From a virus, in IMG/VR virus record IMGVR_UViG_3300009168_000041, positions 1-64,000 of that record: a DNA stretch of 64,000 nt; one strand, given 5' to 3'. Under the pieces are notes generated by a model. It saw nothing but the letters and a program-made list of their open reading frames with translations, was not told where the DNA came from and did not search any database. Positions 1-64,000 of this stretch are shown piece after piece; position 1 is the stretch's first letter, and each line of letters begins with the position of its first letter. Both the position numbers and the translations under genes were made by a program.

Positions 1-339
1 ACCGACGCCCTACTATCCCTTATCAATGAAACGCTGGACCGCTTCGACGAGGTAGGTCAGACAATCATCGCCCGGCGGATCGCCAGAGCGATGCAAGCGA
101 ACCTGCCGGCCGAGAAGCCGTCAGACAAGCCGCCGCACTTGGAGCCCATGACGGATGCCGAGGCGAAGAACTACGGAGCGACGCGCATGCCGTTTGGCCA
201 GTACGTAACGTGCCTGGTCGATTCCGTGCCACTCGACTACCTGGCGTGGCTGGCCGATAAGAGCTGGCAGACGGGGCGGGACTTGCGCCGTTACTTGAAC
301 AGCCCGCGGATCGCGGGGGAAGAAAGGGAACCAGCGTAA
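1..339 (+). CDS. DUF3820/ExoX C-terminal-like small domain protein (probably 5' truncated by the window)
   Basis: MPFGQY..LVDSVPLDYLAWL motif; frame is open from base 1. Confidence 0.55.
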   Translation, partial: TDALLSLINETLDRFDEVGQTIIARRIARAMQANLPAEKPSDKPPHLEPMTDAEAKNYGATRMPFGQYVTCLVDSVPLDYLAWLADKSWQTGRDLRRYLNSPRIAGEEREPA

Positions 340-485
340 GCCGTGAGAGCGCGGGCGGCGCGAAGCTGGCACAGTAGCGCCGCCCAAGACGGGCCAGCCG
401 GGGACTTCACCTCCTGTCGGCAAGAAATGGAGTCGCCCCCCTCCTGCCCATCCGCGGCGGGGGCTTTTGAAACAAGGAGGATCCG

Positions 486-851
486 ATGCCCAAAAAACGC
501 CTGCACACGACGCTTCCGAAAGAGACGCAAGCGGAGATCCTGAGACTCAGGGCGGCCGGGCTGTCGATTGCCGGAATCCACCTGGAGACGGGCATCTCGA
601 ACACCACAATTCTGCACGTCGTTCGGATCGGGCACGTCACCGAGCCGCTCCCGGAAGGCTATGGGAAACCGCCCGCGTTTTTCCCCCGCGAGGGAGACGG
701 CCAAATTGCAAAGCGGATTGCGGAGGTGCAGGCCGGCTGGACGGAAGAAGATCGGCTGAAGCGTTGGAAGCGGGCCCACGGCACGGCTCAGCACGTCGAA
801 ACGAAGGAATATCACTACTCCAGCCGCACGGCAACATTTGAGGCCAGATAG
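486..851 (+). CDS. Hypothetical protein with N-terminal HTH-like segment
   Basis: AAGGAGG RBS; ILRLRAAGLSIAGIHLETGISNTTI HTH-like pattern. Confidence 0.5.
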   Translation: MPKKRLHTTLPKETQAEILRLRAAGLSIAGIHLETGISNTTILHVVRIGHVTEPLPEGYGKPPAFFPREGDGQIAKRIAEVQAGWTEEDRLKRWKRAHGTAQHVETKEYHYSSRTATFEAR

Positions 852-900
852 TGGTTGCCCGTATTGACTTAATTCGGAAACAGGTTCTGCTAAGGAAATC

Positions 901-1476
901 ATGCCAATCCAACTAGCCCTAGCCCGCGACTTGATCCGCAACGGCGACCTAATCGCCACGGGCTGCCGCCGTCCTGTCCCCAGGCTCATCCAGTGGTGGA
1001 CCCACAGCGACGTGAGCCACGTCGAACTCGCGGTTTGGCGGCAGTACACCTGTAATTACGAGCCCGAACTAGGGTCGATTGGGGCGACGGGCGCCGGGGT
1101 CCGGTGGATTCCGCTCGATGTCCTGGTTGCGAAATACGCCGCGTGGGGCGGCCACACGTGGGTCTATCCGCATAACGGCAATCCCTACGACGGGAACCGC
1201 GTGGCCCAGGAGGCCGTGAAGATGGAACGCTGGCCATACCCCAACCGGTTTCAACACGTCCTGGCTGGCGTCCGGTGGATGCGCGCGGCATGGAAGGCGT
1301 TGACCCAAGCCGATCTGGACATCGACATTCGTGCCGTCATGTGCTCGGAGTTTGTTTCAACGGCACTCGACAACGCGGGCTACCATCCAGGCACGCTGCC
1401 GGCCGTCGTCCGGCCGGTGGACTTGACGACGTGCGGCTGGTGGCCCGAAGAGAACAGGTACGAAATCACGTTGTAA
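901..1476 (+). CDS. Permuted papain-like (NlpC/P60 YiiX/YebB-like) enzyme
   Basis: GDLI...SHVELA (His) near the N-terminus and MCSEFV (Cys) near the C-terminus, i.e. permuted order. Confidence 0.7.
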   Translation: MPIQLALARDLIRNGDLIATGCRRPVPRLIQWWTHSDVSHVELAVWRQYTCNYEPELGSIGATGAGVRWIPLDVLVAKYAAWGGHTWVYPHNGNPYDGNRVAQEAVKMERWPYPNRFQHVLAGVRWMRAAWKALTQADLDIDIRAVMCSEFVSTALDNAGYHPGTLPAVVRPVDLTTCGWWPEENRYEITL

Positions 1477-1505
1477 CAGGGGCAATAGCACAAAGGAGCG
1501 AAGCG

Positions 1506-1766
1506 ATGGCTGAGACAGTAGGAGTGCGGCAGGCGAAGGTCGAGGGAATTATCTCGGACTTGATCGCGCGAATCTGGAAGAACCTGGAGAACATCGACGC
1601 TGCGGAGGCGGAGGCGATCATCGCCAAGCTGGTCGAGGCGGGGACGGCCCTCGCCACCGGCCGGTACTGGACGGCGGCGGCGGCGGCGTGGGAGGCTTTG
1701 CGGCTCTACCGCAAGGCGGTCCTTGACATGCCGGCACCCGGCCCGGCCCCGAAGCCGTTGTCCTGA
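1506..1766 (+). CDS. Small hypothetical protein
   Basis: AAGGAG RBS before ATG 1506; followed by a terminator. Confidence 0.55.
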   Translation: MAETVGVRQAKVEGIISDLIARIWKNLENIDAAEAEAIIAKLVEAGTALATGRYWTAAAAAWEALRLYRKAVLDMPAPGPAPKPLS

Positions 1767-1778
1767 CAACCCGCGGTC

Positions 1779-1817
1779 GCCCGGCGGGGTTTCGTTTGCC
1801 TCCCCGCCGGGCATTTT
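1779..1817 (+). terminator. Rho-independent terminator
   Basis: GCCCGGCGGGG / CCCCGCCGGGC perfect 11-bp stem followed by ATTTT. Confidence 0.6.
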
Positions 1818-1829
1818 GGAGCCAATCGC

Positions 1830-3515
1830 ATGAAACCACTCTCTTATCGAAACCCGGTAGTCCCATGCCGGTCAAACCACCGGCAGGACTACCTGATTCC
1901 CCTTGCCGTTTTGGCGCTCTTCGCCTTCTTCCTTGGGATCGGCTTGCTCTGCGGTGCCGAGCCGCCGACGGCTATCCCCCAACCCATCTACGAGATCAAG
2001 AGCGCCTACACGGCGAAGGGTGACACCCTGACGGAAACGCGGACGATCCGGCCGACGAACATGCCTGCCGATGCCCTCGTCCGCTGGTACATCGCGCCGG
2101 TGATGCCCCCGCTGCCGATCTTGCTGGTTGCCCAGGGCGGCGACATATATCCATTCCCGTGGGGCACCGGGCCTGTGCCCCCGGTGCCTCCCGTCCCGCC
2201 GATTCCGCCTGTTCCACCAGTGCCTCCGGACCCGCCCGTGCCACCTGTGCCTCCGACAACCGGGCTCAACGTGGCTTTGATCGGCCCCGAGCCGAGGATC
2301 GTCCGCAACTTCACCCCGGCCCAAGTGGCGATTCTCAGCAGCAAATCGCTCCGCAACTACCTAGAGGCCAATTGCGAGAAGGACGACGACGGGACGACGC
2401 CGGCCTACCGCGTGCTCATTCGCGCGAACGACAACGCGCTGCTCTCGCCGCGGTGGAAGTCAATCCTCGAAAAGGCACCCGCGGAGGGTTGCTGGTTTGC
2501 GGCCGTGGACGGCAACAAGTTCTTTATCAAGGATTTTGTCAAAGAGGTGCCCGACACGGCGACGGCCTTGAAGATGCTCGCGGACCTGACGGGCCGGCCG
2601 GCCGATCAACTCATCCCGCGGGAATTCCCGCGGTTGCGGATTATCCCGGACGGCGACTGGGAGAAATACAACCCGCCTCCGGGCCCGGATGGGATCAAGG
2701 TGGCGATTGTCGATGGGGAACGGCGGTATCTTTCGAGCTTGCCCCGCGACCTCGACCGCAATCCCCGCGGCCGGTCGCTGGCGTCATTCGGGATCAACGT
2801 CATTCCGAGGTCTGAATGGCCGGCGAGGATCGCGGCCTTGAAGGCGGCCAACGCGGGCCTCATGCCTTTGACGTATCACATCCCGCCTTACGACCAAAAC
2901 GGCACGAACTACTGTTGGTGCAACGCCGTCGCGCAGGGTATGACGGCGATGGGCTACCAGCAGGGCCGGCCGCACTACTTGCTTTCTGCCGCCTCGATCG
3001 GCGGGCCGATCACCAACTACCGAAACGTCGGCGGCTGGGGCGCCGACGCCATGAATTTTGGGCAGAAGACGGGCGCGGTCCGCGTCGATTTGTGGCCGTC
3101 CAACGCCATTTCGTCCAGCTACTTCAAGAAGGCGGAGGTCCAGGCGGATTATCCCCGCAACAAGCTCACCGCTCAGATCGCGGACCTCGGGCAAACGGGC
3201 GGCTCGATGTTCGATGAGGTCGCTACGTGCGTCTTGCTCGGGGCACCCGTGCCCGTAGGATACAACTGGTGGTCGCATGAGGTGCTGGCCGTGGGACTGG
3301 AAATCAAGGATGGCAAGCCGTACTTGATCCTCCGCAACTCCTGGGGCCAGTACGAAGACAATGGATTCTTCTTGCTGCCCGAGGGCTCGGGTCGGAACAA
3401 GGGGACGCCAGATGATGCGCAGGCGATCCTCTCGATGAAGAGCGCTTCGGTGCGACGGCATCGGTCGCCCAGGCTATTCCGAATGGATGAACTCTTTACC
3501 GCGACGGTTGCTTAG
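1830..3515 (+). CDS. Exported/membrane-anchored C1 papain-family cysteine peptidase with (PVP)n linker
   Basis: N-terminal hydrophobic helix; DQNGTNYCW (Gln/Cys), WWSHEV (His), LRNSWG (Asn) catalytic motifs. Confidence 0.8.
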   Translation: MKPLSYRNPVVPCRSNHRQDYLIPLAVLALFAFFLGIGLLCGAEPPTAIPQPIYEIKSAYTAKGDTLTETRTIRPTNMPADALVRWYIAPVMPPLPILLVAQGGDIYPFPWGTGPVPPVPPVPPIPPVPPVPPDPPVPPVPPTTGLNVALIGPEPRIVRNFTPAQVAILSSKSLRNYLEANCEKDDDGTTPAYRVLIRANDNALLSPRWKSILEKAPAEGCWFAAVDGNKFFIKDFVKEVPDTATALKMLADLTGRPADQLIPREFPRLRIIPDGDWEKYNPPPGPDGIKVAIVDGERRYLSSLPRDLDRNPRGRSLASFGINVIPRSEWPARIAALKAANAGLMPLTYHIPPYDQNGTNYCWCNAVAQGMTAMGYQQGRPHYLLSAASIGGPITNYRNVGGWGADAMNFGQKTGAVRVDLWPSNAISSSYFKKAEVQADYPRNKLTAQIADLGQTGGSMFDEVATCVLLGAPVPVGYNWWSHEVLAVGLEIKDGKPYLILRNSWGQYEDNGFFLLPEGSGRNKGTPDDAQAILSMKSASVRRHRSPRLFRMDELFTATVA

Positions 3516-3693
3516 ATGCTGAGCGATACAGAGATTGTCGTATCAGACGATCTGATAGGTTCACAACGTGCCGTTCAACTCAACGGTGCCATCTTCGTCA
3601 GCCCGGCGATGTGGTCGTTGTTGAAGGGGGCGACTGGAGAAGAACTCGAAGAACTGTTGCAGAAAATCCCGGTACTGAGATTGGAGCGGTATC

Positions 3694-4398
3694 GTGAACG
3701 CAATCCTTTTGGTGTCTAGTCTCTTGGCAGCCAACGATCCTTGGTCGGTCGTTCCCGGTCCGCGTGACCCGTGGGCCGCCGTTCGGCCGGCCGTCTCTGT
3801 TTCCGTCCCCGTGACGGCGACTATCGAGTCTAAGACTCCCCCGGCGTCCGCTCATCCGGCTACCTCTGGCCAACCTCCCGTTACCGAAGGAATGCACGAC
3901 GCGACAGTCCGCCCGCCGGCCGCCGGGGGTCTTTCCAAGTCAGAACAGGAGGCGATCAATGCCCGATTCGTCGAGAAGTGGAAGTGGAAGCTCTGTCCCG
4001 GCAGTTGCAACATGCTCAACTGCGGGAGCCACCCAAGCCACTGGGAAGTGGTTCCTGCAAGCGAACCCGACTTCGCTGGTATCGACATGCTTAGAGGTCG
4101 GGCCAAACCACCTCCGCCGGCTGCGCCACCTCTGCCTAGCGTGGGCACGACGAGAACAGGTGGTCACTGGGAGACTAGGACAGTTTACGGTCCTCTAGGT
4201 CGTCCGCGAGGAACCAAGCAGGTTTGGGTAGAAGGTGCAGAGGCAGAGGCTGGTGGACCCGTGGCCCAACCGGGGCCGCAAGCGAAGACGAGCGGCGGAA
4301 TAAACGGCGCACACGACTCCCCGACCGCTAGGTCGGTTGCCCCGCCGAAGTGTCCGTCTTGCGGCTCCGGTTCTCCCGGGCATACGTGCGGGAAGTGA
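3694..4398 (+). CDS. Secreted Pro-rich hypothetical protein with Cys/His motifs
   Basis: Signal-like N-terminus; CPGSCNMLNCGSH and C-terminal CPSC..HTC. Confidence 0.4.
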   Translation: MNAILLVSSLLAANDPWSVVPGPRDPWAAVRPAVSVSVPVTATIESKTPPASAHPATSGQPPVTEGMHDATVRPPAAGGLSKSEQEAINARFVEKWKWKLCPGSCNMLNCGSHPSHWEVVPASEPDFAGIDMLRGRAKPPPPAAPPLPSVGTTRTGGHWETRTVYGPLGRPRGTKQVWVEGAEAEAGGPVAQPGPQAKTSGGINGAHDSPTARSVAPPKCPSCGSGSPGHTCGK

Positions 4399-4640
4399 AC
4401 CGCCGTCGTGGCGACGGGAGAACGCATGATCGTTATCGGTGTCGTTTGCAAAGATGGGATTGCCTGTACCCACGCCGAGGCTACGGCCTTGATTGAGGAA
4501 TTGCAGAGGGCTATCGAAGAAAGCAAGGGTCATGCTTACGCATGGCCTGTCACGCTCGTTTTGCCGGACGCCAGCCAATTTATTATCTACGTTTTGCATC
4601 CAACCGCTCCCGCGTCGGGGGCCTAACTGAGGAGTTGACT

Positions 4641-4820
4641 ATGACTCTTAACGTAGCGTTTTGGATTTTGATGTTGTTGTGGATGGTGTTCGGATTCTGG
4701 GGTGTTTATCCGCACCCCGGCAAGCCGCCGTTTGTTCCCTACGTTGGGGTCGGTTTGATCTTTGCATTGATCTTCATCCTCGGGTGGAAGACGTTCGGGT
4801 TCATCATCCAGGGCGGCTGA
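4641..4820 (+). CDS. Small two-TM membrane protein (holin-like)
   Basis: GAGGAG RBS; two hydrophobic segments in 59 aa. Confidence 0.55.
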   Translation: MTLNVAFWILMLLWMVFGFWGVYPHPGKPPFVPYVGVGLIFALIFILGWKTFGFIIQGG

Positions 4821-5330
4821 CTCGTCGGTGGCCATTCGCTATTTCGAGCGTAGAACACTGATGAGACACGCCCGCCGCCACGATACGTTGCCGAAGAAAG
4901 CCAAGCCGATGGGCACACGATACACAAGTGTGCTGGCCGGTGACGCACTGGAGGCGGCCGGATTCGAGTGTGCGGACAACGCCGAAGTGTTCGTGTCCCT
5001 TGTGGACATTGACGATGCGGGCAACCGCTCAGCCGCCCGCGAGCAGACCTTCACTGTGACGGACACGATGGCTCCGCCGGTCCCCGGCACGATCGGCTTG
5101 GAAGTGACCGGCGAAACCTAGTACATGGTCGTCTGGTGGACGGCACGTCTAGCTTCTAACAGCGGGGCCCCAACACACGGGATGGCGGTCAGTTGGGTTT
5201 TCCGATTCTGACACGCGGCCTGATACCTAACGGATATAGGTGGGCAATAGGAACTTCCCGTTGAGTCGATAGCCACACGACGGTTGGGCCCTGCTGAGTT
5301 TTAACCCGTTTTTCTCAAGGAGTTTTCAAG

Positions 5331-5777
5331 ATGACGCGACGGATTTCTTTTGATGCCGCGATTGCTGCGATTTCCATGATTGCCGTACTCGCGTTCCTGG
5401 TTGACGCCGGCACGGCCGCGGGTACTGCCACACCGGCTTCTACACCTGCCGCCACCGCGTCCCCGTGTTGCGCCGCTGGTCAATGCCGACACCCAGTTTC
5501 CTCTACCGCCACCGCCATTCTTCGTGTTCCCGTGCGAGGCGTCGTGGGCGTTGCTGGTGTCGCCAAAGCGGGTGCCGTCAAGACTGCCAAGGTAGCCAAG
5601 GCCACTGGAAAGGCTATTGGCAAAGCGACCGGCAAGGCAGTCAATGGTGTTGCTCACGTCGCTCGTGTCACCACCCACATTGCCCGCCGCTCGCTTACCC
5701 TGGTCAGACGAGCGGCCGCCGTCCGCCACACTTCTACTCGTTTACTCATTCATCATCGGAATGCGGTGCGACGATGA
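5331..5777 (+). CDS. Secreted basic Ala-rich hypothetical protein
   Basis: AAGGAG RBS, signal peptide, CCAAGQC motif, K/R-rich tail. Confidence 0.5.
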   Translation: MTRRISFDAAIAAISMIAVLAFLVDAGTAAGTATPASTPAATASPCCAAGQCRHPVSSTATAILRVPVRGVVGVAGVAKAGAVKTAKVAKATGKAIGKATGKAVNGVAHVARVTTHIARRSLTLVRRAAAVRHTSTRLLIHHRNAVRR

Positions 5778-6220
5778 GCAGCGGCAGCGACAGTGACAGC
5801 GATAGTGGAAGCAATAGCAGTAGCAACTTCGGCATTTCTGGCCGGGCGAAAGCCACCGTCGAATTCTGCAAAGGGTTCTCGGTGGGTAGCGTTGAGCTAA
5901 TTCCCGTGGCGTCTGCGTCTGCGGAATTTCGCGATGGTTGGGCGGCCGGGCGACTCGCTTCCAAGGATGCCATTGTCAGCCTACAACGCGACGGCAAGAC
6001 GTTAGAACCATCGCGCGAGCAATTATTCCGCGAGGGGTTTTGCGTTGGGGCGTCACACAAGCCCATACCAAACAACGGAATGCAATGGCACGATCACGTA
6101 TTCAATGATGGCTGGTGTGCTGGCCGCCTCGCCGCCCGCGACGCCGTGACTGAATACCTCCGGCAACGCGGCTTTTCCGACTGGAAAGATATACCGCTGG
6201 AAGAAGTGCTTTCGCAGTAG
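5774..6220 (+). CDS. Hypothetical protein with internal duplication (GF..G ... F.DGW.AG twice)
   Basis: ATGA overlap with the upstream stop; two repeated halves. Confidence 0.5.
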   Translation: MSSGSDSDSDSGSNSSSNFGISGRAKATVEFCKGFSVGSVELIPVASASAEFRDGWAAGRLASKDAIVSLQRDGKTLEPSREQLFREGFCVGASHKPIPNNGMQWHDHVFNDGWCAGRLAARDAVTEYLRQRGFSDWKDIPLEEVLSQ

Positions 6221-6237
6221 AGGATAGGCTTTCCGTC

Positions 6238-6582
6238 ATGATCGCACCAGCGAGGGCAAGCAGTGGCAGCACAACCCCGAGGCCGCGGACGCCTCGTCGA
6301 ATTATTCCCGCCCCTGCCTACGCCCACGCCATTGCCATGCCGCTATCCCAACCCTCGCGCCCGCCGCCCCCCGAGTGCGAAGCCAGCCTCAACCAACTAT
6401 CCCACGCCGTAGACCGTCTCCGCGTCGTCTACGCCGAGTTGCACGCTACATTCAAACTCCCCAAGGGCGAGGCCGCCGCGGCTCGCAACGCTGCCGATTA
6501 CCACGCTCGCCAAGCGTATCAAGCGTTAGCGGACTTCCAAAATGGGTTTGTTGTTGAGTGCGACCCTGTCAAAGTGGGTTGA
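6238..6582 (+). CDS. Hypothetical protein
   Basis: ORF in operon orientation, AGGA upstream. Confidence 0.35.
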   Translation: MIAPARASSGSTTPRPRTPRRIIPAPAYAHAIAMPLSQPSRPPPPECEASLNQLSHAVDRLRVVYAELHATFKLPKGEAAAARNAADYHARQAYQALADFQNGFVVECDPVKVG

Positions 6583-6705
6583 AAAAGGGTGTTAAGGGGA
6601 TGCCACTAGACTCCAGTAGGATGCCACTCTCAACACTACCAACACTTCACTACCCCACCCCACACCACCCACTTTACCCCACCACCCGCCATTTCACCCT
6701 CTCTA

Positions 6706-6734
6706 TTGCCATGCCCCCACCGGTAGGGTATGAT
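6706..6734 (+). promoter_or_regulatory. Sigma70-like promoter upstream of terS-like gene
   Basis: TTGCCA-17 bp-TATGAT, with ATG at 6743. Confidence 0.55.
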
Positions 6735-6742
6735 TCTTGAAT

Positions 6743-7756
6743 ATGCCACGGCAAGCCAAAGATCCTGGGTCAACTATACGGCAGCGGCTCAAAGTCATGG
6801 ACCTGCTGGCCCAGGGGCTCTCACAAGGGCAGACGGCATTAAAGCTCGGGATATCTAGTGAGTCGGTTCGCTACGCCGCCAATTGGAACAACCAATATTG
6901 GCTCAACCAGCTTGGCGAACGCATCGGCGAGTTCAAGGCGGACATCCTAAACAAGTACGCCCGCCTATTCCATGAGGCCATCGACGCTTGGGAGCGCAGC
7001 AAGGAGCAGTCTGGCGAGAGCAAAGAGTCCTACCTCGAACGCGACAGCAAGATGGGCCCCATCAACATGGCGTCTATCGGGGCACCCAACCGGTTCAAGC
7101 AGCGGACGGTGACGAAGAAGGGGCCGGGCGATCCGCGGTTCCTGGCTGAGGCTCGCGGCATTCTGCACGACATTCGCAAGCTCACGGGCGTTGACGCGGC
7201 GAAGCAGGTTGATCTTATCCTGCCCTCTGGCCGGAACATTCTGACGACGTTTATTAAGACGCTCTCGACGGAAGAACTGAAGGTTATCGACGGCACATTC
7301 GAGCGGTTTGACGAGTGCGCAAAGCAAATGGCGATAGCGGACGAGAGTGGGGGCGATAACGAAGGTGACGAGGGCGGCAGTGAGAGCGGCGTCGATGTGG
7401 CTGAGGAACGGGTGACCGATGTAGAAGGCAAGCCGTGCGGCAGTGGCGGTGGCGGTGGTAGTGGCGTAGGTGAGAAGTCGGTGGCCGATAAGCCAGCCGA
7501 CAAGGAAGCCGACAAGCCAGCGGCCGACAAGCCAGCCAACGGGAAGGCCAACGGTGAGGCCGCCGGTAGTGGGACTATCATCGACGCCAACGGCAAGCCC
7601 AAGCGACGCCGCGGCAGGCTGCGTAAGAGCGACGGTGGCGGGGGCGGCGGAAGTGGGAGCAATGGAAGTGGCGGAAGTGGTGGCAGCAACGGAAGTGGCA
7701 GTAACGGCAGCGGCAGCAACGGCAACGGAGACGGAAAGAACCCCATCGGAGGATAA
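6743..7756 (+). CDS. Probable terminase small subunit (HTH plus low-complexity Gly/Ser tail)
   Basis: N-terminal HTH (GLSQGQTALKLGIS), GDPRFL...RKLTGVDA motif, position two genes upstream of terL. Confidence 0.6.
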   Translation: MPRQAKDPGSTIRQRLKVMDLLAQGLSQGQTALKLGISSESVRYAANWNNQYWLNQLGERIGEFKADILNKYARLFHEAIDAWERSKEQSGESKESYLERDSKMGPINMASIGAPNRFKQRTVTKKGPGDPRFLAEARGILHDIRKLTGVDAAKQVDLILPSGRNILTTFIKTLSTEELKVIDGTFERFDECAKQMAIADESGGDNEGDEGGSESGVDVAEERVTDVEGKPCGSGGGGGSGVGEKSVADKPADKEADKPAADKPANGKANGEAAGSGTIIDANGKPKRRRGRLRKSDGGGGGGSGSNGSGGSGGSNGSGSNGSGSNGNGDGKNPIGG

Positions 7757-7760
7757 TTCT

Positions 7761-8468
7761 GTGGCCCGCAATCCAGACTGGCAGACCGCCGACGGAGCCG
7801 TGCAATTGTGGTTGGGGGATTCTCTGGCCGTTCTGCCATCGCTTGAGCCGGGGAGCGTCGATGCCGTCGTGACCGACCCACCGTATGGGATTGGATGGAA
7901 ACCTCGTGTCAATCACCAAGATCAAAGTTGGTGTGATAACAAACCATTTGATCCACGTCCTTGGTTGCTGATAGGATCGCAGCATCTATTTTGGGGTGCA
8001 AACTACTTCGCAGATAAATTGCCACCCATGTCGGGCTGGGCCACGTGGATAAAGAGGCCGATGGGTACTGATGTTAATTTTACGAACGATGTACGTACCT
8101 ACTCAACGACAGAATTGGCTTGGTCTGATTTTGGAAAAGCCAGGTTCTTTGTGCATACTTGGGATGGTGGAAAGCGTCAAGGCGATTCATCAAACAGGAC
8201 ATTCTGCCATCCAAGTCAGAAGCCGATTGAATTGATGATATGGTGTTTACCAGATCGCGGCATAACCATCCTCGACCCCTTCATGGGCAGCGGCACGACC
8301 GGCGTGGCGTGTATCCGCACGGGGCGGCGCTTCATGGGCATCGAGATTTCCGAACAATACTTCGACATCGCCGTCAAGCGTATCGAAGCCGAGCTAAACC
8401 GGTTCCCCCTCTTAGAGTCGAAGCCAAAGCCACAACTACAGCCTCGCCTATTCCAAGAGACGCTATGA
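7761..8468 (+). CDS. DNA methyltransferase, N4-C/N6-A, beta class
   Basis: TDPPY (motif IV) precedes HPSQKP and DPFMGSGTTG (motif I); GGAGG RBS before GTG 7761. Confidence 0.9.
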   Translation: MARNPDWQTADGAVQLWLGDSLAVLPSLEPGSVDAVVTDPPYGIGWKPRVNHQDQSWCDNKPFDPRPWLLIGSQHLFWGANYFADKLPPMSGWATWIKRPMGTDVNFTNDVRTYSTTELAWSDFGKARFFVHTWDGGKRQGDSSNRTFCHPSQKPIELMIWCLPDRGITILDPFMGSGTTGVACIRTGRRFMGIEISEQYFDIAVKRIEAELNRFPLLESKPKPQLQPRLFQETL

Positions 8469-8494
8469 CGTGATACATAGCAATGACGTGATAC

Positions 8495-10354
8495 ATGGCA
8501 TCCCCCACCCCTACCCCGACCCCAACCCCTGCCCCCACCACCACCCCCAATCGCGCCGTACCGCCGTCCCACATCATCGAAGCCTACGCCTACGCCGGCT
8601 TCTTTCAACGGCGTGAGGCAAAAAAGCTCGCCAAGCGGCTCATCCTTGAAAGTAGCTTCCACGAATTCGTGCGCGCCGCATGGCCGCACATCGAAACCAC
8701 GCCGCTCATCGACGGCTGGTACATCGGGGCCGTGTGCGAGCACCTGCAAGCCGTCAGCGAAGGACATATCCGCAACTTGCTTTTAACGGTCGCGCCACGC
8801 TGTGCCAAGTCCCTTTTAGTCGCCACTCTCTGGCCGTGCTGGGAATGGACTCGCTGGCCGGAAAACCGCTGGATGTTTGCCAGCTACGCGGCCACGCTCA
8901 GCAAGCGTGACAGCATCAAGCGGCGCGACCTCATCAAGTCCGCGTGGTATCGCAACTTCTGGTGGGGGTGGAAGCTCAAAGACGATTCCGATACCCAGGT
9001 TCGATTCGAGAACACGAAACATGGATGGATGTTCTCTACATCTATCGGGGGAGTCGTAACCGGCGAAGGTGGGGATAGGCAGGTTATCGACGATCCGCTA
9101 AAGGCCGACGCCCGCTTCTCAAAAGCCGAGCGGGTCGAGGCCATTCGCTTCTACGATTCTACCTGGGTGACTCGTATTAACGACCCGAAGACGATCCGCC
9201 GCGTCGTCATCGGCCAGTGTATCTGCCAGGATGATTTCATCGGGCATATTCGCAGCCTCGGCACCTATGAGGAATTGTGCCTGCCGATGCACTGGACAAA
9301 GACGCACCATTACGCCAAGGGGCCGTTCCCGTTGCCCGGCACCTACGATCCACGGAGCCGCGGCGAGACGGATTCCGACTTGCTCTGCCCAAAGCGGTTC
9401 AGCGAAGAGGAAGTCAATGCATACGCCCCGCCGGGTGCATACGACCGCTCGGCACAAATTGAGCAGGACCCGCAGCCGGAGGAAGGCGACATGTTCAGCC
9501 GGAAGAACTTCTGTTACTTCACGGCAGAGGGAGTGGGTGAGAATGAGACGTTCACCCTACAATGCCGCGACGGCAAGACACGCAAGGTGCGGGCGGCTGA
9601 CTGCTGTTGGTTTCAAACTATCGACACGGCCCTGGAAGATACCGACACGGCCGCCTATACGGTTGTCACGACGCTCGCTATCACGCCCGCGCCCGCGTGC
9701 CTGCTGGTGTACGACGTGGCCCGCGAGCGGCTCGTAGTGCCGCGCCAGTATGGGTTCATTCTGGCCCAGCGGAAGCGGCACCCGCGAGTCATGGCCCAAT
9801 ACGTCGAGAAGAAGGCCAGCGGCCACGGACTCTTGCAGGAAGGGGCAATTAGCGGGACGCCGTTCGGGGCTCTCGTGGCTGACGTAAGCAAAGAGAAGCG
9901 GGCCGTGGCTATCGCAATCGCTTATGAAAATGGGATGGTGTTCCACCGCGTCGGGGCCCCCTGGTTGGACATCCTGGAAGACGAGCTGCTCAGCTTCCCA
10001 AGCGGCACTTACAAGGACCAGGTTGACACGCTATCCTACGCCGGGCTCATCATGCAGCGGCAGACGTATATGTCGCTTTTGGGGAGCCAGCACATTGCGT
10101 ATTTGCCAGAGGGTGAGGGGGCGGTGAAGTCAGATAACGAGAACAAGGATAGGGACGATGACAGGGACGGGGATGGTGGTAAAAATGGGAGCGCGGTAGA
10201 CGGCAGCGAACCTAAACGCACGATGGCTGACGACCTCGCGGCGGCACTAGGGATGGGAGGGGCGGGGGGCCAGGCAGCCGGCGGCGGTCAGGCGGGCGGC
10301 ACGGCTCTATCCAGGGCCCGCAGCGTGCGGCCGGAGTGGTTTCAAAGGGACTAG
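8495..10354 (+). CDS. terL: Terminase large subunit
   Basis: APRCAKS Walker A, TGEGGD..VIDDP Walker B, C-terminal nuclease with EKKASG and FPSG.YKDQVD. Confidence 0.92.
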   Translation: MASPTPTPTPTPAPTTTPNRAVPPSHIIEAYAYAGFFQRREAKKLAKRLILESSFHEFVRAAWPHIETTPLIDGWYIGAVCEHLQAVSEGHIRNLLLTVAPRCAKSLLVATLWPCWEWTRWPENRWMFASYAATLSKRDSIKRRDLIKSAWYRNFWWGWKLKDDSDTQVRFENTKHGWMFSTSIGGVVTGEGGDRQVIDDPLKADARFSKAERVEAIRFYDSTWVTRINDPKTIRRVVIGQCICQDDFIGHIRSLGTYEELCLPMHWTKTHHYAKGPFPLPGTYDPRSRGETDSDLLCPKRFSEEEVNAYAPPGAYDRSAQIEQDPQPEEGDMFSRKNFCYFTAEGVGENETFTLQCRDGKTRKVRAADCCWFQTIDTALEDTDTAAYTVVTTLAITPAPACLLVYDVARERLVVPRQYGFILAQRKRHPRVMAQYVEKKASGHGLLQEGAISGTPFGALVADVSKEKRAVAIAIAYENGMVFHRVGAPWLDILEDELLSFPSGTYKDQVDTLSYAGLIMQRQTYMSLLGSQHIAYLPEGEGAVKSDNENKDRDDDRDGDGGKNGSAVDGSEPKRTMADDLAAALGMGGAGGQAAGGGQAGGTALSRARSVRPEWFQRD

Positions 10355-10376
10355 GATTAGGACAAGGAACGTACCC

Positions 10377-10847
10377 ATGCCGCAACGCAATATCGCTAAC
10401 TCAGATTTTCCTTCGCAACTAACCCAGTTGGCTTCCGATGAATTCGCTGTCTCAGTAGCCGGCCTATCGACGCCTACCGCTCTGTTGAGGCTCTTACGAA
10501 GGCATCCGGATGTTACGGCCCTTTGGCAAGCCATCCAGGAAGGCGCGATTCAAGAAGACACATTTTGTCGCTTCATTTCCTGGCTGTCCGTTGATTCTTG
10601 CGTCGGCGTTCATTTCATTCATGATGTCACCTTGGCCGCTCTGGTAGTGGCGTGCGACGGCTGCCGGCCAACTTTCACGGATGATTTCATTCGCCGTCTT
10701 GCGAACGTGCGGCTGGCAGAGATACCACTTGCCCCGCGGGTGGCGAGAGAGTGCATTAGGCAATTGGCAAGTCGGGTGCCATCCTCGGGGGGCAATATGG
10801 TTAGCAGTGGCACCTTGTCGTCTGGGTATATGAACTGCTCGATGTAG
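10377..10847 (+). CDS. Hypothetical protein
   Basis: AAGGA RBS; 156-aa ORF. Confidence 0.45.
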   Translation: MPQRNIANSDFPSQLTQLASDEFAVSVAGLSTPTALLRLLRRHPDVTALWQAIQEGAIQEDTFCRFISWLSVDSCVGVHFIHDVTLAALVVACDGCRPTFTDDFIRRLANVRLAEIPLAPRVARECIRQLASRVPSSGGNMVSSGTLSSGYMNCSM

Positions 10848-10859
10848 CGAACTTCCCTC

Positions 10860-10889
10860 TTGACACCACCCCCTTTAGCATGGCACAAT
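10860..10889 (+). promoter_or_regulatory. Sigma70-like promoter
   Basis: TTGACA-18 bp-CACAAT with extended -10 TG. Confidence 0.5.
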
Positions 10890-10993
10890 GGGCGGCGGCG
10901 AGACGGTGGCGTAAGAACGACACGGGCAGTGTGTTTGTGGTAGGGGATTAGTCGTTCTTAGCAGGGCGAGCGTGCTGGAGATCGCCTGTCGTG

Positions 10994-11115
10994 GTAGCCG
11001 CCGATATTGTAGCCGCCGATATCTCTGATGCTGGCCAACTACTCTATGGTTGGCTGTCTAGTTGCCTGGTTGGCTGGCCGTCTAGTTGCCTAGTTGGTTG
11101 GCTATCTAGCCGATT
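10994..11115. repeat. Tandem repeats: 2 x GTAGCCGCCGATAT and 3 degenerate 24-bp units
   Basis: 10994-11007/11009-11022; GGTTGGCTGTCTAGTTGCCT-like units at 24-bp period from 11048. Confidence 0.75.
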
Positions 11116-11449
11116 GCCGCTGGATTCCCTGGATGATGTGAGGCGTTTGTCTATGGGTGCGGGGGTAGACGGATGATCGCTCTTTACACGCCATACGAAG
11201 GCACGTCCACTTGGCTGCCCGTGAGCATGTCGGCTACGGACCCTCGATACAATACGATCGCAACCAACGTGTGCGTCTGCGACGAGACCTTCCAGGCAAC
11301 CACTCTCAACAACCCGCCCGCGAAGACCCGCCGCTTGTGTCCGCCGCCGCTGGACCTGCGTCGCAGACGGCGGACGACGTTTGCCCGCGTGAGAACACCC
11401 TCGAGTCACAAGGCACCACCTGCCGGTGCCGGGAGGATGCTGATTCGAC

Positions 11450-11827
11450 ATGTTCGTTGAAGGAGACAAAGTAAGATGCCTCCAAGCGGGTTTGCCCCCA
11501 GGCGTTCCGATAACTATAGACCTTGAAAACGAGTTGGATGAGTTGTGTTTTGAGTATTCACACGACAGTGACGGCCTAGAGGTTGGTCGCATTTACGAAG
11601 TTTTGTGGGAACGTACGATGCTAGGCGAGTTAGTGATAGGACTCACAGGAGTTCCGGGTATCAATCGCCCGGCCGCGTGGTTTGCGTTAGTTGAAGAATC
11701 GCCGCTGGAAGATTGGTGGATTAGGGCACTACGTGGTCAGGTGCGTACGTTTTTGGATAAATCGCACGGAGATGTGGATTTTCTTCATCGCGTTGTGGAA
11801 GAGAGTGTCCAATCTGGAGGATGTTGA
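11450..11827 (+). CDS. Hypothetical protein
   Basis: GGAGG RBS; acidic 125-aa ORF. Confidence 0.45.
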   Translation: MFVEGDKVRCLQAGLPPGVPITIDLENELDELCFEYSHDSDGLEVGRIYEVLWERTMLGELVIGLTGVPGINRPAAWFALVEESPLEDWWIRALRGQVRTFLDKSHGDVDFLHRVVEESVQSGGC

Positions 11828-12363
11828 TGGCGAAGAACAAAGCCAAGACAAAACCTAAGACGAGAGTCAAAAGCATTACGGCCCCGCGGACCACGACGTT
11901 CCGCTTTCGCTTCAGCCCGGCGACACTGGCCGTTACCGGCATGAGCAACGCGGACTTGCGAGCGTGCGTGCTTGAGGCTGGGCGACTTTGGAGCCGCGCC
12001 GCCAATGTGGCCATCGTCGAAGCCCCGGCCGGCCAGCCGACAAGTTGGTACATCCGGGCGATACCGCGGCCAGGCGTGTGGGGGACGTACAGCGGCATCA
12101 CGATCACGATCTCGACATGGAAGTCCAACGTGACCTACTGGATGAGTCTGAATGCCGTCCAGAGGCGCCAGTTCTTCACCTCGTTGCTTTACCATGAGAC
12201 GTGGCACGGTATGGGCGGGCATGGGAACACGACGCCGGCCGCCATGCGGGCGTGGCTCGCCAAACGGTACGGACCGCCGGTCGCGAAGAAGGCCGGGGTA
12301 GTTCCTCGGCTGAAGAAACTACCCGTGTTAGATGCTGACACCGCGGTCCGATCCGCAGACTGA
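11821..12363 (+). CDS. Small zincin-like metalloprotease
   Basis: LLYHETWHGMG (HExxH) motif; basic N-terminus. Confidence 0.5.
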   Translation: MLMAKNKAKTKPKTRVKSITAPRTTTFRFRFSPATLAVTGMSNADLRACVLEAGRLWSRAANVAIVEAPAGQPTSWYIRAIPRPGVWGTYSGITITISTWKSNVTYWMSLNAVQRRQFFTSLLYHETWHGMGGHGNTTPAAMRAWLAKRYGPPVAKKAGVVPRLKKLPVLDADTAVRSAD

Positions 12364-12388
12364 TTTAACGGCATCTGGAGACGGCGGG

Positions 12389-12622
12389 ATGACCCTTGTA
12401 GAGTTGAAAGCGGTTGTAGACCGTCTGGTGAGTGAAGGACACGGCGAAGTGGAAGTAGTAACTACGCCCGAAAACTACAACCCAGGATACCGTATGAGAG
12501 TGTTTCTGGCTGGCTTGCGTGAAGCTGTCGTCATGGGCGAGGGCTTCTGGATCTACAACCTCAGGAATGAGCCGAGAGTTAGCGTGTTCGAGTTGGCCCA
12601 CGCGGGATTTCCGAAGTCATAA
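12389..12622 (+). CDS. Hypothetical protein
   Basis: GGAG RBS; MTLVELKAVVDRL typical small phage ORF. Confidence 0.45.
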   Translation: MTLVELKAVVDRLVSEGHGEVEVVTTPENYNPGYRMRVFLAGLREAVVMGEGFWIYNLRNEPRVSVFELAHAGFPKS

Positions 12623-12648
12623 CCCTGTTTCACAAGGAGAGAAGTACG

Positions 12649-12837
12649 ATGCCTGAGTCGAAAGAATGGGTTCTGTTCAAGGAAAAGGCTGAGGGCACGA
12701 TTGTCATGCTTCAGGGATTGCTCAGCCAAGCTACGAGTGGTAATCCGGCTGGCGAGATTGTCAAACCCATCGCGCTGAAGTACGCGAAGCAACTGGCCGA
12801 CACGCTCTCGGCCTTGCTCGCCATACCGCCCGTGTGA
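12649..12837 (+). CDS. Hypothetical protein
   Basis: AAGGAG RBS. Confidence 0.45.
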   Translation: MPESKEWVLFKEKAEGTIVMLQGLLSQATSGNPAGEIVKPIALKYAKQLADTLSALLAIPPV

Positions 12838-13025
12838 GATCGGTTGGTAGCAACCCTACAGGCGTCGGCCGGGGTTCCAATCCCGATAACTCCAGCAAAA
12901 GAATCGAGGTGACCGAACGTATGGCGATTACCACGAACAGGGACGCGCGACAACCCGCCACTCTTTACCGCGTTCCGTTTTTCCCGGCCGACGCTTGAGT
13001 AAATAACGCCAAAGATTAGTGCATT

Positions 13026-16000
13026 ATGGTACCGCTTGCTGGATATTCTTTCTGTCAGAAGTTCACCATTGATGGTTCTAAAATCATCGGTGGTCCGCAC
13101 TCCAAGTTTCCTCTTTACTTGAGACTTGGAAGCAATCCAGCAATGACGGGCGATGATGGCCCTATGCTCAGTGGGGCCGATATCCGGATCACGGCAGTTG
13201 ATGGCACGACCGTACTGCCCTACCAGATCGTTCCCGACGGCCAGTTTCTCTGTTTCGACGGCATGACGCCGGTGCCCTACTACCGCAACGGCACGGCCGA
13301 GCGGCTGTACGCTACCACCGTGGACACTGCCGGCGTGCAGCGGGTCTACAGCTACGACTACGACACGGGCAAAGTAGACACCGGCTCTCCGATCAACCGG
13401 GGAGAACGAGACGACCACGACAGCGGCAGTCTGTGCTTCCGGTCGGACGGGAAACTGATTGCCTTCGGGGCCTCGCATCCCGACACGGTTATCAGTTGGG
13501 CTATCAGCACCAATGCCGAAGATGTGACGACGTGGGGGGCGGCATCGACGATGACCCCCGGTGCCGCAAGCAGCACCTACACGTATCCCTACGCTTACCG
13601 GCTGACCAATGAAGGAACGGGCGTTGGGCGGGTGCGTCTGTTCTATCGGACTCAGCCCGGCGGCACGGGAGATAACAAGTGGGCCTACGTCGATTCGGAC
13701 GACGGCGGTGCAACGTGGTCTGCCGAGCAACTGTTTTTGTACTCAGGGAACGACTTTGGGTATTTGCAGCCGCGCATGAACGCGGCGGGCACGCGGATCG
13801 ACTTCGTTGCCACAGGCAGCTATCCTCCGACTGCGCTCTACCATTTTTATTACGACGGGACCTACCGGAATTCGGACGGTACGGAAATCGCCGGAGGGCT
13901 GCCCATCGACGTTGCCAACTTGGCGGCGTGCTCCAAGATATGGGACGGCACCGCGGCGACCCCGGACGATACGAGCTCGATTGCCGGAGCCGATCCGGTC
14001 CTGACGGACGACGGGCACGTTCACGTCCTGTTTCTCAAGCGGCCCAACGGAGACACCGACCACTACTGGATGATGCACGGGGAGTGGGATGGCTCGTCGT
14101 GGTCTACCGAGGCAATCGTAGATACCGGCGGGCCCTGGGATCCTGGCAATACGGGCTACGGCGGTGGCGGGTGTTTCGAGGATGGCGACGTGACGACCGC
14201 GTATCTGTGCGTCGCGGACGGAAGCGACGTACACCAGATCCAGAAGTGGCAGAAGGCCGGCGGCACTTGGTCGAAGACGCTCGACGTTACCGCGGGCGGC
14301 ACGCGGGACAACATCCGGCTCAAGATGGCGCAGGGGGCTGCCGGCAAGCGGGGCCGCCTCGTCTGGGTTGGAAACGGCCCATTCGTCACCTACAACAACT
14401 GGGGGCCAAATGGTATCAGGGTTTATCCGGGCTTCCGCGAGCGATGGGAGCACTGTTGGTTTCAGGCGGATGGAATTCAGAACGGTACTGACTTCACCGC
14501 CTACATCCACTGGGGAAAGGCAGACGCGACGGATGGATCGGACGCGGCGGCCGTTTGGGGCGCAACCGGGGCGGCGTATTCGTCCGTAGTTCATTGCAGC
14601 TACTCACTCACCGCGGACGTTGGATCGCAGTTCCTCGATTCGACGGGGAACAACGTCGATGTGACGGTGCGATCCGCCGGGACGAGCTGGCTATTCACTT
14701 GCCGGCCGGATTACTCCCAGCCGATTCCGGCGGTCATTGTGGGCGATGCGACGATCCCGGCAACGGTTCATCCCTCTTTTGATTCGTTGAACCTTGCAGG
14801 CGCTACGGCGGTTTCGATGGAAGTATGGGGCCAGTGGGCCGACGTGGGGCCAACCACCGTATGCTTTTTGGGAATCTATACGGCAACCAAGGGGTCGATC
14901 TATCTCGGCGTCGCGCAGAACGACGGCAACAAGATTCGCGTCCGACTGGTGCGCGAAGCAAACACCGTGGACGGCGGCAACGTGACCGGAGTGACCTGTC
15001 CTCCCGGAGAGTGGCACCGGCTGGCGGTGAATTTCCAGTCCGGCGCCAACAACGTCACGGCCCGATCCGACAAGAGCGGCGGTACGGTGCCTACCACGGG
15101 GACTGCCGCATTAGATGCTACGGCGTCCGATCCGATGGGTCTTGGCGCGATCAGTGCGACCGACACGGCTTCCGATGTCCACGGGCCGACTTCCGAGCCA
15201 CGGGTCACCGTGGGTGCAGTCCGATCGCCGGACTGGTTCGACACTCAGTTCGACAACATTTCGGATTACGCTAACTTTGTTACATGGGATGGCGTTGAGC
15301 CCGCGGAGCCTGAGTGGTGGAGCAGCACGAGTAGCTCATCGACGGAATTAGCGTCATGGTCTTCTTCAACATCTTCCAGCACCGTACAGGTATCGCGTTC
15401 ATCGAGCACCTCATCGAGTAGCAGCACTGTACTTGTATCGCGGTCAAGTTCGTCGAGTACATCGACAGCGCTGGCATCGTGGTCAAGCAGTTCGACAAGT
15501 TCTCGGACATACACAAGCTGGAGCACGCCATCGTCGGCGAGCACAACATCGCATAGCAGTTCAACAGTTGAAATATCGCGGTCCAGTTCAAGCAGCGTAT
15601 CCAGTTCAAGCCAATCGTCTTCGTCTTCAACGTCGGCTTCGTCGAGTTCATCAAGCAAATCGGCATCATCGGGGTCGTCGTCATCCACTTCGGCATCGTC
15701 TGCTTCGTCTAGTTCTTCAAGCAAGTCCGCGTCTTCGGAATCCTCCTCCTCATCCAGCAAGAGCGAATCGTCGTCAAGCACGTCGCTGTCTACATCGTCG
15801 CTTTCGGCGTCTTCGCAGTCGGAATCCTCATCGTCCACTTCGGCGTCATCGGCTTCGGCATCTTCGGCCTCGGAATCGTCTTCCTCTACATCTTCTTCTT
15901 CTACGTCTGCCTCGTCTCAATCCGTCTCCTCGCAATCGGCATCTTCGCAATCAGAGTCTTCTTCTTCCACCTCGGCATCATCGGCTTCGGCTTCCTCTGC

Positions 16001-18194
16001 TTCAGAATCCTCTTCCTCAACTTCCGGATCCTCTTCCTCGGCTTCCGTTTCAAGCAGCAGTGCAACCTCTGGTGGTGGCGGCGGCGACGAATCATCGTCT
16101 AGCACCAGCACGGCACTAATCAGCCGCTCTAGTTCATCTTCCTCATCTTCAACTTCCTCAACTCCATCATCCTCATCCACATCATCCTCAACTTCCTCAT
16201 CCAGCACGGTTGTTTTATCCTGGTCGAGCAGCAGTTCCTCTACTTCATCCAGTAGCTCGACGGCCGCACTCACCGCCGTTGAAGACGTATACCTCGACCC
16301 GGTTTCAGGCAGCGACGCGAACGACGGCATTACGGAATCGACGCCCGCCAAAACGGTCAACTACCTGCACGACCGCTATTCGTGGCGGACAATCCACCTC
16401 AAGGCCGGCACGACCACGCGGGAAGGAATCATGGTTCCGCGTAGCGGCACGGCGAAGCGGCCGGCGTCAGTGACGCGGTACGGGACCGGTGACGACCCGA
16501 AGATTACTGCCTGCGACTCCGCCCTCGGCGTGGCCGGAGATTGGACGGACCTCGGCTCGAACGTATGGAGCCGAACATGGGCCGACACGTGCCGCGTGGT
16601 GATTGTGGACGGGGCGATGGGCGTCCGCTGTTCGACCCAGGCAGCCGTCAACGCGGCGAGTGAATGGTTTTGGGACGCTGGCGTGCTCTACCTCTACTCG
16701 ACCAGCAACCCCGCAACGGCATTCACCACCCTGGAGGCCGGCAAGCGGACCTATGCGATCTACGCCCGCGGCCGCTCGCACGTCAAGGTTCACGACGTGG
16801 AAATCTACGGCGGCCAGACGCCCAACGCCGCGGACGCGACAGACGACGGCGGGGGCATCGTCATTGACGACGGCTGCTCGGACGTGGAAGTCGCCGATTG
16901 CGAGGTCTGGGGCTGTTATGGGTTCGGCATCGTCATGCGTGGCGTGACCGGGGCGACCGTTCACGGCGTGGCCGTCCACGACATCGACGGCGATCTGACC
17001 AACTCGACGCATGGTGACGGGATCGCCTTCAAGGCCGCGGCAGACGGCACGCAATCGACCGCGATCAAAGTGTACGCCATTACCGACGGCAGCGGTTGCG
17101 TTCGCAGCGTAGTCCACGGCACGGCAATTGACGACTTCCACGTTTACGACTGTAACTTTCAGGACTGCTACAACTACGCCATCTACGTTTTGCCCGACGA
17201 CGGAGAGACGAGTAACGATGTGGAAATCGGCCCGGGCATCGTAGTCGATCACATCGGGATCAACGCTTGCATTGCCGTCCACCTAAAGACCACGGGTACG
17301 CTGAGCAACGTCTGGATTCATGGCAACACAATCGACATGAATTCCGTGGTCGATAGAAATCACCACGGGATCAATCTCGGTACGAACGCCGGTACGAACA
17401 TTGTCGAGAAGAACAAAATCACCAACGCTCACAACGGCATTCGGATTTTCAGCGGCACGAGCACCATCCGCTATAACTCGATTTCAGGCTACACGCTCAG
17501 CAACATCGGTCTGTTTCTGACTGGTCAGGTTATAACCGCCTACGGAAACCTGGTGGATCACGCCGACCGATCCGTCGCAGTCGGGGAGCTATGCTCATGC
17601 ACCATCTACAACAACACCTTTACGCGATGGGTCAACTATTGTCTCTACATGGACGCGACCGGATCGGAGGCTGGGCAGTATACAATCTTCAAAAACAACA
17701 TTTGCTGGACGGCGCAAGCCACCAGCAACGGCGTTATCCAGCAGAATAACCCAAATCGGATTCTAACGTCTGACTATAATCGTATCTACACGCCCGACGT
17801 AACGAGCGTCTATTACCGTAAGCCCGTGTTCTACAATACGCTCGCCGCATGGGCCGCCGGAACGGGGCAGGACGCCCACAGCACGGCTGGGGTGCCTGAA
17901 TTCGTGGATACCGCGACCCAAGACTACCGCTTGGCAGCAGCAAGCCCGTGCATTGGGGCGGGGCTTGATTTGGGCTCGCCGTACAACGATATTCTGAGCT
18001 ACCATGCCACCTGGCCGGACCACGTGCGGCTCTACGACCAGGATGGGGCAGACGGACAATGGATGATAGGCTGCTACGGCCCCTATACGGCGGCGGGGCC
18101 CGCTGTGTGGGACGAATTGGATATCTTCCTGCCGGGGCCCGACGAGATGGACGTGTTCATTCCTGGGGCCGTTGAAATGGATGTGGCTGTTTAG
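13026..18194 (+). CDS. Giant multidomain virion/adhesin protein: split DUF2341, BNR-repeat domain, LamG-like domain, ~310-aa Ser/Thr tract, right-handed beta-helix
   Basis: DIRITAVDGTTVLPYQI and WFQ...AYIHWG (DUF2341 halves); DDHD, TYPY, SDDGGATWS (BNR); GEWHRLAV (LamG); YLDPVSGSDANDG ... DYRLAAASPCIGAG (beta-helix). Confidence 0.8.
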   Translation: MVPLAGYSFCQKFTIDGSKIIGGPHSKFPLYLRLGSNPAMTGDDGPMLSGADIRITAVDGTTVLPYQIVPDGQFLCFDGMTPVPYYRNGTAERLYATTVDTAGVQRVYSYDYDTGKVDTGSPINRGERDDHDSGSLCFRSDGKLIAFGASHPDTVISWAISTNAEDVTTWGAASTMTPGAASSTYTYPYAYRLTNEGTGVGRVRLFYRTQPGGTGDNKWAYVDSDDGGATWSAEQLFLYSGNDFGYLQPRMNAAGTRIDFVATGSYPPTALYHFYYDGTYRNSDGTEIAGGLPIDVANLAACSKIWDGTAATPDDTSSIAGADPVLTDDGHVHVLFLKRPNGDTDHYWMMHGEWDGSSWSTEAIVDTGGPWDPGNTGYGGGGCFEDGDVTTAYLCVADGSDVHQIQKWQKAGGTWSKTLDVTAGGTRDNIRLKMAQGAAGKRGRLVWVGNGPFVTYNNWGPNGIRVYPGFRERWEHCWFQADGIQNGTDFTAYIHWGKADATDGSDAAAVWGATGAAYSSVVHCSYSLTADVGSQFLDSTGNNVDVTVRSAGTSWLFTCRPDYSQPIPAVIVGDATIPATVHPSFDSLNLAGATAVSMEVWGQWADVGPTTVCFLGIYTATKGSIYLGVAQNDGNKIRVRLVREANTVDGGNVTGVTCPPGEWHRLAVNFQSGANNVTARSDKSGGTVPTTGTAALDATASDPMGLGAISATDTASDVHGPTSEPRVTVGAVRSPDWFDTQFDNISDYANFVTWDGVEPAEPEWWSSTSSSSTELASWSSSTSSSTVQVSRSSSTSSSSSTVLVSRSSSSSTSTALASWSSSSTSSRTYTSWSTPSSASTTSHSSSTVEISRSSSSSVSSSSQSSSSSTSASSSSSSKSASSGSSSSTSASSASSSSSSKSASSESSSSSSKSESSSSTSLSTSSLSASSQSESSSSTSASSASASSASESSSSTSSSSTSASSQSVSSQSASSQSESSSSTSASSASASSASESSSSTSGSSSSASVSSSSATSGGGGGDESSSSTSTALISRSSSSSSSSTSSTPSSSSTSSSTSSSSTVVLSWSSSSSSTSSSSSTAALTAVEDVYLDPVSGSDANDGITESTPAKTVNYLHDRYSWRTIHLKAGTTTREGIMVPRSGTAKRPASVTRYGTGDDPKITACDSALGVAGDWTDLGSNVWSRTWADTCRVVIVDGAMGVRCSTQAAVNAASEWFWDAGVLYLYSTSNPATAFTTLEAGKRTYAIYARGRSHVKVHDVEIYGGQTPNAADATDDGGGIVIDDGCSDVEVADCEVWGCYGFGIVMRGVTGATVHGVAVHDIDGDLTNSTHGDGIAFKAAADGTQSTAIKVYAITDGSGCVRSVVHGTAIDDFHVYDCNFQDCYNYAIYVLPDDGETSNDVEIGPGIVVDHIGINACIAVHLKTTGTLSNVWIHGNTIDMNSVVDRNHHGINLGTNAGTNIVEKNKITNAHNGIRIFSGTSTIRYNSISGYTLSNIGLFLTGQVITAYGNLVDHADRSVAVGELCSCTIYNNTFTRWVNYCLYMDATGSEAGQYTIFKNNICWTAQATSNGVIQQNNPNRILTSDYNRIYTPDVTSVYYRKPVFYNTLAAWAAGTGQDAHSTAGVPEFVDTATQDYRLAAASPCIGAGLDLGSPYNDILSYHATWPDHVRLYDQDGADGQWMIGCYGPYTAAGPAVWDELDIFLPGPDEMDVFIPGAVEMDVAV
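15321..16262 (+). repeat. Poly-Ser/Thr low-complexity coding tract
   Basis: Mixed Ser codons; internal ~30-aa duplication SASSQSESSSSTSASSASASSASESSSSTS. Confidence 0.9.
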
Positions 18195-18296
18195 TGCGGC
18201 CGTTTAGTGCGACCGCGTTTAGTGTTGACTACCCATACCCCAAAGTGGTAGGCTACCAATCATAAGCAATAGGGCGGCTGGAAAGGTCGAATAGGG

Positions 18297-18680
18297 ATGC
18301 CAACGGAAGCTGTTTTGCAATCGACCGACATTTGGAAGGGCAACCCGGCGGTATGCTTGGCACGGTGCCGCGTCGAGGACGGCACATATCTGACGCAGGC
18401 CGATTTGAGTAGCGTCGATTACGTGGTGTACGACTTGGACGCAGGATCGGCCCAGACCGGCTCCGATTCAATATCCCCCGACGATTGCGTGTACGACACA
18501 CTCCAGACTGATGATATCTGGACGAAAGATACAACCGGGTACAACTTGAAACTGACGCTGCCGGCAAGTTGCTTTCCTACTGGCAGCCATCGGTACAGGG
18601 CGGTGGTGACGCTGAAAATGCTGGTGTGGGATGACGTGTCGCAGCCGTTTGAATTTCATACGGAAGACCCAGCTGGGTAG
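18297..18680 (+). CDS. Probable virion structural protein
   Basis: beta-rich 127 aa with VYDTLQTDDIWTKDTTGYN motif, directly after the giant protein. Confidence 0.5.
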   Translation: MPTEAVLQSTDIWKGNPAVCLARCRVEDGTYLTQADLSSVDYVVYDLDAGSAQTGSDSISPDDCVYDTLQTDDIWTKDTTGYNLKLTLPASCFPTGSHRYRAVVTLKMLVWDDVSQPFEFHTEDPAG

Positions 18681-18782
18681 CAGGGATCTAGGATGGTTGG
18701 GTATGGCGGTATGGCGGCGTGTGGCGGCACAGGATCGCCACATTAAGAGACAGAGCGTCCAGCGACAATCGAGGGCGATGCG

Positions 18783-19205
18783 ATGGGACTAGCGGGCTGG
18801 CTCGGCAATCAATGGGGAAACCTTATCGGCCGCAAGCCAGCCCGCACCCGTCGCAAAAACAACAAACTGAAGCTGGCAATCGTCGCGGCGAACGCCGAAA
18901 ACAGCCGGCTCATGGATTGCCTGGCCGCGGCGATACACGAGCGCGACGAATGGAAACAAGAGAGCGAACGCCAACAGGCGACCATCGAGGGCTTGCACGA
19001 TGACAATGCGGACCTTGAAAAGACTATCCGCCGGCTGGAAGAAGAGAAAGAATTACTCAACGCCGATGTCGAGGCGGCCAGCCGAATGATCGACACACAA
19101 CAGTCGTGGCTTGAGCGAATGCAGGCCGTAGAAACAGCCAAAAGGGCGGTAGCCGAGGGCACACGAGGAGCGTCAAATGGCATCGGTTCTTACCGCGTCG
19201 ATTAA
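18783..19205 (+). CDS. Coiled-coil hypothetical protein
   Basis: Heptad E/R/L-rich pattern; overlaps the portal start. Confidence 0.5.
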   Translation: MGLAGWLGNQWGNLIGRKPARTRRKNNKLKLAIVAANAENSRLMDCLAAAIHERDEWKQESERQQATIEGLHDDNADLEKTIRRLEEEKELLNADVEAASRMIDTQQSWLERMQAVETAKRAVAEGTRGASNGIGSYRVD

Positions 19206-21513
19206 GGCCCACCGCGCCCGCCGCGAGGCCGTGGGGCGCAGCCTAGTTTTATCCAAGGCATCATCTTCATCGTCGCCCATGTCCGTCATGACTGGCGGAT
19301 ATCCAAGCTTCATGGAATTGGCCTATGGTACGACGCTGGCCCGCCAGTCTGAGCAGTTCAGGCACTACTGCGGCTGGTCGTACACCGCAATCAATTGCAT
19401 CGCCCGCCGTCTTGCTGGCCAGAAGGTGAAGATGGGGCGCAAAGCCGAGGCGGCGGCCGAGATATCCACCTGGGCGTGGGACCGGCCGCCCGGCCGCAAG
19501 ATCCCCTTCCATACGCGACTCAAGGCCCCGGAATTCGTCAAGTCGATTGATTCGGACATCGAGGTAATCGAGACGCACCCGCTCTTAGACGCGGTGCAAA
19601 ATCCCAACCCAATCATGACATCATGGGACTTGCTGTTCTTCACCGTGGCCGGGCTGGAAATCACGGGGTTGGCCTATTGGTGGATTACCGATGACACTGG
19701 AGACGGTGAGGACCGGATGCAAATCTGGCCTCTGCCAAGCGATTGGGTGACGCCCAAGCACGGCAAGACGCTTTTCGAGAGCTACGTCATTCAGCCGCCC
19801 GGCCAGTTTGGGGTCAAGGTGGAAGTGGACGCTTCTGAGATTGTGCGGTTTCCGCTCATCGACCCCGCCAACCCACTTGGTACCGTTTCCCCGATGCAAG
19901 CGCAGGCCCCGGCCATAGCGGTTGACGAGGAAATTCAGGTTGCCCAGCATCGGGCGATGAAGAATGATGTGATTCCTGGCTTGGTATTTCGAGTTGGCAG
20001 GTTGCCATCAATGACCGGCATCGGCGAAGGGCCGCGGCCTGTACTTACAACAGAACAACGCCGCGAGCTTTATGACACCATTCGTGTGACTCACCAGGGG
20101 GTCGTCAATTTCCGAATGCCGCTCATCATCGACGGCATGATTGAGGGTGTAGATAGAGTTACCTACGCCCCGGCGGAACTCGACTTCCTCAACTCGGGCA
20201 ACGCGGTCAAGAGTCGCATTTTTCAGTCCTATGGCGTCAACCCGATCGTGGCCGGCGAGATTGCCGGTGTGAATCGGGCCCAAGCCGCCGTGGCTGATAG
20301 CATCTTCCTGCGCGGCGTCTGCAATCCGATCGCCGAAATGATCGGTCAAAAAATGACGCAGCACATCGGCAAGAAGGACGTTTTCTTCTGGCTGGAGATG
20401 CTAGAGGCAGACGATCCGGAATTGAAGTTGCGGCAAATGACAGAGGCAAGCCGCTTGAAGACGGAAAGCGGCAAAGGATTGGTGACGAAAAACGAGTGGC
20501 GGGCACAAATCCTTGGTCTGCCGCCAACGGACGATGGGGAAGAGACGGTAAGCAGTTCACCAGCCCCGCCGCCCAATCCGTTCGGAGTCGGTTTCCCTGG
20601 TCAGACGCCCGGCGGGCCGCCGAAGCTGGGGGAGAAGCCGGGGGATGAGGATGAAGACGGCAAGCCGCGTGGTAAGCTGCTGCCGCCGAAACCAGGTGGG
20701 GAAGGGAGCGGGGCAGGGAATGATACTGGTAACATTGAGGCAGCAGAAGAAAGCAGTAAGTCTGCTATCCGTCAAGTGAAGTTCGACTCCAATCAGCCGC
20801 GCGAACCGGCGGGAAGCCCCGAGGGCGGACAGTGGGCGGGAGGCGAAGGTAGTGGTGGTGGAAGTGGCGGCAGAATGGGTGATACATCGCGTTCATCGCG
20901 CCCGTTTGCTGATCCTTCTATCAAACGGGAATTTAATCCCAAAACTCTGCCGATTAATGCGCTGACATCAAGTACATCCAAGATATCTGATGATTCTAAG
21001 GAAGCGTTGAAGTGGTGGACTAGCGCAGATACCCAGTTCTCAAAAATAAACCGGGCGTTGTGGTCCGACAAGCCGATGCCGGCGAAACTCCAGTCTCTCC
21101 ATAATCGCATCGTCAAAGGTATTGAAGAGGCAAGACCGGTTGCTGAGGGTACCGTTGCCTATCGCGGGATTACACTGAAATCGACACGAGCTAGGGATGA
21201 ATTGGTCAAACAATTCGAGAAGTCGGCGGCCAGTGGTGAGCCTGTCACTATGAAAGGGTTTACTGCGACTTCGCTTGACCCAGAGCTATCTCGCAGTCTC
21301 TACGCCGGTGAACGATGGAAGGCTGTAATGTTTGAAATACGCCCAAAGAATGGCGTGTATCTATCACCTATTAGTACGGTGCCGAGCGAACAGGAATTGC
21401 TGATGAAACCCGGTGCCAAGTTTCGTGTAGCTGGGGTTCAGAAAAGCGTACTTGTCGGTTGGCAGACAGTTCAAGGCACGGGCCATATCCTCATTCAACT
21501 GGAGGAGGTGTAA
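19177..21513 (+). CDS. HK97-type portal protein fused to C-terminal ADP-ribosyltransferase (VIP2/Alt-like, R-S-ExE class)
   Basis: Portal motifs HPLL...NPNP.MT, GLAYWWI, IWPLP, SPM, NEWR...GLPP; then INRAL, AYRG, GFTATS, SEQELL. Confidence 0.85.
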   Translation: MASVLTASIKAHRARREAVGRSLVLSKASSSSSPMSVMTGGYPSFMELAYGTTLARQSEQFRHYCGWSYTAINCIARRLAGQKVKMGRKAEAAAEISTWAWDRPPGRKIPFHTRLKAPEFVKSIDSDIEVIETHPLLDAVQNPNPIMTSWDLLFFTVAGLEITGLAYWWITDDTGDGEDRMQIWPLPSDWVTPKHGKTLFESYVIQPPGQFGVKVEVDASEIVRFPLIDPANPLGTVSPMQAQAPAIAVDEEIQVAQHRAMKNDVIPGLVFRVGRLPSMTGIGEGPRPVLTTEQRRELYDTIRVTHQGVVNFRMPLIIDGMIEGVDRVTYAPAELDFLNSGNAVKSRIFQSYGVNPIVAGEIAGVNRAQAAVADSIFLRGVCNPIAEMIGQKMTQHIGKKDVFFWLEMLEADDPELKLRQMTEASRLKTESGKGLVTKNEWRAQILGLPPTDDGEETVSSSPAPPPNPFGVGFPGQTPGGPPKLGEKPGDEDEDGKPRGKLLPPKPGGEGSGAGNDTGNIEAAEESSKSAIRQVKFDSNQPREPAGSPEGGQWAGGEGSGGGSGGRMGDTSRSSRPFADPSIKREFNPKTLPINALTSSTSKISDDSKEALKWWTSADTQFSKINRALWSDKPMPAKLQSLHNRIVKGIEEARPVAEGTVAYRGITLKSTRARDELVKQFEKSAASGEPVTMKGFTATSLDPELSRSLYAGERWKAVMFEIRPKNGVYLSPISTVPSEQELLMKPGAKFRVAGVQKSVLVGWQTVQGTGHILIQLEEV

Positions 21514-21514
21514 C

Positions 21515-21670
21515 GTGAGTCGGTTCTCTGCTGTATTGGATGAGATTGTATTTGGCACTACGCCAGCAAGGGATATCATCGACGATGAAGAGGAAGAGGA
21601 AGAGGAGGATGATGAAGAGACGCATTCTCGCCCGCCCGCGAAGCCGCAACCGGAAGGTGCCGAGGGATGA
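21515..21670 (+). CDS. Small acidic protein, candidate ART inhibitor
   Basis: GGAGGAGG RBS, GTG start 1 nt after the portal-ART stop, poly-Glu/Asp. Confidence 0.5.
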   Translation: MSRFSAVLDEIVFGTTPARDIIDDEEEEEEEDDEETHSRPPAKPQPEGAEG

Positions 21671-21894
21671 CGCCGCAAACATTTTCTGTCTTTTCTATCT
21701 GGGGACCGACACCTTATACTCCCAACACGCTTCGGCAAGGCGAAGGGCCTGTGGTGTTTGGCGACGGAACAGTAGACGCCGAATGTGTGATAAAGTTTGC
21801 GACGTTCTTAGCACCCACTTGGGAAGATGCTTGCAAAGTGTATGAGGTCTTCCGCGGAGAGATCGAGTGGATGCGAGCGCAGGCACAGACGTGA
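21667..21894 (+). CDS. Hypothetical protein
   Basis: ATGA overlap with the previous stop. Confidence 0.4.
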   Translation: MTPQTFSVFSIWGPTPYTPNTLRQGEGPVVFGDGTVDAECVIKFATFLAPTWEDACKVYEVFRGEIEWMRAQAQT

Positions 21895-21911
21895 ATGCAG
21901 GCGTGAACGCA

Positions 21912-24215
21912 ATGTCTAATCGCGAATCTCTTATCGCCCGCAAGTCTTGGCTTCGCGACGCCTCGATTGCCCTCTGGACGAAAGCTGAACGCGAGGCGGC
22001 ACGCGAAGTCTACGATGCGGCATATCTCTTTTGTCAGGCCCAGCGGCGGGCCGTGGCGGCTGATTTGCGGCGGATTCACGACGACAGCCCCGGTACGAAC
22101 ACGGCGGACAAGATTGAGGCGGACGTTCTGAAAACAAAGGATTGGGAGAAGCTGCTGCGGGATACGGTTGGCGTGGCGGTGGTCAAGACGGTGGCGAGGG
22201 GGTATTTGGCGGCGAAGGCGGCGCAGGTGGGGCGGCGCAGGAGGCAGGCGGCGGGGGTGTGGGGGAAGGGTGGTCCTGGCTCGGGGAATTTCGGCCATGC
22301 TGGCAGGCCAGGAATGGTAGGTGGAAGCGCGGCGGGGGAAGGTGGTGGCACTTCTAGAGTGTCGTGGCCACATGGAGGAAGAAAGCCCGATACGGTATAT
22401 CGGATTCAACCGCAAGGTGCCAATTTACACGGTCAACAGTCCGAGACAAGCAACGGCGAGGTTATTGGTGGAGTTTTTGTATTTGATAACCTCAATGAAC
22501 TAGCTGCGATTGACTGGATGAATGAACCAGACGTTGAGCTTGTCGAAATTAGGATTGAACCCGGCGATACATTCCGAACATTTGACCAAGAGGGTACGGG
22601 ACTTCGGCAAGGCCGTGGTCAGGTTGTAGGTCGTATTCGCTTTGATGATGTTCGTGCTGCACGTGAATGGGCTGTCGAGGAACAAAGTAAAGACAACAAA
22701 AAGACCAGTAGAGTTGATGCCCGTAAATTTACTAAGCAAGGTTGGTCCGATGCCCCGCTCACCGACGCCGAGGAAGCCGAAATTCTCTCATTCGAGCTTC
22801 CGCCGTCCGTCACCCGCCGCGTCTTCGCTCACTCTGCCGAAATCATATCCAAGCCTTATTGGAAGGACGTGACGCAAACGGGGCTGGAATCCATGAAGTG
22901 GAGCATCCAGGAGGGCATCGAAGAGGGTAAGACGCTCAAGCAGATCGCCGATGACATCCAGGGGGACATTGACTCGGATAAAGTGCGTGCGAGGCGGATT
23001 GCAACGACGGAAGTTTCGGGGGCTTACGCCGCAGGCGCGCTTACCGAAGCCGAGGAAGCGGAAGCCGCGGGCGTGCGGATTGCGAAAACATGGATTACCA
23101 TCGGCGACGACAAGGTGCGTCCGCAGCACGAGGATATGGACGGTACGGTTGTGGAGGGTGCGGCCGGACTATTCAACGTCGATGGGGTCGAGGTGCCGTA
23201 TCCGGCGCACCCGGACTTGCCGGCAGCTAGTCGATGTAATTGTCGTTGCACGATGAGCATAGAGCCGATCCTTGAGGGTGAGACGGCCGCCCAGCATATC
23301 GAGGCGTACAAGGCGATAAGAGAGGCGGCAAGATGGCTCAAGTTCGACCCGGACCAGCCGCGTGACCCCGACGGCAAGTGGTCTGGCGGCGGTTCGTATC
23401 ACGCCGTCACTCGCGACAGCAACGGCACAGTTCGGCACAGCGATGGCAAAGTGAGCAAGGAACTCACGGCACGAGCGAAGGCGCTGCGTCTGCCGCCCGC
23501 GTGGACGGACTTGAAAATGAGCGCCGATCCCAAAAACGCTTTACAGGCCACGGGCAAAGACGCCAAGAGCCGCACCCAGTATGTCTATTCGGCGGCGCAT
23601 TCCGAGCGGGCGGCTGCCGAAAAGTTTGGGCGTGTGAAGCGGCTTATTAAAGAGCTTCCGGCCATCGACAAAAGCATTCGCCGCGATGCATCCACGAAAG
23701 ACGAGGCGGCCGTATTGCTTCTCATGCGGAAGACAGGGATTCGCATTGGCTCGGAACGGGATACGAAAGCTGAGAAGCAAGCTTATGGGGCATCGACATT
23801 GCGGGCAGAGCACGTCAAGATCGCCGGCGACAAGGTAACGCTCGCATTCACTGGCAAGAAGGGTGTTGATATCCGGCTGGAAGTCAAAGACAAGGAGCTT
23901 GTCGAGGTGCTCAGAAGTCGAATGGAAAAAGGCGGGAAGCTGTTTGACACTGACGACACGCGGGTAAGGGATTACATGCACTCAATCGACGGCAAATTCA
24001 AACCAAAAGACTTACGGACGATCAAGGCGGCGGACGTAGCACTGCAAACAATGAAGGGCATGTCGTCCCCGAAGAGCCAGGCGGAATTCAAAAAGTTCCG
24101 CAACGCGATAGGCGATGCAGTGGCGGCCAAGCTAGGAAACACGCGGGCCGTGGCGTTGGCAAGCTATGTGCCGCCCGAGGTCTTTTCACCGTGGAAGGCG
24201 AAGCTGGGGATATGA
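21912..24215 (+). CDS. Phage MuF minor head protein with an internal cargo domain and C-terminal DNA topoisomerase IB
   Basis: RARRIATTE, KTW...DDKVRPQH, NCRC (MuF); LPPAW, GKDAKSRTQY, GIRIG, GKKG, KDLRT, LGNT, SYV (complete TopIB catalytic set). Confidence 0.88.
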   Translation: MSNRESLIARKSWLRDASIALWTKAEREAAREVYDAAYLFCQAQRRAVAADLRRIHDDSPGTNTADKIEADVLKTKDWEKLLRDTVGVAVVKTVARGYLAAKAAQVGRRRRQAAGVWGKGGPGSGNFGHAGRPGMVGGSAAGEGGGTSRVSWPHGGRKPDTVYRIQPQGANLHGQQSETSNGEVIGGVFVFDNLNELAAIDWMNEPDVELVEIRIEPGDTFRTFDQEGTGLRQGRGQVVGRIRFDDVRAAREWAVEEQSKDNKKTSRVDARKFTKQGWSDAPLTDAEEAEILSFELPPSVTRRVFAHSAEIISKPYWKDVTQTGLESMKWSIQEGIEEGKTLKQIADDIQGDIDSDKVRARRIATTEVSGAYAAGALTEAEEAEAAGVRIAKTWITIGDDKVRPQHEDMDGTVVEGAAGLFNVDGVEVPYPAHPDLPAASRCNCRCTMSIEPILEGETAAQHIEAYKAIREAARWLKFDPDQPRDPDGKWSGGGSYHAVTRDSNGTVRHSDGKVSKELTARAKALRLPPAWTDLKMSADPKNALQATGKDAKSRTQYVYSAAHSERAAAEKFGRVKRLIKELPAIDKSIRRDASTKDEAAVLLLMRKTGIRIGSERDTKAEKQAYGASTLRAEHVKIAGDKVTLAFTGKKGVDIRLEVKDKELVEVLRSRMEKGGKLFDTDDTRVRDYMHSIDGKFKPKDLRTIKAADVALQTMKGMSSPKSQAEFKKFRNAIGDAVAAKLGNTRAVALASYVPPEVFSPWKAKLGI
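22734..22765 (+). repeat. 32-bp direct repeat copy 1 (encodes KQGWSDAPLT)
   Basis: 31/32 identical to 25178-25209. Confidence 0.9.
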
Positions 24216-25243
24216 GCGCACAAGAAGACTACAGCAGACTCGAAGCGTGGGCGGATTCCGTCCATTATGTCGGCGTCGGTGGCGGCAACCAGTGGGATGA
24301 CGATGAGACGCTTGCGGCGGAATGGTGGGATACGCCGGAGACGCAAGATGATCCCGACGATGAGGAGGATGAGGATAATGTTTCATCAGATACGTCGAAG
24401 CGATTTGCGGAAGTGTTAGGCAAGGGCGGCCCGGGGAGCGGCAACTTTGGACACGCGGGGCGGCCGGGAGAAGTCGGGGGGAGTGGGCCGGGGGGCGCGA
24501 CGGGCGAGGTGAACCCGAAGGTCGAGGCGTGGGCGCGGCAGCGGTTCGGCAGTGAGGAGAAGGCGCAGGCATTTACCAAATGGTTTGGACAGAGCAAAGT
24601 AGTCGATGAGAATGGCGAGCCGCTGGTCGTGTATCATGGGAATCGAGGTGAATCGTTCAATGAATTCGATGCGAGTAAGAATCGTGAACCACCGATGCCG
24701 AATGGATTGAAGCCGTGGTTTTTTGCCAATGATGAGACTATAGCTGGCAGTTATGGGCCAAATATCCAGTCATTCTATCTGCGAATGGATAATGTATTAG
24801 ACGTAACAGAAGTTCCTGTCTGGAATAAGGAGACTGCTGAACGAGATTCAATGTTTGTCCGTTCAGGGGACTACCGCAGGTTTCCTTATTCTTTACGAAA
24901 GGAACTGGAACAAGATGGAGTAAAGGGCGAAACTGATACGCAGCATATTCTTGATTGGATGGACAGTAAAGGCATCGCCTATGCTAAATGGAATTATGCC
25001 AACGCAATGAAGAAGTTTGGTACAAAGTATGATGGGATCATTGCCCGTAACACCCTAGATACATTCGGATCCGAGACACGGGGAGATATCTATATTGCCT
25101 TTAGACCCACTCAAATCAAGTCCACCAACAACCGTGGCACGTTCTCGCCGGACTCATCCGACATCCGCAAGTCCATCAAGCAAGGTTGGTCCGACGCCCC
25201 GCTCACCGAAGGCATCGAAAGCAAGGAGGCGGATACGGAATGA
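24212..25243 (+). CDS. Acidic N-module plus ART-PolyVal-like ADP-ribosyltransferase cassette
   Basis: AFTKWFGQSKVVDENGEPLVVYHG...FD, YDGII, IAFRPTQIKS..NRGTF motifs typical of the polyvalent-protein ART domain. Confidence 0.75.
   Translation: MSAQEDYSRLEAWADSVHYVGVGGGNQWDDDETLAAEWWDTPETQDDPDDEEDEDNVSSDTSKRFAEVLGKGGPGSGNFGHAGRPGEVGGSGPGGATGEVNPKVEAWARQRFGSEEKAQAFTKWFGQSKVVDENGEPLVVYHGNRGESFNEFDASKNREPPMPNGLKPWFFANDETIAGSYGPNIQSFYLRMDNVLDVTEVPVWNKETAERDSMFVRSGDYRRFPYSLRKELEQDGVKGETDTQHILDWMDSKGIAYAKWNYANAMKKFGTKYDGIIARNTLDTFGSETRGDIYIAFRPTQIKSTNNRGTFSPDSSDIRKSIKQGWSDAPLTEGIESKEADTE
25178..25209 (+). repeat. 32-bp direct repeat copy 2 (encodes KQGWSDAPLT)
   Basis: 31/32 identical to 22734-22765. 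Confidence 0.9.
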
Positions 25244-25992
25244 CCGGCTGTTTCGTCCGCGCCCTCTGGGGTGACGAGTACACGCAAGCCCACCCGGGCA
25301 CGCGCCCGCGCCCGTGCAAGACCCGCATGGATGTGCGGGCCGCTCTCCAGTGGCCGAACCGCCTTACCTCTCCCGTGGCCGTCTACAGCTTCGGCGTGGC
25401 CAACCAGCGATTCCTGGAGAAGTTGGGCGTGCGGTCGGTCATGCTGTCTGACGAGTACCTCCCTGGCTGCTTCAGCGGCGACGACCGGAACGTCAAAAAG
25501 CACGGGCAAGTCCACTGGGGCGTCAACCCGTTCAAGTACAAGATTGACGCGATTGCCGACGCCCTGAAAACCTATCCCGATGTCGTCTGGCTCGACTGGG
25601 ACGTGGAACCCGTCGCTCCCGAGCCGCCGGACCTATGGGAAAAACTAGCATGGGACCAGCCGCTCCAGGCGGCCGTGCGAACGCTCCGGGCCCGCTCGGC
25701 GAAGTGGCGGACGGGTGACGAGGCGGGAATGCGGGTTCAGCATCATGGGGCGTTCGTGTACATACGTGGACGCGAAACCGTGCGGCGGCTGCAAACCCTC
25801 GTGGCCGAACGCCCAACGGAGACGGAGGAGCACGCCATCGGCCGGCTGGTTGACGAGATGATGGGCGGCCGGTGGCTCGGGCTGGACACGTATCGGGAAA
25901 TGGGGTTCGTGCCATATTGCTATGACGTAGGGGACAAGCACAATAAGGTGTGGGACGCGGAAGAGGTGGTGTTTATGAACAGGGGAAGATAA
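25240..25992 (+). CDS. Putative GT-A glycosyltransferase, paralog 1
   Basis: CFVRALWGD N-terminal motif; VVWLDWDV DxD motif. Confidence 0.6.
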   Translation: MTGCFVRALWGDEYTQAHPGTRPRPCKTRMDVRAALQWPNRLTSPVAVYSFGVANQRFLEKLGVRSVMLSDEYLPGCFSGDDRNVKKHGQVHWGVNPFKYKIDAIADALKTYPDVVWLDWDVEPVAPEPPDLWEKLAWDQPLQAAVRTLRARSAKWRTGDEAGMRVQHHGAFVYIRGRETVRRLQTLVAERPTETEEHAIGRLVDEMMGGRWLGLDTYREMGFVPYCYDVGDKHNKVWDAEEVVFMNRGR

Positions 25993-26010
25993 CAAACGTG
26001 AAGGAATATC

Positions 26011-27051
26011 ATGCGAATTGTAGTAACGGGCGCGGTGGGCTTCATTGGCTCTTGGTTGTGCGAGCGGCTGATTGCCGATGAGCGTGATGTCGTCGGCGTG
26101 GACGATTTCAGCACGGGGCGGCACGAGAATGTCGGCTGCCTATTGAACGGCGACAGTCGTATGAGGATGTACTGTCATGACGCGGGCGACAAACTAATGA
26201 TGGAGCCAATTATCGCCGAGGCTGATTTTGTGTTCCATTTGGCTGCTACCGTAGGCGTCTTTCAGTACATGCAGGCAAGTGTCACAACCGTCCGCAATAA
26301 CGTCAACACCAGCGATACGGTGTTCGGGCTCTGCAATCGCTACCGCGTGCCGGTGCTCTTTACGAGCACGTCGGAAGTCTACGGCAAGTCGGCGGACGTG
26401 CCGTTCCGCGAGGATGCCGATATCGTCTTAGGGCCGTCCGAGCGGGCGCGGTGGGGCTACGCCGCAAGCAAGCTGACGGATGAGTTTTTGGCACTGGCCT
26501 ATCATCGGCAGTATGGCTTGCCAGTGCGAATCGTGCGGCTGTTCAATTGCGTTGGGCCGCGCCAGACGGGGCGATACGGTATGGTCGTGCCGCGGTTTGT
26601 CAGCCAGGCCAAAGCGGGGCAGCCGATGACGGTGTTCGGCGACGGCAACCAGACGCGGTGTTTTTGTTCTGTCCACGATATCGTGGATGGACTGATTGCC
26701 ATTGCTGGTTGCGGGGCCGCGGTGGGGCGGGTGGTGAATCTCGGAACTGACGAGGAAGTGTCGATAAACGAATTGGCGGAAGAGGTGGCGTTCTACGTCA
26801 ACCCGCACGGCGGCATTGTGCATGTTTCGTACTCAGAAGCTTACGGGGAAGGGTTCGAGGATATGACGCGGCGGGTGCCGGACATCACGCGGGCAAGGGA
26901 ACTCATCGGTTGGAAGCCGAGGCTATCGCTGGCGGATATTCTCGTAGAGATGGCAAACGAAAGGAATACATCATGCAAGGGGGCTGCTTCGTCCGCTGTC
27001 TCTTCGGCGACGCCACCATCCCCAACTTCGCTTCCGTGCTCAACGAAGTAA
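26011..27051 (+). CDS. NAD-dependent NDP-sugar epimerase/decarboxylase (extended SDR)
   Basis: TGAVGFIG, STSEVYG, YAASK, GDGNQTRCF. Confidence 0.9.
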   Translation: MRIVVTGAVGFIGSWLCERLIADERDVVGVDDFSTGRHENVGCLLNGDSRMRMYCHDAGDKLMMEPIIAEADFVFHLAATVGVFQYMQASVTTVRNNVNTSDTVFGLCNRYRVPVLFTSTSEVYGKSADVPFREDADIVLGPSERARWGYAASKLTDEFLALAYHRQYGLPVRIVRLFNCVGPRQTGRYGMVVPRFVSQAKAGQPMTVFGDGNQTRCFCSVHDIVDGLIAIAGCGAAVGRVVNLGTDEEVSINELAEEVAFYVNPHGGIVHVSYSEAYGEGFEDMTRRVPDITRARELIGWKPRLSLADILVEMANERNTSCKGAASSAVSSATPPSPTSLPCSTK

Positions 27052-27758
27052 AATGGTGCGTCGAGCGGCCCCACCAGCCCGAACCGACGCTCTGGTATGT
27101 CTTCGGCGAAGCCAACCGGGATGTCCTTCGCGATTGTGGTTGCCACCCCATCATGCTCTCGCCGGAACCGTTCTGCTACTTCGGCCACGACGACGGCAGC
27201 GGCATTAGCCACGACGGTCTGGTTCGCGGCGGCTCTAGCCTATGGCGGCACAAGTATCCGGCCATTGCGGACGCCTTGCACGTCTACCCGGCGGCTGTGT
27301 GGCTTGACTTCGATACGTTCCCATCGGGGGTCGTGCCGGCCGACTTCTGGACTCGGCTGGCGGCCGGGGCCGCATTCCAAGGCACCCTCGGGCAAATGGG
27401 CATGAAGCGGGCGAAGTGGCGAACGTGCGATGAGCGAAAGATACCGCTCGGGGCAATGCTCTACTTTCGTGGCCGCGAGTCCATCCAAGCGATGTTGGAC
27501 TTGTACGCCGAACATCCCGGCGAGTGGGACATGGTTGTGCTTGCCCGCCTGGCTGACCAGATGATGGGCGGTTGGAAGGGGCCGGAAGAGTACGTCAAGC
27601 AAGGATTTCAATTGTACTGCCACATACTGCTGCGGCGGCTGCGGTGGCAAGTCTACGCACCGGAGCAGCGGCTATTCGTGACGTTGACGGAGCATAAGCA
27701 GACGGTTCGCAAGGCGATAAAGGAATTGCAGGGTGGAATTGCGGACGGCGGAAATTGA
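26973..27758 (+). CDS. Putative GT-A glycosyltransferase, paralog 2
   Basis: CFVRCLFGD; VWLDFD; MMGGW. Confidence 0.6.
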   Translation: MQGGCFVRCLFGDATIPNFASVLNEVKWCVERPHQPEPTLWYVFGEANRDVLRDCGCHPIMLSPEPFCYFGHDDGSGISHDGLVRGGSSLWRHKYPAIADALHVYPAAVWLDFDTFPSGVVPADFWTRLAAGAAFQGTLGQMGMKRAKWRTCDERKIPLGAMLYFRGRESIQAMLDLYAEHPGEWDMVVLARLADQMMGGWKGPEEYVKQGFQLYCHILLRRLRWQVYAPEQRLFVTLTEHKQTVRKAIKELQGGIADGGN

Positions 27759-27963
27759 AGCGGGAGCGGCCAAGGCGGCACCGGAACCCCTGGCTGATAA
27801 CTTGGCTGATAACCCGATGGATAACCCGACGGCTAACCTGACGGCCTTGGTAGGCAACCCACGCTGGGCGCGGGTGCATCGTCGGATATGGGACACGCCA
27901 GGCAGCATTCTGGATATCGGCTGCGCCGGGTGGCAGTGGAGCCGGCAATTCATCGGACGCCGC
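27733..27963 (+). pseudogene. 5' fragment of a SAM-dependent methyltransferase, cut by the IS
   Basis: ILDIGCAG motif I; reading frame runs into the left IR at 27964. Confidence 0.55.
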
Positions 27964-28369
27964 GGTAGTGGTACAGTTTGAGGGGACTGGCAGAAAAAAC
28001 GCCAGGAAATAACCTAGGCCGCCAGTGTAACCAGCGGCCTAGGTTGGAAGTGTGCGCGACCCAGATGGCATAATGTGCGGGTTTTCACCGAGCCTGTAGT
28101 ATTTCCCCGAACGAGACCATCGGGTAATTGATATCTTTCCTTGGTGACGGGCTCAGATCCCAAGGCGCGCCTCCGTCAAAAACTCCGCCAAGCTACACCT
28201 TCCTTTCTCGGCCATGCGGCCGATCTGCTCATCATAGCTATTCGCCGGGTGAAAGCAACTCTTAGCCCCACCCCCCACAGTCTGAGACAAATGGCCGGGG
28301 GGAGATGGTCAGGAATTGTTACGTAAGTTTTCAGGCCGAAGAAAATAATCTTTGGACTGACTTGAGTGG

Positions 28370-28398
28370 TTGACAATCAAATTCGACATTGGTAAACT
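28370..28398 (+). promoter_or_regulatory. Sigma70-like promoter inside the IS
   Basis: TTGACA-17 bp-TAAACT. Confidence 0.55.
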
Positions 28399-28431
28399 TC
28401 TCTCATGGTGCTAGATGCGAGGAGTGGACGT

Positions 28432-28791
28432 ATGGCAAATCCGGTCATCGAAAAGTTGCGACAAGCAATCGACGCGAAGCACGCCGAGGCATTGGCGAGC
28501 CTCACGAAGCTTGCGACCTACCTGGAGGATCTGGGGTCGCCGGCAACAAATGGACAGGGGCAGAAAGGCAAGAAGCCATCCCCTCGTGCGGGAACCGGGA
28601 AGATCCGAAATGCCGTCATCGCTGCCTTCCGGGAGGAATATTTGCCGGTTGACGTAGTGGCAGAACGGATCAAGAAGACGCCCCTTCAGGTTAGGGGTGT
28701 TGTGCTGTCACCGGCCATCAAGAAGCAGTTTTCCAAGAAGGAAGTCGATGGAGTGATGCACTACAAATACGAAGGAGCGACCAAAGAATGA
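28432..28791 (+). CDS. IS passenger: small basic, possibly winged-HTH protein
   Basis: GAGGAG RBS; N-terminal helix, basic linker, helical C-terminal domain. Confidence 0.5.
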   Translation: MANPVIEKLRQAIDAKHAEALASLTKLATYLEDLGSPATNGQGQKGKKPSPRAGTGKIRNAVIAAFREEYLPVDVVAERIKKTPLQVRGVVLSPAIKKQFSKKEVDGVMHYKYEGATKE

Positions 28792-29128
28792 AAATGGCCC
28801 GCGACATCCACGGCATGGAAAACTGAGGATGTCGGGGCCAATTCACCCAGCAGGGAGAGCATTGTCGGTGGCAAAGCCAATAAGACCACCGGAGGTGTCG
28901 CCTGAGCCTCCACCGCTCAGGCGGGGCGGGGTCCAAACCTGCCTTGCCTTGCTGGCTTTTAATGTTACCTAGTTTATCGCATGAAGTCAACGCCCTCATA
29001 CCTAATGTGGCGATGGTCGCTGTCTCCCTTGTTCTGGAGAGTGGCCCGCGTCTTGGCGGCGCAGCAGTCTTATAACCTGCCGGAGGGGTCCGCTTCTGCG
29101 CGGACGGGATCGTAACCCCCTCTCTCCG

Positions 29129-29317
29129 CTAGCCCCGTGCGATTCGCCGCTGGGCTCCCCGCATCAGCGTATTCCGAGCCCACTTGGACATCTTCACGCC
29201 CTCTAGCTGGGCCGCCTGTTCGCAGTCTGCCTTTTCGGCCGACGTGAGCCGGATTTGGACAACGTGGCCCTTACGCTCATCGGGGGGTTTAACCGGGGCT
29301 CCGCGTTTCTTTCCCAT
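29129..29317 (-). CDS. Ribbon-helix-helix-like regulator
   Basis: VVQIRLTSAEKA..EQAAQLEGVKMSKWAR pattern; divergent from the transposase. Confidence 0.6.
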   Translation of the reverse strand: MGKKRGAPVKPPDERKGHVVQIRLTSAEKADCEQAAQLEGVKMSKWARNTLMRGAQRRIARG

Positions 29318-29323
29318 AGCGGA

Positions 29324-29392
29324 ATTGTAGTGCAATTATTCTGGCTGTCAACCTGTTTTCCCTCTTGACTCCCAGAATAATTGCACTACAAT
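29324..29392. promoter_or_regulatory. Mirror-image divergent promoters / operator
   Basis: Perfect 21-bp inverted repeat 29324-29344/29372-29392; TTGACW-16 bp-TACAAT on both strands. Confidence 0.7.
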
Positions 29393-29535
29393 AAATATAG
29401 ATGCTTGACAACCAGAACGAAAAACCCCGGCCGGGATTGGCGTCTCGACCGGGGCGAATCACAGACCGGCTTTCGCCAGAATGCGACCCGAGCAAGCCCA
29501 TTCTAGCGAGAGCCCCGACGAAAGGGAATCTCGCC

Positions 29536-30462
29536 ATGTCCAACATCCTCCCCCGCGAAAAGCAGATCGAAGTCCTTCACCACCTGGTTGAAGGCAACAC
29601 GCTCCGCAGCACGGCCCGCCTAACGGGCATTCACCGCACGACCATCACGAACCTCATGGTCCGCTTCGGCATGGTCTGTAAGGCGTTCATGGACCGCCAG
29701 CTACGCGGCCTGACGCTCAACCACGTTGAGGTTGACGAAATCTGGACGTTCGTTTGGAAGAAGCAAGGCCGCCTCACGGCCGAAGAGAAAGCCGAGTGCC
29801 ACGACCGCGGCGATATTTTCTTGTGGACTGCTTTGGACGCCGAAACGAAGCTGGTGGCTTCCTTCCTGGTAGGCAAGCGATCGGGCGACAACGCGCGGCG
29901 GCTCATGAAAGACCTAGCAAGCCGGCTGGTCATGCCCAAGCCTCACCAGAGCGATCCCCACGCCTACAAGGCCGGCGGGTACGTCTACGTCACTCGGCTG
30001 AGCAGCGATGCCTTCGCGGCCTACCCTGAGGCGGTGGACTTGGCTTTCGGTCCCTACGCCAAGTTTGGGACGATCAAGAAGGACTACCGCAACGCGGACC
30101 AGCCCGGTCGCTACGCCCCGCCGGAAATGGTCGGCACTGAGCGCCGCGGCGTGTTTGGGATACGGGAGGATGAGGAGCGGGGGATTTGCACGTCCCACGT
30201 CGAGCGCCACAACCTGACGATCCGAACCCTCATGAAGCGATTCACCCGGCTCTGCCTCGGCTTCTCCAAGAAGCTGGAGAACCTGGAAGCGGCCTGCGCC
30301 ATGTTTCTGGCGTTCTACAACTTCGTCTGGCGCACGAGGGACGCGAACGAGGGCCGGACCCGGGTGCCCGCCGCAATGGCCGCTGGCGTGGTCAAGAGCC
30401 TCTGGAGCTTCGAGAACCTGTTTGACCGCGTGATGGGCGGGCAACAGGCGATAGCAGCATGA
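29536..30462 (+). CDS. IS1-family DDE transposase
   Basis: N-terminal HTH; VEVDEIWTFVWKK, SSDAF, TSHVERHNLTIR...FTRL..GFSKK. Confidence 0.88.
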   Translation: MSNILPREKQIEVLHHLVEGNTLRSTARLTGIHRTTITNLMVRFGMVCKAFMDRQLRGLTLNHVEVDEIWTFVWKKQGRLTAEEKAECHDRGDIFLWTALDAETKLVASFLVGKRSGDNARRLMKDLASRLVMPKPHQSDPHAYKAGGYVYVTRLSSDAFAAYPEAVDLAFGPYAKFGTIKKDYRNADQPGRYAPPEMVGTERRGVFGIREDEERGICTSHVERHNLTIRTLMKRFTRLCLGFSKKLENLEAACAMFLAFYNFVWRTRDANEGRTRVPAAMAAGVVKSLWSFENLFDRVMGGQQAIAA

Positions 30463-30615
30463 TTCCCCTTGCCAAGGGGTGGGAAAATACAGAAAATGAA
30501 AGCGGCCGGTGGGGACCGGCCGCTTTCTCGTTTCTTGTGCCGCTGGGGCGACACTGGCATCAAGCTACCGCCATTGTACGCCCTCCGGCTTGGTCTAGCA
30601 AGGGGAGGGCGTGCG

Positions 30616-31197
30616 ATGGCGGAATCACGGGCGTGCATTGATTGTGGTCGTCTCGGTTGGGTGAACAACCAGGAAATCAATGAAGAGCGTCGGGATGAAA
30701 TCAGGACGCCACCGGCACATCGCGTCGATAGACTTCCCGTCTATTGCTATGGGAGTACCCACCGATTTCCAGAGACAAAGGAAACCGAAAGACACCGTAA
30801 CTCGCTCATGCAGGCTTGGGAATGTCCTCATGGGTTCATTCAACATTGCGATGGGCAAAGTCCAAAGGACCATCTTGAAATGATATCGCTAGAAGAAAAT
30901 CGGCGATGGCAAAAAGACCAAGAAATTGACCGTCGCCAATGGGAAGAAAAGCAAGAGAATGGCCGACAAGCTTGGGAGGAGAAACGTGAGAGCTGGCATG
31001 TTCGACAGGGGCATCGTACCTTGATGGTTGCCGCAGTTGCTGTTATTGTAGCGGTCCTTTCTCCATTCGTGCAGTGGTGGTTAAGTCAACAAAGTCAGCC
31101 CACGGCTGTTGTTCCACAACCGTCAGTTTCTACTTTCGCACCTGCCAACCAAGCAAATAGTCTCCCTGCATCCACGGATTCTTCCTCCGGAGACTGA
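30616..31197 (+). CDS. IS passenger: hypothetical membrane protein
   Basis: GGAGG RBS; CxxC, coiled coil, C-terminal TM helix. Confidence 0.45.
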   Translation: MAESRACIDCGRLGWVNNQEINEERRDEIRTPPAHRVDRLPVYCYGSTHRFPETKETERHRNSLMQAWECPHGFIQHCDGQSPKDHLEMISLEENRRWQKDQEIDRRQWEEKQENGRQAWEEKRESWHVRQGHRTLMVAAVAVIVAVLSPFVQWWLSQQSQPTAVVPQPSVSTFAPANQANSLPASTDSSSGD

Positions 31198-31672
31198 CGC
31201 CACGAACGCCAACGAACTGGACTTTCTGAAAGATCAGACGTTACCGCCCTCAGCGGGACGCAAGGGCTGGCCGCCGTGGGTCTGCTGGTCGCTCATCGGG
31301 GCAAACGTGGTCGTTCTGCTCTGCCTATGTTGGGTTGGTTACCTTGTGTTTTTCGGAAGCAAACCGAAACAGCAACCATCCCGCGTGACTAAGGCCAATT
31401 ATGACAAGATCCACGAGGGAATGAGTGAACAGGATGTGACAACCATTCTGGGGCATGGGCAGGCGTTTGTGGAGTTGACCTTGCCGAAGCGACAACCAGA
31501 GACAGGTCTAGTGCCGATCAAGGAATGGAGCCAAGCGTTTCAAGAATCTGTCCTGCGGAAACCAAATCCAACGTCCATGAAGAGCGTGAAGTGGGTGACC
31601 AGCCGGTGCATGATCGAAGTCACTTTCAGCGATGGAGTCGTCAAGCAGAAAAGTTACGAAGTCCTTCAGTAA
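31109..31672 (+). CDS. IS passenger: membrane-anchored SmpA/OmlA(BamE)-like domain protein (start uncertain)
   Basis: TM helix then VTKANYDKIHEGMSEQDVTTILG motif. Confidence 0.45.
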   Translation: MFHNRQFLLSHLPTKQIVSLHPRILPPETDATNANELDFLKDQTLPPSAGRKGWPPWVCWSLIGANVVVLLCLCWVGYLVFFGSKPKQQPSRVTKANYDKIHEGMSEQDVTTILGHGQAFVELTLPKRQPETGLVPIKEWSQAFQESVLRKPNPTSMKSVKWVTSRCMIEVTFSDGVVKQKSYEVLQ

Positions 31673-31743
31673 CCCCTGCTAGCGGTACTCCTCCACGATT
31701 TCCCTTGACACTTGGGAATTCCCCGGCAAAGTGTACCACTACC

Positions 31744-31887
31744 TGGCAGTTTCCTGATTTGCGGAAGTCGTGGACGAACGTTATCATAAGGCAATTGGCG
31801 GAGTGGTATGAGCCGGCGGTGCGACTGCAAGAGAAGTTCAATTGGTGGCTGTTTCTGGCCAGAGAAACGCGAGCGGCGGCGATATGA
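31744..31887 (+). pseudogene. Probable 3' fragment of the interrupted methyltransferase
   Basis: Open frame from the right IR (WQFPDL...WWLFL) ending in an ATGA overlap with the next gene. Confidence 0.45.
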
Positions 31888-32717
31888 GTGATAGTAGAGG
31901 CACGGTTGGTAACGGCGGAACGGGCGGTAACAGAAGCAATGGCGATCATCGCGGCTGTTTTGTCCGGGCCCTCTGGGGCGACCGCCTTATCCCCATTTTT
32001 CAGCAAGTGCTAGACGAGGTAACGTGGTGCCTGGAGCAGCCGCACCAACCGGCCCCGACGGCCTGGTATGCCTACGGGTGGGAAAATTACAAGTGGCTGA
32101 AGCAGCATGGTTGCGACGCGGAACTCTTGGATGAACTGCCGTTCCGGGTCTTCGCGAACGCCACGGCAGAAGAGAATGCGGACCCGGAGTATATCACGCG
32201 GTACGGCAGTTCAATGTGGCGGCACAAGTATCCCGCGATCCGCGAGGCATTGCGGCATTATCCAGCCGTCGTGTGGATGGACTTGGATACGGTTCTAACG
32301 GGACCATTGCCGAAAGACTTCTGGGGCCGCATGGCTGCCGGTGCGGAATTCCAATGCACGCTACAGCAAAATTTCCGCAAGCGGGCGGGCTGGCGAGGGC
32401 TCGACAATGAGCCGCGTAAAACGCCGGGCGGAAATTGGATGTACTTTCGCGGCACGAATGCCATAGACCGGCTGTTGCGCCTCTACGAAGAGCATCCAGG
32501 TGAATGGGACTTGACGGTGCTGGCACGCCTCACCGATGAACTTATGGGGGGGACGTGGCTGGGTTCGGCGGCGTACAAGGAACAAGGGTACGAACCCTAT
32601 TGTCATTCGCTCGGGCGGCGGGCGGGCCGGCAGATATACCCGCCTGAGGAAACGCTTTTCCTGACCCACTGGCGGAAGACCGGGCTCGTTAAGATTGGGA
32701 AGCGGGGAAGCAAGTAA
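31884..32717 (+). CDS. Putative GT-A glycosyltransferase, paralog 3
   Basis: CFVRALWGD; VVWMDLD; closest to paralog 2 (shared WRHKYPAI, EHPGEWD). Confidence 0.6.
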   Translation: MSDSRGTVGNGGTGGNRSNGDHRGCFVRALWGDRLIPIFQQVLDEVTWCLEQPHQPAPTAWYAYGWENYKWLKQHGCDAELLDELPFRVFANATAEENADPEYITRYGSSMWRHKYPAIREALRHYPAVVWMDLDTVLTGPLPKDFWGRMAAGAEFQCTLQQNFRKRAGWRGLDNEPRKTPGGNWMYFRGTNAIDRLLRLYEEHPGEWDLTVLARLTDELMGGTWLGSAAYKEQGYEPYCHSLGRRAGRQIYPPEETLFLTHWRKTGLVKIGKRGSK

Positions 32718-32739
32718 CACGGGAAGGACCAGGTAATAT

Positions 32740-33321
32740 ATGAAGCGATATCATCATGACTTTTGCCGAAACGCAATTGCCAGGTGCCGCGAGTCAGTAC
32801 GCGGCACGCTCTGGGCGGCGGAAATCGGCGTGGCCAGCGGCGAAAATTCGGCGGAGATGCTGAAAGCCTTTCCGGATTTGCACCTCCTGATGATTGATCC
32901 TTGGTCGGGGAACGCGGACTATCTCCAAAGCCTTCCAAGGAAAGGGGCATGGGCCGAACTGCTCAAGGATGTCGATGGGTTGCTTCGGGAGCAGCAGAAG
33001 TGGTATGAGACGGCAGTTCGGAATACGGAGTTTGCCAGTACCCGCCGGGTTGTAATCCGAATGCCGTCGGTCGAGGCCGCCACTATCATACCCGACGGCC
33101 TGCTGTCTTTCGTTTTCATCGACGGAGACCACCGCCAGCAATCCGTGGATGCCGATATGCGGGCGTACTGGCCGAAGGTGCGGCCGGGCGGGATATTCGC
33201 GGGGCACGACTACGGGACGAGGGGGCATATTTCGGTTGGTCTGGCCGTGAATCAGTGGTTTGCGGAAACGGGTCTGCAATTTCAGGTGTTAGGACGTTGC
33301 TGGTATCACGATAAGGTATAG
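32740..33321 (+). CDS. Class I SAM methyltransferase (Methyltransf_24-like)
   Basis: AEIGVASG, FIDGDH, WPKVRPGG..AGHDY. Confidence 0.85.
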   Translation: MKRYHHDFCRNAIARCRESVRGTLWAAEIGVASGENSAEMLKAFPDLHLLMIDPWSGNADYLQSLPRKGAWAELLKDVDGLLREQQKWYETAVRNTEFASTRRVVIRMPSVEAATIIPDGLLSFVFIDGDHRQQSVDADMRAYWPKVRPGGIFAGHDYGTRGHISVGLAVNQWFAETGLQFQVLGRCWYHDKV

Positions 33322-33327
33322 GGCTTT

Positions 33328-34065
33328 ATGCGGGCTGCTGCGTTTGTTAGCGGGCTCTGGGGCGACGCGGTGACGCTGGCATACCCTGGTCAGCGGCCAT
33401 ATAAGGTGTTGGACGATGCTCGGGCCACGGCCGCGTGGGAGCACAAGGCAGAGCCGCGGCTGGCATTTGCCTTCGGCCAGACGAACGCCGACTTCCTGCA
33501 TTCGTTGGGGTTCCGCGAGAAGCTACTGAATGCCGAGGCGGTAGTCAACTACACGGGGGCGACAGAACGCAACCCAAATTCAGTTGGCTCATTCAACTTT
33601 GGGGCGTCGATATGGCGGCAGAAGATTGAGTGCATGGTGGCGGCATTCGAGGAGCCGGGCGTCAGGGAAATCGTCTGGCTCGATTGGGACATCCGGCCAA
33701 TGGTTCCCGTGCCGGCCGACTTCTGGGGACAGTTGCAACGTGGCCAGCCATTCCAAGCGGCACTAACCCAGCGGCACCGCAAGCAATGCTCGTGGCGTGC
33801 CACCGAACCACGTAAGCTTCACCACGGCGGATTCGTTTATGTTCGCGGATACGATACGGTATGCCGGTTGGCTGAATTAGCGGAGACGCGGCCTGAATTG
33901 AATGACGAACTACTCTACGGGTTGCTGGTTGATGAGCTAATGGGCGGCAAGTGGCTTGGGAGTGAGCAGTACAAGGAAATGGGATTCGAGCCGTGGTGTT
34001 ACAACGTGGCGAATGGGGCAGTGTTTCCGAAAGAGAACGAGGTCTTTCGCAACTGCGGGAGGTGA
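33328..34065 (+). CDS. Putative GT-A glycosyltransferase, paralog 4
   Basis: FVSGLWGD; IVWLDWDI; LMGGKW. Confidence 0.6.
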   Translation: MRAAAFVSGLWGDAVTLAYPGQRPYKVLDDARATAAWEHKAEPRLAFAFGQTNADFLHSLGFREKLLNAEAVVNYTGATERNPNSVGSFNFGASIWRQKIECMVAAFEEPGVREIVWLDWDIRPMVPVPADFWGQLQRGQPFQAALTQRHRKQCSWRATEPRKLHHGGFVYVRGYDTVCRLAELAETRPELNDELLYGLLVDELMGGKWLGSEQYKEMGFEPWCYNVANGAVFPKENEVFRNCGR

Positions 34066-34068
34066 GGC

Positions 34069-34851
34069 GTGCGAGGATGCTTCGTTCGGCTGCTGTTCGG
34101 CGATTCCCTGGTTGACCGCCGCGAGGCAGTTGTCCGCGAGGTATCGCTATCCCGCCAGTTCCCGCAGCCGGAGCCGCTTGTCTTCTGGGCAATGGGGCGC
34201 GAAAATCTGGAGATTGCCAGGGCGGCCGGATGGGACGCCAAACTGCTATGCGAAGAGTCGGTATTGAACCTCACTGGCCAGACGGAACGGCACCCGGAAC
34301 GCGAGCGTGGGTTCTTGCCGTATGGAACCAATGTTTTCAACGCAAAGTTTCTGGCCCTTCAAGAGACAATACGCCTCGGGTACGACCAGGCCGTCTTTCT
34401 GGATCTTGATATCGGCATGGTTCAGCCTTTGCCGGCCGACTTCTGGGAACGACTTGAAGCGGGCCGCGAAATTCAGACTGGGCTTCGCACCTATCACCGG
34501 AAGATATGCAAGTGGCGTCGTGACGGGCAGCGGACGGTATGCTGGGCGGCAGCCATTTACGTTCGCGGCCTGTCGATTTGCGAGCAACTACTTGCCGCCG
34601 CCCGCCAGCATCCAGAGTGGTATGAACAGTGGATTATGTCGCTCGTGACTGACAACATGCTGGGTGGGTGGACGAACGCAGATGCCTACCGAAGTGCCGG
34701 CTTCTACTTCCCGTACCTTGAGCAGAAGCTATGTTTTCCGGCCGACGTTCCCGTGTTCCGGCCCGTATTAGACAAAGGGTTTTCACCCATGACGAAACAC
34801 CCCGAGGCTTGGGTTGAGCACGTGATAGCCGTTCAGTCTCAGAATACTTGA
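34069..34851 (+). CDS. Putative GT-A glycosyltransferase, paralog 5
   Basis: CFVRLLFGD; VFLDLDI; MLGGW. Confidence 0.6.
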   Translation: MRGCFVRLLFGDSLVDRREAVVREVSLSRQFPQPEPLVFWAMGRENLEIARAAGWDAKLLCEESVLNLTGQTERHPERERGFLPYGTNVFNAKFLALQETIRLGYDQAVFLDLDIGMVQPLPADFWERLEAGREIQTGLRTYHRKICKWRRDGQRTVCWAAAIYVRGLSICEQLLAAARQHPEWYEQWIMSLVTDNMLGGWTNADAYRSAGFYFPYLEQKLCFPADVPVFRPVLDKGFSPMTKHPEAWVEHVIAVQSQNT

Positions 34852-34866
34852 TAACGGAATCGCCCC

Positions 34867-35457
34867 ATGTTTCCACCCTGGATGCACCTAAATCCCGCAT
34901 ACTCGAAATACAAAATCGGCCAATGGTCCTACGGGAAGCCGACGATTAACGACTATGGTATGCCCGCGTCGGCCGTGACTATCGGGAAGTTTTGCTCGAT
35001 TGGCGGCGGGACACTTTTCATTCGCGGCCAGCACAGTATGGATATTGTCAGTACAGGTGGCGTCGCACTGTATCTGACTTCCGACAGAGAGTTGCGATCT
35101 AAGCTTGTCGGCCTTGACCCGCGCGGGGATATCACCGTCGGAAACGACGTGTGGATTGGGTACAACGTCATCCTCATGCCCAACGTAACCATCGGCGACG
35201 GGGCAGTCATTGGTGCATCGGCCGTCGTGACTCGGGACATCCCGCCATACGCCGTTGCGGTTGGCGTGCCGGCCCGCGTCCACCACATTCGGTTCCCGCC
35301 AGACGTAGTTGAGGCGTTGCTTCGCATTCGCTGGTGGGACTGGCCAGACGATGTGGTGCGGGCGCGAATTGCCGATATCCAGTCGAACGACGTGGCTGGG
35401 TTTGTTGCTAGGTACGATCCGCTCAAGGCGGCGGCGTCAGCAAAGGGAACAGCATGA
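34867..35457 (+). CDS. CatB-related hexapeptide-repeat O-acetyltransferase
   Basis: [34 protein letters not shown]. Confidence 0.88.
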
Positions 35458-35460
35458 GCA

Positions 35461-36216
35461 ATGATGCGAGTAACAAGTATGAGAAACGTATTTGTCCGCG
35501 GCCTGTGGGGCGACGAAACGACGCAACGCCGGCCGAAGCGGCATGGGCATTCCCTGGCTGACGAGATTAAGGAAACCCGCGACTGGCAGTACCGCGAATC
35601 GCCGCTTCTGGTTTGCAGTTTCGGGCGGCCGAACCACGATACCCTGGCTGAACTAGGCATCCCGTCCACGATGCTCTTCTCGGACGGGGTTATCAATTAC
35701 TCGGGGGCCGCCTCCCGCGACTCTACTGGGCGACGCGGTTGGGTCAACTATGGGTCGGATATCTCCCGGCAGAAATTCGAGTGCATTGCCGCCGCGTTAG
35801 AGTCGAACGACGCGGCCCTCTGGATTGACTGGGATGTTCGGCTTGTCGAGCCGCTGCCGGAAGATTTTTGGGGCCGGATGAATTCCGGTCCGCCCATGCA
35901 GGCACCGCTTGGGTTCGGATACAAAAACAAGCAGTGCTTATGGCGAAAGATTCAACCACGAATCTTGCACCACACATGGTTTCTGTACGTCCGGGGGATG
36001 GCGATAGCGCGGCGGCTTTTGGCTGTTGCGGCGGAATACCCCCTGGAATACGACGAACGGATTGCGGCCCGCGTGTTCGATGAGTTGTCCGGCGGCTGGA
36101 AAGGCACAGAAACGTACATAAGGGAGGGCTACCAGCCGTACTGTGCGGAGCATATCACGGGCGATATGTTTGGGTACAAGGCGGAGCAGCTGGTTTTTCA
36201 ATGTCAAGGGAAGTAG
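35461..36216 (+). CDS. Putative GT-A glycosyltransferase, paralog 6
   Basis: FVRGLWGD; LWIDWDV; SGGW. Confidence 0.6.
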   Translation: MMRVTSMRNVFVRGLWGDETTQRRPKRHGHSLADEIKETRDWQYRESPLLVCSFGRPNHDTLAELGIPSTMLFSDGVINYSGAASRDSTGRRGWVNYGSDISRQKFECIAAALESNDAALWIDWDVRLVEPLPEDFWGRMNSGPPMQAPLGFGYKNKQCLWRKIQPRILHHTWFLYVRGMAIARRLLAVAAEYPLEYDERIAARVFDELSGGWKGTETYIREGYQPYCAEHITGDMFGYKAEQLVFQCQGK

Positions 36217-36234
36217 GGGGCGGTACGAAGGCCC

Positions 36235-36972
36235 ATGAATCTGAGTATTGAACTCAACGTCACACTCGCCTGCAACGCCCGCTGCCGCTGCTGCGACCGC
36301 CTATGCGACAAGTTCCCAGAACGGACTGAGCACATGGAAGTCTGCCAGGTGGAAAGATTCCTGACTGAGGCTCGGCTGGCCGGCGGCGTAAGCAAGGTTC
36401 GCGTCTTGGGCGGCGAGCCGACGCTTCATCCACAGATAGACGCAATCATGCGGCTTCTGGTCGATGCCATTCACGACGGAACGGTCGGGGCTGTCGAGGT
36501 GAACACCAATACGATATCGCCTACTTGGAAGGCCCACCGCGACGCCTGCCTTGATCCCAAAGTGCGATGGGACCGCTCGCCGCCGAATCGCAAACACCAC
36601 CTGCCTTTTTTGTGGGCCCCGAAAGACTTGGGGTTCGCGACCACCGGGCCGTGCCGCCACCCGGTTCAGTGTGGGTTCAGCCTGGATTCGCTCGGTTGGT
36701 TGCCGTGCAGCCCGGCGATTGCCATTACCCGCCTGTTTTTCGGCGGCCGGCATTACCGCCAGGCCATGCCGGACGGAACGGCGTGGGGGTGCGAAGACCT
36801 ATGCCCGCTGTGTATTTACTCGATGCCGCGCGGGTGGCGAATCAGGAACCGGCGAAAGCTTCGCGATTTTACGGCGGCGATGAAAGAGCCAACGCGGTCC
36901 TGGGCAGACGCTCTGAAAGAGGCGACACAGAAGGCACCTGCGGAAGCATCGCAAGGGAACCCCAATGGGTAA
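36235..36972 (+). CDS. Radical SAM protein
   Basis: CNARCRCC (CxxxCxxC), GGEPTLHP, Cys-rich C-terminus. Confidence 0.88.
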   Translation: MNLSIELNVTLACNARCRCCDRLCDKFPERTEHMEVCQVERFLTEARLAGGVSKVRVLGGEPTLHPQIDAIMRLLVDAIHDGTVGAVEVNTNTISPTWKAHRDACLDPKVRWDRSPPNRKHHLPFLWAPKDLGFATTGPCRHPVQCGFSLDSLGWLPCSPAIAITRLFFGGRHYRQAMPDGTAWGCEDLCPLCIYSMPRGWRIRNRRKLRDFTAAMKEPTRSWADALKEATQKAPAEASQGNPNG

Positions 36973-37513
36973 CGTCTTCTCAAAGGGCTCCCACCTCCCC
37001 ATCCTTGCCTATGCCGTCCGCAAAACGCAAGGAACGGTCATAGAGTGCGGGGTCGGCTACTTCTCGACACCGTTCCTCCACTATGTTTGCTGTCCCAACA
37101 GGCCGGTTGTGAGCCTAGAGCCGGATGAAAAATGGGCCAATCTGTTCACTGGGTTCGCGTGCGACGGCCACAGAATCGAACGGGTCGCCTCTACCGTGGT
37201 CGGATGGATTGATGCCCTAGCGGCGGCCTGCAATGCGTCACACATCGGAGTTGCTTTGATAGACCAAGATAACGACACGTTTGCTAACAGGGCGGCGACT
37301 GCCGGGTACCTCATCGACCGGGCTGATATCGTCGTGATTCACGATATGAAAATAGACAGCGGACATCATCGTCGGATACCAAAGCGCGTGCGGCGGGCGA
37401 AATTCGTTCGCTTCTTTCCTGACCACGGGGACAAGTATTGCTTCGGCACGATTGCGGCCAGCCAGCGAATCGACGTGCATAAGTGGCCCGAACTGACGTT
37501 TGAAAATGCGTGA
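36965..37513 (+). CDS. Putative SAM-dependent methyltransferase
   Basis: VIECGVGYFST motif I; ALID; VIHD. Confidence 0.6.
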   Translation: MGNVFSKGSHLPILAYAVRKTQGTVIECGVGYFSTPFLHYVCCPNRPVVSLEPDEKWANLFTGFACDGHRIERVASTVVGWIDALAAACNASHIGVALIDQDNDTFANRAATAGYLIDRADIVVIHDMKIDSGHHRRIPKRVRRAKFVRFFPDHGDKYCFGTIAASQRIDVHKWPELTFENA

Positions 37514-37598
37514 ATACTACTTTGACGCAACCGCTTTGCTGGCAATATGTTAGCGTTGCGTATCGCCCCTGTTATGTACCTCCCGTACCGTTTTTCTC

Positions 37599-37628
37599 TT
37601 GACATACCCGCCCCTGATTGTGCAAACT
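37599..37628 (+). promoter_or_regulatory. Sigma70-like promoter
   Basis: TTGACA-18 bp-CAAACT upstream of ATG 37638. Confidence 0.45.
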
Positions 37629-37637
37629 ACGCGAAAG

Positions 37638-37853
37638 ATGAATCGGTTCGACTGCTTTGAGTCCGAAGGCGGCCGGCGAACGGCAACAGTTGCCTCGGAA
37701 TCACTAGCGGCCGAAATGGAAAGGTTTCACCGAAACCGGTCTTACGGCCGTGTGACGGTGGAAGTGGACTTCCGGGCGGGCGAGCCGGTTCAAGTCACCG
37801 TGACCCCAAGGCTGACTATCACTGCAAGCAGCCTCATTTCCGGTGGCTCGTGA
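37638..37853 (+). CDS. Small DUF2292/YezD-like protein
   Basis: YGRVTVEV..RAGEPV pattern. Confidence 0.45.
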   Translation: MNRFDCFESEGGRRTATVASESLAAEMERFHRNRSYGRVTVEVDFRAGEPVQVTVTPRLTITASSLISGGS

Positions 37854-37889
37854 GCGAATGAAGTAGCATAGCCGGAGTATTCCATCGAG

Positions 37890-37946
37890 AAGCCCGGCGT
37901 CTGCGTTTGTGCCTGGTGCATGAATGCGGACGCCGGGCTTTTTTCG
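37890..37946 (+). terminator. Rho-independent terminator upstream of head genes
   Basis: 18-bp stem AAGCCCGGCGTCTGCGTT / AATGCGGACGCCGGGCTT followed by a T-run. Confidence 0.75.
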
Positions 37947-37964
37947 TTTTCGGGGAGCTTGGAA

Positions 37965-39293
37965 ATGGCGGACGCCGACTACGTAGAAGTCCATATCCAG
38001 TTCCCGCCCGCCGACACCGACGCCGTTAAGAATCGCCACATCAAAGCATGGGATGTGAACGCGGCCGAGGCGGGCACTGCTGGCCAGCCGTTCGTCAATA
38101 AGACGCTCGCCAACACCGTCAACTTCTACTCGTTCTCGTGCTTGAGTGGTGCCCGCATTCGCGTCGGCCAGTATGACGTAATGAACGGCGGTCGCGTGAC
38201 GGAGATGCACACGATCGAGTTCGGTGCCCATGCGGGGACGTGGGTGGAAACCGAATGGCTGTGGGTGAGCGACATCCAGGACCTCAGCGAATCGTCAAGC
38301 AGCACGTCCAGCACTTCCACCGCCGAGGTGAGCCGGTCGTCATCTTCCTCGACATCATCCAGTTCCAAGTCTACGGAATCGCTCAGCAGCTTCTCGTCGT
38401 CCACGGCTTCCACTGCATCCGTCACTTCGGAAAGCAGCCTGAGCACGACATCGACAAGCACGCTTGTTTCCACGTCTTCCACGAGCAGCAGCACGACATC
38501 GAGTTCCTCGTGGTCTTCGCCCAGCGTATCTACGCTATCGTCGCAAAGTGCGGCCAGCGAATCGTCGGCCAGCGAATCCAGCGAATCGTCAACCAGTTCG
38601 GCTAGCACGTCTTCTAGCAGCACGGCCGAAGCTTCCTGGTCGAGTTCCTCGACGACGAGCGGTTCTAGCAGCAGCACGTCAAGCGTTTCCACGACTTCTG
38701 GTAGCTCGTCTTCTAGCTCGTCCACGGTGGTGGCGTCCGGCTCGTCAAGTTCTACGTCAAGCAGCACCTCGTCTAGCACGTCCAGTAGCACGACGGAAAG
38801 CATTACCTCGGCTTCTTCGTTGAGCTACTCGACGGCAACTTCGTCTAGCACATCTTCGTCTAGCACGAGTGCATCTTCGCTGTCGAGCGCGTCTAGTGTT
38901 TCAGGTTCGTCGTCAAGCTCGAATAGCTCGTCTTCAACGGTTGTGGCTTCGTGGTCGTCAAGCAGCACATCAAGCAGTTCGTCGAAGAGTGAATCGTCGT
39001 CTTCGTCGAAGAGCGTATCGTCGTCTTCTTCCAATTCGGAAAGCTCAACCAGCACCGCCGGTGCTTCGTGGTCGTCTTCATCGTCGTCTAGCACGGCATC
39101 GGTTTCGAGTTCGTCCAGCAAATCTGTTTCGTCTTCCTCCACCTCAAGTTCGTCTAGCGCGTCGGTTTCGTCGTCGTCTTCCAAGTCGGTATCTTCTTCC
39201 TCGGCCTCTAGTTCCTCGACCGTCGAAATTTCGATGTCCAGTTCGTCCTCTACGTCTTCTTCCAGCACCAGTAGTTCGGAGAGCCAGGGATGA
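37965..39293 (+). CDS. Protein with ~105-aa beta domain and ~330-aa poly-Ser/Thr tail
   Basis: GGGAG RBS; Ser tract ~38286-39283; ATGA overlap with the prohead protease. Confidence 0.75.
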   Translation: MADADYVEVHIQFPPADTDAVKNRHIKAWDVNAAEAGTAGQPFVNKTLANTVNFYSFSCLSGARIRVGQYDVMNGGRVTEMHTIEFGAHAGTWVETEWLWVSDIQDLSESSSSTSSTSTAEVSRSSSSSTSSSSKSTESLSSFSSSTASTASVTSESSLSTTSTSTLVSTSSTSSSTTSSSSWSSPSVSTLSSQSAASESSASESSESSTSSASTSSSSTAEASWSSSSTTSGSSSSTSSVSTTSGSSSSSSSTVVASGSSSSTSSSTSSSTSSSTTESITSASSLSYSTATSSSTSSSSTSASSLSSASSVSGSSSSSNSSSSTVVASWSSSSTSSSSSKSESSSSSKSVSSSSSNSESSTSTAGASWSSSSSSSTASVSSSSSKSVSSSSTSSSSSASVSSSSSKSVSSSSASSSSTVEISMSSSSSTSSSSTSSSESQG

Positions 39294-41110
39294 GCCCAGA
39301 CGAATTGAACCTGAAGCTCGCCGATATTGTCCGCGGACGCACGGATCGCATGTCGCTCTATGGCTCGGGTATCCGGCTGGCCAGTGACTACGTTCGCGGG
39401 GTTCTGGACGCGGCTGGCAGCGACGGGGCGGTAGCGTTTCCGGACGCCGCTGGGATGGTAAAGGAAGCGGAAAACCGGCTCGTGTATCGCAATGACGATA
39501 TGGCTTACGAGCCGCCCATGACGAGCATGGGGGCCATCGCCGGGTACTGCAAAAGCATCGGGGTCGATACGCCGCCGCGGTGCCTCATGGTATTCGAGAA
39601 TATCGTCACTACCAGCAAGGAAGACAGGGACGGCGACATTCTTCGTAGCGAAGGGGCGATGGTTGACCCGCAAATGCCGCTGCTCTGGCACCACATGCTG
39701 CCGGCAATCGTTGGCAAGATGCTTTCGGTGCGGGAACAGAACAGCAACCACGTCCGCGTGGCGTCGGCCATCATGGAATCGCCGCTCGGGAACGACGTGG
39801 CCAACCTAATCGAGTTTGGGGCGTTGCGAATCAGCCACGGGTTCCGGCCTCTGGACTTCCGGCCGCGTGAAAAGGGACTGCGAAATACGCAAGTGCCACG
39901 AGGATACGACATCCGTTCATACGAAATGCTTGAGGAAAGCGTGGTTTCGGTGCCAAGCAACGTGGGGGGCGTTATCACCGCGTGGAGCCGCGGGAAGCTT
40001 TGCACCCCAATGGTCAAGGCGTGGGCAAAGTCGCTCAACGAATCGCGGCCAGACAAGGTGTATGCGGTGGGTGTCGCGATTGGTGGTGCGGCCAGCGTGG
40101 TTGGAATGTCCGCGCCTGACGCCAACATGCAATCGACAGACCAGGATGCCTACACGCTTGGCACGGTCACGATCCCGGTGAATCTGGAGATCAAAATGAG
40201 CCGCAAAAACGCAGACCCCACAGAACCCGACGGCCAGAAGCCGACGCCCACCGATGAAGACGTTCGCCTCGGGGCCGACGCCAAGCGGCAGAAGGAATCG
40301 GGCGACAACCCGCCGTCGTGGGCCGTGGATGAGGCGTTGTGGGAGCGTGCGAAGAAAGCGGCCGATAAGTCATACGACGAATCGGACGAGGCGTACTGGC
40401 CGGTGGTGGTCACCATCTACCGAAACATGGGCGGAACAATCCAGGGCGACGCCCAGAAGTCTGTTGAACCCGAACCCAAGCCGGCGGCCAAGCCGGAGGA
40501 GAAAGTCATGGACCCCGAAGTCAAAACCGCGCTCTCCTCCAAAGCGATGGGCACTGAACCGGATGAGGAGGGAGATGGCGAAGACACCGCCGAAGCCAAG
40601 TGCCCTGAGTGCGGCGAAACGGTAACACCCGATGCCGATGGCAAGTGCCCTGAGTGTGGGGCTGCGATGAAAAAGCCGGAAAGCAAGAGTGCCGAAAGCG
40701 ACGCGGAAAAGTCCCCGGCACCCCTGGCTGACAAAGCAGGCCGCGTACTCTCCACCGCCAACGAGGCCGCTATTCGCACCGCCGCTGCCGCCCTCCAAGC
40801 GGTTCTCGACCAGGTAGGCGAGCCCGAGAAACAGAAGCCCGGCGAGCCGCCGGCCACCGACAAGCCGGACGAACAGCCGCCACGCGAAGGGCCGCCGGTA
40901 GAACTCAACCTCCCTGACTCTTCGCTTTCGCTTCAAGCGGCGTGCCAGACGGTGGTAACAAAACTATTCGACTTGGACCCCGCAGACACGTCGGCCGAAG
41001 ACGTGAAGATCATGCGGCGAACCAACGAAGCACTCGGCTTGGCCTTGGAACAGGTCAATAGGGCGAAACGGCGGCGGGCCGTTGAGAAGGTATTTTCCCG
41101 TAAGCGGTAG
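39290..41110 (+). CDS. HK97-family prohead protease with long C-terminal extension
   Basis: DRDGDIL, PLLWHH, ISHGF, EESVVSVPSN; extension with LWERAK..YRNMGG, double CPECG and KAGRVLS motifs. Confidence 0.85.
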   Translation: MSPDELNLKLADIVRGRTDRMSLYGSGIRLASDYVRGVLDAAGSDGAVAFPDAAGMVKEAENRLVYRNDDMAYEPPMTSMGAIAGYCKSIGVDTPPRCLMVFENIVTTSKEDRDGDILRSEGAMVDPQMPLLWHHMLPAIVGKMLSVREQNSNHVRVASAIMESPLGNDVANLIEFGALRISHGFRPLDFRPREKGLRNTQVPRGYDIRSYEMLEESVVSVPSNVGGVITAWSRGKLCTPMVKAWAKSLNESRPDKVYAVGVAIGGAASVVGMSAPDANMQSTDQDAYTLGTVTIPVNLEIKMSRKNADPTEPDGQKPTPTDEDVRLGADAKRQKESGDNPPSWAVDEALWERAKKAADKSYDESDEAYWPVVVTIYRNMGGTIQGDAQKSVEPEPKPAAKPEEKVMDPEVKTALSSKAMGTEPDEEGDGEDTAEAKCPECGETVTPDADGKCPECGAAMKKPESKSAESDAEKSPAPLADKAGRVLSTANEAAIRTAAAALQAVLDQVGEPEKQKPGEPPATDKPDEQPPREGPPVELNLPDSSLSLQAACQTVVTKLFDLDPADTSAEDVKIMRRTNEALGLALEQVNRAKRRRAVEKVFSRKR

Positions 41111-41170
41111 TGCCGCCGTTGGCACCACCGAACACCAGCCTCGTGTAACCGTGTAACAAGGATCGAAACT

Positions 41171-42799
41171 ATGAATCTCACGACCAACCTGAAGGGCTGG
41201 CTTGCGGAGAACTGCCAAGTTCCGGCAACGGCCAGCGACGAAGAGTTCAAGAAGGCCGCCAGCCTGGCGATCTTCGATGACAAGCTTTCCGCTACCAAAC
41301 TCGCCGAACTCACCGAGGAAGGCGGGCCGGACGCGGCCGACGTGATTGGGCAGGCACTCGCCAAGGCCCTGGCCCCGATTACCCAGAAAATGGCTTCCCT
41401 GGAAGAGCGGCAGTCGCAACTCCAGAACGCCGGGGCCCTCGGCTCCGCCCTGGAATCGGCCATTACCAACGTCAAGCCGACGGTCAGCGGCGAGCCCGAC
41501 AAGGTGCCGTCCAGCACCCGGGCGGCGCAACTGTTCGGGGCCGCCGACCCGCAAGTCCGCGTCAAGTCGCCGATGGAGCGGTACAGCCATACCAAGTCGA
41601 TGCTGACGTACCCCGACCGGGACAAGCACGGCCGCCCGCACCCGAAGGCCGGGCTGCCCATTTCCATGCCGAACGCCTTCAACAGTTCTTTCGAGACCAT
41701 CGCCCAGGATGAGACGGCGATTATCGGCGCGTTCGTCAAGTGGTCGGCGAACATGGGCGGCAAGGGCGTTTGCCCGCACCCGCTGCTTCGCATGACGGAG
41801 CACGACCAGCAACTGATGGAATACGCGATGCACGAGATGCCCTGGACGGGCTACCTCAACGCCTCGGGCCGAAACGAGATCGAGTTGACCGGAGAGAAGC
41901 TGACCGACTTCCAGCGGAAGACGCTGCTTGACGATTCCACGTCCGGCGGCCTGGAAGCCGTGCCCGTTGTCGTGGACCTCGCCCTGATTACCACGCCGGT
42001 TCTCTTCGGCGAACTGTTTCCCCTGGTTGAGGTGGTGCCGATTCCTCGGGGCCGCCGGATCGAGGGGGCCAGCATCGGCAACATCTCGTGGACCTCGGGC
42101 ACCGCCGAGGGCACGAGCATCACGCCGTTCAACACGGCGTCGATGATCGCGGCGTTCGACAACACCGTCTATCCCGTGGTTGCGGCCATCGAAGTCGGAA
42201 ACGACTTCCAAGAGGATTCGCCGTTCTCTATCGGCCAGACGATCATCAGCAAGGCCGGCGAGAAGCACATGGAATGGCTTGACAACCAGATCGCCAACGG
42301 CGACGGCACGACTGAGCCGCAAGGCATTTTCAACGCCAGCGGCACGACCGACATCGGCAACCCGTCCGGCGGGGCCGGCGCGGCGGCCACGATCACCGAC
42401 TACGAGAACCTGCTGTTTGGGATCTCGAAGGCGTATCGCAACACCCCGCAAGACCGGGCCCGCACCGTGTACATCGCCAACGACACGTCTTACAAGCGTG
42501 CCCGCGCGATCTACGTCGGGGCTGCCGACGCCCGGCGTCTGTTCGGAACGGACTACCAGAGCTACATGCTCGGGGACGTGCCGTTCAAGGTTCAGAACGA
42601 CATCGACAACGCCTACGCGGCGTGCTGCAATCTCCGCTACTACCGCATGTATCGCCGGCAAGGCGTACAGGTGGTGACGGAGACCGGCGGCCGGACGCTG
42701 CAGCTCCAGAATCTCACCCTCATCGTCATGCGGGCTCGCTGGGCTGGAAAGCTGACGCTGGGCGGGGCCTGCGCGTATTCCGACAACTGGCAGGCGTAA
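41171..42799 (+). CDS. Major capsid protein (HK97 fold) with N-terminal scaffold domain
   Basis: Follows the protease; SGGLEAVP and NGDGTTEPQGI motifs; strong C/G-ending codon bias. Confidence 0.88.
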   Translation: MNLTTNLKGWLAENCQVPATASDEEFKKAASLAIFDDKLSATKLAELTEEGGPDAADVIGQALAKALAPITQKMASLEERQSQLQNAGALGSALESAITNVKPTVSGEPDKVPSSTRAAQLFGAADPQVRVKSPMERYSHTKSMLTYPDRDKHGRPHPKAGLPISMPNAFNSSFETIAQDETAIIGAFVKWSANMGGKGVCPHPLLRMTEHDQQLMEYAMHEMPWTGYLNASGRNEIELTGEKLTDFQRKTLLDDSTSGGLEAVPVVVDLALITTPVLFGELFPLVEVVPIPRGRRIEGASIGNISWTSGTAEGTSITPFNTASMIAAFDNTVYPVVAAIEVGNDFQEDSPFSIGQTIISKAGEKHMEWLDNQIANGDGTTEPQGIFNASGTTDIGNPSGGAGAAATITDYENLLFGISKAYRNTPQDRARTVYIANDTSYKRARAIYVGAADARRLFGTDYQSYMLGDVPFKVQNDIDNAYAACCNLRYYRMYRRQGVQVVTETGGRTLQLQNLTLIVMRARWAGKLTLGGACAYSDNWQA

Positions 42800-42850
42800 C
42801 CCATCGGATAGGCCGTGACGCACAAGCATTGCGGCCAGAAAGGAAATGCT

Positions 42851-43243
42851 ATGGCCAGAATGAACCGTTCTCTGCTGCCTGCCGAAGTGGTTGTCGAACT
42901 CACCGGGGCCCGACAGCAGAGTTTTCTATTCAGTCCGCTTGGCCGCAACTTGCGCAGCCGCGGCACGGTGAAGATCGCCGGCAGCCCGCTTCCCGGAATG
43001 TATCTGGCGTTTGATTTCGATAGGAAGGTGGTCCGCGTTTTGGAGCCGCTTTCCTACATCGACACAGCGCCGCGGATACGCGATGCCAGTGGGCAGTTGG
43101 TTGTCCAAGCGTATGTTCAACCGCAGCACGCCTATGACAAACTGAGCCCTGCGGACTTCGCTGACTTGGCGGCAACGGTCGCCGGACTGGTCAGCGGCGG
43201 CGAGGCTCGTTACGTCCAAGGCAAGTTCCCAGACAACCCCTAA
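42851..43243 (+). CDS. Hypothetical virion-associated protein, paralog A
   Basis: LFSPLGRNLRSR, PLPGMYLA, EPLS shared with the next gene. Confidence 0.5.
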   Translation: MARMNRSLLPAEVVVELTGARQQSFLFSPLGRNLRSRGTVKIAGSPLPGMYLAFDFDRKVVRVLEPLSYIDTAPRIRDASGQLVVQAYVQPQHAYDKLSPADFADLAATVAGLVSGGEARYVQGKFPDNP

Positions 43244-43363
43244 CAACCCCAGAGGGATCTGTCGTTTCGTTTCTCCTGTGTCAACCCGCCCGGGTGCCCC
43301 ACAGCCCGCGGCCCCGGGCGGGCGATTTGAATTGCTAGCGGGCCACAATCGAGGGCTTTTTCG

Positions 43364-43963
43364 ATGGCTAGACTACGTGACTTCAACAACAGTGAAATCG
43401 TTATCGAGGTCGGCACCGACCGAAACAGCAATGTGCTGTTCACGCCGCTCGATACCGTGCTGCGGGGCCGCTGGGTGCGGTCTAACACGCGGCTGAGCTT
43501 CTCGCCCGACTCGGGCTACAACCAACTGCCAGACGTGCCCGGCATCTATGTGGCGCTGGACATCAAGAGCGGCACGCTTCGGGGCGTCGATCCGTTGTCC
43601 CTGGATGAAAACAAGGACTTGATGGCCAAGGTGGCGGCGGCGGCGTTACACGACCAGGGCCCAGTCGGGCCGTGGACGGAGATTAAGAAACGCGGCCTGT
43701 CGCCTACCAAGATCAAGAGCGCCTTGTGGCGGATGCACGAATTGGTCGAGGGCAATAAGGCCCGCGTTGTGCGTGGCGAGATGCCCAAGCCGCAAGATAT
43801 CCTCGCGATGGATGGTGAGCTTGAGCTTCGCACCGGGCCGATTCGCATCGTGGACGCCGATCCGGAAACCGGCAAGACGCTGACGGCGTTCGCAACGCCG
43901 CAAGAGTTGGATTCAATCAAGGCGAGCCTCGCGTCACGGGCGGGCGCGGGCGCGAGTGCCTGA
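43364..43963 (+). CDS. Hypothetical virion-associated protein, paralog B
   Basis: LFTPLDTVLRGR, DVPGIYVA, DPLS. Confidence 0.55.
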   Translation: MARLRDFNNSEIVIEVGTDRNSNVLFTPLDTVLRGRWVRSNTRLSFSPDSGYNQLPDVPGIYVALDIKSGTLRGVDPLSLDENKDLMAKVAAAALHDQGPVGPWTEIKKRGLSPTKIKSALWRMHELVEGNKARVVRGEMPKPQDILAMDGELELRTGPIRIVDADPETGKTLTAFATPQELDSIKASLASRAGAGASA

Positions 43964-43992
43964 GCAAGCACCATCGTCTCGCCCTCGATGGT

Positions 43993-44042
43993 CGCCGGCT
44001 GTGCCCGGCCGGGATGTTACCGGCCGGGCCCCGGCGTTTTTT
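43993..44042 (+). terminator. Rho-independent terminator
   Basis: GCCCGGCCGG / CCGGCCGGGC stem, outer CGCCGG/CCGGCG pairing, then TTTTTT. Confidence 0.7.
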
Positions 44043-44096
44043 CTAATGTGAAATGCTGGCGTGAAAGAAATACTAGCGTGAAATAGGAGAGTAGAG

Positions 44097-44309
44097 GTGG
44101 AACAGACGCTTTGTTGGTCGCCGCTAGAACCGCTGGCTGGAATGTCGGGGCCGTCGGGTATGCCGAGGCGGTCGAGCAATCCGTGTGAGAAGCAATGCCC
44201 GGAGTGCGGCGGGAACGGCCGAATCAAAATGCAGACGACCAAGGGGCTTGAGTACGAGTCGCGTTGTCCGGCGTGTAACGGGCGGGGGTATGGGTTTGCA
44301 ACGAAGTAA
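44097..44309 (+). CDS. Small DnaJ-type zinc-finger protein
   Basis: CPECGGNG and CPACNGRG. Confidence 0.5.
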   Translation: MEQTLCWSPLEPLAGMSGPSGMPRRSSNPCEKQCPECGGNGRIKMQTTKGLEYESRCPACNGRGYGFATK

Positions 44310-44413
44310 CTGCTTTCGCATTGCTCAATAGCAACGGCGATGCAGTGGTCGAAACCCTGGCTGGAATGGCATTAGACAATAACAGACGAGGCTACCAGTG
44401 GGAGGGTGGCCGC

Positions 44414-44869
44414 ATGAGAATGCAAACCATGACAAAACTGGCGTTGATGGGATTTCTGGGGTTCTGCGCACTACTATCTGGCAGCGCTACATGGATGACG
44501 GTGTTCGCACAGGCCCCGACTCCAGCCCCAACACAAACTGATCCCCTCACGGATCACATCTTCACGCCGATGATGCAGCTTGGATTCGCGATGGCGTTCG
44601 TCATGGCGATGGGCTTCCTTTGGTGGCTCATGCGGGCGCGTCGTGACGACTGGAATTCGTGGCACCAGAGCGATCTGGGCCTGATGAATAAGATGACCGA
44701 TGTGATCGTGAAAAACACGGAGGCTAACGTCAGTCACACGAGTTCAACTCTGGAGCTTGCCCGTCGGCTTGCCGAGTTCGGCGCGGTGCTTCAGGAACTG
44801 AATAAGGAACTGCTGTCTCGGCCGTGCTTGTTGCCGCAGAGTCATTCAGTAAGGCGTGGCGAGGAATAG
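44414..44869 (+). CDS. Holin-like membrane protein
   Basis: Two hydrophobic helices then a coiled coil (VIVKNTEA). Confidence 0.45.
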   Translation: MRMQTMTKLALMGFLGFCALLSGSATWMTVFAQAPTPAPTQTDPLTDHIFTPMMQLGFAMAFVMAMGFLWWLMRARRDDWNSWHQSDLGLMNKMTDVIVKNTEANVSHTSSTLELARRLAEFGAVLQELNKELLSRPCLLPQSHSVRRGEE

Positions 44870-44885
44870 TAGAGGGCAATAGGAC

Positions 44886-45656
44886 GTGATTGTTTCCGAC
44901 ACTGACGCAATTGCTTACTGCGGGTGCGACTCGGGCGACCCCGTATTGCCGATGCTCCACCTTGGCGTGGAGAAGGCTATCAAGCAGTTCCTTCGATGGA
45001 ACCCAGTCTATACGTCCTACACGGAATACTACCCGAAGGGCGAGCCGGGCGGGGCCGATGATGAGTTTGTCGAAAACTATGGCAGCATCCCGCGGCGCGG
45101 CGGCGTCGGGGACACGCTCCAATTGCAGCAGAAGTTCGTCCGCAAGACGCCCATGCGGGTATTCGAGCAATCGGGGGCGTGGTTTGGACAGGCTACCGAT
45201 GCCGACTTTGATGCCAACGAACTCACCTACGGTGAGCAATGGGTATTAGAGTTGGATGACGAAAGCGGCATGGTCAGCCGCTCTGGCAAGATCATTCGCG
45301 TCGGGCGGCAGCAGTGGCCGAAGAGCCGCGGGTCAGTGAAGGTGGTTTACGTGGCCGGGTTCAGCGACAACGAATTCAAGGGTACGACGGGCGGCGACGA
45401 TTACACAGACGCCAGCGATATCCGGCTGGCTGTCTTGAATACGCTTGGCAAGTGCTACAACGAAGCCAAGATGCACCAGTACCGGCAGAGCACCGGGCGG
45501 CCGGGCGGCCTGGTGGCAAGTGAGTCGATCCCCGGTTACTCGTATTCGATGCCGGCCGACGTGGCAATGGCGATGGCCGGCAACTTGCGAGTGCTGACGC
45601 CGCTAGCAATGGACCTATTGCAGCCGTACCGGCGGTATGGGGATTTGCTGGGGTAA
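44886..45656 (+). CDS. Head-tail adaptor (gp6-like)
   Basis: GSVKVVYVAGF, SESIPGYSYS, LLQPYRR; position. Confidence 0.75.
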   Translation: MIVSDTDAIAYCGCDSGDPVLPMLHLGVEKAIKQFLRWNPVYTSYTEYYPKGEPGGADDEFVENYGSIPRRGGVGDTLQLQQKFVRKTPMRVFEQSGAWFGQATDADFDANELTYGEQWVLELDDESGMVSRSGKIIRVGRQQWPKSRGSVKVVYVAGFSDNEFKGTTGGDDYTDASDIRLAVLNTLGKCYNEAKMHQYRQSTGRPGGLVASESIPGYSYSMPADVAMAMAGNLRVLTPLAMDLLQPYRRYGDLLG

Positions 45657-45702
45657 GACAAAGCTTTTAGGTGGTGGCTGGTTGTGACTGAGTGAGCAAA
45701 CC

Positions 45703-46047
45703 ATGAGCCTCGAATCACTCTGCGAACGTGACGAGATTGTCGTGTTCACCACCACGACCGCGCAAGACGACATGATGAGCAACGTGGACTCGAAATCGTC
45801 CAAACGCCGTAAGTTGAAGTGCCGCATGACGCAAGTGGCCCGCGACGCCGAGAACAACCACGATATGCCGATGATGTCGGAAGTCTACAACGCGATGTTT
45901 GCGGGCGACCCGAAAATCACGATTAACGATACCGTCGTGTACGACAACAAGGTATTCAGCGTCGAGGCGGCCGGCAACAGTGCCGAGCAAAGCTGGCTCT
46001 GGACGGTGCAATTGGCCCATAAACCCGGATTGCAGATTGATGTGTGA
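45703..46047 (+). CDS. Head-closure protein
   Basis: Size, beta-rich character and position after the adaptor. Confidence 0.6.
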   Translation: MSLESLCERDEIVVFTTTTAQDDMMSNVDSKSSKRRKLKCRMTQVARDAENNHDMPMMSEVYNAMFAGDPKITINDTVVYDNKVFSVEAAGNSAEQSWLWTVQLAHKPGLQIDV

Positions 46048-46058
46048 GAACGTGAACA

Positions 46059-46943
46059 GTGGCCAACATCGTATGGCATGGTGCGGCAGTACAGAAAGAG
46101 TTGCGGCAACTCGCGTGGAAGCGGGTGCGGGCGGCCGGTGCGTATTTGAAGGCCAAAACGCAACGGAACGTCAGCATCCCGACCAAGGCGTATGGGCCGT
46201 CGAAGCCGGGCGAGTTTCCGCACGTCATTACCGGAACGTTGCGACGGTCGATTTTCCTTCGCAATCGCCAAGACGCTATTGCGGTGGATGTTGGGACGAA
46301 ATTGAGCTACGGCATTCATTGGGAGGTGACCAACCGGCCGTATATCCGTCGGACGATGGCGGAAGAACTGGCCACGATTCGCGGGATCCTCGATGGAACC
46401 GTGACGCGGACGATTGAGGATGTGCGGGCCGAAGCGGCGGAGATGAAAGAGGCCCACGCGGCGGCCAAACAGCGAATCCAAGAGAAGCGAGAAGCAAAAC
46501 GGGCCCAAAAGAAAGAGAAGAAGTGGGCCCGCCGCGTGCGAGCCAAGACGGAAAAGGCCATGAAAAGGACGGCTGTCAAGGCTAGGCAGAAGAAGCGGGC
46601 CGAAAAAGAGAAGGCCGAAAAGCGATCTAAAGTGAGGGCGAAGAAGGTGAAAACACTGAGGCGGCGGGACAAGGAGCGGGCAGCGAAGCAAGAGAAACGG
46701 GAACGGGCAACCGTAAAACGCATTGCCAAACAGGCCAAGGCGGAAGCACGAAAGGCAACGGCCATTATCAAGGCTCGATTCAAGCCAGCAACCAAAGCGT
46801 CGCTGGCACGATCGCTGAAAGAAGCCAAGGCCAAATCTCTTGCTAAAGCGGTCAGCAAGGCGGCAACCGCAGCCAAGGGGGCCATTGCAATGGGACAAGC
46901 CATCGGGCAGGCAAAGGGTGGAACACAGCAAGAATCTCAATAG
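46059..46943 (+). CDS. HK97 gp10-like neck/tail-completion protein with long K/R/A-rich extension
   Basis: PSKPGEFPHVITGTLRRSI, RPYIR; ~180-aa basic tail. Confidence 0.7.
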   Translation: MANIVWHGAAVQKELRQLAWKRVRAAGAYLKAKTQRNVSIPTKAYGPSKPGEFPHVITGTLRRSIFLRNRQDAIAVDVGTKLSYGIHWEVTNRPYIRRTMAEELATIRGILDGTVTRTIEDVRAEAAEMKEAHAAAKQRIQEKREAKRAQKKEKKWARRVRAKTEKAMKRTAVKARQKKRAEKEKAEKRSKVRAKKVKTLRRRDKERAAKQEKRERATVKRIAKQAKAEARKATAIIKARFKPATKASLARSLKEAKAKSLAKAVSKAATAAKGAIAMGQAIGQAKGGTQQESQ

Positions 46944-47010
46944 GAGTCACCGCTAACTGAACAGGGCCCGCCACCGGGCCTGATTACGTAGCGACCTTCG
47001 GAGCCGCGAC

Positions 47011-47454
47011 ATGTTGGGCGAATTGCTCAAGGCCATCAAGATACGGTGGACCGCTAAAGGTCTAGCATCGACGTTTCCCGGCGGAATTTCCGAGGGGACG
47101 CCGGTGCCGGGGTCCGCAACATCGTGGCCGTTCGTTACCGTGAACATCTTGGGTTCGTCCAACACCGGCCGCCGCACCTCCTCGAACTCCACTCAATTCA
47201 ACCAGGAAGAGACTGTCACCGTCGAATTGATAGTCCATTCTCGCGGCGGGCTCTCTGCCGCTTCCACGCTATCCGAAGCGCTCAAGACGGCATTCGACAA
47301 TGCCGTCATGACGTTGGCTAGTGGCGTGACACTCTGCAAATTCTGGTACCAGGGCGAGATGGTCGTGGACGATCCGGACCACGCGAACGTGAAGGACTGG
47401 TCGATCACCTACCAGGCAGTTTTGGAACAAGCCAAGACGCTGGTGAATACATAG
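47011..47454 (+). CDS. Tail terminator protein
   Basis: WPFVTV motif, size and position. Confidence 0.6.
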   Translation: MLGELLKAIKIRWTAKGLASTFPGGISEGTPVPGSATSWPFVTVNILGSSNTGRRTSSNSTQFNQEETVTVELIVHSRGGLSAASTLSEALKTAFDNAVMTLASGVTLCKFWYQGEMVVDDPDHANVKDWSITYQAVLEQAKTLVNT

Positions 47455-47465
47455 GAGCCTGCCGC

Positions 47466-48194
47466 ATGGCCACCAACCTATCCGCCACTGTGACCGGGGG
47501 TATCAATTACTCGTACACCAAATCGGACACGCTCAACGCCGTTTCCGAAGCGTTGAGCATGAACACGGCCAATTCCTATGCGTTCGGCAAGGGGTCCAGT
47601 AAGGCAGAGATCATCTATCGCGCCCGCGTCACAGTCACGACGGGCAGCCCCAACCAGGATATCACGCTCTATGGCGTACTGGCCGACGTGTTCGGCGATG
47701 ACGTGGATATCGAGGTTTTGCGCGGCATCTACATCCACAATCGAAGCACGACGGCCGGCGACAATATCTATGTCGGGCCGCTCGGGGTGAGCAACCCGCT
47801 CTTGGGGCCGTGGATTGACGCTGATGGGAACAACAAAGTGGGGCCGGGCGGTACGCTTCTGCTTGACAATCCGCTCGATGGGTACGCCCTGGAAAACGAC
47901 GCCGATACGATCCGCATTCAGTATCAGGGCACCTCTGGCAGTATCGACGTGGATGTCTGCTTCCTTGGAAACGAAGGCGACTTTGTTTCCTCGTCTTCTT
48001 CGTCTACGTCCAGCAGCAGCAGCAAGTCCGTCAGTTCCTCTTCCACGTCGAGTACAAACAGCAATTCGTCAAGCTCGACTTCAAGCAGTACGTCTAGCAA
48101 GTCCACCCGAAGCTCGTCTAGCTCGCAATCGGCGTCTAAGTCGTCGTCGTCAACCAGCAATAGCAGCAGTTCCGAAAGTTCGGTCGAGGCGTAG
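47466..48194 (+). CDS. Tail-associated protein, paralog 1, with C-terminal Ser tract
   Basis: DVFGD, NRSTT, VGP, DNPLDGY; Ser tract 47988-48183. Confidence 0.65.
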   Translation: MATNLSATVTGGINYSYTKSDTLNAVSEALSMNTANSYAFGKGSSKAEIIYRARVTVTTGSPNQDITLYGVLADVFGDDVDIEVLRGIYIHNRSTTAGDNIYVGPLGVSNPLLGPWIDADGNNKVGPGGTLLLDNPLDGYALENDADTIRIQYQGTSGSIDVDVCFLGNEGDFVSSSSSSTSSSSSKSVSSSSTSSTNSNSSSSTSSSTSSKSTRSSSSSQSASKSSSSTSNSSSSESSVEA

Positions 48195-48223
48195 TAGAGT
48201 CGTAAACCACACAAGAACCGGGT

Positions 48224-48736
48224 ATGTCCAACACCCTTGAAGCGACGGTCACTTGCGGGGCTCAATGGAGCTTTGAGCGGTCTGATGATATCGGAACCGC
48301 CAGGGACGCAAGCAGCGTGTCGCAAACCACGGAATATGCCAATGGCGAAGACGCCAGCCAAGCGACTGTCATTTTTCGCGACCGCCTCACGCTTACCCTG
48401 GCTGACACAACTCACGACATCGACTTGAAAACAGCCATAGATATCTACGGCGATGCCTGTGCTATGACGAGTGTGCGGGCGATTTACCTGAAAAACCGCA
48501 GTGCCGTCTCTGGCGATTGGGTGCGAATCGGGCCGCAGAGTGCCGCTAATGCACTCGCGAAGCCGTGGGGGTTCGTTGCCGCCGGATACAACCGGATTGG
48601 ATGCGGGGCAGTATTCTGCTTGAACGACCCAATCGACGGGTTCCCGGTAACTGATACTGCCAAGGTGGTTCGTATCAAGCATGATGGCGCGTCTTACTCC
48701 CTGGTTGTGGACATTGCAATCGTGGGGGTGCGGTAA
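48224..48736 (+). CDS. Tail-associated protein, paralog 2 (no Ser tract)
   Basis: DIYGD, NRS, IGP, DPIDGF. Confidence 0.65.
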   Translation: MSNTLEATVTCGAQWSFERSDDIGTARDASSVSQTTEYANGEDASQATVIFRDRLTLTLADTTHDIDLKTAIDIYGDACAMTSVRAIYLKNRSAVSGDWVRIGPQSAANALAKPWGFVAAGYNRIGCGAVFCLNDPIDGFPVTDTAKVVRIKHDGASYSLVVDIAIVGVR

Positions 48737-49800
48737 TGGCTGTTACCAAAAATCTTAACGCGACAACGACGGGCGGCGTCAAGTGGACGTTCTCAAAAGC
48801 CCAGGGGCTAGAGACGGCATCGGAAACCGTAACCTACTTCGGTGGCAGTACGCTCATTGGGGCGGGGCAAGTTTATACCGCCGACGTGACGCTGACGGAC
48901 GCCTCAATCAATCTGGATGTCGTATTGACCGGCGTTGGCGCACCGGATGATATCTACGGCGATGTGTTGGCGTTCAACCAGCTTATGGCCCTGGTTGTGT
49001 GGAATCGCTCGACCACGCCCGGGGATATGCTCAAGGTGGGGCCGATTCTCGCGTCCAATCCGCTGACAGAGCCGTGGGCCACATCCGATGGCATGAATGC
49101 AATCGGCCCCGGCGGCTCTCTCGTTATCGACAATCCGCTGGACGGGTACGACGTGGCGGCCGGAACGTCGGTTATTCGCATTCAGTACCAAGGTGTCAGC
49201 GGCTCGATTCGCGTCGGCGTGGCGGTCATCGGCTCAATTTCGACAGAGCTTGAGGAATCCAGTTCGTCGTCTGTCTCGTCATCGTCGAGTACCAGCACAT
49301 CGTCCGCGTCTTCTAGCAGCACGAGTTCCTCGTCTACTAGTTCGTCCAGCACAAGCAGCACGCTTCATATTCCGGAATCGAGTTCGTCATACTCGACGCT
49401 CTCGGACGTTAGTGAAAGCAGCAGCAGTACGGCCGGTGCTTCCTGGTCGTCATCGTCAAGTAGCTCATCGAAGTCGGTATCCAGTTCTTCAACTTCATCG
49501 TCCAGCACGGCAGAAGCAAGCTGGTCGTCTTCGTCTACTTCGGCAAGTTCTGCTTCTAGCTCGTCATCGTCTTCTGAGTCGCTGTCAAGTAAGAGCAGTA
49601 TGTCATCGTCGGCGTCAACGAGCAGCACGGCCCAGCAATCGTGGTCCAGTTCATCGAGCACCGGTCTTGAAAAATCAAGCAGTTCTCAGTCCAACACTAT
49701 GTCGGCATCCACTGCTACAAGTACATCGACAGAGGCACAGTGGTTCTATTCGTCGTCGTCGAGTCAATCCACAACGAGTACCTCGTCACCACCACCCTAA
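48736..49800 (+). CDS. Tail-associated protein, paralog 3, with C-terminal Ser tract
   Basis: DIYGD, NRSTT, VGP, DNPLDGY; Ser tract 49258-49788. Confidence 0.65.
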   Translation: MAVTKNLNATTTGGVKWTFSKAQGLETASETVTYFGGSTLIGAGQVYTADVTLTDASINLDVVLTGVGAPDDIYGDVLAFNQLMALVVWNRSTTPGDMLKVGPILASNPLTEPWATSDGMNAIGPGGSLVIDNPLDGYDVAAGTSVIRIQYQGVSGSIRVGVAVIGSISTELEESSSSSVSSSSSTSTSSASSSSTSSSSTSSSSTSSTLHIPESSSSYSTLSDVSESSSSTAGASWSSSSSSSSKSVSSSSTSSSSTAEASWSSSSTSASSASSSSSSSESLSSKSSMSSSASTSSTAQQSWSSSSSTGLEKSSSSQSNTMSASTATSTSTEAQWFYSSSSSQSTTSTSSPPP

Positions 49801-49882
49801 TCAATAAACCGTAAACACATATCGAGGGCGCGGAAAGCTGGTGCGGTGCAATGCGTTTCTCAAGCAATAAGGAGCCACCGCA

Positions 49883-50275
49883 ATGGCTGCATACAGTGGA
49901 CAGAACGGAAAGGTCTTGGCCGGTGCCGTAACGCTTGCCGAGATCACCAAATGGACCTTCGACCCGAAGGCCAACATCAGCAAATGGGCGTCCAGCACAA
50001 CGCCCGGTTACAAGAAGGCCGTAGCCGGCGTCAAGGACGGGGCCGGCGGGTTCGACTTCAAGGTCGATAACACCGTGGCACCATACTTGGAGAGCCAGGG
50101 GGTCAAGGAAGGGGACAGCGTGACCTTGAACCTGTATCTCGATGCCACGCGATACTTCATCGTGCCGGCCTACATCGAGTCGCACCACTACGAAGTGGAT
50201 ATGGATGAGGGGCCGGTCGTTTCCGGCTCGGCGACATTCACCACGAATGGCGCTTGGACGCCCCCGACAACCTGA
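49883..50275 (+). CDS. Major tail tube protein
   Basis: SGQNGKV...ITKWTF...KAVAGVKD pattern; AAGGAG RBS; upstream of the chaperone. Confidence 0.75.
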   Translation: MAAYSGQNGKVLAGAVTLAEITKWTFDPKANISKWASSTTPGYKKAVAGVKDGAGGFDFKVDNTVAPYLESQGVKEGDSVTLNLYLDATRYFIVPAYIESHHYEVDMDEGPVVSGSATFTTNGAWTPPTT

Positions 50276-50314
50276 TATTACTAACCTAACACCATGACAA
50301 AAAGGACGTAACCA

Positions 50315-50857
50315 ATGGATGGATTAGGGCGAGCGATCGGCGCGGGTGTGCCAATTCAGTTCAGTGGCGAGACTCTGATTCTCGATCCCGTGACGGTCAG
50401 CGACTTTGGCCTTATCGAGCAAGAGCTTTTGTCGCGTCGGCCAAACCCAATGGACCTGACCAGGAAGGAGGCCCAGGCGTTCATTTTGGACGCGGCCAAA
50501 CTTGGAAGTAGTGCCGAAGATGAATTTCTGCGCAAGCAGTACATTGCTATGGCAGAAAAGATCATGGCTGACGGCATGGCGGCGGCTCGCAAAGCGAATG
50601 GAATTAAGCCGACAGAGGTGGCCGAGTGGCTCGATACGTTCGACGGGGTTCAGTTCACCCTCTGGCTGAAGCTCGACCAGCGGTATCCAGACCGGTTCTT
50701 CACGCTCGACAAAATCAAGGAGGTCATGCAGTCGATGCAGGAGGATGAAATCGAGCGGCTGAAGAAGCTTCGCGACCAGGCGAGCGGGCTCGACGAACTG
50801 GGAAACTCGACTGGCCCGACCTCCAAGGCTCCGGGGGCCGGGCAAACTGGCGTCTGA
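50315..50857 (+). CDS. Tail assembly chaperone (G)
   Basis: Between tube and tape measure; contains the slippery site. Confidence 0.75.
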   Translation: MDGLGRAIGAGVPIQFSGETLILDPVTVSDFGLIEQELLSRRPNPMDLTRKEAQAFILDAAKLGSSAEDEFLRKQYIAMAEKIMADGMAAARKANGIKPTEVAEWLDTFDGVQFTLWLKLDQRYPDRFFTLDKIKEVMQSMQEDEIERLKKLRDQASGLDELGNSTGPTSKAPGAGQTGV

Positions 50858-51099
50858 TACTGCGGGAATTGGCCGAATGCGATGGCCACTATGACGCAGA
50901 AACGGTAGGCAAGTGGACGTGGTATCAATTCCGCATGTACACCTGCGATAAGAAGATGCTGCGAGGCAACAAGATGGAATTCGACAGTCTTGAGGCGGCA
51001 CGGGAAGCCGTTGAAAAGATGAAGGCAGAGCGGCTGCAAAAGTTTGACCGGCCGGAGAGCCAATCCGAGGGTGAGGGTAAGTGTGAGGGTGCGTCATGA
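50800..51099 (+). other. -1 programmed frameshift (G GGA AAC) and GT-extension frame
   Basis: X XXY YYZ heptamer 50800-50806 correctly phased; -1 frame open to the stop at 51099. Confidence 0.8.
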
Positions 51100-52691
51100 C
51101 TGCCCTGGCTGAAGCCTACGTAACGATCCGCGCAGACGATGCCCGACTGCCTGGCGAACTGAATAAGGTTCAGTCGATGTTTGGCCGGGCGGCCGACAAC
51201 ATCGCGGCCAAGTTTGCCATGACGGGCTATGTGTTCCGGAGGTTAGTGGACGTTGGAAAGGAATTTGCCCATGCCGTGGCTTCCGAGGAGGAAGAGGCGT
51301 CCAAGTTCGCGGCCATCGTGGACGCGAGCGGGCGCGGCGAGTATTTCCGGCAAATGGTATCGCGGTTTGGCGAGGCGAGCGAAGCGGCCACCGCATTCAG
51401 CAGCGACGCTGTGCGGGCCGCGGCCACGGCGATCGCGTCATTTCAGACGCTTGGCGATGACACGCTCGGACAGGTACTAAAGGCATCGCGGGATGTGACG
51501 GCGTTGTTCGGCGGCGACTTCGCGATGAATGCTCGCACGTTAGCGATGGTGCTGGAGCGGCCGGAAATGGCGAACCGGCGGCTGCGGTCAATGAAAATCA
51601 GTCTGACGGCGGCGGAGCAGCAGTACATCAAGACGCTCATGGAATCGGGGCGGCTTGCCGAGGCCCAGGCGGCGGTCATGGAGGTAGTGACGCGCAAGAC
51701 AGCCAACGGTGCCGAGAGAATGGCGGGGACGCTGGTGTCATTGTGGAGGCGGGTACGGATACAGGTGGAGGAAACCGCTGAGTCGATTGGCGTCAAGATG
51801 GCGGATTCGCTGAAAGCGGCAGCAAACGCGGCGATTGACTTTATGAAGAGCGTTCGCTGGTTGGTTGAAGGCGATACGCTGGTAGGCAAGTTGACGATGG
51901 TTGCGGCAAAGTTCCTTGCGTTGGGTATGGCCGTCAACGTCGTGGCGGCCGTCTGGGTATCCGTTCGGTCGATTTTGTTCGGCACCATGCCGTGGTGGAT
52001 GTGGCTGGCTGCCGGAATCACGGCGGTGGTGACAAGCCTTTTCGATATGAAGGACATTTTGGGGGCAATCCAAAACCCGTGGGTTTTGTGGATCGCAGGA
52101 CTGACGGCGGCGGTACTTGTGTTGCCGAAATTGATTCGACTGATGAAGGAATTGTATGTTGCCATTGTGGCTGTTGGTTGGTCGATCAAAACGGCAGGGT
52201 GGGGAGCATTGCTCGGGGCGTCGGCTTCGGCAGGCGTTGTTGGTGGCGTAGTCGGCGGCGGCATCTTAGCGGCAGGTGGCTTAAAGTCGCTATACGAAAA
52301 GATGGTAGGAGCAAATACGGAAGAGATGACCCCAGACGTGGCTTCCAGGTTCAGAAAACAAGGCGGCGTATTTGGATACCTTCTAGGGCCAGAACCAAGC
52401 GGAGACACCAGTAAGGGCACTGTGATATCCAAGTGGATTGCGGATGCATTCGGACAGATATCAGGTCTTGCGTCTAAAGCATTTCCTGGAATTGGCGGCG
52501 GTGCCGGAGGGGCATCCAAGGGGGTTGGGTTCGTAGACGTTGTTCAGTGGTCCAGCCAATTTCAAGAGGCCATTCTAAAGAAAAGCGACCCTGTAGTCGG
52601 TGCCATAGAAGACAACACATCGGCTACGCGAGACGTTGAAACCGCAGTCAATCGTATGCGAGGGGATATGGGGGGAGGAACCTATCCGTGA
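51096..52691 (+). CDS. Tape measure protein (short, 531 aa)
   Basis: LAEAYVTIRAD N-terminus, Ala-rich helices, hydrophobic segments. Confidence 0.8.
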   Translation: MTALAEAYVTIRADDARLPGELNKVQSMFGRAADNIAAKFAMTGYVFRRLVDVGKEFAHAVASEEEEASKFAAIVDASGRGEYFRQMVSRFGEASEAATAFSSDAVRAAATAIASFQTLGDDTLGQVLKASRDVTALFGGDFAMNARTLAMVLERPEMANRRLRSMKISLTAAEQQYIKTLMESGRLAEAQAAVMEVVTRKTANGAERMAGTLVSLWRRVRIQVEETAESIGVKMADSLKAAANAAIDFMKSVRWLVEGDTLVGKLTMVAAKFLALGMAVNVVAAVWVSVRSILFGTMPWWMWLAAGITAVVTSLFDMKDILGAIQNPWVLWIAGLTAAVLVLPKLIRLMKELYVAIVAVGWSIKTAGWGALLGASASAGVVGGVVGGGILAAGGLKSLYEKMVGANTEEMTPDVASRFRKQGGVFGYLLGPEPSGDTSKGTVISKWIADAFGQISGLASKAFPGIGGGAGGASKGVGFVDVVQWSSQFQEAILKKSDPVVGAIEDNTSATRDVETAVNRMRGDMGGGTYP

Positions 52692-53635
52692 GCGGAACAA
52701 TCACAATACCAGCTTCTGGTGGAAGCTTCGATATTGAGGAACTTGACGGCCCAAAGCTTTCGGGAACGCGCGACGGGCCCACCGGCATCCGCACCTTTAA
52801 GGTGCCGTGGACAAAAGTGGAGGCGTTTTTGGGATACGTCTTTCCTCCTATCGTCAATCGCGGCACGGCATGGTCGTTTCCCGACCCGCAGACATTCACT
52901 TTGGGCACCAGTCCGTCGTTTAGTCATCTGTTGGCAATCGCCTATGAAGTCGAGCCCTTCGATCCAGATGCGACGACTGGAATAGACGCGAACAATTTGC
53001 GGAACTATCTTGATACCGTCGGGTCCAGAATAACAATCTCCTATGGACCGGCACCATACGACAAAAGCCGAAAGGACTGGATTGCCAAGGGGTCGTCTCT
53101 GTGCGTCGATTGGTCTACGGAATTTTCCGCCCAAATGCTGCGGCTAGGAAAGCCAGGATGGGTGTGGGTAACGCAGGTATCGAAGCCGCCTATCAAAAGC
53201 GAAGAGGTTTCTTTGGGAAAGATGGTTCCGTGCGAGGAGCACAACCTGGAGTGGTTGTATGTTCCCGAGCCGCCGCTCAATACGATCCGTGCTACGATCG
53301 GATGCGTGAACAATGATAAGTTCTTGTTCAACGCGCCGCCGGAGACGCTCTTGCTTGTCGGCGCGCGGACGAGACGGTCGTGGACGGTCACCGGGCAGGA
53401 GTGCTACACAGTGAGCTATAAGATCCTCGACAGGTGGATCAAGTCATCCGTGCAGCCTTACGTGGGGTGGAATTTCGTGTGGAATCCCGACAGGAACCCG
53501 CCGGGATGGGACCAGCCGGCGTATGCCAGTGGGTCAAGCGGCTCTGACAACTACGACAGTTACCTGTACAAGCGAATGGACTTCAAGGATTTGTTTAAGC
53601 GTGACGACACCTTCGACGTGAAGCAGCAAAACTGA
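52688..53635 (+). CDS. Distal tail/baseplate protein (putative)
   Basis: Immediately after tape measure; IGCVN..F...PPETLLL and GWN motifs. Confidence 0.55.
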   Translation: MSGTITIPASGGSFDIEELDGPKLSGTRDGPTGIRTFKVPWTKVEAFLGYVFPPIVNRGTAWSFPDPQTFTLGTSPSFSHLLAIAYEVEPFDPDATTGIDANNLRNYLDTVGSRITISYGPAPYDKSRKDWIAKGSSLCVDWSTEFSAQMLRLGKPGWVWVTQVSKPPIKSEEVSLGKMVPCEEHNLEWLYVPEPPLNTIRATIGCVNNDKFLFNAPPETLLLVGARTRRSWTVTGQECYTVSYKILDRWIKSSVQPYVGWNFVWNPDRNPPGWDQPAYASGSSGSDNYDSYLYKRMDFKDLFKRDDTFDVKQQN

Positions 53636-54582
53636 TGAACGCCGACTACATTCGCAAGTATGACATTCCAATTCCTGGTCGGGCACCCCACGGCGCTCCG
53701 GTTGGAATTCGGCGCGCATTTCAGCGGGAGAATATAGGAGATTTGCGATCACTGCTTGAAGGCGTCAACGAATCGGTCGGGATTGACGCCAGTGTGCCGC
53801 AACAAACTCTCATCATCCAACTCATGGAACTTGACGAGGATTTGCCGGCTTATGACGAATCAGCAACGCCAGACGACAATGGCGTCATGCCGTGGGACGG
53901 CAAGAAGGCGACGCCGCTATACTGGGACGCCGCGGGGAAGAAGTTTGCGCGGATCGAGTCGCAACAGAAGTTGAACGTGTGCAACCCGTATGAGTTACGG
54001 CATTACCATTATCATGACCGCGTGCCACTCCTGTATCTTCCGCAAGCGGTAAAGTGGGTGCCAACTCGATACGGAGAGGAATCCACTGGTGTCGTCATCG
54101 CGAATCCATCTCAGATGACCATTCCAAGTGATGGTTCGGCTGCACACATTAAATGGGAGTTAGGCGCATACGGCGCGTATGGTCCAGATGGCACTTCCAT
54201 TGACGACAACGGAGATATCGTACTTTCTCCATCATGGAGCGGCACGCTTCTGAAAGCACACTTCAATCTGGTGACATACGGGCCGTGGGCTTCAGGAGAG
54301 GGACCGTGGCATGGTCTTGTAATGTTTGGTCGTTATAGCGGTTCGTCTTCAGGCTCGGGCGCGTTATCCTCAATAATCGCGTCAGCACAAACCAATTTCT
54401 ATCCAGGAGGATCCAGCGGTAACGTCGGGTACCATGTGCTCTCTGGCTTTGAGATATTCATCCCGGTAGGCGACGGAGAAACACTCTCCTATGGAATCAT
54501 GCAATTGAAGGGAAGCACCAATCCTTCAATTACTCCCATCGGTCTTACGTCGGGAGTATGTTACATTGAGCCCGTTGTGTAG
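53635..54582 (+). CDS. Tail tip protein (putative)
   Basis: Last + gene of the tail operon; beta-rich, lower-GC C-terminal half. Confidence 0.45.
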   Translation: MNADYIRKYDIPIPGRAPHGAPVGIRRAFQRENIGDLRSLLEGVNESVGIDASVPQQTLIIQLMELDEDLPAYDESATPDDNGVMPWDGKKATPLYWDAAGKKFARIESQQKLNVCNPYELRHYHYHDRVPLLYLPQAVKWVPTRYGEESTGVVIANPSQMTIPSDGSAAHIKWELGAYGAYGPDGTSIDDNGDIVLSPSWSGTLLKAHFNLVTYGPWASGEGPWHGLVMFGRYSGSSSGSGALSSIIASAQTNFYPGGSSGNVGYHVLSGFEIFIPVGDGETLSYGIMQLKGSTNPSITPIGLTSGVCYIEPVV

Positions 54583-54598
54583 CATCGATAGTATCCGG

Positions 54599-55063
54599 CT
54601 ACCACATTCCCTCTCCAGGAACGGGCGTATAGAGTGGAACGTAGGCTCCTGATATCTGGCAAGTTCCGTTGCCGCCGAAAGTCGCATTGACGTTTGCCGG
54701 TAGTGCCGAGCGAGGATGGAGAATAGCACCTTGCCAGACTGCGCAAACGGGAGACGGATTCCATGCCAGCGTCCAGTAGTAGCCTGCGCTGGACCAAAAC
54801 AAGACGCTTTCGGGCCGCCAATTGATTGCGGTTCCCGTGGCCGAAACGTACACCGTCACGTAAACCTGCCAAGGGCCAAGTTGCTTCACCACGGTTCTTC
54901 GGTACACCGTCATGCCGGATTGGATGCTATCAAGCACGAGAGTGTAATGGCCGTTCAGCGGGGAATTTATCCGCGAATTGTCTTGGACTCCGCTGATTGT
55001 AACCTCGCACGTTCCGACCGATTGAAACAGCGCGACCGACAGGAAAAGACCAAACAGATTCAT
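54599..55063 (-). CDS. Secreted beta-rich protein, moron-like
   Basis: AAGGAG RBS, signal peptide MNLFGLFLSVALFQS; opposite strand to its neighbours. Confidence 0.55.
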   Translation of the reverse strand: MNLFGLFLSVALFQSVGTCEVTISGVQDNSRINSPLNGHYTLVLDSIQSGMTVYRRTVVKQLGPWQVYVTVYVSATGTAINWRPESVLFWSSAGYYWTLAWNPSPVCAVWQGAILHPRSALPANVNATFGGNGTCQISGAYVPLYTPVPGEGMW

Positions 55064-55177
55064 GGAACACTCCTTCCCGGCGAGCCGGGAGAAAACGAGC
55101 CTTGCCACCGCCACCAGCCGCGGCTAGGCTTTGGGGTAGAAGAGTCGGCATGACCTTCGCCTCATCGCCGATTCTCT

Positions 55178-55213
55178 GAGCCCGGCGGACCACCCGCTGG
55201 GCTCTTCTATTTT
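55178..55213 (+). terminator. Terminator-like hairpin
   Basis: GAGCCCGGCGG / CCGCTGGGCTC then TTCTATTTT. Confidence 0.5.
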
Positions 55214-55441
55214 ACTCGGCCGGCAATCGCCAGTGTCAATAATCCCGTCGCGAATTCTACCGCCGAATTCCGCTGCGGTTATTTATTGTCGGTTATGGGT
55301 GGCATTATCCATTCGGATTTCGCCAGTTTCCCTTGACTTTACTACCCGCAATCGGCGAAACTACTCCCTTGGCGGTCTGGATGCCTATTCTCACGGCACC
55401 AGACGCCAGCATTACAGGCATTTGTCGTTCAGGGCGAGAAC

Positions 55442-56215
55442 ATGATGCCGGTCTTCCCACCCATCCAAGCTACTCCAGCTTGTCTAGTCGTTATCCCGGC
55501 CAGGATGGAATCCCAGCGATTCCCCGGCAAACCGCTGGCCGACGCGGCGGGCCACCCGCTTATCTGGCACGCCTGGCACGCCGCTGTGACGTGGCCGCGG
55601 GCTACGTCTGTGGTTGTAGCATCCCCGGATGACGCGATTCTGGACGCAGCCAGGGCGTTTGGCGCGGTCACTCAGCATACCTCCCCAGATTGCCGGTGCG
55701 GCAGTCAGCGGGCATTCGAGGTGTGGCAGCGAAACCCGAAATACCCAGTCTTGATAAACCTCCAGGCGGACGAGCCGCTCGTCACCCACGAAATGTTGGA
55801 TGCTTTGGCGTTTGCCGCCCGGCCGCAAGGCGGCACCACCATTGCCACACTGGCCGCCTCGTTTCCGGCCGGGCTGCCGACGCCGGACCCCAATGAAGTC
55901 AAGGTGATTTCCAGTCGTTTCGGCCGGGCCCTCTATTTCACCCGACATCCCATCGTCGGATCGCAGCGGCACATCGGCGTCTATGCGTTCAGCGGGCGAG
56001 GGATCTCGTTCATCAGCAACATTCCTGAGTCGGCGATTGGGGCGGCCGAGCGTCTGGAGCAGCTCGACTGGCTTGACGCGGGTTGGGACATACACGTGCA
56101 TAAGATTTCCGAGGCCCCGCTGAGCGTGAATACGCCGAGGGACTTGGATCGGTTGAAAGAGCGGTTGAAAGAACGGTTGAATGAGCAGACGAAAGAACAA
56201 GGGGAGGCAGCTTGA
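55442..56215 (+). CDS. kdsB: 3-deoxy-manno-octulosonate cytidylyltransferase (CMP-Kdo synthetase)
   Basis: IPARMESQRFPGKPL, INLQADEPL, ALYFTR, HIGVYAF, ERLEQL, VNTPRDL. Confidence 0.85.
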   Translation: MMPVFPPIQATPACLVVIPARMESQRFPGKPLADAAGHPLIWHAWHAAVTWPRATSVVVASPDDAILDAARAFGAVTQHTSPDCRCGSQRAFEVWQRNPKYPVLINLQADEPLVTHEMLDALAFAARPQGGTTIATLAASFPAGLPTPDPNEVKVISSRFGRALYFTRHPIVGSQRHIGVYAFSGRGISFISNIPESAIGAAERLEQLDWLDAGWDIHVHKISEAPLSVNTPRDLDRLKERLKERLNEQTKEQGEAA

Positions 56216-57144
56216 CCCAGCCCACCACCGTTAACCGCTTCGGAATGCTCAGCACTTGGGAGGATGTCTGCCACGGCGGGCACTGCTTCTTGCTTTGCGG
56301 CGGCCCGTCGATTCACACCATCGTGCCCGATAAGTCGGTGCTTCAGCATCGCGGCATTGTGACCTTCGCGTTCAACAATGTAGCGGCCTTGGTTCGGCCT
56401 AACTTCTGGACATACGGCGACTCGACCCGCAAGTTTCACGACGCGATATGGAAAGACCCGGGGATTATCAAGTTCGTTCCCTACCCGAAAATGGACAACA
56501 AGGTGCGGGAAAAGCGGCCCGACGCCGGCTTCGTTGAGACGGAGCTTCGCCCGCGTCAGTGCCCGGGGATCGTGGGCATTTCCCGCAACTCGGATATGAA
56601 TCCCGAGGGGTACTTGACGGAAGACACAATCAATTGGGGCGTCGGGGCCGATTCTCTGGTCAGACGGCTTACCCCCTGGTTGAAAGAAAACTTGAAGTTG
56701 CCGGACGACCAGCTAAAGTGGAAGCACGTCCGCCCGCTCATCGACAGCGGCCGGGTGCCGTCGGACGTGTTCCATTCGCTCTGTCCGTATCCCAAAGTGC
56801 TCTCGACGATGTTCCAAGCGGTGCGGCTGGTGTACTTCCTCGGATTCCGCGTGTGTTACTTGCTCGGGGCCGACTTCTCGATGGGCCAAGAGCAGCACTA
56901 CGCATTCGATGAGACGGGCAACCCTGGCACGGTGCGCGGAAACAACGGCTCGTACCCGAAGATTAACGAGATTTTCGGCGTACTTCGGCCGCACTTTGAC
57001 GCGGCGAATTTCCAGGTGTTCAACTGCAATCCTCGCTCGCAACTGATGGCGTTCGATTACATCGACTTCGCGGACGCCTACGGGTGGGCGACGGAACTGA
57101 TGCCGAAGAGCATAGATACGAGTGGGTGGTATGAGAAAGACTGA
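56212..57144 (+). CDS. Maf/DUF115-like putative CMP-sugar transferase
   Basis: LLCGGPS, FAFNN, YLLGADF, VFNCN motifs; overlaps the kdsB stop. Confidence 0.55.
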   Translation: MTQPTTVNRFGMLSTWEDVCHGGHCFLLCGGPSIHTIVPDKSVLQHRGIVTFAFNNVAALVRPNFWTYGDSTRKFHDAIWKDPGIIKFVPYPKMDNKVREKRPDAGFVETELRPRQCPGIVGISRNSDMNPEGYLTEDTINWGVGADSLVRRLTPWLKENLKLPDDQLKWKHVRPLIDSGRVPSDVFHSLCPYPKVLSTMFQAVRLVYFLGFRVCYLLGADFSMGQEQHYAFDETGNPGTVRGNNGSYPKINEIFGVLRPHFDAANFQVFNCNPRSQLMAFDYIDFADAYGWATELMPKSIDTSGWYEKD

Positions 57145-57607
57145 CTGGCTTGATGTTGCTACATCGTTAGCTAACGCTATTCTGAGCGGCAAAGTAGCCA
57201 TACAGATTGAGACGTATGACTGTCTTGAGCCGCTCTCACCAGAGGAAAGCAAAAAATTCAGCGTCTCAAATAGACAACGGCGGGGATGGATATTTCGATG
57301 CATCACAATGGAGCCGAAAGAAGGCTGACATGGATGAAACAGAACTAAGATAAGCCAATTCTACAATGCCCAAAGCCACGCAACACGTCTTCGATCGCTT
57401 TCTAAAAGCAACACAGGCCGCTAACTTTTGTCTCACGAAGACACCCGTGGCTGGTTCGTTGAAGGGCGTCATTTACGAAACACGCCTGATAGTGAAATGG
57501 ACTTCCTGGCACCATGATGGATTGCAGTGTAAACATGAGTACGTTATATCTGGCAAGTCGCCAGTAGACGTACTACAGCGATACCTCGACGAACCGAAAG
57601 GAACCCT

Positions 57608-58132
57608 ATGACCGACGAATTTTCCCCGCGCTCGACGACTACCAGCGACTTCTCGCAACCGCTCAAGGAAGCCGTCCAGGACGCCATTGCTGACGGTCTT
57701 CTCCAGCCGAAGACACTCACCACATTCGAGCCGGCATCCGACCCCGTGGCCGCGGCCCACGGTGCTAAGAAATTCCAGCCGCACTTTGCCGACGCCGAGG
57801 TGCAGGCCGCGCTCGATAAGGCCGCCGTTGCGGGAATGTGGTATGTCGCGATCCATTTCATCGCGTCCAAGGAACAGTCGCAACCGGACGGTACGACGCG
57901 GCTCGTGCGAACACTCAATCACTTTTTCAAGCCGAGCGACCGGTTCCCGAACATGGAAAACTTTCACGACGGCGAGACGGGCCGCGACGATCCGGCGATT
58001 GCTCACTGCGCCGTCAAATGCATGGAAGACGCCAAGAAGCGGCTCGCGGCCATGCGAGAGCAAGCGATTGCCGGGCTGAGCGGGCTGGCGAATTTCGGGC
58101 CGAATGAACCAATTGAAGACGAGAGGGACTGA
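57608..58132 (+). CDS. Hypothetical protein
   Basis: AAGGA RBS; phage-like codon usage. Confidence 0.5.
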   Translation: MTDEFSPRSTTTSDFSQPLKEAVQDAIADGLLQPKTLTTFEPASDPVAAAHGAKKFQPHFADAEVQAALDKAAVAGMWYVAIHFIASKEQSQPDGTTRLVRTLNHFFKPSDRFPNMENFHDGETGRDDPAIAHCAVKCMEDAKKRLAAMREQAIAGLSGLANFGPNEPIEDERD

Positions 58133-58177
58133 GGCGAGAAGGAGTGAGAAGAAAGAGATTGCGATGAAAGGGGCTAA

Positions 58178-58405
58178 ATGGGGCTCGAATCGCTGGAAGA
58201 GCTTCTAGGCCATCTAGTGCGTTCTGGATGCTGCTTCCGACTGGAGAAGAGGCACAACGGGCCCGGTGGTTATGAGTTAACCGCTATGCGGACTAGCGAC
58301 GATATTGAGCCCGTGTTAGTTCTGGATGTACGAGCCGGCACGCTTGATGGGCTGGTGTTGGCGGCGGACAGCGAATTGAATGGAGGAACGGGCGAAACCC
58401 GATGA
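58178..58405 (+). CDS. Hypothetical protein
   Basis: Small ORF in operon. Confidence 0.4.
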   Translation: MGLESLEELLGHLVRSGCCFRLEKRHNGPGGYELTAMRTSDDIEPVLVLDVRAGTLDGLVLAADSELNGGTGETR

Positions 58406-58414
58406 GCTACAGTA

Positions 58415-58669
58415 ATGCCTGACTTTACCACGTTCGACGACCTCATGCGTTTTTGGGAAGATCGGCGATGGATCGTCGATATCGGCCACGACCGCGAGTA
58501 TGGATGGTGCCTAGATGTGCTTACTAGCGATCACCACGGGGCTCCAGAAGTACACGTATGCGACGTAGGTGGTCTGGATGAAGATGTGTTGCATTTTGAC
58601 GAATTGATCGCAGAGGCACGCAAGCAAACGCTAGCATATCTTGCCAAGGTGGAATCTGGCGATGCCTGA
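58415..58669 (+). CDS. Hypothetical protein
   Basis: Small acidic ORF in operon. Confidence 0.4.
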   Translation: MPDFTTFDDLMRFWEDRRWIVDIGHDREYGWCLDVLTSDHHGAPEVHVCDVGGLDEDVLHFDELIAEARKQTLAYLAKVESGDA

Positions 58670-59051
58670 GTCAATACACGAGTCAATGCCTGAGTCTTCT
58701 ATCTGGGGCACTTGGGTCCGTGTCTACTGCGATGCTTGCGTAGAGCTTCGCATCCTGCAAATTCAGAAGGGCGGTTTTTCTTCGCCGCACTGCCACCACA
58801 CGAAAGCGAACGTCTTCCACGTCGCCCGGGGCCGCGTCAAGTTGCGGATGTGGGTGCAAGACGACCAGGTAGTTGAGCACCTTGCCGCGCCCGAGGGCCA
58901 ACCGCCATGCGTGCCCGCGGGCGTTATGCACCAGTTTCATGCCCTGGAAGATAGCGTCGTGTACGAGATATCCGTTGCCGAGTCGGGGCGGGTAATGGAC
59001 CCGGATGAAATTGAACGGCATGGGCCGTCGGGAGTGCAAGACAGCCAATGA
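58662..59051 (+). CDS. Cupin-domain protein (sugar isomerase-like)
   Basis: SSPHCHHTK.N.FHV..G and VPAGVMHQF. Confidence 0.7.
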   Translation: MPESIHESMPESSIWGTWVRVYCDACVELRILQIQKGGFSSPHCHHTKANVFHVARGRVKLRMWVQDDQVVEHLAAPEGQPPCVPAGVMHQFHALEDSVVYEISVAESGRVMDPDEIERHGPSGVQDSQ

Positions 59052-59355
59052 CCAAAGACCTGAAAATCAAGGCTCTCAAAGCGAAAGTCGCCACACTATC
59101 CAGCCAACTTCGGCAGTCCGAAGCGGCTGTGCGGGCGCTGGGCCAGCAGTGCGAGGAGTTGAGGCGGCAGGCGAGGAAGTACGGGAATGGGAAAGCATGA
59201 AACGCGCCGTAGTTGAAGGGAAGTGGATCCCGCAATGTATCGAGGATGCAACATGGGGATTGATGTTCGTTTTTGTTGTTATTCCTTTTACGATTCTTGG
59301 TATTCCGTTCTGGTTTCTAGGGTGGCTTCTTCGGAAGATTTGGAGATAACAAGGA

Positions 59356-59976
59356 ATGACCGATCCTCCCCTTCAAGGTTGGGACATCCTCCACAGTCTC
59401 ATCGTCGAATTACAAACTCGCAAGGCCAAAGGCATCGCCCCAACAACGCCACTCTCACTCCCACTCACCGGGGCGGAAATTGGCGTATCCCGTGGCTGGA
59501 CGAGCGAACATCTTTTGCGGGCGTTCCCGACGTTGACACTCTACCTGATTGACTGGTGGGGTCATCCAGAAGCAACCAGCGTCTACGCCAAGAGCGGCGA
59601 CGGCCACGCAAAGCTGACGCTTGCCGAACAGCAAGAGCACCGATTGCAGGCCGAGCAGCGGACGTTATTCGCCAAGGAGCGGAGGTTCGTCTGGGCCAGT
59701 GATAGCGTCAAGGCGGCTGAGGCGATGCTGTCTGGGCATCTCGACTTCGCGTTCATCGACGGCGACCACACGTATCCAGGCGTGCGGCGGGACTTGGAGG
59801 CGTGGTATCCCAAGGTGCGGGCCGGCGGGCTCGTACTGATGCACGATATTGACCACCCGCGAGACCGACGCGGGCTGTGGGGCGTCCGTAAGGCGGCCGA
59901 AGAATTCTGTCAGGAACGTGGGGTGACGCTGACAGTTAACAGCAAGGCGACGCTAGGGTGGTTTTGGAAAGGTTGA
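59356..59976 (+). CDS. Class I SAM methyltransferase (Methyltransf_24-like)
   Basis: GAEIGVSRG, FIDGDHTY, WYPKVRAGG..MHD; paralog of 32740-33321. Confidence 0.85.
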   Translation: MTDPPLQGWDILHSLIVELQTRKAKGIAPTTPLSLPLTGAEIGVSRGWTSEHLLRAFPTLTLYLIDWWGHPEATSVYAKSGDGHAKLTLAEQQEHRLQAEQRTLFAKERRFVWASDSVKAAEAMLSGHLDFAFIDGDHTYPGVRRDLEAWYPKVRAGGLVLMHDIDHPRDRRGLWGVRKAAEEFCQERGVTLTVNSKATLGWFWKG

Positions 59977-59993
59977 AAAGGCACACAAGAACA

Positions 59994-60779
59994 ATGGCAA
60001 TACTCACCCCTCCCCCCTTCACTACCGTCGTGGCCGTTGACATGGCCCACTTCCAGGAATTCCGCCTCGCGTCCCAAACGTGGCGAAAGAACCGGCCGGA
60101 AATGTGGACAAACCCCATGCTCATCTTCGCCGATACCAGTCTCCGCGGCGAGTCCATTGGCTGGTGGGCCCGCAAGTTGCACCAGGCGTGCGACCACCCG
60201 GCCCTTCGCGTTGTCGGCTGGCCGGACGTGAAGCCGCTGCCAGGGCAGCCGGATGCAAGCCAGCGGCACCGGATGCTGTCGGTGTTTGTGTATGGGGTTG
60301 CCGAGGAAGTGAAGACGGCATACTTTCTCAAGATCGACACTGATACCCTCTGTATCAAGTCCGAAAACCGCTGGCACGAAAACTGGTGGAATGAGACTAA
60401 CCCTTTTGTTTTCGTCACGAGCGCATGGGGGTACTCGAAAAGTATCGACCGGTGGCACCGGCTAAAGGCGTGGGGCGCCACGGTGCCGCAGTTGCGGGAC
60501 TTGCCGGAAGTCGAGGGCGAAGAGAATCCACTTAAGGACCACGTTCGCCACGGCCGAATTATCAGCTTCTTCTTCTGGGGTCAGACGGAGTTTATGCGCG
60601 AACTGGAGAAGTTGGCCCCGGGACCGCTCATGCCGATCGACAGCCAGGATGGGTTTGTGTGGTACTGCGCTAAGCGGCTGGGGCGGAGGTTTGCGGCGGT
60701 GCGCATAAAGAAATTTGGTCTTTTCCACGGGGCGCGTGGAATGGAAAAGCGGGTGAAGGCGATAATGGAGGAGAAGTGA
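59994..60779 (+). CDS. Putative GT-A glycosyltransferase
   Basis: YFLKIDTDT DxD; SQD; terminal FHG. Confidence 0.55.
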   Translation: MAILTPPPFTTVVAVDMAHFQEFRLASQTWRKNRPEMWTNPMLIFADTSLRGESIGWWARKLHQACDHPALRVVGWPDVKPLPGQPDASQRHRMLSVFVYGVAEEVKTAYFLKIDTDTLCIKSENRWHENWWNETNPFVFVTSAWGYSKSIDRWHRLKAWGATVPQLRDLPEVEGEENPLKDHVRHGRIISFFFWGQTEFMRELEKLAPGPLMPIDSQDGFVWYCAKRLGRRFAAVRIKKFGLFHGARGMEKRVKAIMEEK

Positions 60780-60780
60780 T

Positions 60781-61017
60781 ATGGCACAGCTTGGCGATAT
60801 GGTAGTGGCGGAAATCACGGTTCAGAAAGTAAGTGTCAAGGCCGCCTCGTTCGTTTTGGAACTAGACGGGCTCAAGGTTGTTCGCATGGAGTTAGATGGG
60901 CATCCACTGACTGACTTGACAACTCTATCGCTTCATGTGGATTGGGAGTCTGCCGTTCAGCCGATACTATGCACGACCGTACCGCGGCTGCAACTTGAGC
61001 GGCTATTGATGAAGTAG
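60781..61017 (+). CDS. Hypothetical protein
   Basis: GGAGGAG RBS. Confidence 0.4.
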   Translation: MAQLGDMVVAEITVQKVSVKAASFVLELDGLKVVRMELDGHPLTDLTTLSLHVDWESAVQPILCTTVPRLQLERLLMK

Positions 61018-61045
61018 ACGCAGGCGATTGTCGTGGAGAAGTGAC

Positions 61046-61303
61046 ATGGCCAAGTACCGCCACAAGCCGCTCATTGTAGAAGCCGAGCAGTGGTTTCCAG
61101 ACAAGCCGCATGACCTTGTGTTGTATCCGGTCGTTCAGTGGGATGGATGCCCAAGCCTGGATGACGACGAAGGGTTGTTTATGTGTACGGGGCTCACTCC
61201 GGGAGAGATCGTTCATCCCGGAGACTGGATTGTCACAGACAGAGACGGCTTTCATTCGTTGTATTGGGAGGCACATTTCGAGAACTGCTATGAACCAGTT
61301 TGA
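61046..61303 (+). CDS. Conserved small phage protein
   Basis: KYRHKPLIVEAEQW...PGDWIV...FENCYE motif. Confidence 0.65.
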   Translation: MAKYRHKPLIVEAEQWFPDKPHDLVLYPVVQWDGCPSLDDDEGLFMCTGLTPGEIVHPGDWIVTDRDGFHSLYWEAHFENCYEPV

Positions 61304-62162
61304 TCGCTCCATCATTCCCGCAAGTCTTACGGATATGCGTGGCATCACCTACCTTGCCCTCGGCCGACGCATTCCCGCCGTGCTCGCCGTCAGTCTCCGC
61401 ACGCTCCGCCGGCACTGGCAAGGGCCCGTGACGCTCTTTGTCGATGACGCCGCCGCCCCATTCGTCGCCCGTATTGCCGCCGACTGCGACCCTCCGATAT
61501 GTGTCGTCAATTACAACCCGCCGCCGTATCGGGCCTATACCGTCAAGCCACACCTGCCGCAACTATCGCACTACGACTACACGATCCAAGTGGACGCCGA
61601 CACCCTCTGGATGAAATCGCCACAACAGCTATTCGACTTGTTGAAGCCGGGGCTAACTATCGTGACGAAATTCTCTGGTTGGCTGACCACTGGCAACCGA
61701 ATGCGAGGCCGAATCGAGGAGTGGTGGACAAAGGACCGTCAGAAGGTTGAAGCGTGTCTTGCGAAGCCGTGGCCGGCACTCAACACGGGCGTGGTCGCCT
61801 TCCACAAGGGGGCCAAAGTGGCGTGTGAAGTGTGGCTAGAAGAGACAATGAAAAACCCGAAGCAGTTCATCTCTGACGAAATTGCCGCGAATTTGCTGGT
61901 GCCGTTCTATGGGCCGAACGAACTGCTTGTGGTTAGCGACCGCTTCAACCGCTCGCCGAAATTTCCCGGCGGCAGTGACACGCCGATGTTGTACCACCAG
62001 CATGGCCAGAAGCATACGAAGGATCCGAAGATGCGGGCCGTGTGGCTGCCTGAGTTCACGGCGATGTACCGCGAGAACTGGGGCAGCGTCCGCGATTGGC
62101 TGCCGCTGTGTGCGGACAAGAGGCTGCACGAGTGGCTGAGAGAGAATCCGGCGAAGGAATGA
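61290..62162 (+). CDS. Putative GT8-like glycosyltransferase
   Basis: AVSLRTLR, TIQVDADT, LNTGV, SDE, YHQHG.K. Confidence 0.7.
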   Translation: MNQFDRSIIPASLTDMRGITYLALGRRIPAVLAVSLRTLRRHWQGPVTLFVDDAAAPFVARIAADCDPPICVVNYNPPPYRAYTVKPHLPQLSHYDYTIQVDADTLWMKSPQQLFDLLKPGLTIVTKFSGWLTTGNRMRGRIEEWWTKDRQKVEACLAKPWPALNTGVVAFHKGAKVACEVWLEETMKNPKQFISDEIAANLLVPFYGPNELLVVSDRFNRSPKFPGGSDTPMLYHQHGQKHTKDPKMRAVWLPEFTAMYRENWGSVRDWLPLCADKRLHEWLRENPAKE

Positions 62163-62827
62163 CTTGGATTTGTCCACAATGTGGAGTCATTCAGCCTGGC
62201 GATGGCCGTATGCGCCGCATTGTCTCTTTATCGCCGTGGTTGAACTACCAATATTATCATGAATCACCGGCATGGATTTGCCAAGAGTGCGATATAGACA
62301 ATCACACAGTTCTTAACAAGCATGATCCGTTTTCTTACCATGCTTGTGGGTATATCTACCTCATTCAAGCACAATTGTCGTCTGTTTCACGACGACTCAA
62401 GATTGGACATGTTCAAGATAGTGATGGTGCCAAGAAACGGCTAAGTCAACTGCAAGTCGGATGCCCCGTTCTCTTAAAGATTTTGAGCGTTTTCCCTGGA
62501 GGTGTTGAAGAGGAAAAGAGATTACACAAAGTCTTTCGGCCATATCACGAGCGTGGGGAGTGGTTTAAGCTCGTTGGTCCCGTTATCGCATTTCGTAATT
62601 CCGCCCAAAAGTATTACGAGGCATGGCAGAATGCACCTTGTGTTACAGAACAGCAACAAAGTAAGCGGTCCTATTTTGCATGGGCGTTTTCTAAGTATCC
62701 GGATACGCGCTGGCATATTCCGAGACCTGAAGCCACGTCAAGACTAACGCAGACGCGGGGCCTGCCATTGTCGGCGGTGCAGGAGGAAAATGAAAACATG
62801 AAACACGAGTGGCTGAGAGAGAACCCG
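62127..62827 (+). repeat. 24-bp direct repeats flanking the GIY-YIG gene
   Basis: CACGAGTGGCTGAGAGAGAA(T/C)CCG at 62127-62150 and 62804-62827. Confidence 0.85.
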
Positions 62828-62851
62828 ATAGATGTAGAGGCGGCAACGTGA
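62159..62851 (+). CDS. GIY-YIG (T5orf172/MUG113-like) nuclease
   Basis: YIYLIQ, LKIG, KKRLSQLQVGCP, EKRLH..F, GEWF. Confidence 0.8.
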   Translation: MTWICPQCGVIQPGDGRMRRIVSLSPWLNYQYYHESPAWICQECDIDNHTVLNKHDPFSYHACGYIYLIQAQLSSVSRRLKIGHVQDSDGAKKRLSQLQVGCPVLLKILSVFPGGVEEEKRLHKVFRPYHERGEWFKLVGPVIAFRNSAQKYYEAWQNAPCVTEQQQSKRSYFAWAFSKYPDTRWHIPRPEATSRLTQTRGLPLSAVQEENENMKHEWLRENPIDVEAAT

Positions 62852-63098
62852 CATACTCCCTTTGCACCTTCTGTCCAGCGACGCCGGCCCCGCGAACTGC
62901 GCGGCGGAAGAGCGACGGGATTATCATTCCCGTGTGTGAGCATTGTTATGCGCACATTCGACGCCGAAAGGACGAGGCTTTGGAAGTGACGGGGCCGAAG
63001 TGCGGACTGCCAGAGTATCCGGGGATTGCACGAGATACGTGGTAGGTGGACAATATGACCAATGTGCCTGATGTGCCCGCATAACATGGAGCCAAAAA

Positions 63099-63374
63099 GT
63101 GAAAGGAAAACATAGACGCACCCTCACCAGGGATGACTGGATCGCCCTGGCCAATAAGGTCCGCGCAGCGACGGCCATCCTTGCCCAGATCGAACTGGAT
63201 CTGTCATCCACACTGACTGTGGCCAGCATGAAACCGTTCTACAAAGCGTTTGGCCGCGTACAGTCTCTCCGAACCCGACTCGACGCCCTGGTCGTCGTTC
63301 AGCATCGTGATTGGCCGGAAGCAAGCCGGCTGTTTTATGGGCCGGAGTGGACCTACAACGCACACTGGGGGTAA
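63099..63374 (+). CDS. Hypothetical protein
   Basis: GGAG RBS, GTG start. Confidence 0.4.
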   Translation: MKGKHRRTLTRDDWIALANKVRAATAILAQIELDLSSTLTVASMKPFYKAFGRVQSLRTRLDALVVVQHRDWPEASRLFYGPEWTYNAHWG

Positions 63375-63434
63375 CGCTGCAAAACCCACCTCACGTTCCC
63401 GCGGACAAAACCACAATGATGGTAGGTAACGGAT

Positions 63435-63638
63435 ATGACGCCCAAACAATACGATGCCATCCACGACCTCGCGTGTATCATGGTTCGCGAATCATCGACA
63501 CTCTCTACTGCCATGCGAGAAGGCGTCAAGACGTTGGTGGGAGTCGTGTTGGAATTAAGCAAACAGTGCGATAAGCTGAGTGAGAGAGTGGTGACATTGG
63601 AAGAGAAAGTATCACGCCACGATTGGGATGACGATTGA
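63435..63638 (+). CDS. Small coiled-coil protein
   Basis: Stop overlaps the next ATG. Confidence 0.4.
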   Translation: MTPKQYDAIHDLACIMVRESSTLSTAMREGVKTLVGVVLELSKQCDKLSERVVTLEEKVSRHDWDDD

Positions 63639-64000
63639 TGCTGCTGCCTGACATCGAAATCGTGCCTCACGTTTGGGGCTACTCCCGCTGCCTGTGCCTG
63701 CAATTGTCTTCGCTTGTTTGCTTCCCGCCGACGTGCCGCGTGCTCTATCGCCCGTGCGTCACGGCCGAAGACGCGGCCACGATCGCCACCCTTGAGTTCT
63801 TCGGCGACAAGCTCCCGCCGACGGTCGCGATGCAACCGATTCTCATGGAACGTCGCCGGCTTATGCGGCGGTGCATCGGCCGCAACGACGCCTTTTTTTC
63901 GAGCACTGCCCCCGTACTGTGGGCCGCCGACTGCGACTATCTGATAGGGCCTGGGGATCTGGAGACGATTCTGAACGCCCTCCCGGCAGGCGTGAAGCTG
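63638..64000 (+). CDS. GT2-like glycosyltransferase (3' truncated by the window; not in the ORF track)
   Basis: Manual translation: MLLPDIEIVPHVWGY...RRCIGRNDAF.SSTAPVLWAADCDY (RN plus DxD). Confidence 0.6.
   Translation, partial: MLLPDIEIVPHVWGYSRCLCLQLSSLVCFPPTCRVLYRPCVTAEDAATIATLEFFGDKLPPTVAMQPILMERRRLMRRCIGRNDAFFSSTAPVLWAADCDYLIGPGDLETILNALPAGVKL

Follow-up and report, generated by a model that had tools for sequence, protein, structure and literature searches.

Variable cargo inside a phage MuF protein and a related cassette in the adjacent gene

Cargo-bearing head genes of the source phage

The window analyzed here, meaning the whole 64,000-nt stretch that covers positions 1 to 64,000 of IMG/VR record IMGVR_UViG_3300009168_000041, comes from an uncultured tailed phage of 87.6 kb, a linear virus contig in which no flanking host DNA was seen. 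Its head and packaging genes include a large terminase at 8495, a portal at 19177, an S78 (HK97-type) protease at 39290, identified by a borderline Pfam match, and an HK97-fold capsid protein at 41171. Three enzymes or modules are carried by the portal and MuF proteins (Table 1): an R-S-E type ADP-ribosyltransferase (ART) at the portal C-terminus (Pfam ADPrib_exo_Tox, E 2e-11) and, in one 782-aa frame with MuF itself, a domain that we call cargo 1 and a type IB topoisomerase (TopIB). The MuF frame opens at GTG 21867, has its likely start at ATG 21912 and ends at 24215; its N-terminal helical region closes with ...RRRRQAAGVWG, and the Phage_Mu_F core (PF04233, Pfam E 1.6e-16) occupies residues 343-463, at about 22893-23255. 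MuF has two cargo positions, an internal slot between the N-terminal region and the body and a second at the C-terminus, where a 291-aa extension holds the topoisomerase and no recognized toxin domain; the toxin-like cargo 1 is internal. A Pfam search found no peptidase domain in the portal, in MuF or in the downstream gene, ORF2.

Table 1. Features of the portal, MuF and ORF2 genes, in window coordinates
Feature	Start	End	Strand	Evidence or remark
Portal protein	19177	21513	+	Pfam Phage_portal, E 5e-32
MuF N-terminal helical region	21912	22265	+	50% identity to P0263 N-terminus; GC3 0.75
Junction tag A, copy 1: Lys, then GGPGSGNFGHAGRPGMVGGS	22266	22328	+	Shared with copy 2; GC3 drop at first Gly
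Cargo 1 domain core (MuF residues 168-281)	22368	22709	+	Homolog alignment, AlphaFold model
Right boundary, copy 1 (KQGWSDAPLT)	22734	22765	+	31/32 nt with 25178-25209
MuF body	22734	23339	+	67.5% identity to P0263, 64% to metagenome locus L001
Junction motif B, C-terminal slot: Lys, then FDPDQPRDPDGKW	23340	23381	+	P0263 and L001 have tag A there instead
Type IB topoisomerase cargo, MuF C-terminal slot	23457	24155	+	Topoisom_I, E 6e-23; Top1B_N_bact, E 2e-9
ORF2 acidic leader	24212	24421	+	Sequence; ATG 24212 overlaps the MuF stop as ATGA
Junction tag A, copy 2: Lys, then GGPGSGNFGHAGRPGEVGGS	24422	24484	+	Shared with copy 1; tag intact
Cargo 2, ART-PolyVal	24605	25144	+	Pfam PF18760, E 4e-19, profile positions 1-140 of 140
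Right boundary, copy 2 (KQGWSDAPLT)	25178	25209	+	MuF body remnant

ORF2 is an intact frame of 343 codons with ATGA overlaps at both neighbors. It begins with an acidic leader that has no homolog in the genome or in the comparison loci; the leader closes with RFAEVLG, which is similar to the final residues of the MuF N-terminal region in P0263. The preliminary description of this DNA had called cargo 2 ART-PolyVal-like, and the whole-profile match bears this out, at 70.1 bits against a gathering cut-off of 31.2 and with the motifs VVYHG and PTQIKS kept. Eleven codons follow KQGWSDAPLT before the stop at 25241-25243, which overlaps the ATG of the next gene. Glycosyltransferase-like genes come after ORF2, and we found no small immunity ORF there or between cargo 1 and the MuF body, which share one frame.

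Cargo 1, left unrecognized in the preliminary description and thought possibly to have an ART fold, matched no Pfam family even at E <= 10 and no PHROG; it is a small, previously undescribed domain family, whose other members occur as a portal fusion (P0271), ahead of MuF (P0143) and within a portal-TopIB fusion (P0142). In the family alignment R20, H29, D81 and G84 are invariant and S36 and E83 nearly so (alignment numbering), a pattern compatible with a putative R...S...[D]xE motif. A fold search with the AlphaFold model (pLDDT 76) was led by DUF952/CC0527 (Z 6.8, rmsd 2.9, 94 aa) and MbcT (Z 5.9), followed by TreX, EcPltA, pertussis S1, RES toxins, Arr, ParT and DarT (Z 5.0-4.1). ART-superfamily members dominate this list at Z <= 6.8, a range where common arrangements can score, and Foldseek returned no match at E <= 0.001. 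The structural comparison thus lends modest support to an ADP-ribosyltransferase-like fold resembling minimal ART folds, and cargo 1 may be an active enzyme.

Slot variation, junction motifs and composition breakpoints

Our searches yielded only two relatives with a MuF of this type, of which one is partial. The closest, P0263, whose tag is 95% identical, holds an ART-PolyVal domain in the internal slot where the MuF of the window has cargo 1, and at its C-terminus tag A and a helical domain replace motif B and TopIB. The metagenome locus L001 carries tag A and an ADPrib_exo_Tox ART at the MuF C-terminus and lacks an ORF2-like gene ahead of the conserved genes for a methyltransferase and for glycosyltransferase-like proteins. 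Cargo is therefore not invariant among relatives: P0263 and the window differ at one internal position of a structural protein, as the swap proposed earlier would have it. The further label of a polymorphic effector system suits the varying slot cargo as an analogy only, the cargoes having no immunity genes after them. Sequence comparison supports exchange of cargo during evolution, and ongoing swapping is not supported. Internal slots also occur in unrelated MuF families, arranged as tag, ADPrib_exo_Tox, MuF and tag (L005) or as tag, GNAT and MuF (L030), and in a further MuF (L009) the tag lies in a loop of which its relatives, L021 and L027, have a short form. Profile comparison found no N-terminal homology between the MuF of the window and insert-free MuFs, so the placement of the slot inside the MuF fold rests on P0263 and L009.

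Two motifs mark the junctions, a tag of about 20 aa, tag A (GGPGSGNFGHAGRPGxVGGS), and motif B (FDxxQPR[DE]...W). In the portal, the core is connected to its ART through a second junction motif, VK followed by FDSNQPREPAGSPEGGQW, with GC3 at 0.71 in the core versus 0.48 in the ART part. Tag A, which we did not find described in the literature searched, occurs in hundreds of phage cargo protein clusters at 1-11 copies per protein and precedes many different cargo families; the left boundary is this generic tag and is not specific to the locus. Across about 40 other phage loci, each phage has a single kind of residue in front of tag A, and this residue varies from one phage to another. In the source phage Lys precedes the motif at 4/4 junctions, and Lys also stands at both right boundaries; the form GG[PA]GSGN[FWY]GH.GRPG..GGS has two copies in the phage's head-gene proteins, each after Lys. 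Tag A copies in other phages share 20-47 nt of exact DNA.

At the left boundary, 22266-22313 and 24422-24469 each encode KGGPGSGNFGHAGRPG with different codons at 14 of the 16 positions, as first reported, where the codon usage of the phage predicts about 6.4 identical codons (P(<=2) = 0.014); an alignment of 21 residues has 20 identities but just 2 shared codons, and the longest common nucleotide run is 5 nt. On the right, the reported 31/32 nucleotide identity between 22734-22765 and 25178-25209 also stands, both copies being in frame as KQGWSDAPLT and identical at 9/10 codons versus 4.6 expected (P = 0.002). KQGWSDAPLT opens the conserved MuF body, and its counterpart in P0263 is KRGWADIPIT, with the same ILSFELP.SVTRRV segment after it. 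Of the earlier view that two interchangeable cassettes lie between the same boundaries, the difference in slot cargo between relatives holds, but the boundaries do not pair up as cassette signals, since the left one is a generic junction tag and the right one is the start of the MuF body. Recombination across the 32-nt repeat would delete the MuF body and TopIB in frame, as had been predicted, along with cargo 2. The repeat alone could not bring about a swap, and at the left flank the DNA offers no homology that could be used.

Composition delimits a foreign unit within each gene. Both cargoes are AT-richer than the backbone, as noted at the outset, with GC at 0.475 in cargo 1 and 0.458 in the ART-PolyVal part versus 0.582 in the genome. 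Along MuF, GC3 steps from 0.75 to 0.37 between Lys and GGPG and then to 0.69 between Lys and QGW (Fisher 7e-10 and 3e-9 for the cargo 1 unit versus its two flanks), which bounds a unit of tag, cargo and disordered linker at 22269-22733, from the first Gly of tag A to the Lys before QGW; the TopIB cargo is backbone-like at 0.69. In ORF2 the steps are 0.88, 0.42 and 0.78, with the foreign central part at 24569-25105, and 24422-24568, comprising tag copy 2 and the next ~28 codons, is backbone-like at 0.88. ORF2 aligns with the MuF slot of P0263 at 39% identity over the whole cassette (BLASTP, E 2e-45). The alignment starts at KRFAEVLGK in ORF2 against RRFPPVWRK in P0263 and is colinear end to end, from RRFPPVWRK with GGPG directly after it to KSVKRGWADIPITE, so that ORF2 retains a short MuF sequence at each end, ~9 aa from the N-terminal region and 10-12 aa from the body. 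ART-PolyVal relatives normally end in ...FDPxxPDIxK, without a KQGWSDAPLT-like tail. Because the alignment runs end to end and includes MuF remnants on both sides, ORF2 appears to be a former slot cassette that now stands alone.

Proposed exchange of tagged cassettes

To account for the observed architecture, homologies, slot variation and composition breakpoints, we propose that MuF and the portal serve as carriers of exchanged, tagged enzyme cassettes and that ORF2 is a cassette displaced from the MuF slot and probably still used, a reading that we favor while holding it well short of certain. Head-assembly proteins would double as enzyme carriers, and the enzymes would probably travel inside the capsid and be delivered along with the DNA. 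Each cargo is introduced by tag A or motif B, always after Lys in this lineage, and recombination at or next to the conserved junctions would exchange cargo between phages. The unit that entered MuF would comprise the tag, cargo 1 and the linker, and ORF2 consists of ~9 residues of the MuF N-terminal region, tag A, the ART-PolyVal domain and 10-12 residues of the MuF body; with its own acidic leader and translational coupling to both neighbors, ORF2 most likely still yields a tagged cargo protein of its own. The HK97-type prohead protease may cut after the junction Lys, though the tag may not be a cut site at the internal slot, as cutting MuF there could harm its function. Every scenario that we tried for the path of the ART-PolyVal cassette from MuF to its present place downstream calls for several steps.

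Other histories would leave some of the same traces. The MuF remnants at both ends of ORF2, its leader without homologs in the genome or comparison loci and the lack of an equivalent gene in L001 would suit a functionless, decaying leftover of a partial MuF duplication, but we consider this unlikely for a gene with 343 intact codons, a full-length ART-PolyVal match, an intact tag and ATGA overlaps with both neighbors. We give even less weight to the idea that ORF2 is an active spare, kept for gene conversion into the MuF slot in a phage population of mixed slot content. CDI/Rhs orphan cassettes work in this way, the right boundary is a near-perfect 32-nt direct repeat, and exact stretches as long as those shared by tag copies in other phages could support exchange; however, no run of identical nucleotides in the left flank exceeds 5 and the codons there are more divergent than expected by chance, one crossover at the right repeat would remove the MuF body, and one contig spans the region, with no alternative joint at the boundaries in the assembled contigs of one run, although contigs can hide rare variants.

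Convergence alone, in which a common need for tags and protease sites explains the shared peptides and ORF2 was never part of a MuF, seems similarly improbable. Tag A is ubiquitous and heads many stand-alone cargo proteins, and the Lys before QGW in both copies recalls other junctions; against this stand the codon identity at the right boundary, a peptide there that matches the start of the MuF body in P0263, the colinearity of ORF2 with the entire slot of P0263, even in residues that precede the tag, and the usual ending of ART-PolyVal relatives, which lacks such a tail. An assembly chimera, in which the repeat joined two phage variants with cargo 1 or ART-PolyVal in MuF into a false contig, could be imagined for a metagenome of modest depth (about 9x), given that P0263 shows a variant with ART-PolyVal in MuF to exist. 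This we regard as very improbable. The longest exact run of the repeat is 17 nt, shorter than the usual assembler k-mers; ORF2 has a leader and tail of its own, found in no MuF; and an independently built 20-kb contig, from the one public run that contains this DNA and may be where it came from, spans 21000-26500 with 0 differences, colinear over 5.5 kb and without loose ends at the boundaries. The artifact that the preliminary description had allowed for is thus unlikely.

Proteins that travel with phage DNA decide the first minutes of infection, in host takeover and counter-defense, and little is understood of how phages come by such proteins and replace them. The locus described here offers a concrete exchange unit of tag, domain and linker, a definite point of insertion within an essential head protein and, in P0263, a relative with a different occupant of that point, which together make the idea of exchange testable; it also adds a domain family with a predicted ART-like fold that rides on portals and MuF proteins and once lies inside a topoisomerase. 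More tentatively, the junction motifs may form a general plug-in interface at the portal C-terminus, the MuF loop, the MuF C-terminus or a gene of its own, where modules are still loaded and released, with recombination there as the main route by which tailed phages renew injected enzymes and with displaced cassettes staying in use. If so, the locus would be a case caught in the act, with donor and resident parts still separable by codon usage, and motifs that act as labels for loading or cutting in general could help to search metagenomes for injected effectors and to fill phage capsids with proteins of choice.

Relation to known delivery systems

Orphan toxin cassettes of CDI/Rhs systems are variable modules downstream of a main gene that keep a short conserved piece of the carrier, which marks past exchange and permits future exchange by homologous recombination; Zhang and colleagues reportedly gave a general framework for polymorphic toxin loci in 2012. 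ORF2 is likewise a downstream variable module with a carrier fragment, 31/32 nt of which are identical to the resident copy. It differs in having carrier pieces on both sides, in a module that is internal to the carrier rather than C-terminal, in apparently being expressed alone with a putative delivery tag, and in the absence of immunity genes. In phage T4, N-terminal capsid-targeting peptides mark Alt, an ART, and internal proteins, and the head protease gp21 removes them at a site that fits this protease. Here, too, a short peptide may mark enzymes that include an ART, at a site that may be matched to a head protease; in contrast to T4, the sequences are unrelated, and the motif, whose roles in targeting and cutting are predicted ones, also stands between carrier-protein domains.

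Alt is also cited in the account of phage-type polyvalent proteins (Iyer, Burroughs, Anand, de Souza and Aravind, 2017; PMC5512222), which, in the parts of its text drawn on here, presents ART and MuF as hub domains of mosaic, fast-changing architectures, proposes that effector domains fused to MuF or portal proteins and encoded among head genes are packaged and injected, and proposes processing by zincin peptidases as a common though not obligatory theme. Our locus resembles the proteins described there in having at least two effector-type domains in one polypeptide, that of MuF, encoded among head genes, and differs in that its proteins have no zincin peptidase detectable by Pfam. The searched text of that article contains no conserved junction tag (the word 'linker' is absent), MuF-internal slot or free cassette with carrier remnants. 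The MuF polymorphic toxins of temperate phages (Jamet et al., 2017; PMC5576092) combine MuF with a variable toxin-like domain, frequently an ART, and DNA-coupled delivery was proposed for them; as set out in the sections used here, that family has two architectures only, short or C-terminally extended, usually with a small immunity ORF next. The locus shares with that description the MuF domain, the variable toxin-like domain and ART-type cargo, and departs from it in its internal cargo, its C-terminal topoisomerase and the absence of a small immunity gene next to it. What the locus adds is the internal MuF slot, the displaced cassette with carrier remnants, the breakpoints that define the exchanged unit and the relatives in which tag A and motif B substitute for each other at one position.

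An internal slot in MuF and its occupants

A search of 5.8 billion proteins with the N-terminal region of the window MuF returned one close relative, P0263 (730 aa), which is 50% identical over the N-terminal region, 95% over the Gly-rich junction peptide of about 20 residues (tag A, GGPGSGNFGH...) and 67.5% over the MuF body; the content of the internal slot, the position between the N-terminal helical region and the conserved body, is non-homologous (23% identity), as is the region after the body (20%). The slot is occupied by an ART-PolyVal domain in P0263 and by a different domain, cargo 1, in the window. We found no further relatives of this MuF type in IMG/VR or GTDB genomes and one partial metagenome locus, L001, in which tag A and an ADPrib_exo_Tox ART come after a MuF body 64% identical to that of the window. 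The next genes of L001 encode a methyltransferase and a protein homologous to the product of window gene 26910, with no gene like ORF2, the cargo gene downstream of MuF in the window, in between. The C-terminal cargo differs in all three relatives, and its junction is tag A in P0263 and L001 versus a second motif (motif B, FDxxQPR[DE]...W; here K/FDPDQPRDPDGKW, the slash marking the junction after Lys) in the window. Cultured phage genomes gave no DNA-level match to the region and, for P0263, distant domain matches only.

Profile comparison with insert-free MuFs aligned the window MuF body (99% probability) and gave no significant alignment for its N-terminal region (0.5%). In another MuF family, represented by locus L009, the tag and about 30 residues lie in a loop about 65 residues from the N-terminus that is short in the relatives L021 and L027, and in this family the slot is clearly inside MuF. 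Loci of other, distant phages are laid out in the same way, with N-terminal region, tag, ADPrib_exo_Tox, MuF, tag and helical tail in L005 and N-terminal region, tag, GNAT and MuF in L030. At L025:3563-6697 a MuF core precedes HINT/intein-like and DUF559/REase endonuclease matches, with two tags and a ParB-like nuclease further on; this may be a cargo polyprotein that contains an intein or a self-cutting module of the HINT type.

The window covers the first 64 kb of the 87.6-kb virus record, which comes from a freshwater-sediment sample and is one contig without a terminal repeat; the + strand has nearly all large frames (Table). The portal C-terminus is an R-S-E type ADP-ribosyltransferase (ADPrib_exo_Tox, E 2e-11) placed after VK/FDSNQPREPAGSPEGGQW. 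Located after the cargo genes are two paralogous genes, "glycosyltransferase-like" in the preliminary description, which both start M..GCFVR.L.GD and have no family match; a homologue at L001:1950-2837 occupies the same place after the L001 MuF. A tRNA-Ile (anticodon TAT) was called at an unusually long 95 nt, which may reflect an intron or an extra arm.

Table. Features of the head and cargo region, with window positions and GC3 values
Feature	Position	GC3	Remark
Large terminase	8495-10354		
BNR/beta-helix protein			1722 aa; head module, between large terminase and portal
Portal	19177-21513	0.71 in core, 0.48 in ART part	
MuF	21867-24215		
MuF N-terminal region		0.75	
Tag A in MuF	22266-22313		
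MuF, tag's first Gly to linker end	22269-22733	0.37	
Cargo 1 core	22368-22709		MuF residues 168-281
KQGWSDAPLT in MuF	22734-22765		
MuF body, starting at KQGW		0.69	
MuF, TopIB	23457-24155	0.69	
ORF2, after MuF	24191-25243		350-codon frame
ORF2 leader	24212-24421		acidic, 70 residues
Tag A in ORF2	24422-24469		
ORF2, tag and first helix		0.88	
ORF2, ART domain centre		0.42	
ORF2, PTQIKS to end		0.78	
KQGWSDAPLT in ORF2	25178-25209		
Glycosyltransferase-like, epimerase and methyltransferase genes			~12 kb, after ORF2
Paralogous pair	25240-25992, 26910-27758		
tRNA-Ile	29035-29129		
S78 (HK97-type) prohead protease	39290-41110		Pfam match, borderline
HK97-fold capsid protein	41171-42799		

Boundaries and composition of the cassettes

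The preliminary description had placed two cargoes, each AT-richer than its surroundings, between the same left and right peptides, and these observations are borne out: both cargoes are AT-richer than the backbone, the left peptide KGGPGSGNFGHAGRPG is encoded by both MuF and ORF2 with 14 of 16 codons different, the right boundary KQGWSDAPLT is identical at 31/32 nucleotides, and cargo 2, in ORF2, is a full-length ART-PolyVal domain. The tag copies agree at 20 of 21 aligned residues but at 2 codons, with a longest common run of 5 nucleotides, and thus have fewer identical codons than expected from the phage's codon usage (P = 0.014), whereas the right-boundary pair has more (P = 0.002). What did not hold is the role of the boundaries as cassette signals of this locus, since the left peptide is generic and the right one belongs to the start of the MuF body.

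Many proteins found with the downstream protein as query match it over just the ~20 tag residues, and cataloguing their cargo gave diverse modules (ADPrib_exo_Tox, GNAT, ParB, zeta-toxin, zincin-like or MuF domains), with 2-4 tag copies per protein and a different module behind each. With the MuF insert as query, an exhaustive profile-free search gave matches (E <= 0.001) in 926 representative clusters, the majority being giant proteins with 3-11 matching stretches each, and a scan of IMG/VR gave 111 matching stretches, from which 68 distinct loci were retained. Tag A is not special to this locus. The literal motif did not occur in the literature searched, and the word "linker" is absent from the two most relevant papers (PMC5512222, PMC5576092). 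Across about 40 IMG/VR loci the residue right before the tag is constant within a phage and varies between phages (Lys; Leu/Ala; Asp; Asn; Glu), being Lys in the window phage and both relatives. On a possible link of this residue to the protease family, Peptidase_S78 was found in 1 of 5 records of Lys-type phages, which are fragments.

Because the body of P0263 starts with KRGWADIPITEEEQQAILSFELPASVTRRV, corresponding to KQGWSDAPLTDAEEAEILSFELPPSVTRRV in the window, KQGWSDAPLT is the opening stretch of the MuF body, outside both cargoes. ART-PolyVal relatives usually end ...QIKSAxGNxGxFDPxxPDIxK without a KQGWSDAPLT-like tail, and the linker and KQGWSDAPLT are disordered in the AlphaFold model of cargo 1. 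A degenerate DNA pattern for K[QR]GW[SA]D.P[LI]T[DE] had no match in IMG/VR; its sole match in GTDB (RKQGWSDSPLTELG, L070:293-324, in an Oscillibacter genome) lies in a frame starting ...LVRHGQTLFN..., which we take from its RHG...PLT motif to encode a histidine-phosphatase (phosphoglycerate-mutase-like) protein, and was rejected as a chance resemblance within that motif. A third, merely partial copy of the flank to the right of the MuF boundary, within the MuF body (23029-23063, GALTEAEEAEAAG; GALTEAEEAE; 80% over 35 nt) was likewise judged to be chance in Ala/Glu-rich coding sequence.

ORF2 aligns with the P0263 slot at 39% identity (E 2e-45), from KRFAEVLGK/GGPG (RRFPPVWRK/GGPG in P0263) to RKSIKQGWSDAPLTE (NKSVKRGWADIPITE in P0263). 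As this alignment covers the slot plus its flanks, short MuF remnants lie on both sides of the cassette, and ORF2 is best described as a slot cassette with remnants of its carrier, now standing alone. It overlaps both neighbours, with its ATG on the stop codon of MuF and its stop codon on the ATG of the next gene. For the acidic leader, neither the genome nor the fetched loci gave a homologue; a 21-nt Asp/Glu-coding stretch of it (24355-24375) is 90% identical to one at 21580-21612, in a small acidic frame that lies after the portal gene and before MuF.

Composition changes along both genes (Table). GC3 is 0.69-0.86 in the backbone head genes, the two steps in MuF have Fisher values of 7e-10 and 3e-9, and the breaks in ORF2 coincide with the most conserved ART-PolyVal family motifs. 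The simplest reading is that tag 1 and cargo 1 came together from a lower-GC source, that tag 2, the ART cassette ends and both KQGWSDAPLT copies are old residents, and that the ART domain centre of ORF2 was itself replaced; such a history would account for a left boundary diverged in its DNA and a right boundary that is nearly identical. One route that would fit, at the cost of several steps, is partial duplication with later replacement and deletions.

The cargo 1 family and its fold

Cargo 1 had been described as unrecognised and possibly of ART fold; it indeed has no Pfam or PHROG match, and the fold is now likely from a structural model. About a dozen relatives are detectable, in five arrangements: as stand-alone proteins of 100-166 aa, one of them after a motif-B-like DESKHPRDQRGRF; fused to a portal C-terminus (P0271); in front of MuF (P0143); after DUF7447 (P0136); and inside the topoisomerase IB (TopIB) of a Mu-type portal-TopIB fusion (P0142, 1017 aa). 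The insertion point in P0142 corresponds to the short KIAGDKVT hairpin of the window TopIB, and window cargo 1 and TopIB are parts of one polypeptide; the P0142 arrangement may reflect a functional link with TopIB or just another insertion slot.

An AlphaFold model built on a shallow alignment of 12 sequences reached pLDDT 76, and ~87 over the core (a single sequence gave 41). In a structural search with this model (all-against-representatives), the first 33 matches belonged almost only to the ADP-ribosyltransferase superfamily, led by CC0527/DUF952 (Z 6.8, rmsd 2.9 A, 94 residues), MbcT (Z 5.9), and TreX and EcPltA (both 5.0), with pertussis S1, RES toxins, diphtheria-like toxins, Arr, ParT and DarT lower. 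Foldseek returned nothing at E <= 0.001 in PDB or BFVD, a profile search of PDB sequences with the family alignment gave noise only, and ESM Atlas gave sub-threshold leads only, among them Arr-ms at 0.88. Since the Z scores are modest and Foldseek stayed below threshold, we grade the ART-like fold as likely, not established. In the family alignment R20, H29 and D81 are invariant and S36 and E83 nearly so (alignment numbering), which would be compatible with an R-S-E-like site.

Proposed carriage, recombination and known systems

In both head carriers, portal and MuF, conserved junction motifs are followed by enzyme modules, and we propose that these modules are carried into the capsid and enter the host along with the DNA. 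This proposal rests on established knowledge of SPP1 gp7/MuF, T4 Alt and polyvalent proteins (PMC5512222, PMC5576092). More weakly, an HK97-type protease may cut after Lys at each junction: Lys stands before both copies of tag A, both of motif B and both of QGW. HK97 gp5 is cleaved after a Lys, and in the capsid protein of this phage FQRK/TLLDD lies close to the expected end of the scaffold-like N-terminal part. Some of these predicted cuts would fall within MuF, where cutting might be harmful.

The copies of the 32-nt repeat are in direct orientation and equal codon phase, so a crossover between them would fuse cargo 1 to the ORF2 tail, with loss of the MuF body and TopIB, as the preliminary description had recognised, and of ART-PolyVal as well; the product would probably be a dead phage. 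A true swap would require a second exchange at the tag, where the DNA of the window phage offers no homology. Many other phages have tag copies that are identical over 20-47 nt to another copy in their locus (L042:4291-4337 and 4714-4760; L008, L006, L031, L020) and would be ready recombination substrates, in contrast to the at most 5 consecutive nucleotides common to the window copies. In the sole run containing window DNA, as contigs and possibly its source, one contig spans the region with zero differences, and no recombinant joints were seen among the contigs, in which rare variants may be hidden. Because the tag lacks the homology for a swap and no joint appears in these contigs, we read the 32-nt repeat as the scar of a past event and not as a working switch. 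Overall, the observation is confirmed and its interpretation partly supported: of the proposed cargo swapping in a structural protein, the difference in MuF slot occupant between relatives stands, and ongoing swapping is not supported.

In its way of working the locus is akin to polyvalent and MuF cargo proteins, with a downstream cassette similar to the orphan modules known from CDI/Rhs loci. It falls outside the MuF polymorphic toxins as defined (PMC5576092): its toxin-like cargo is internal, a topoisomerase is the C-terminal cargo, and there is no immunity gene after it. The locus adds a MuF internal slot with different occupants in relatives, together with a displaced cassette, composition breakpoints and the cargo 1 family.
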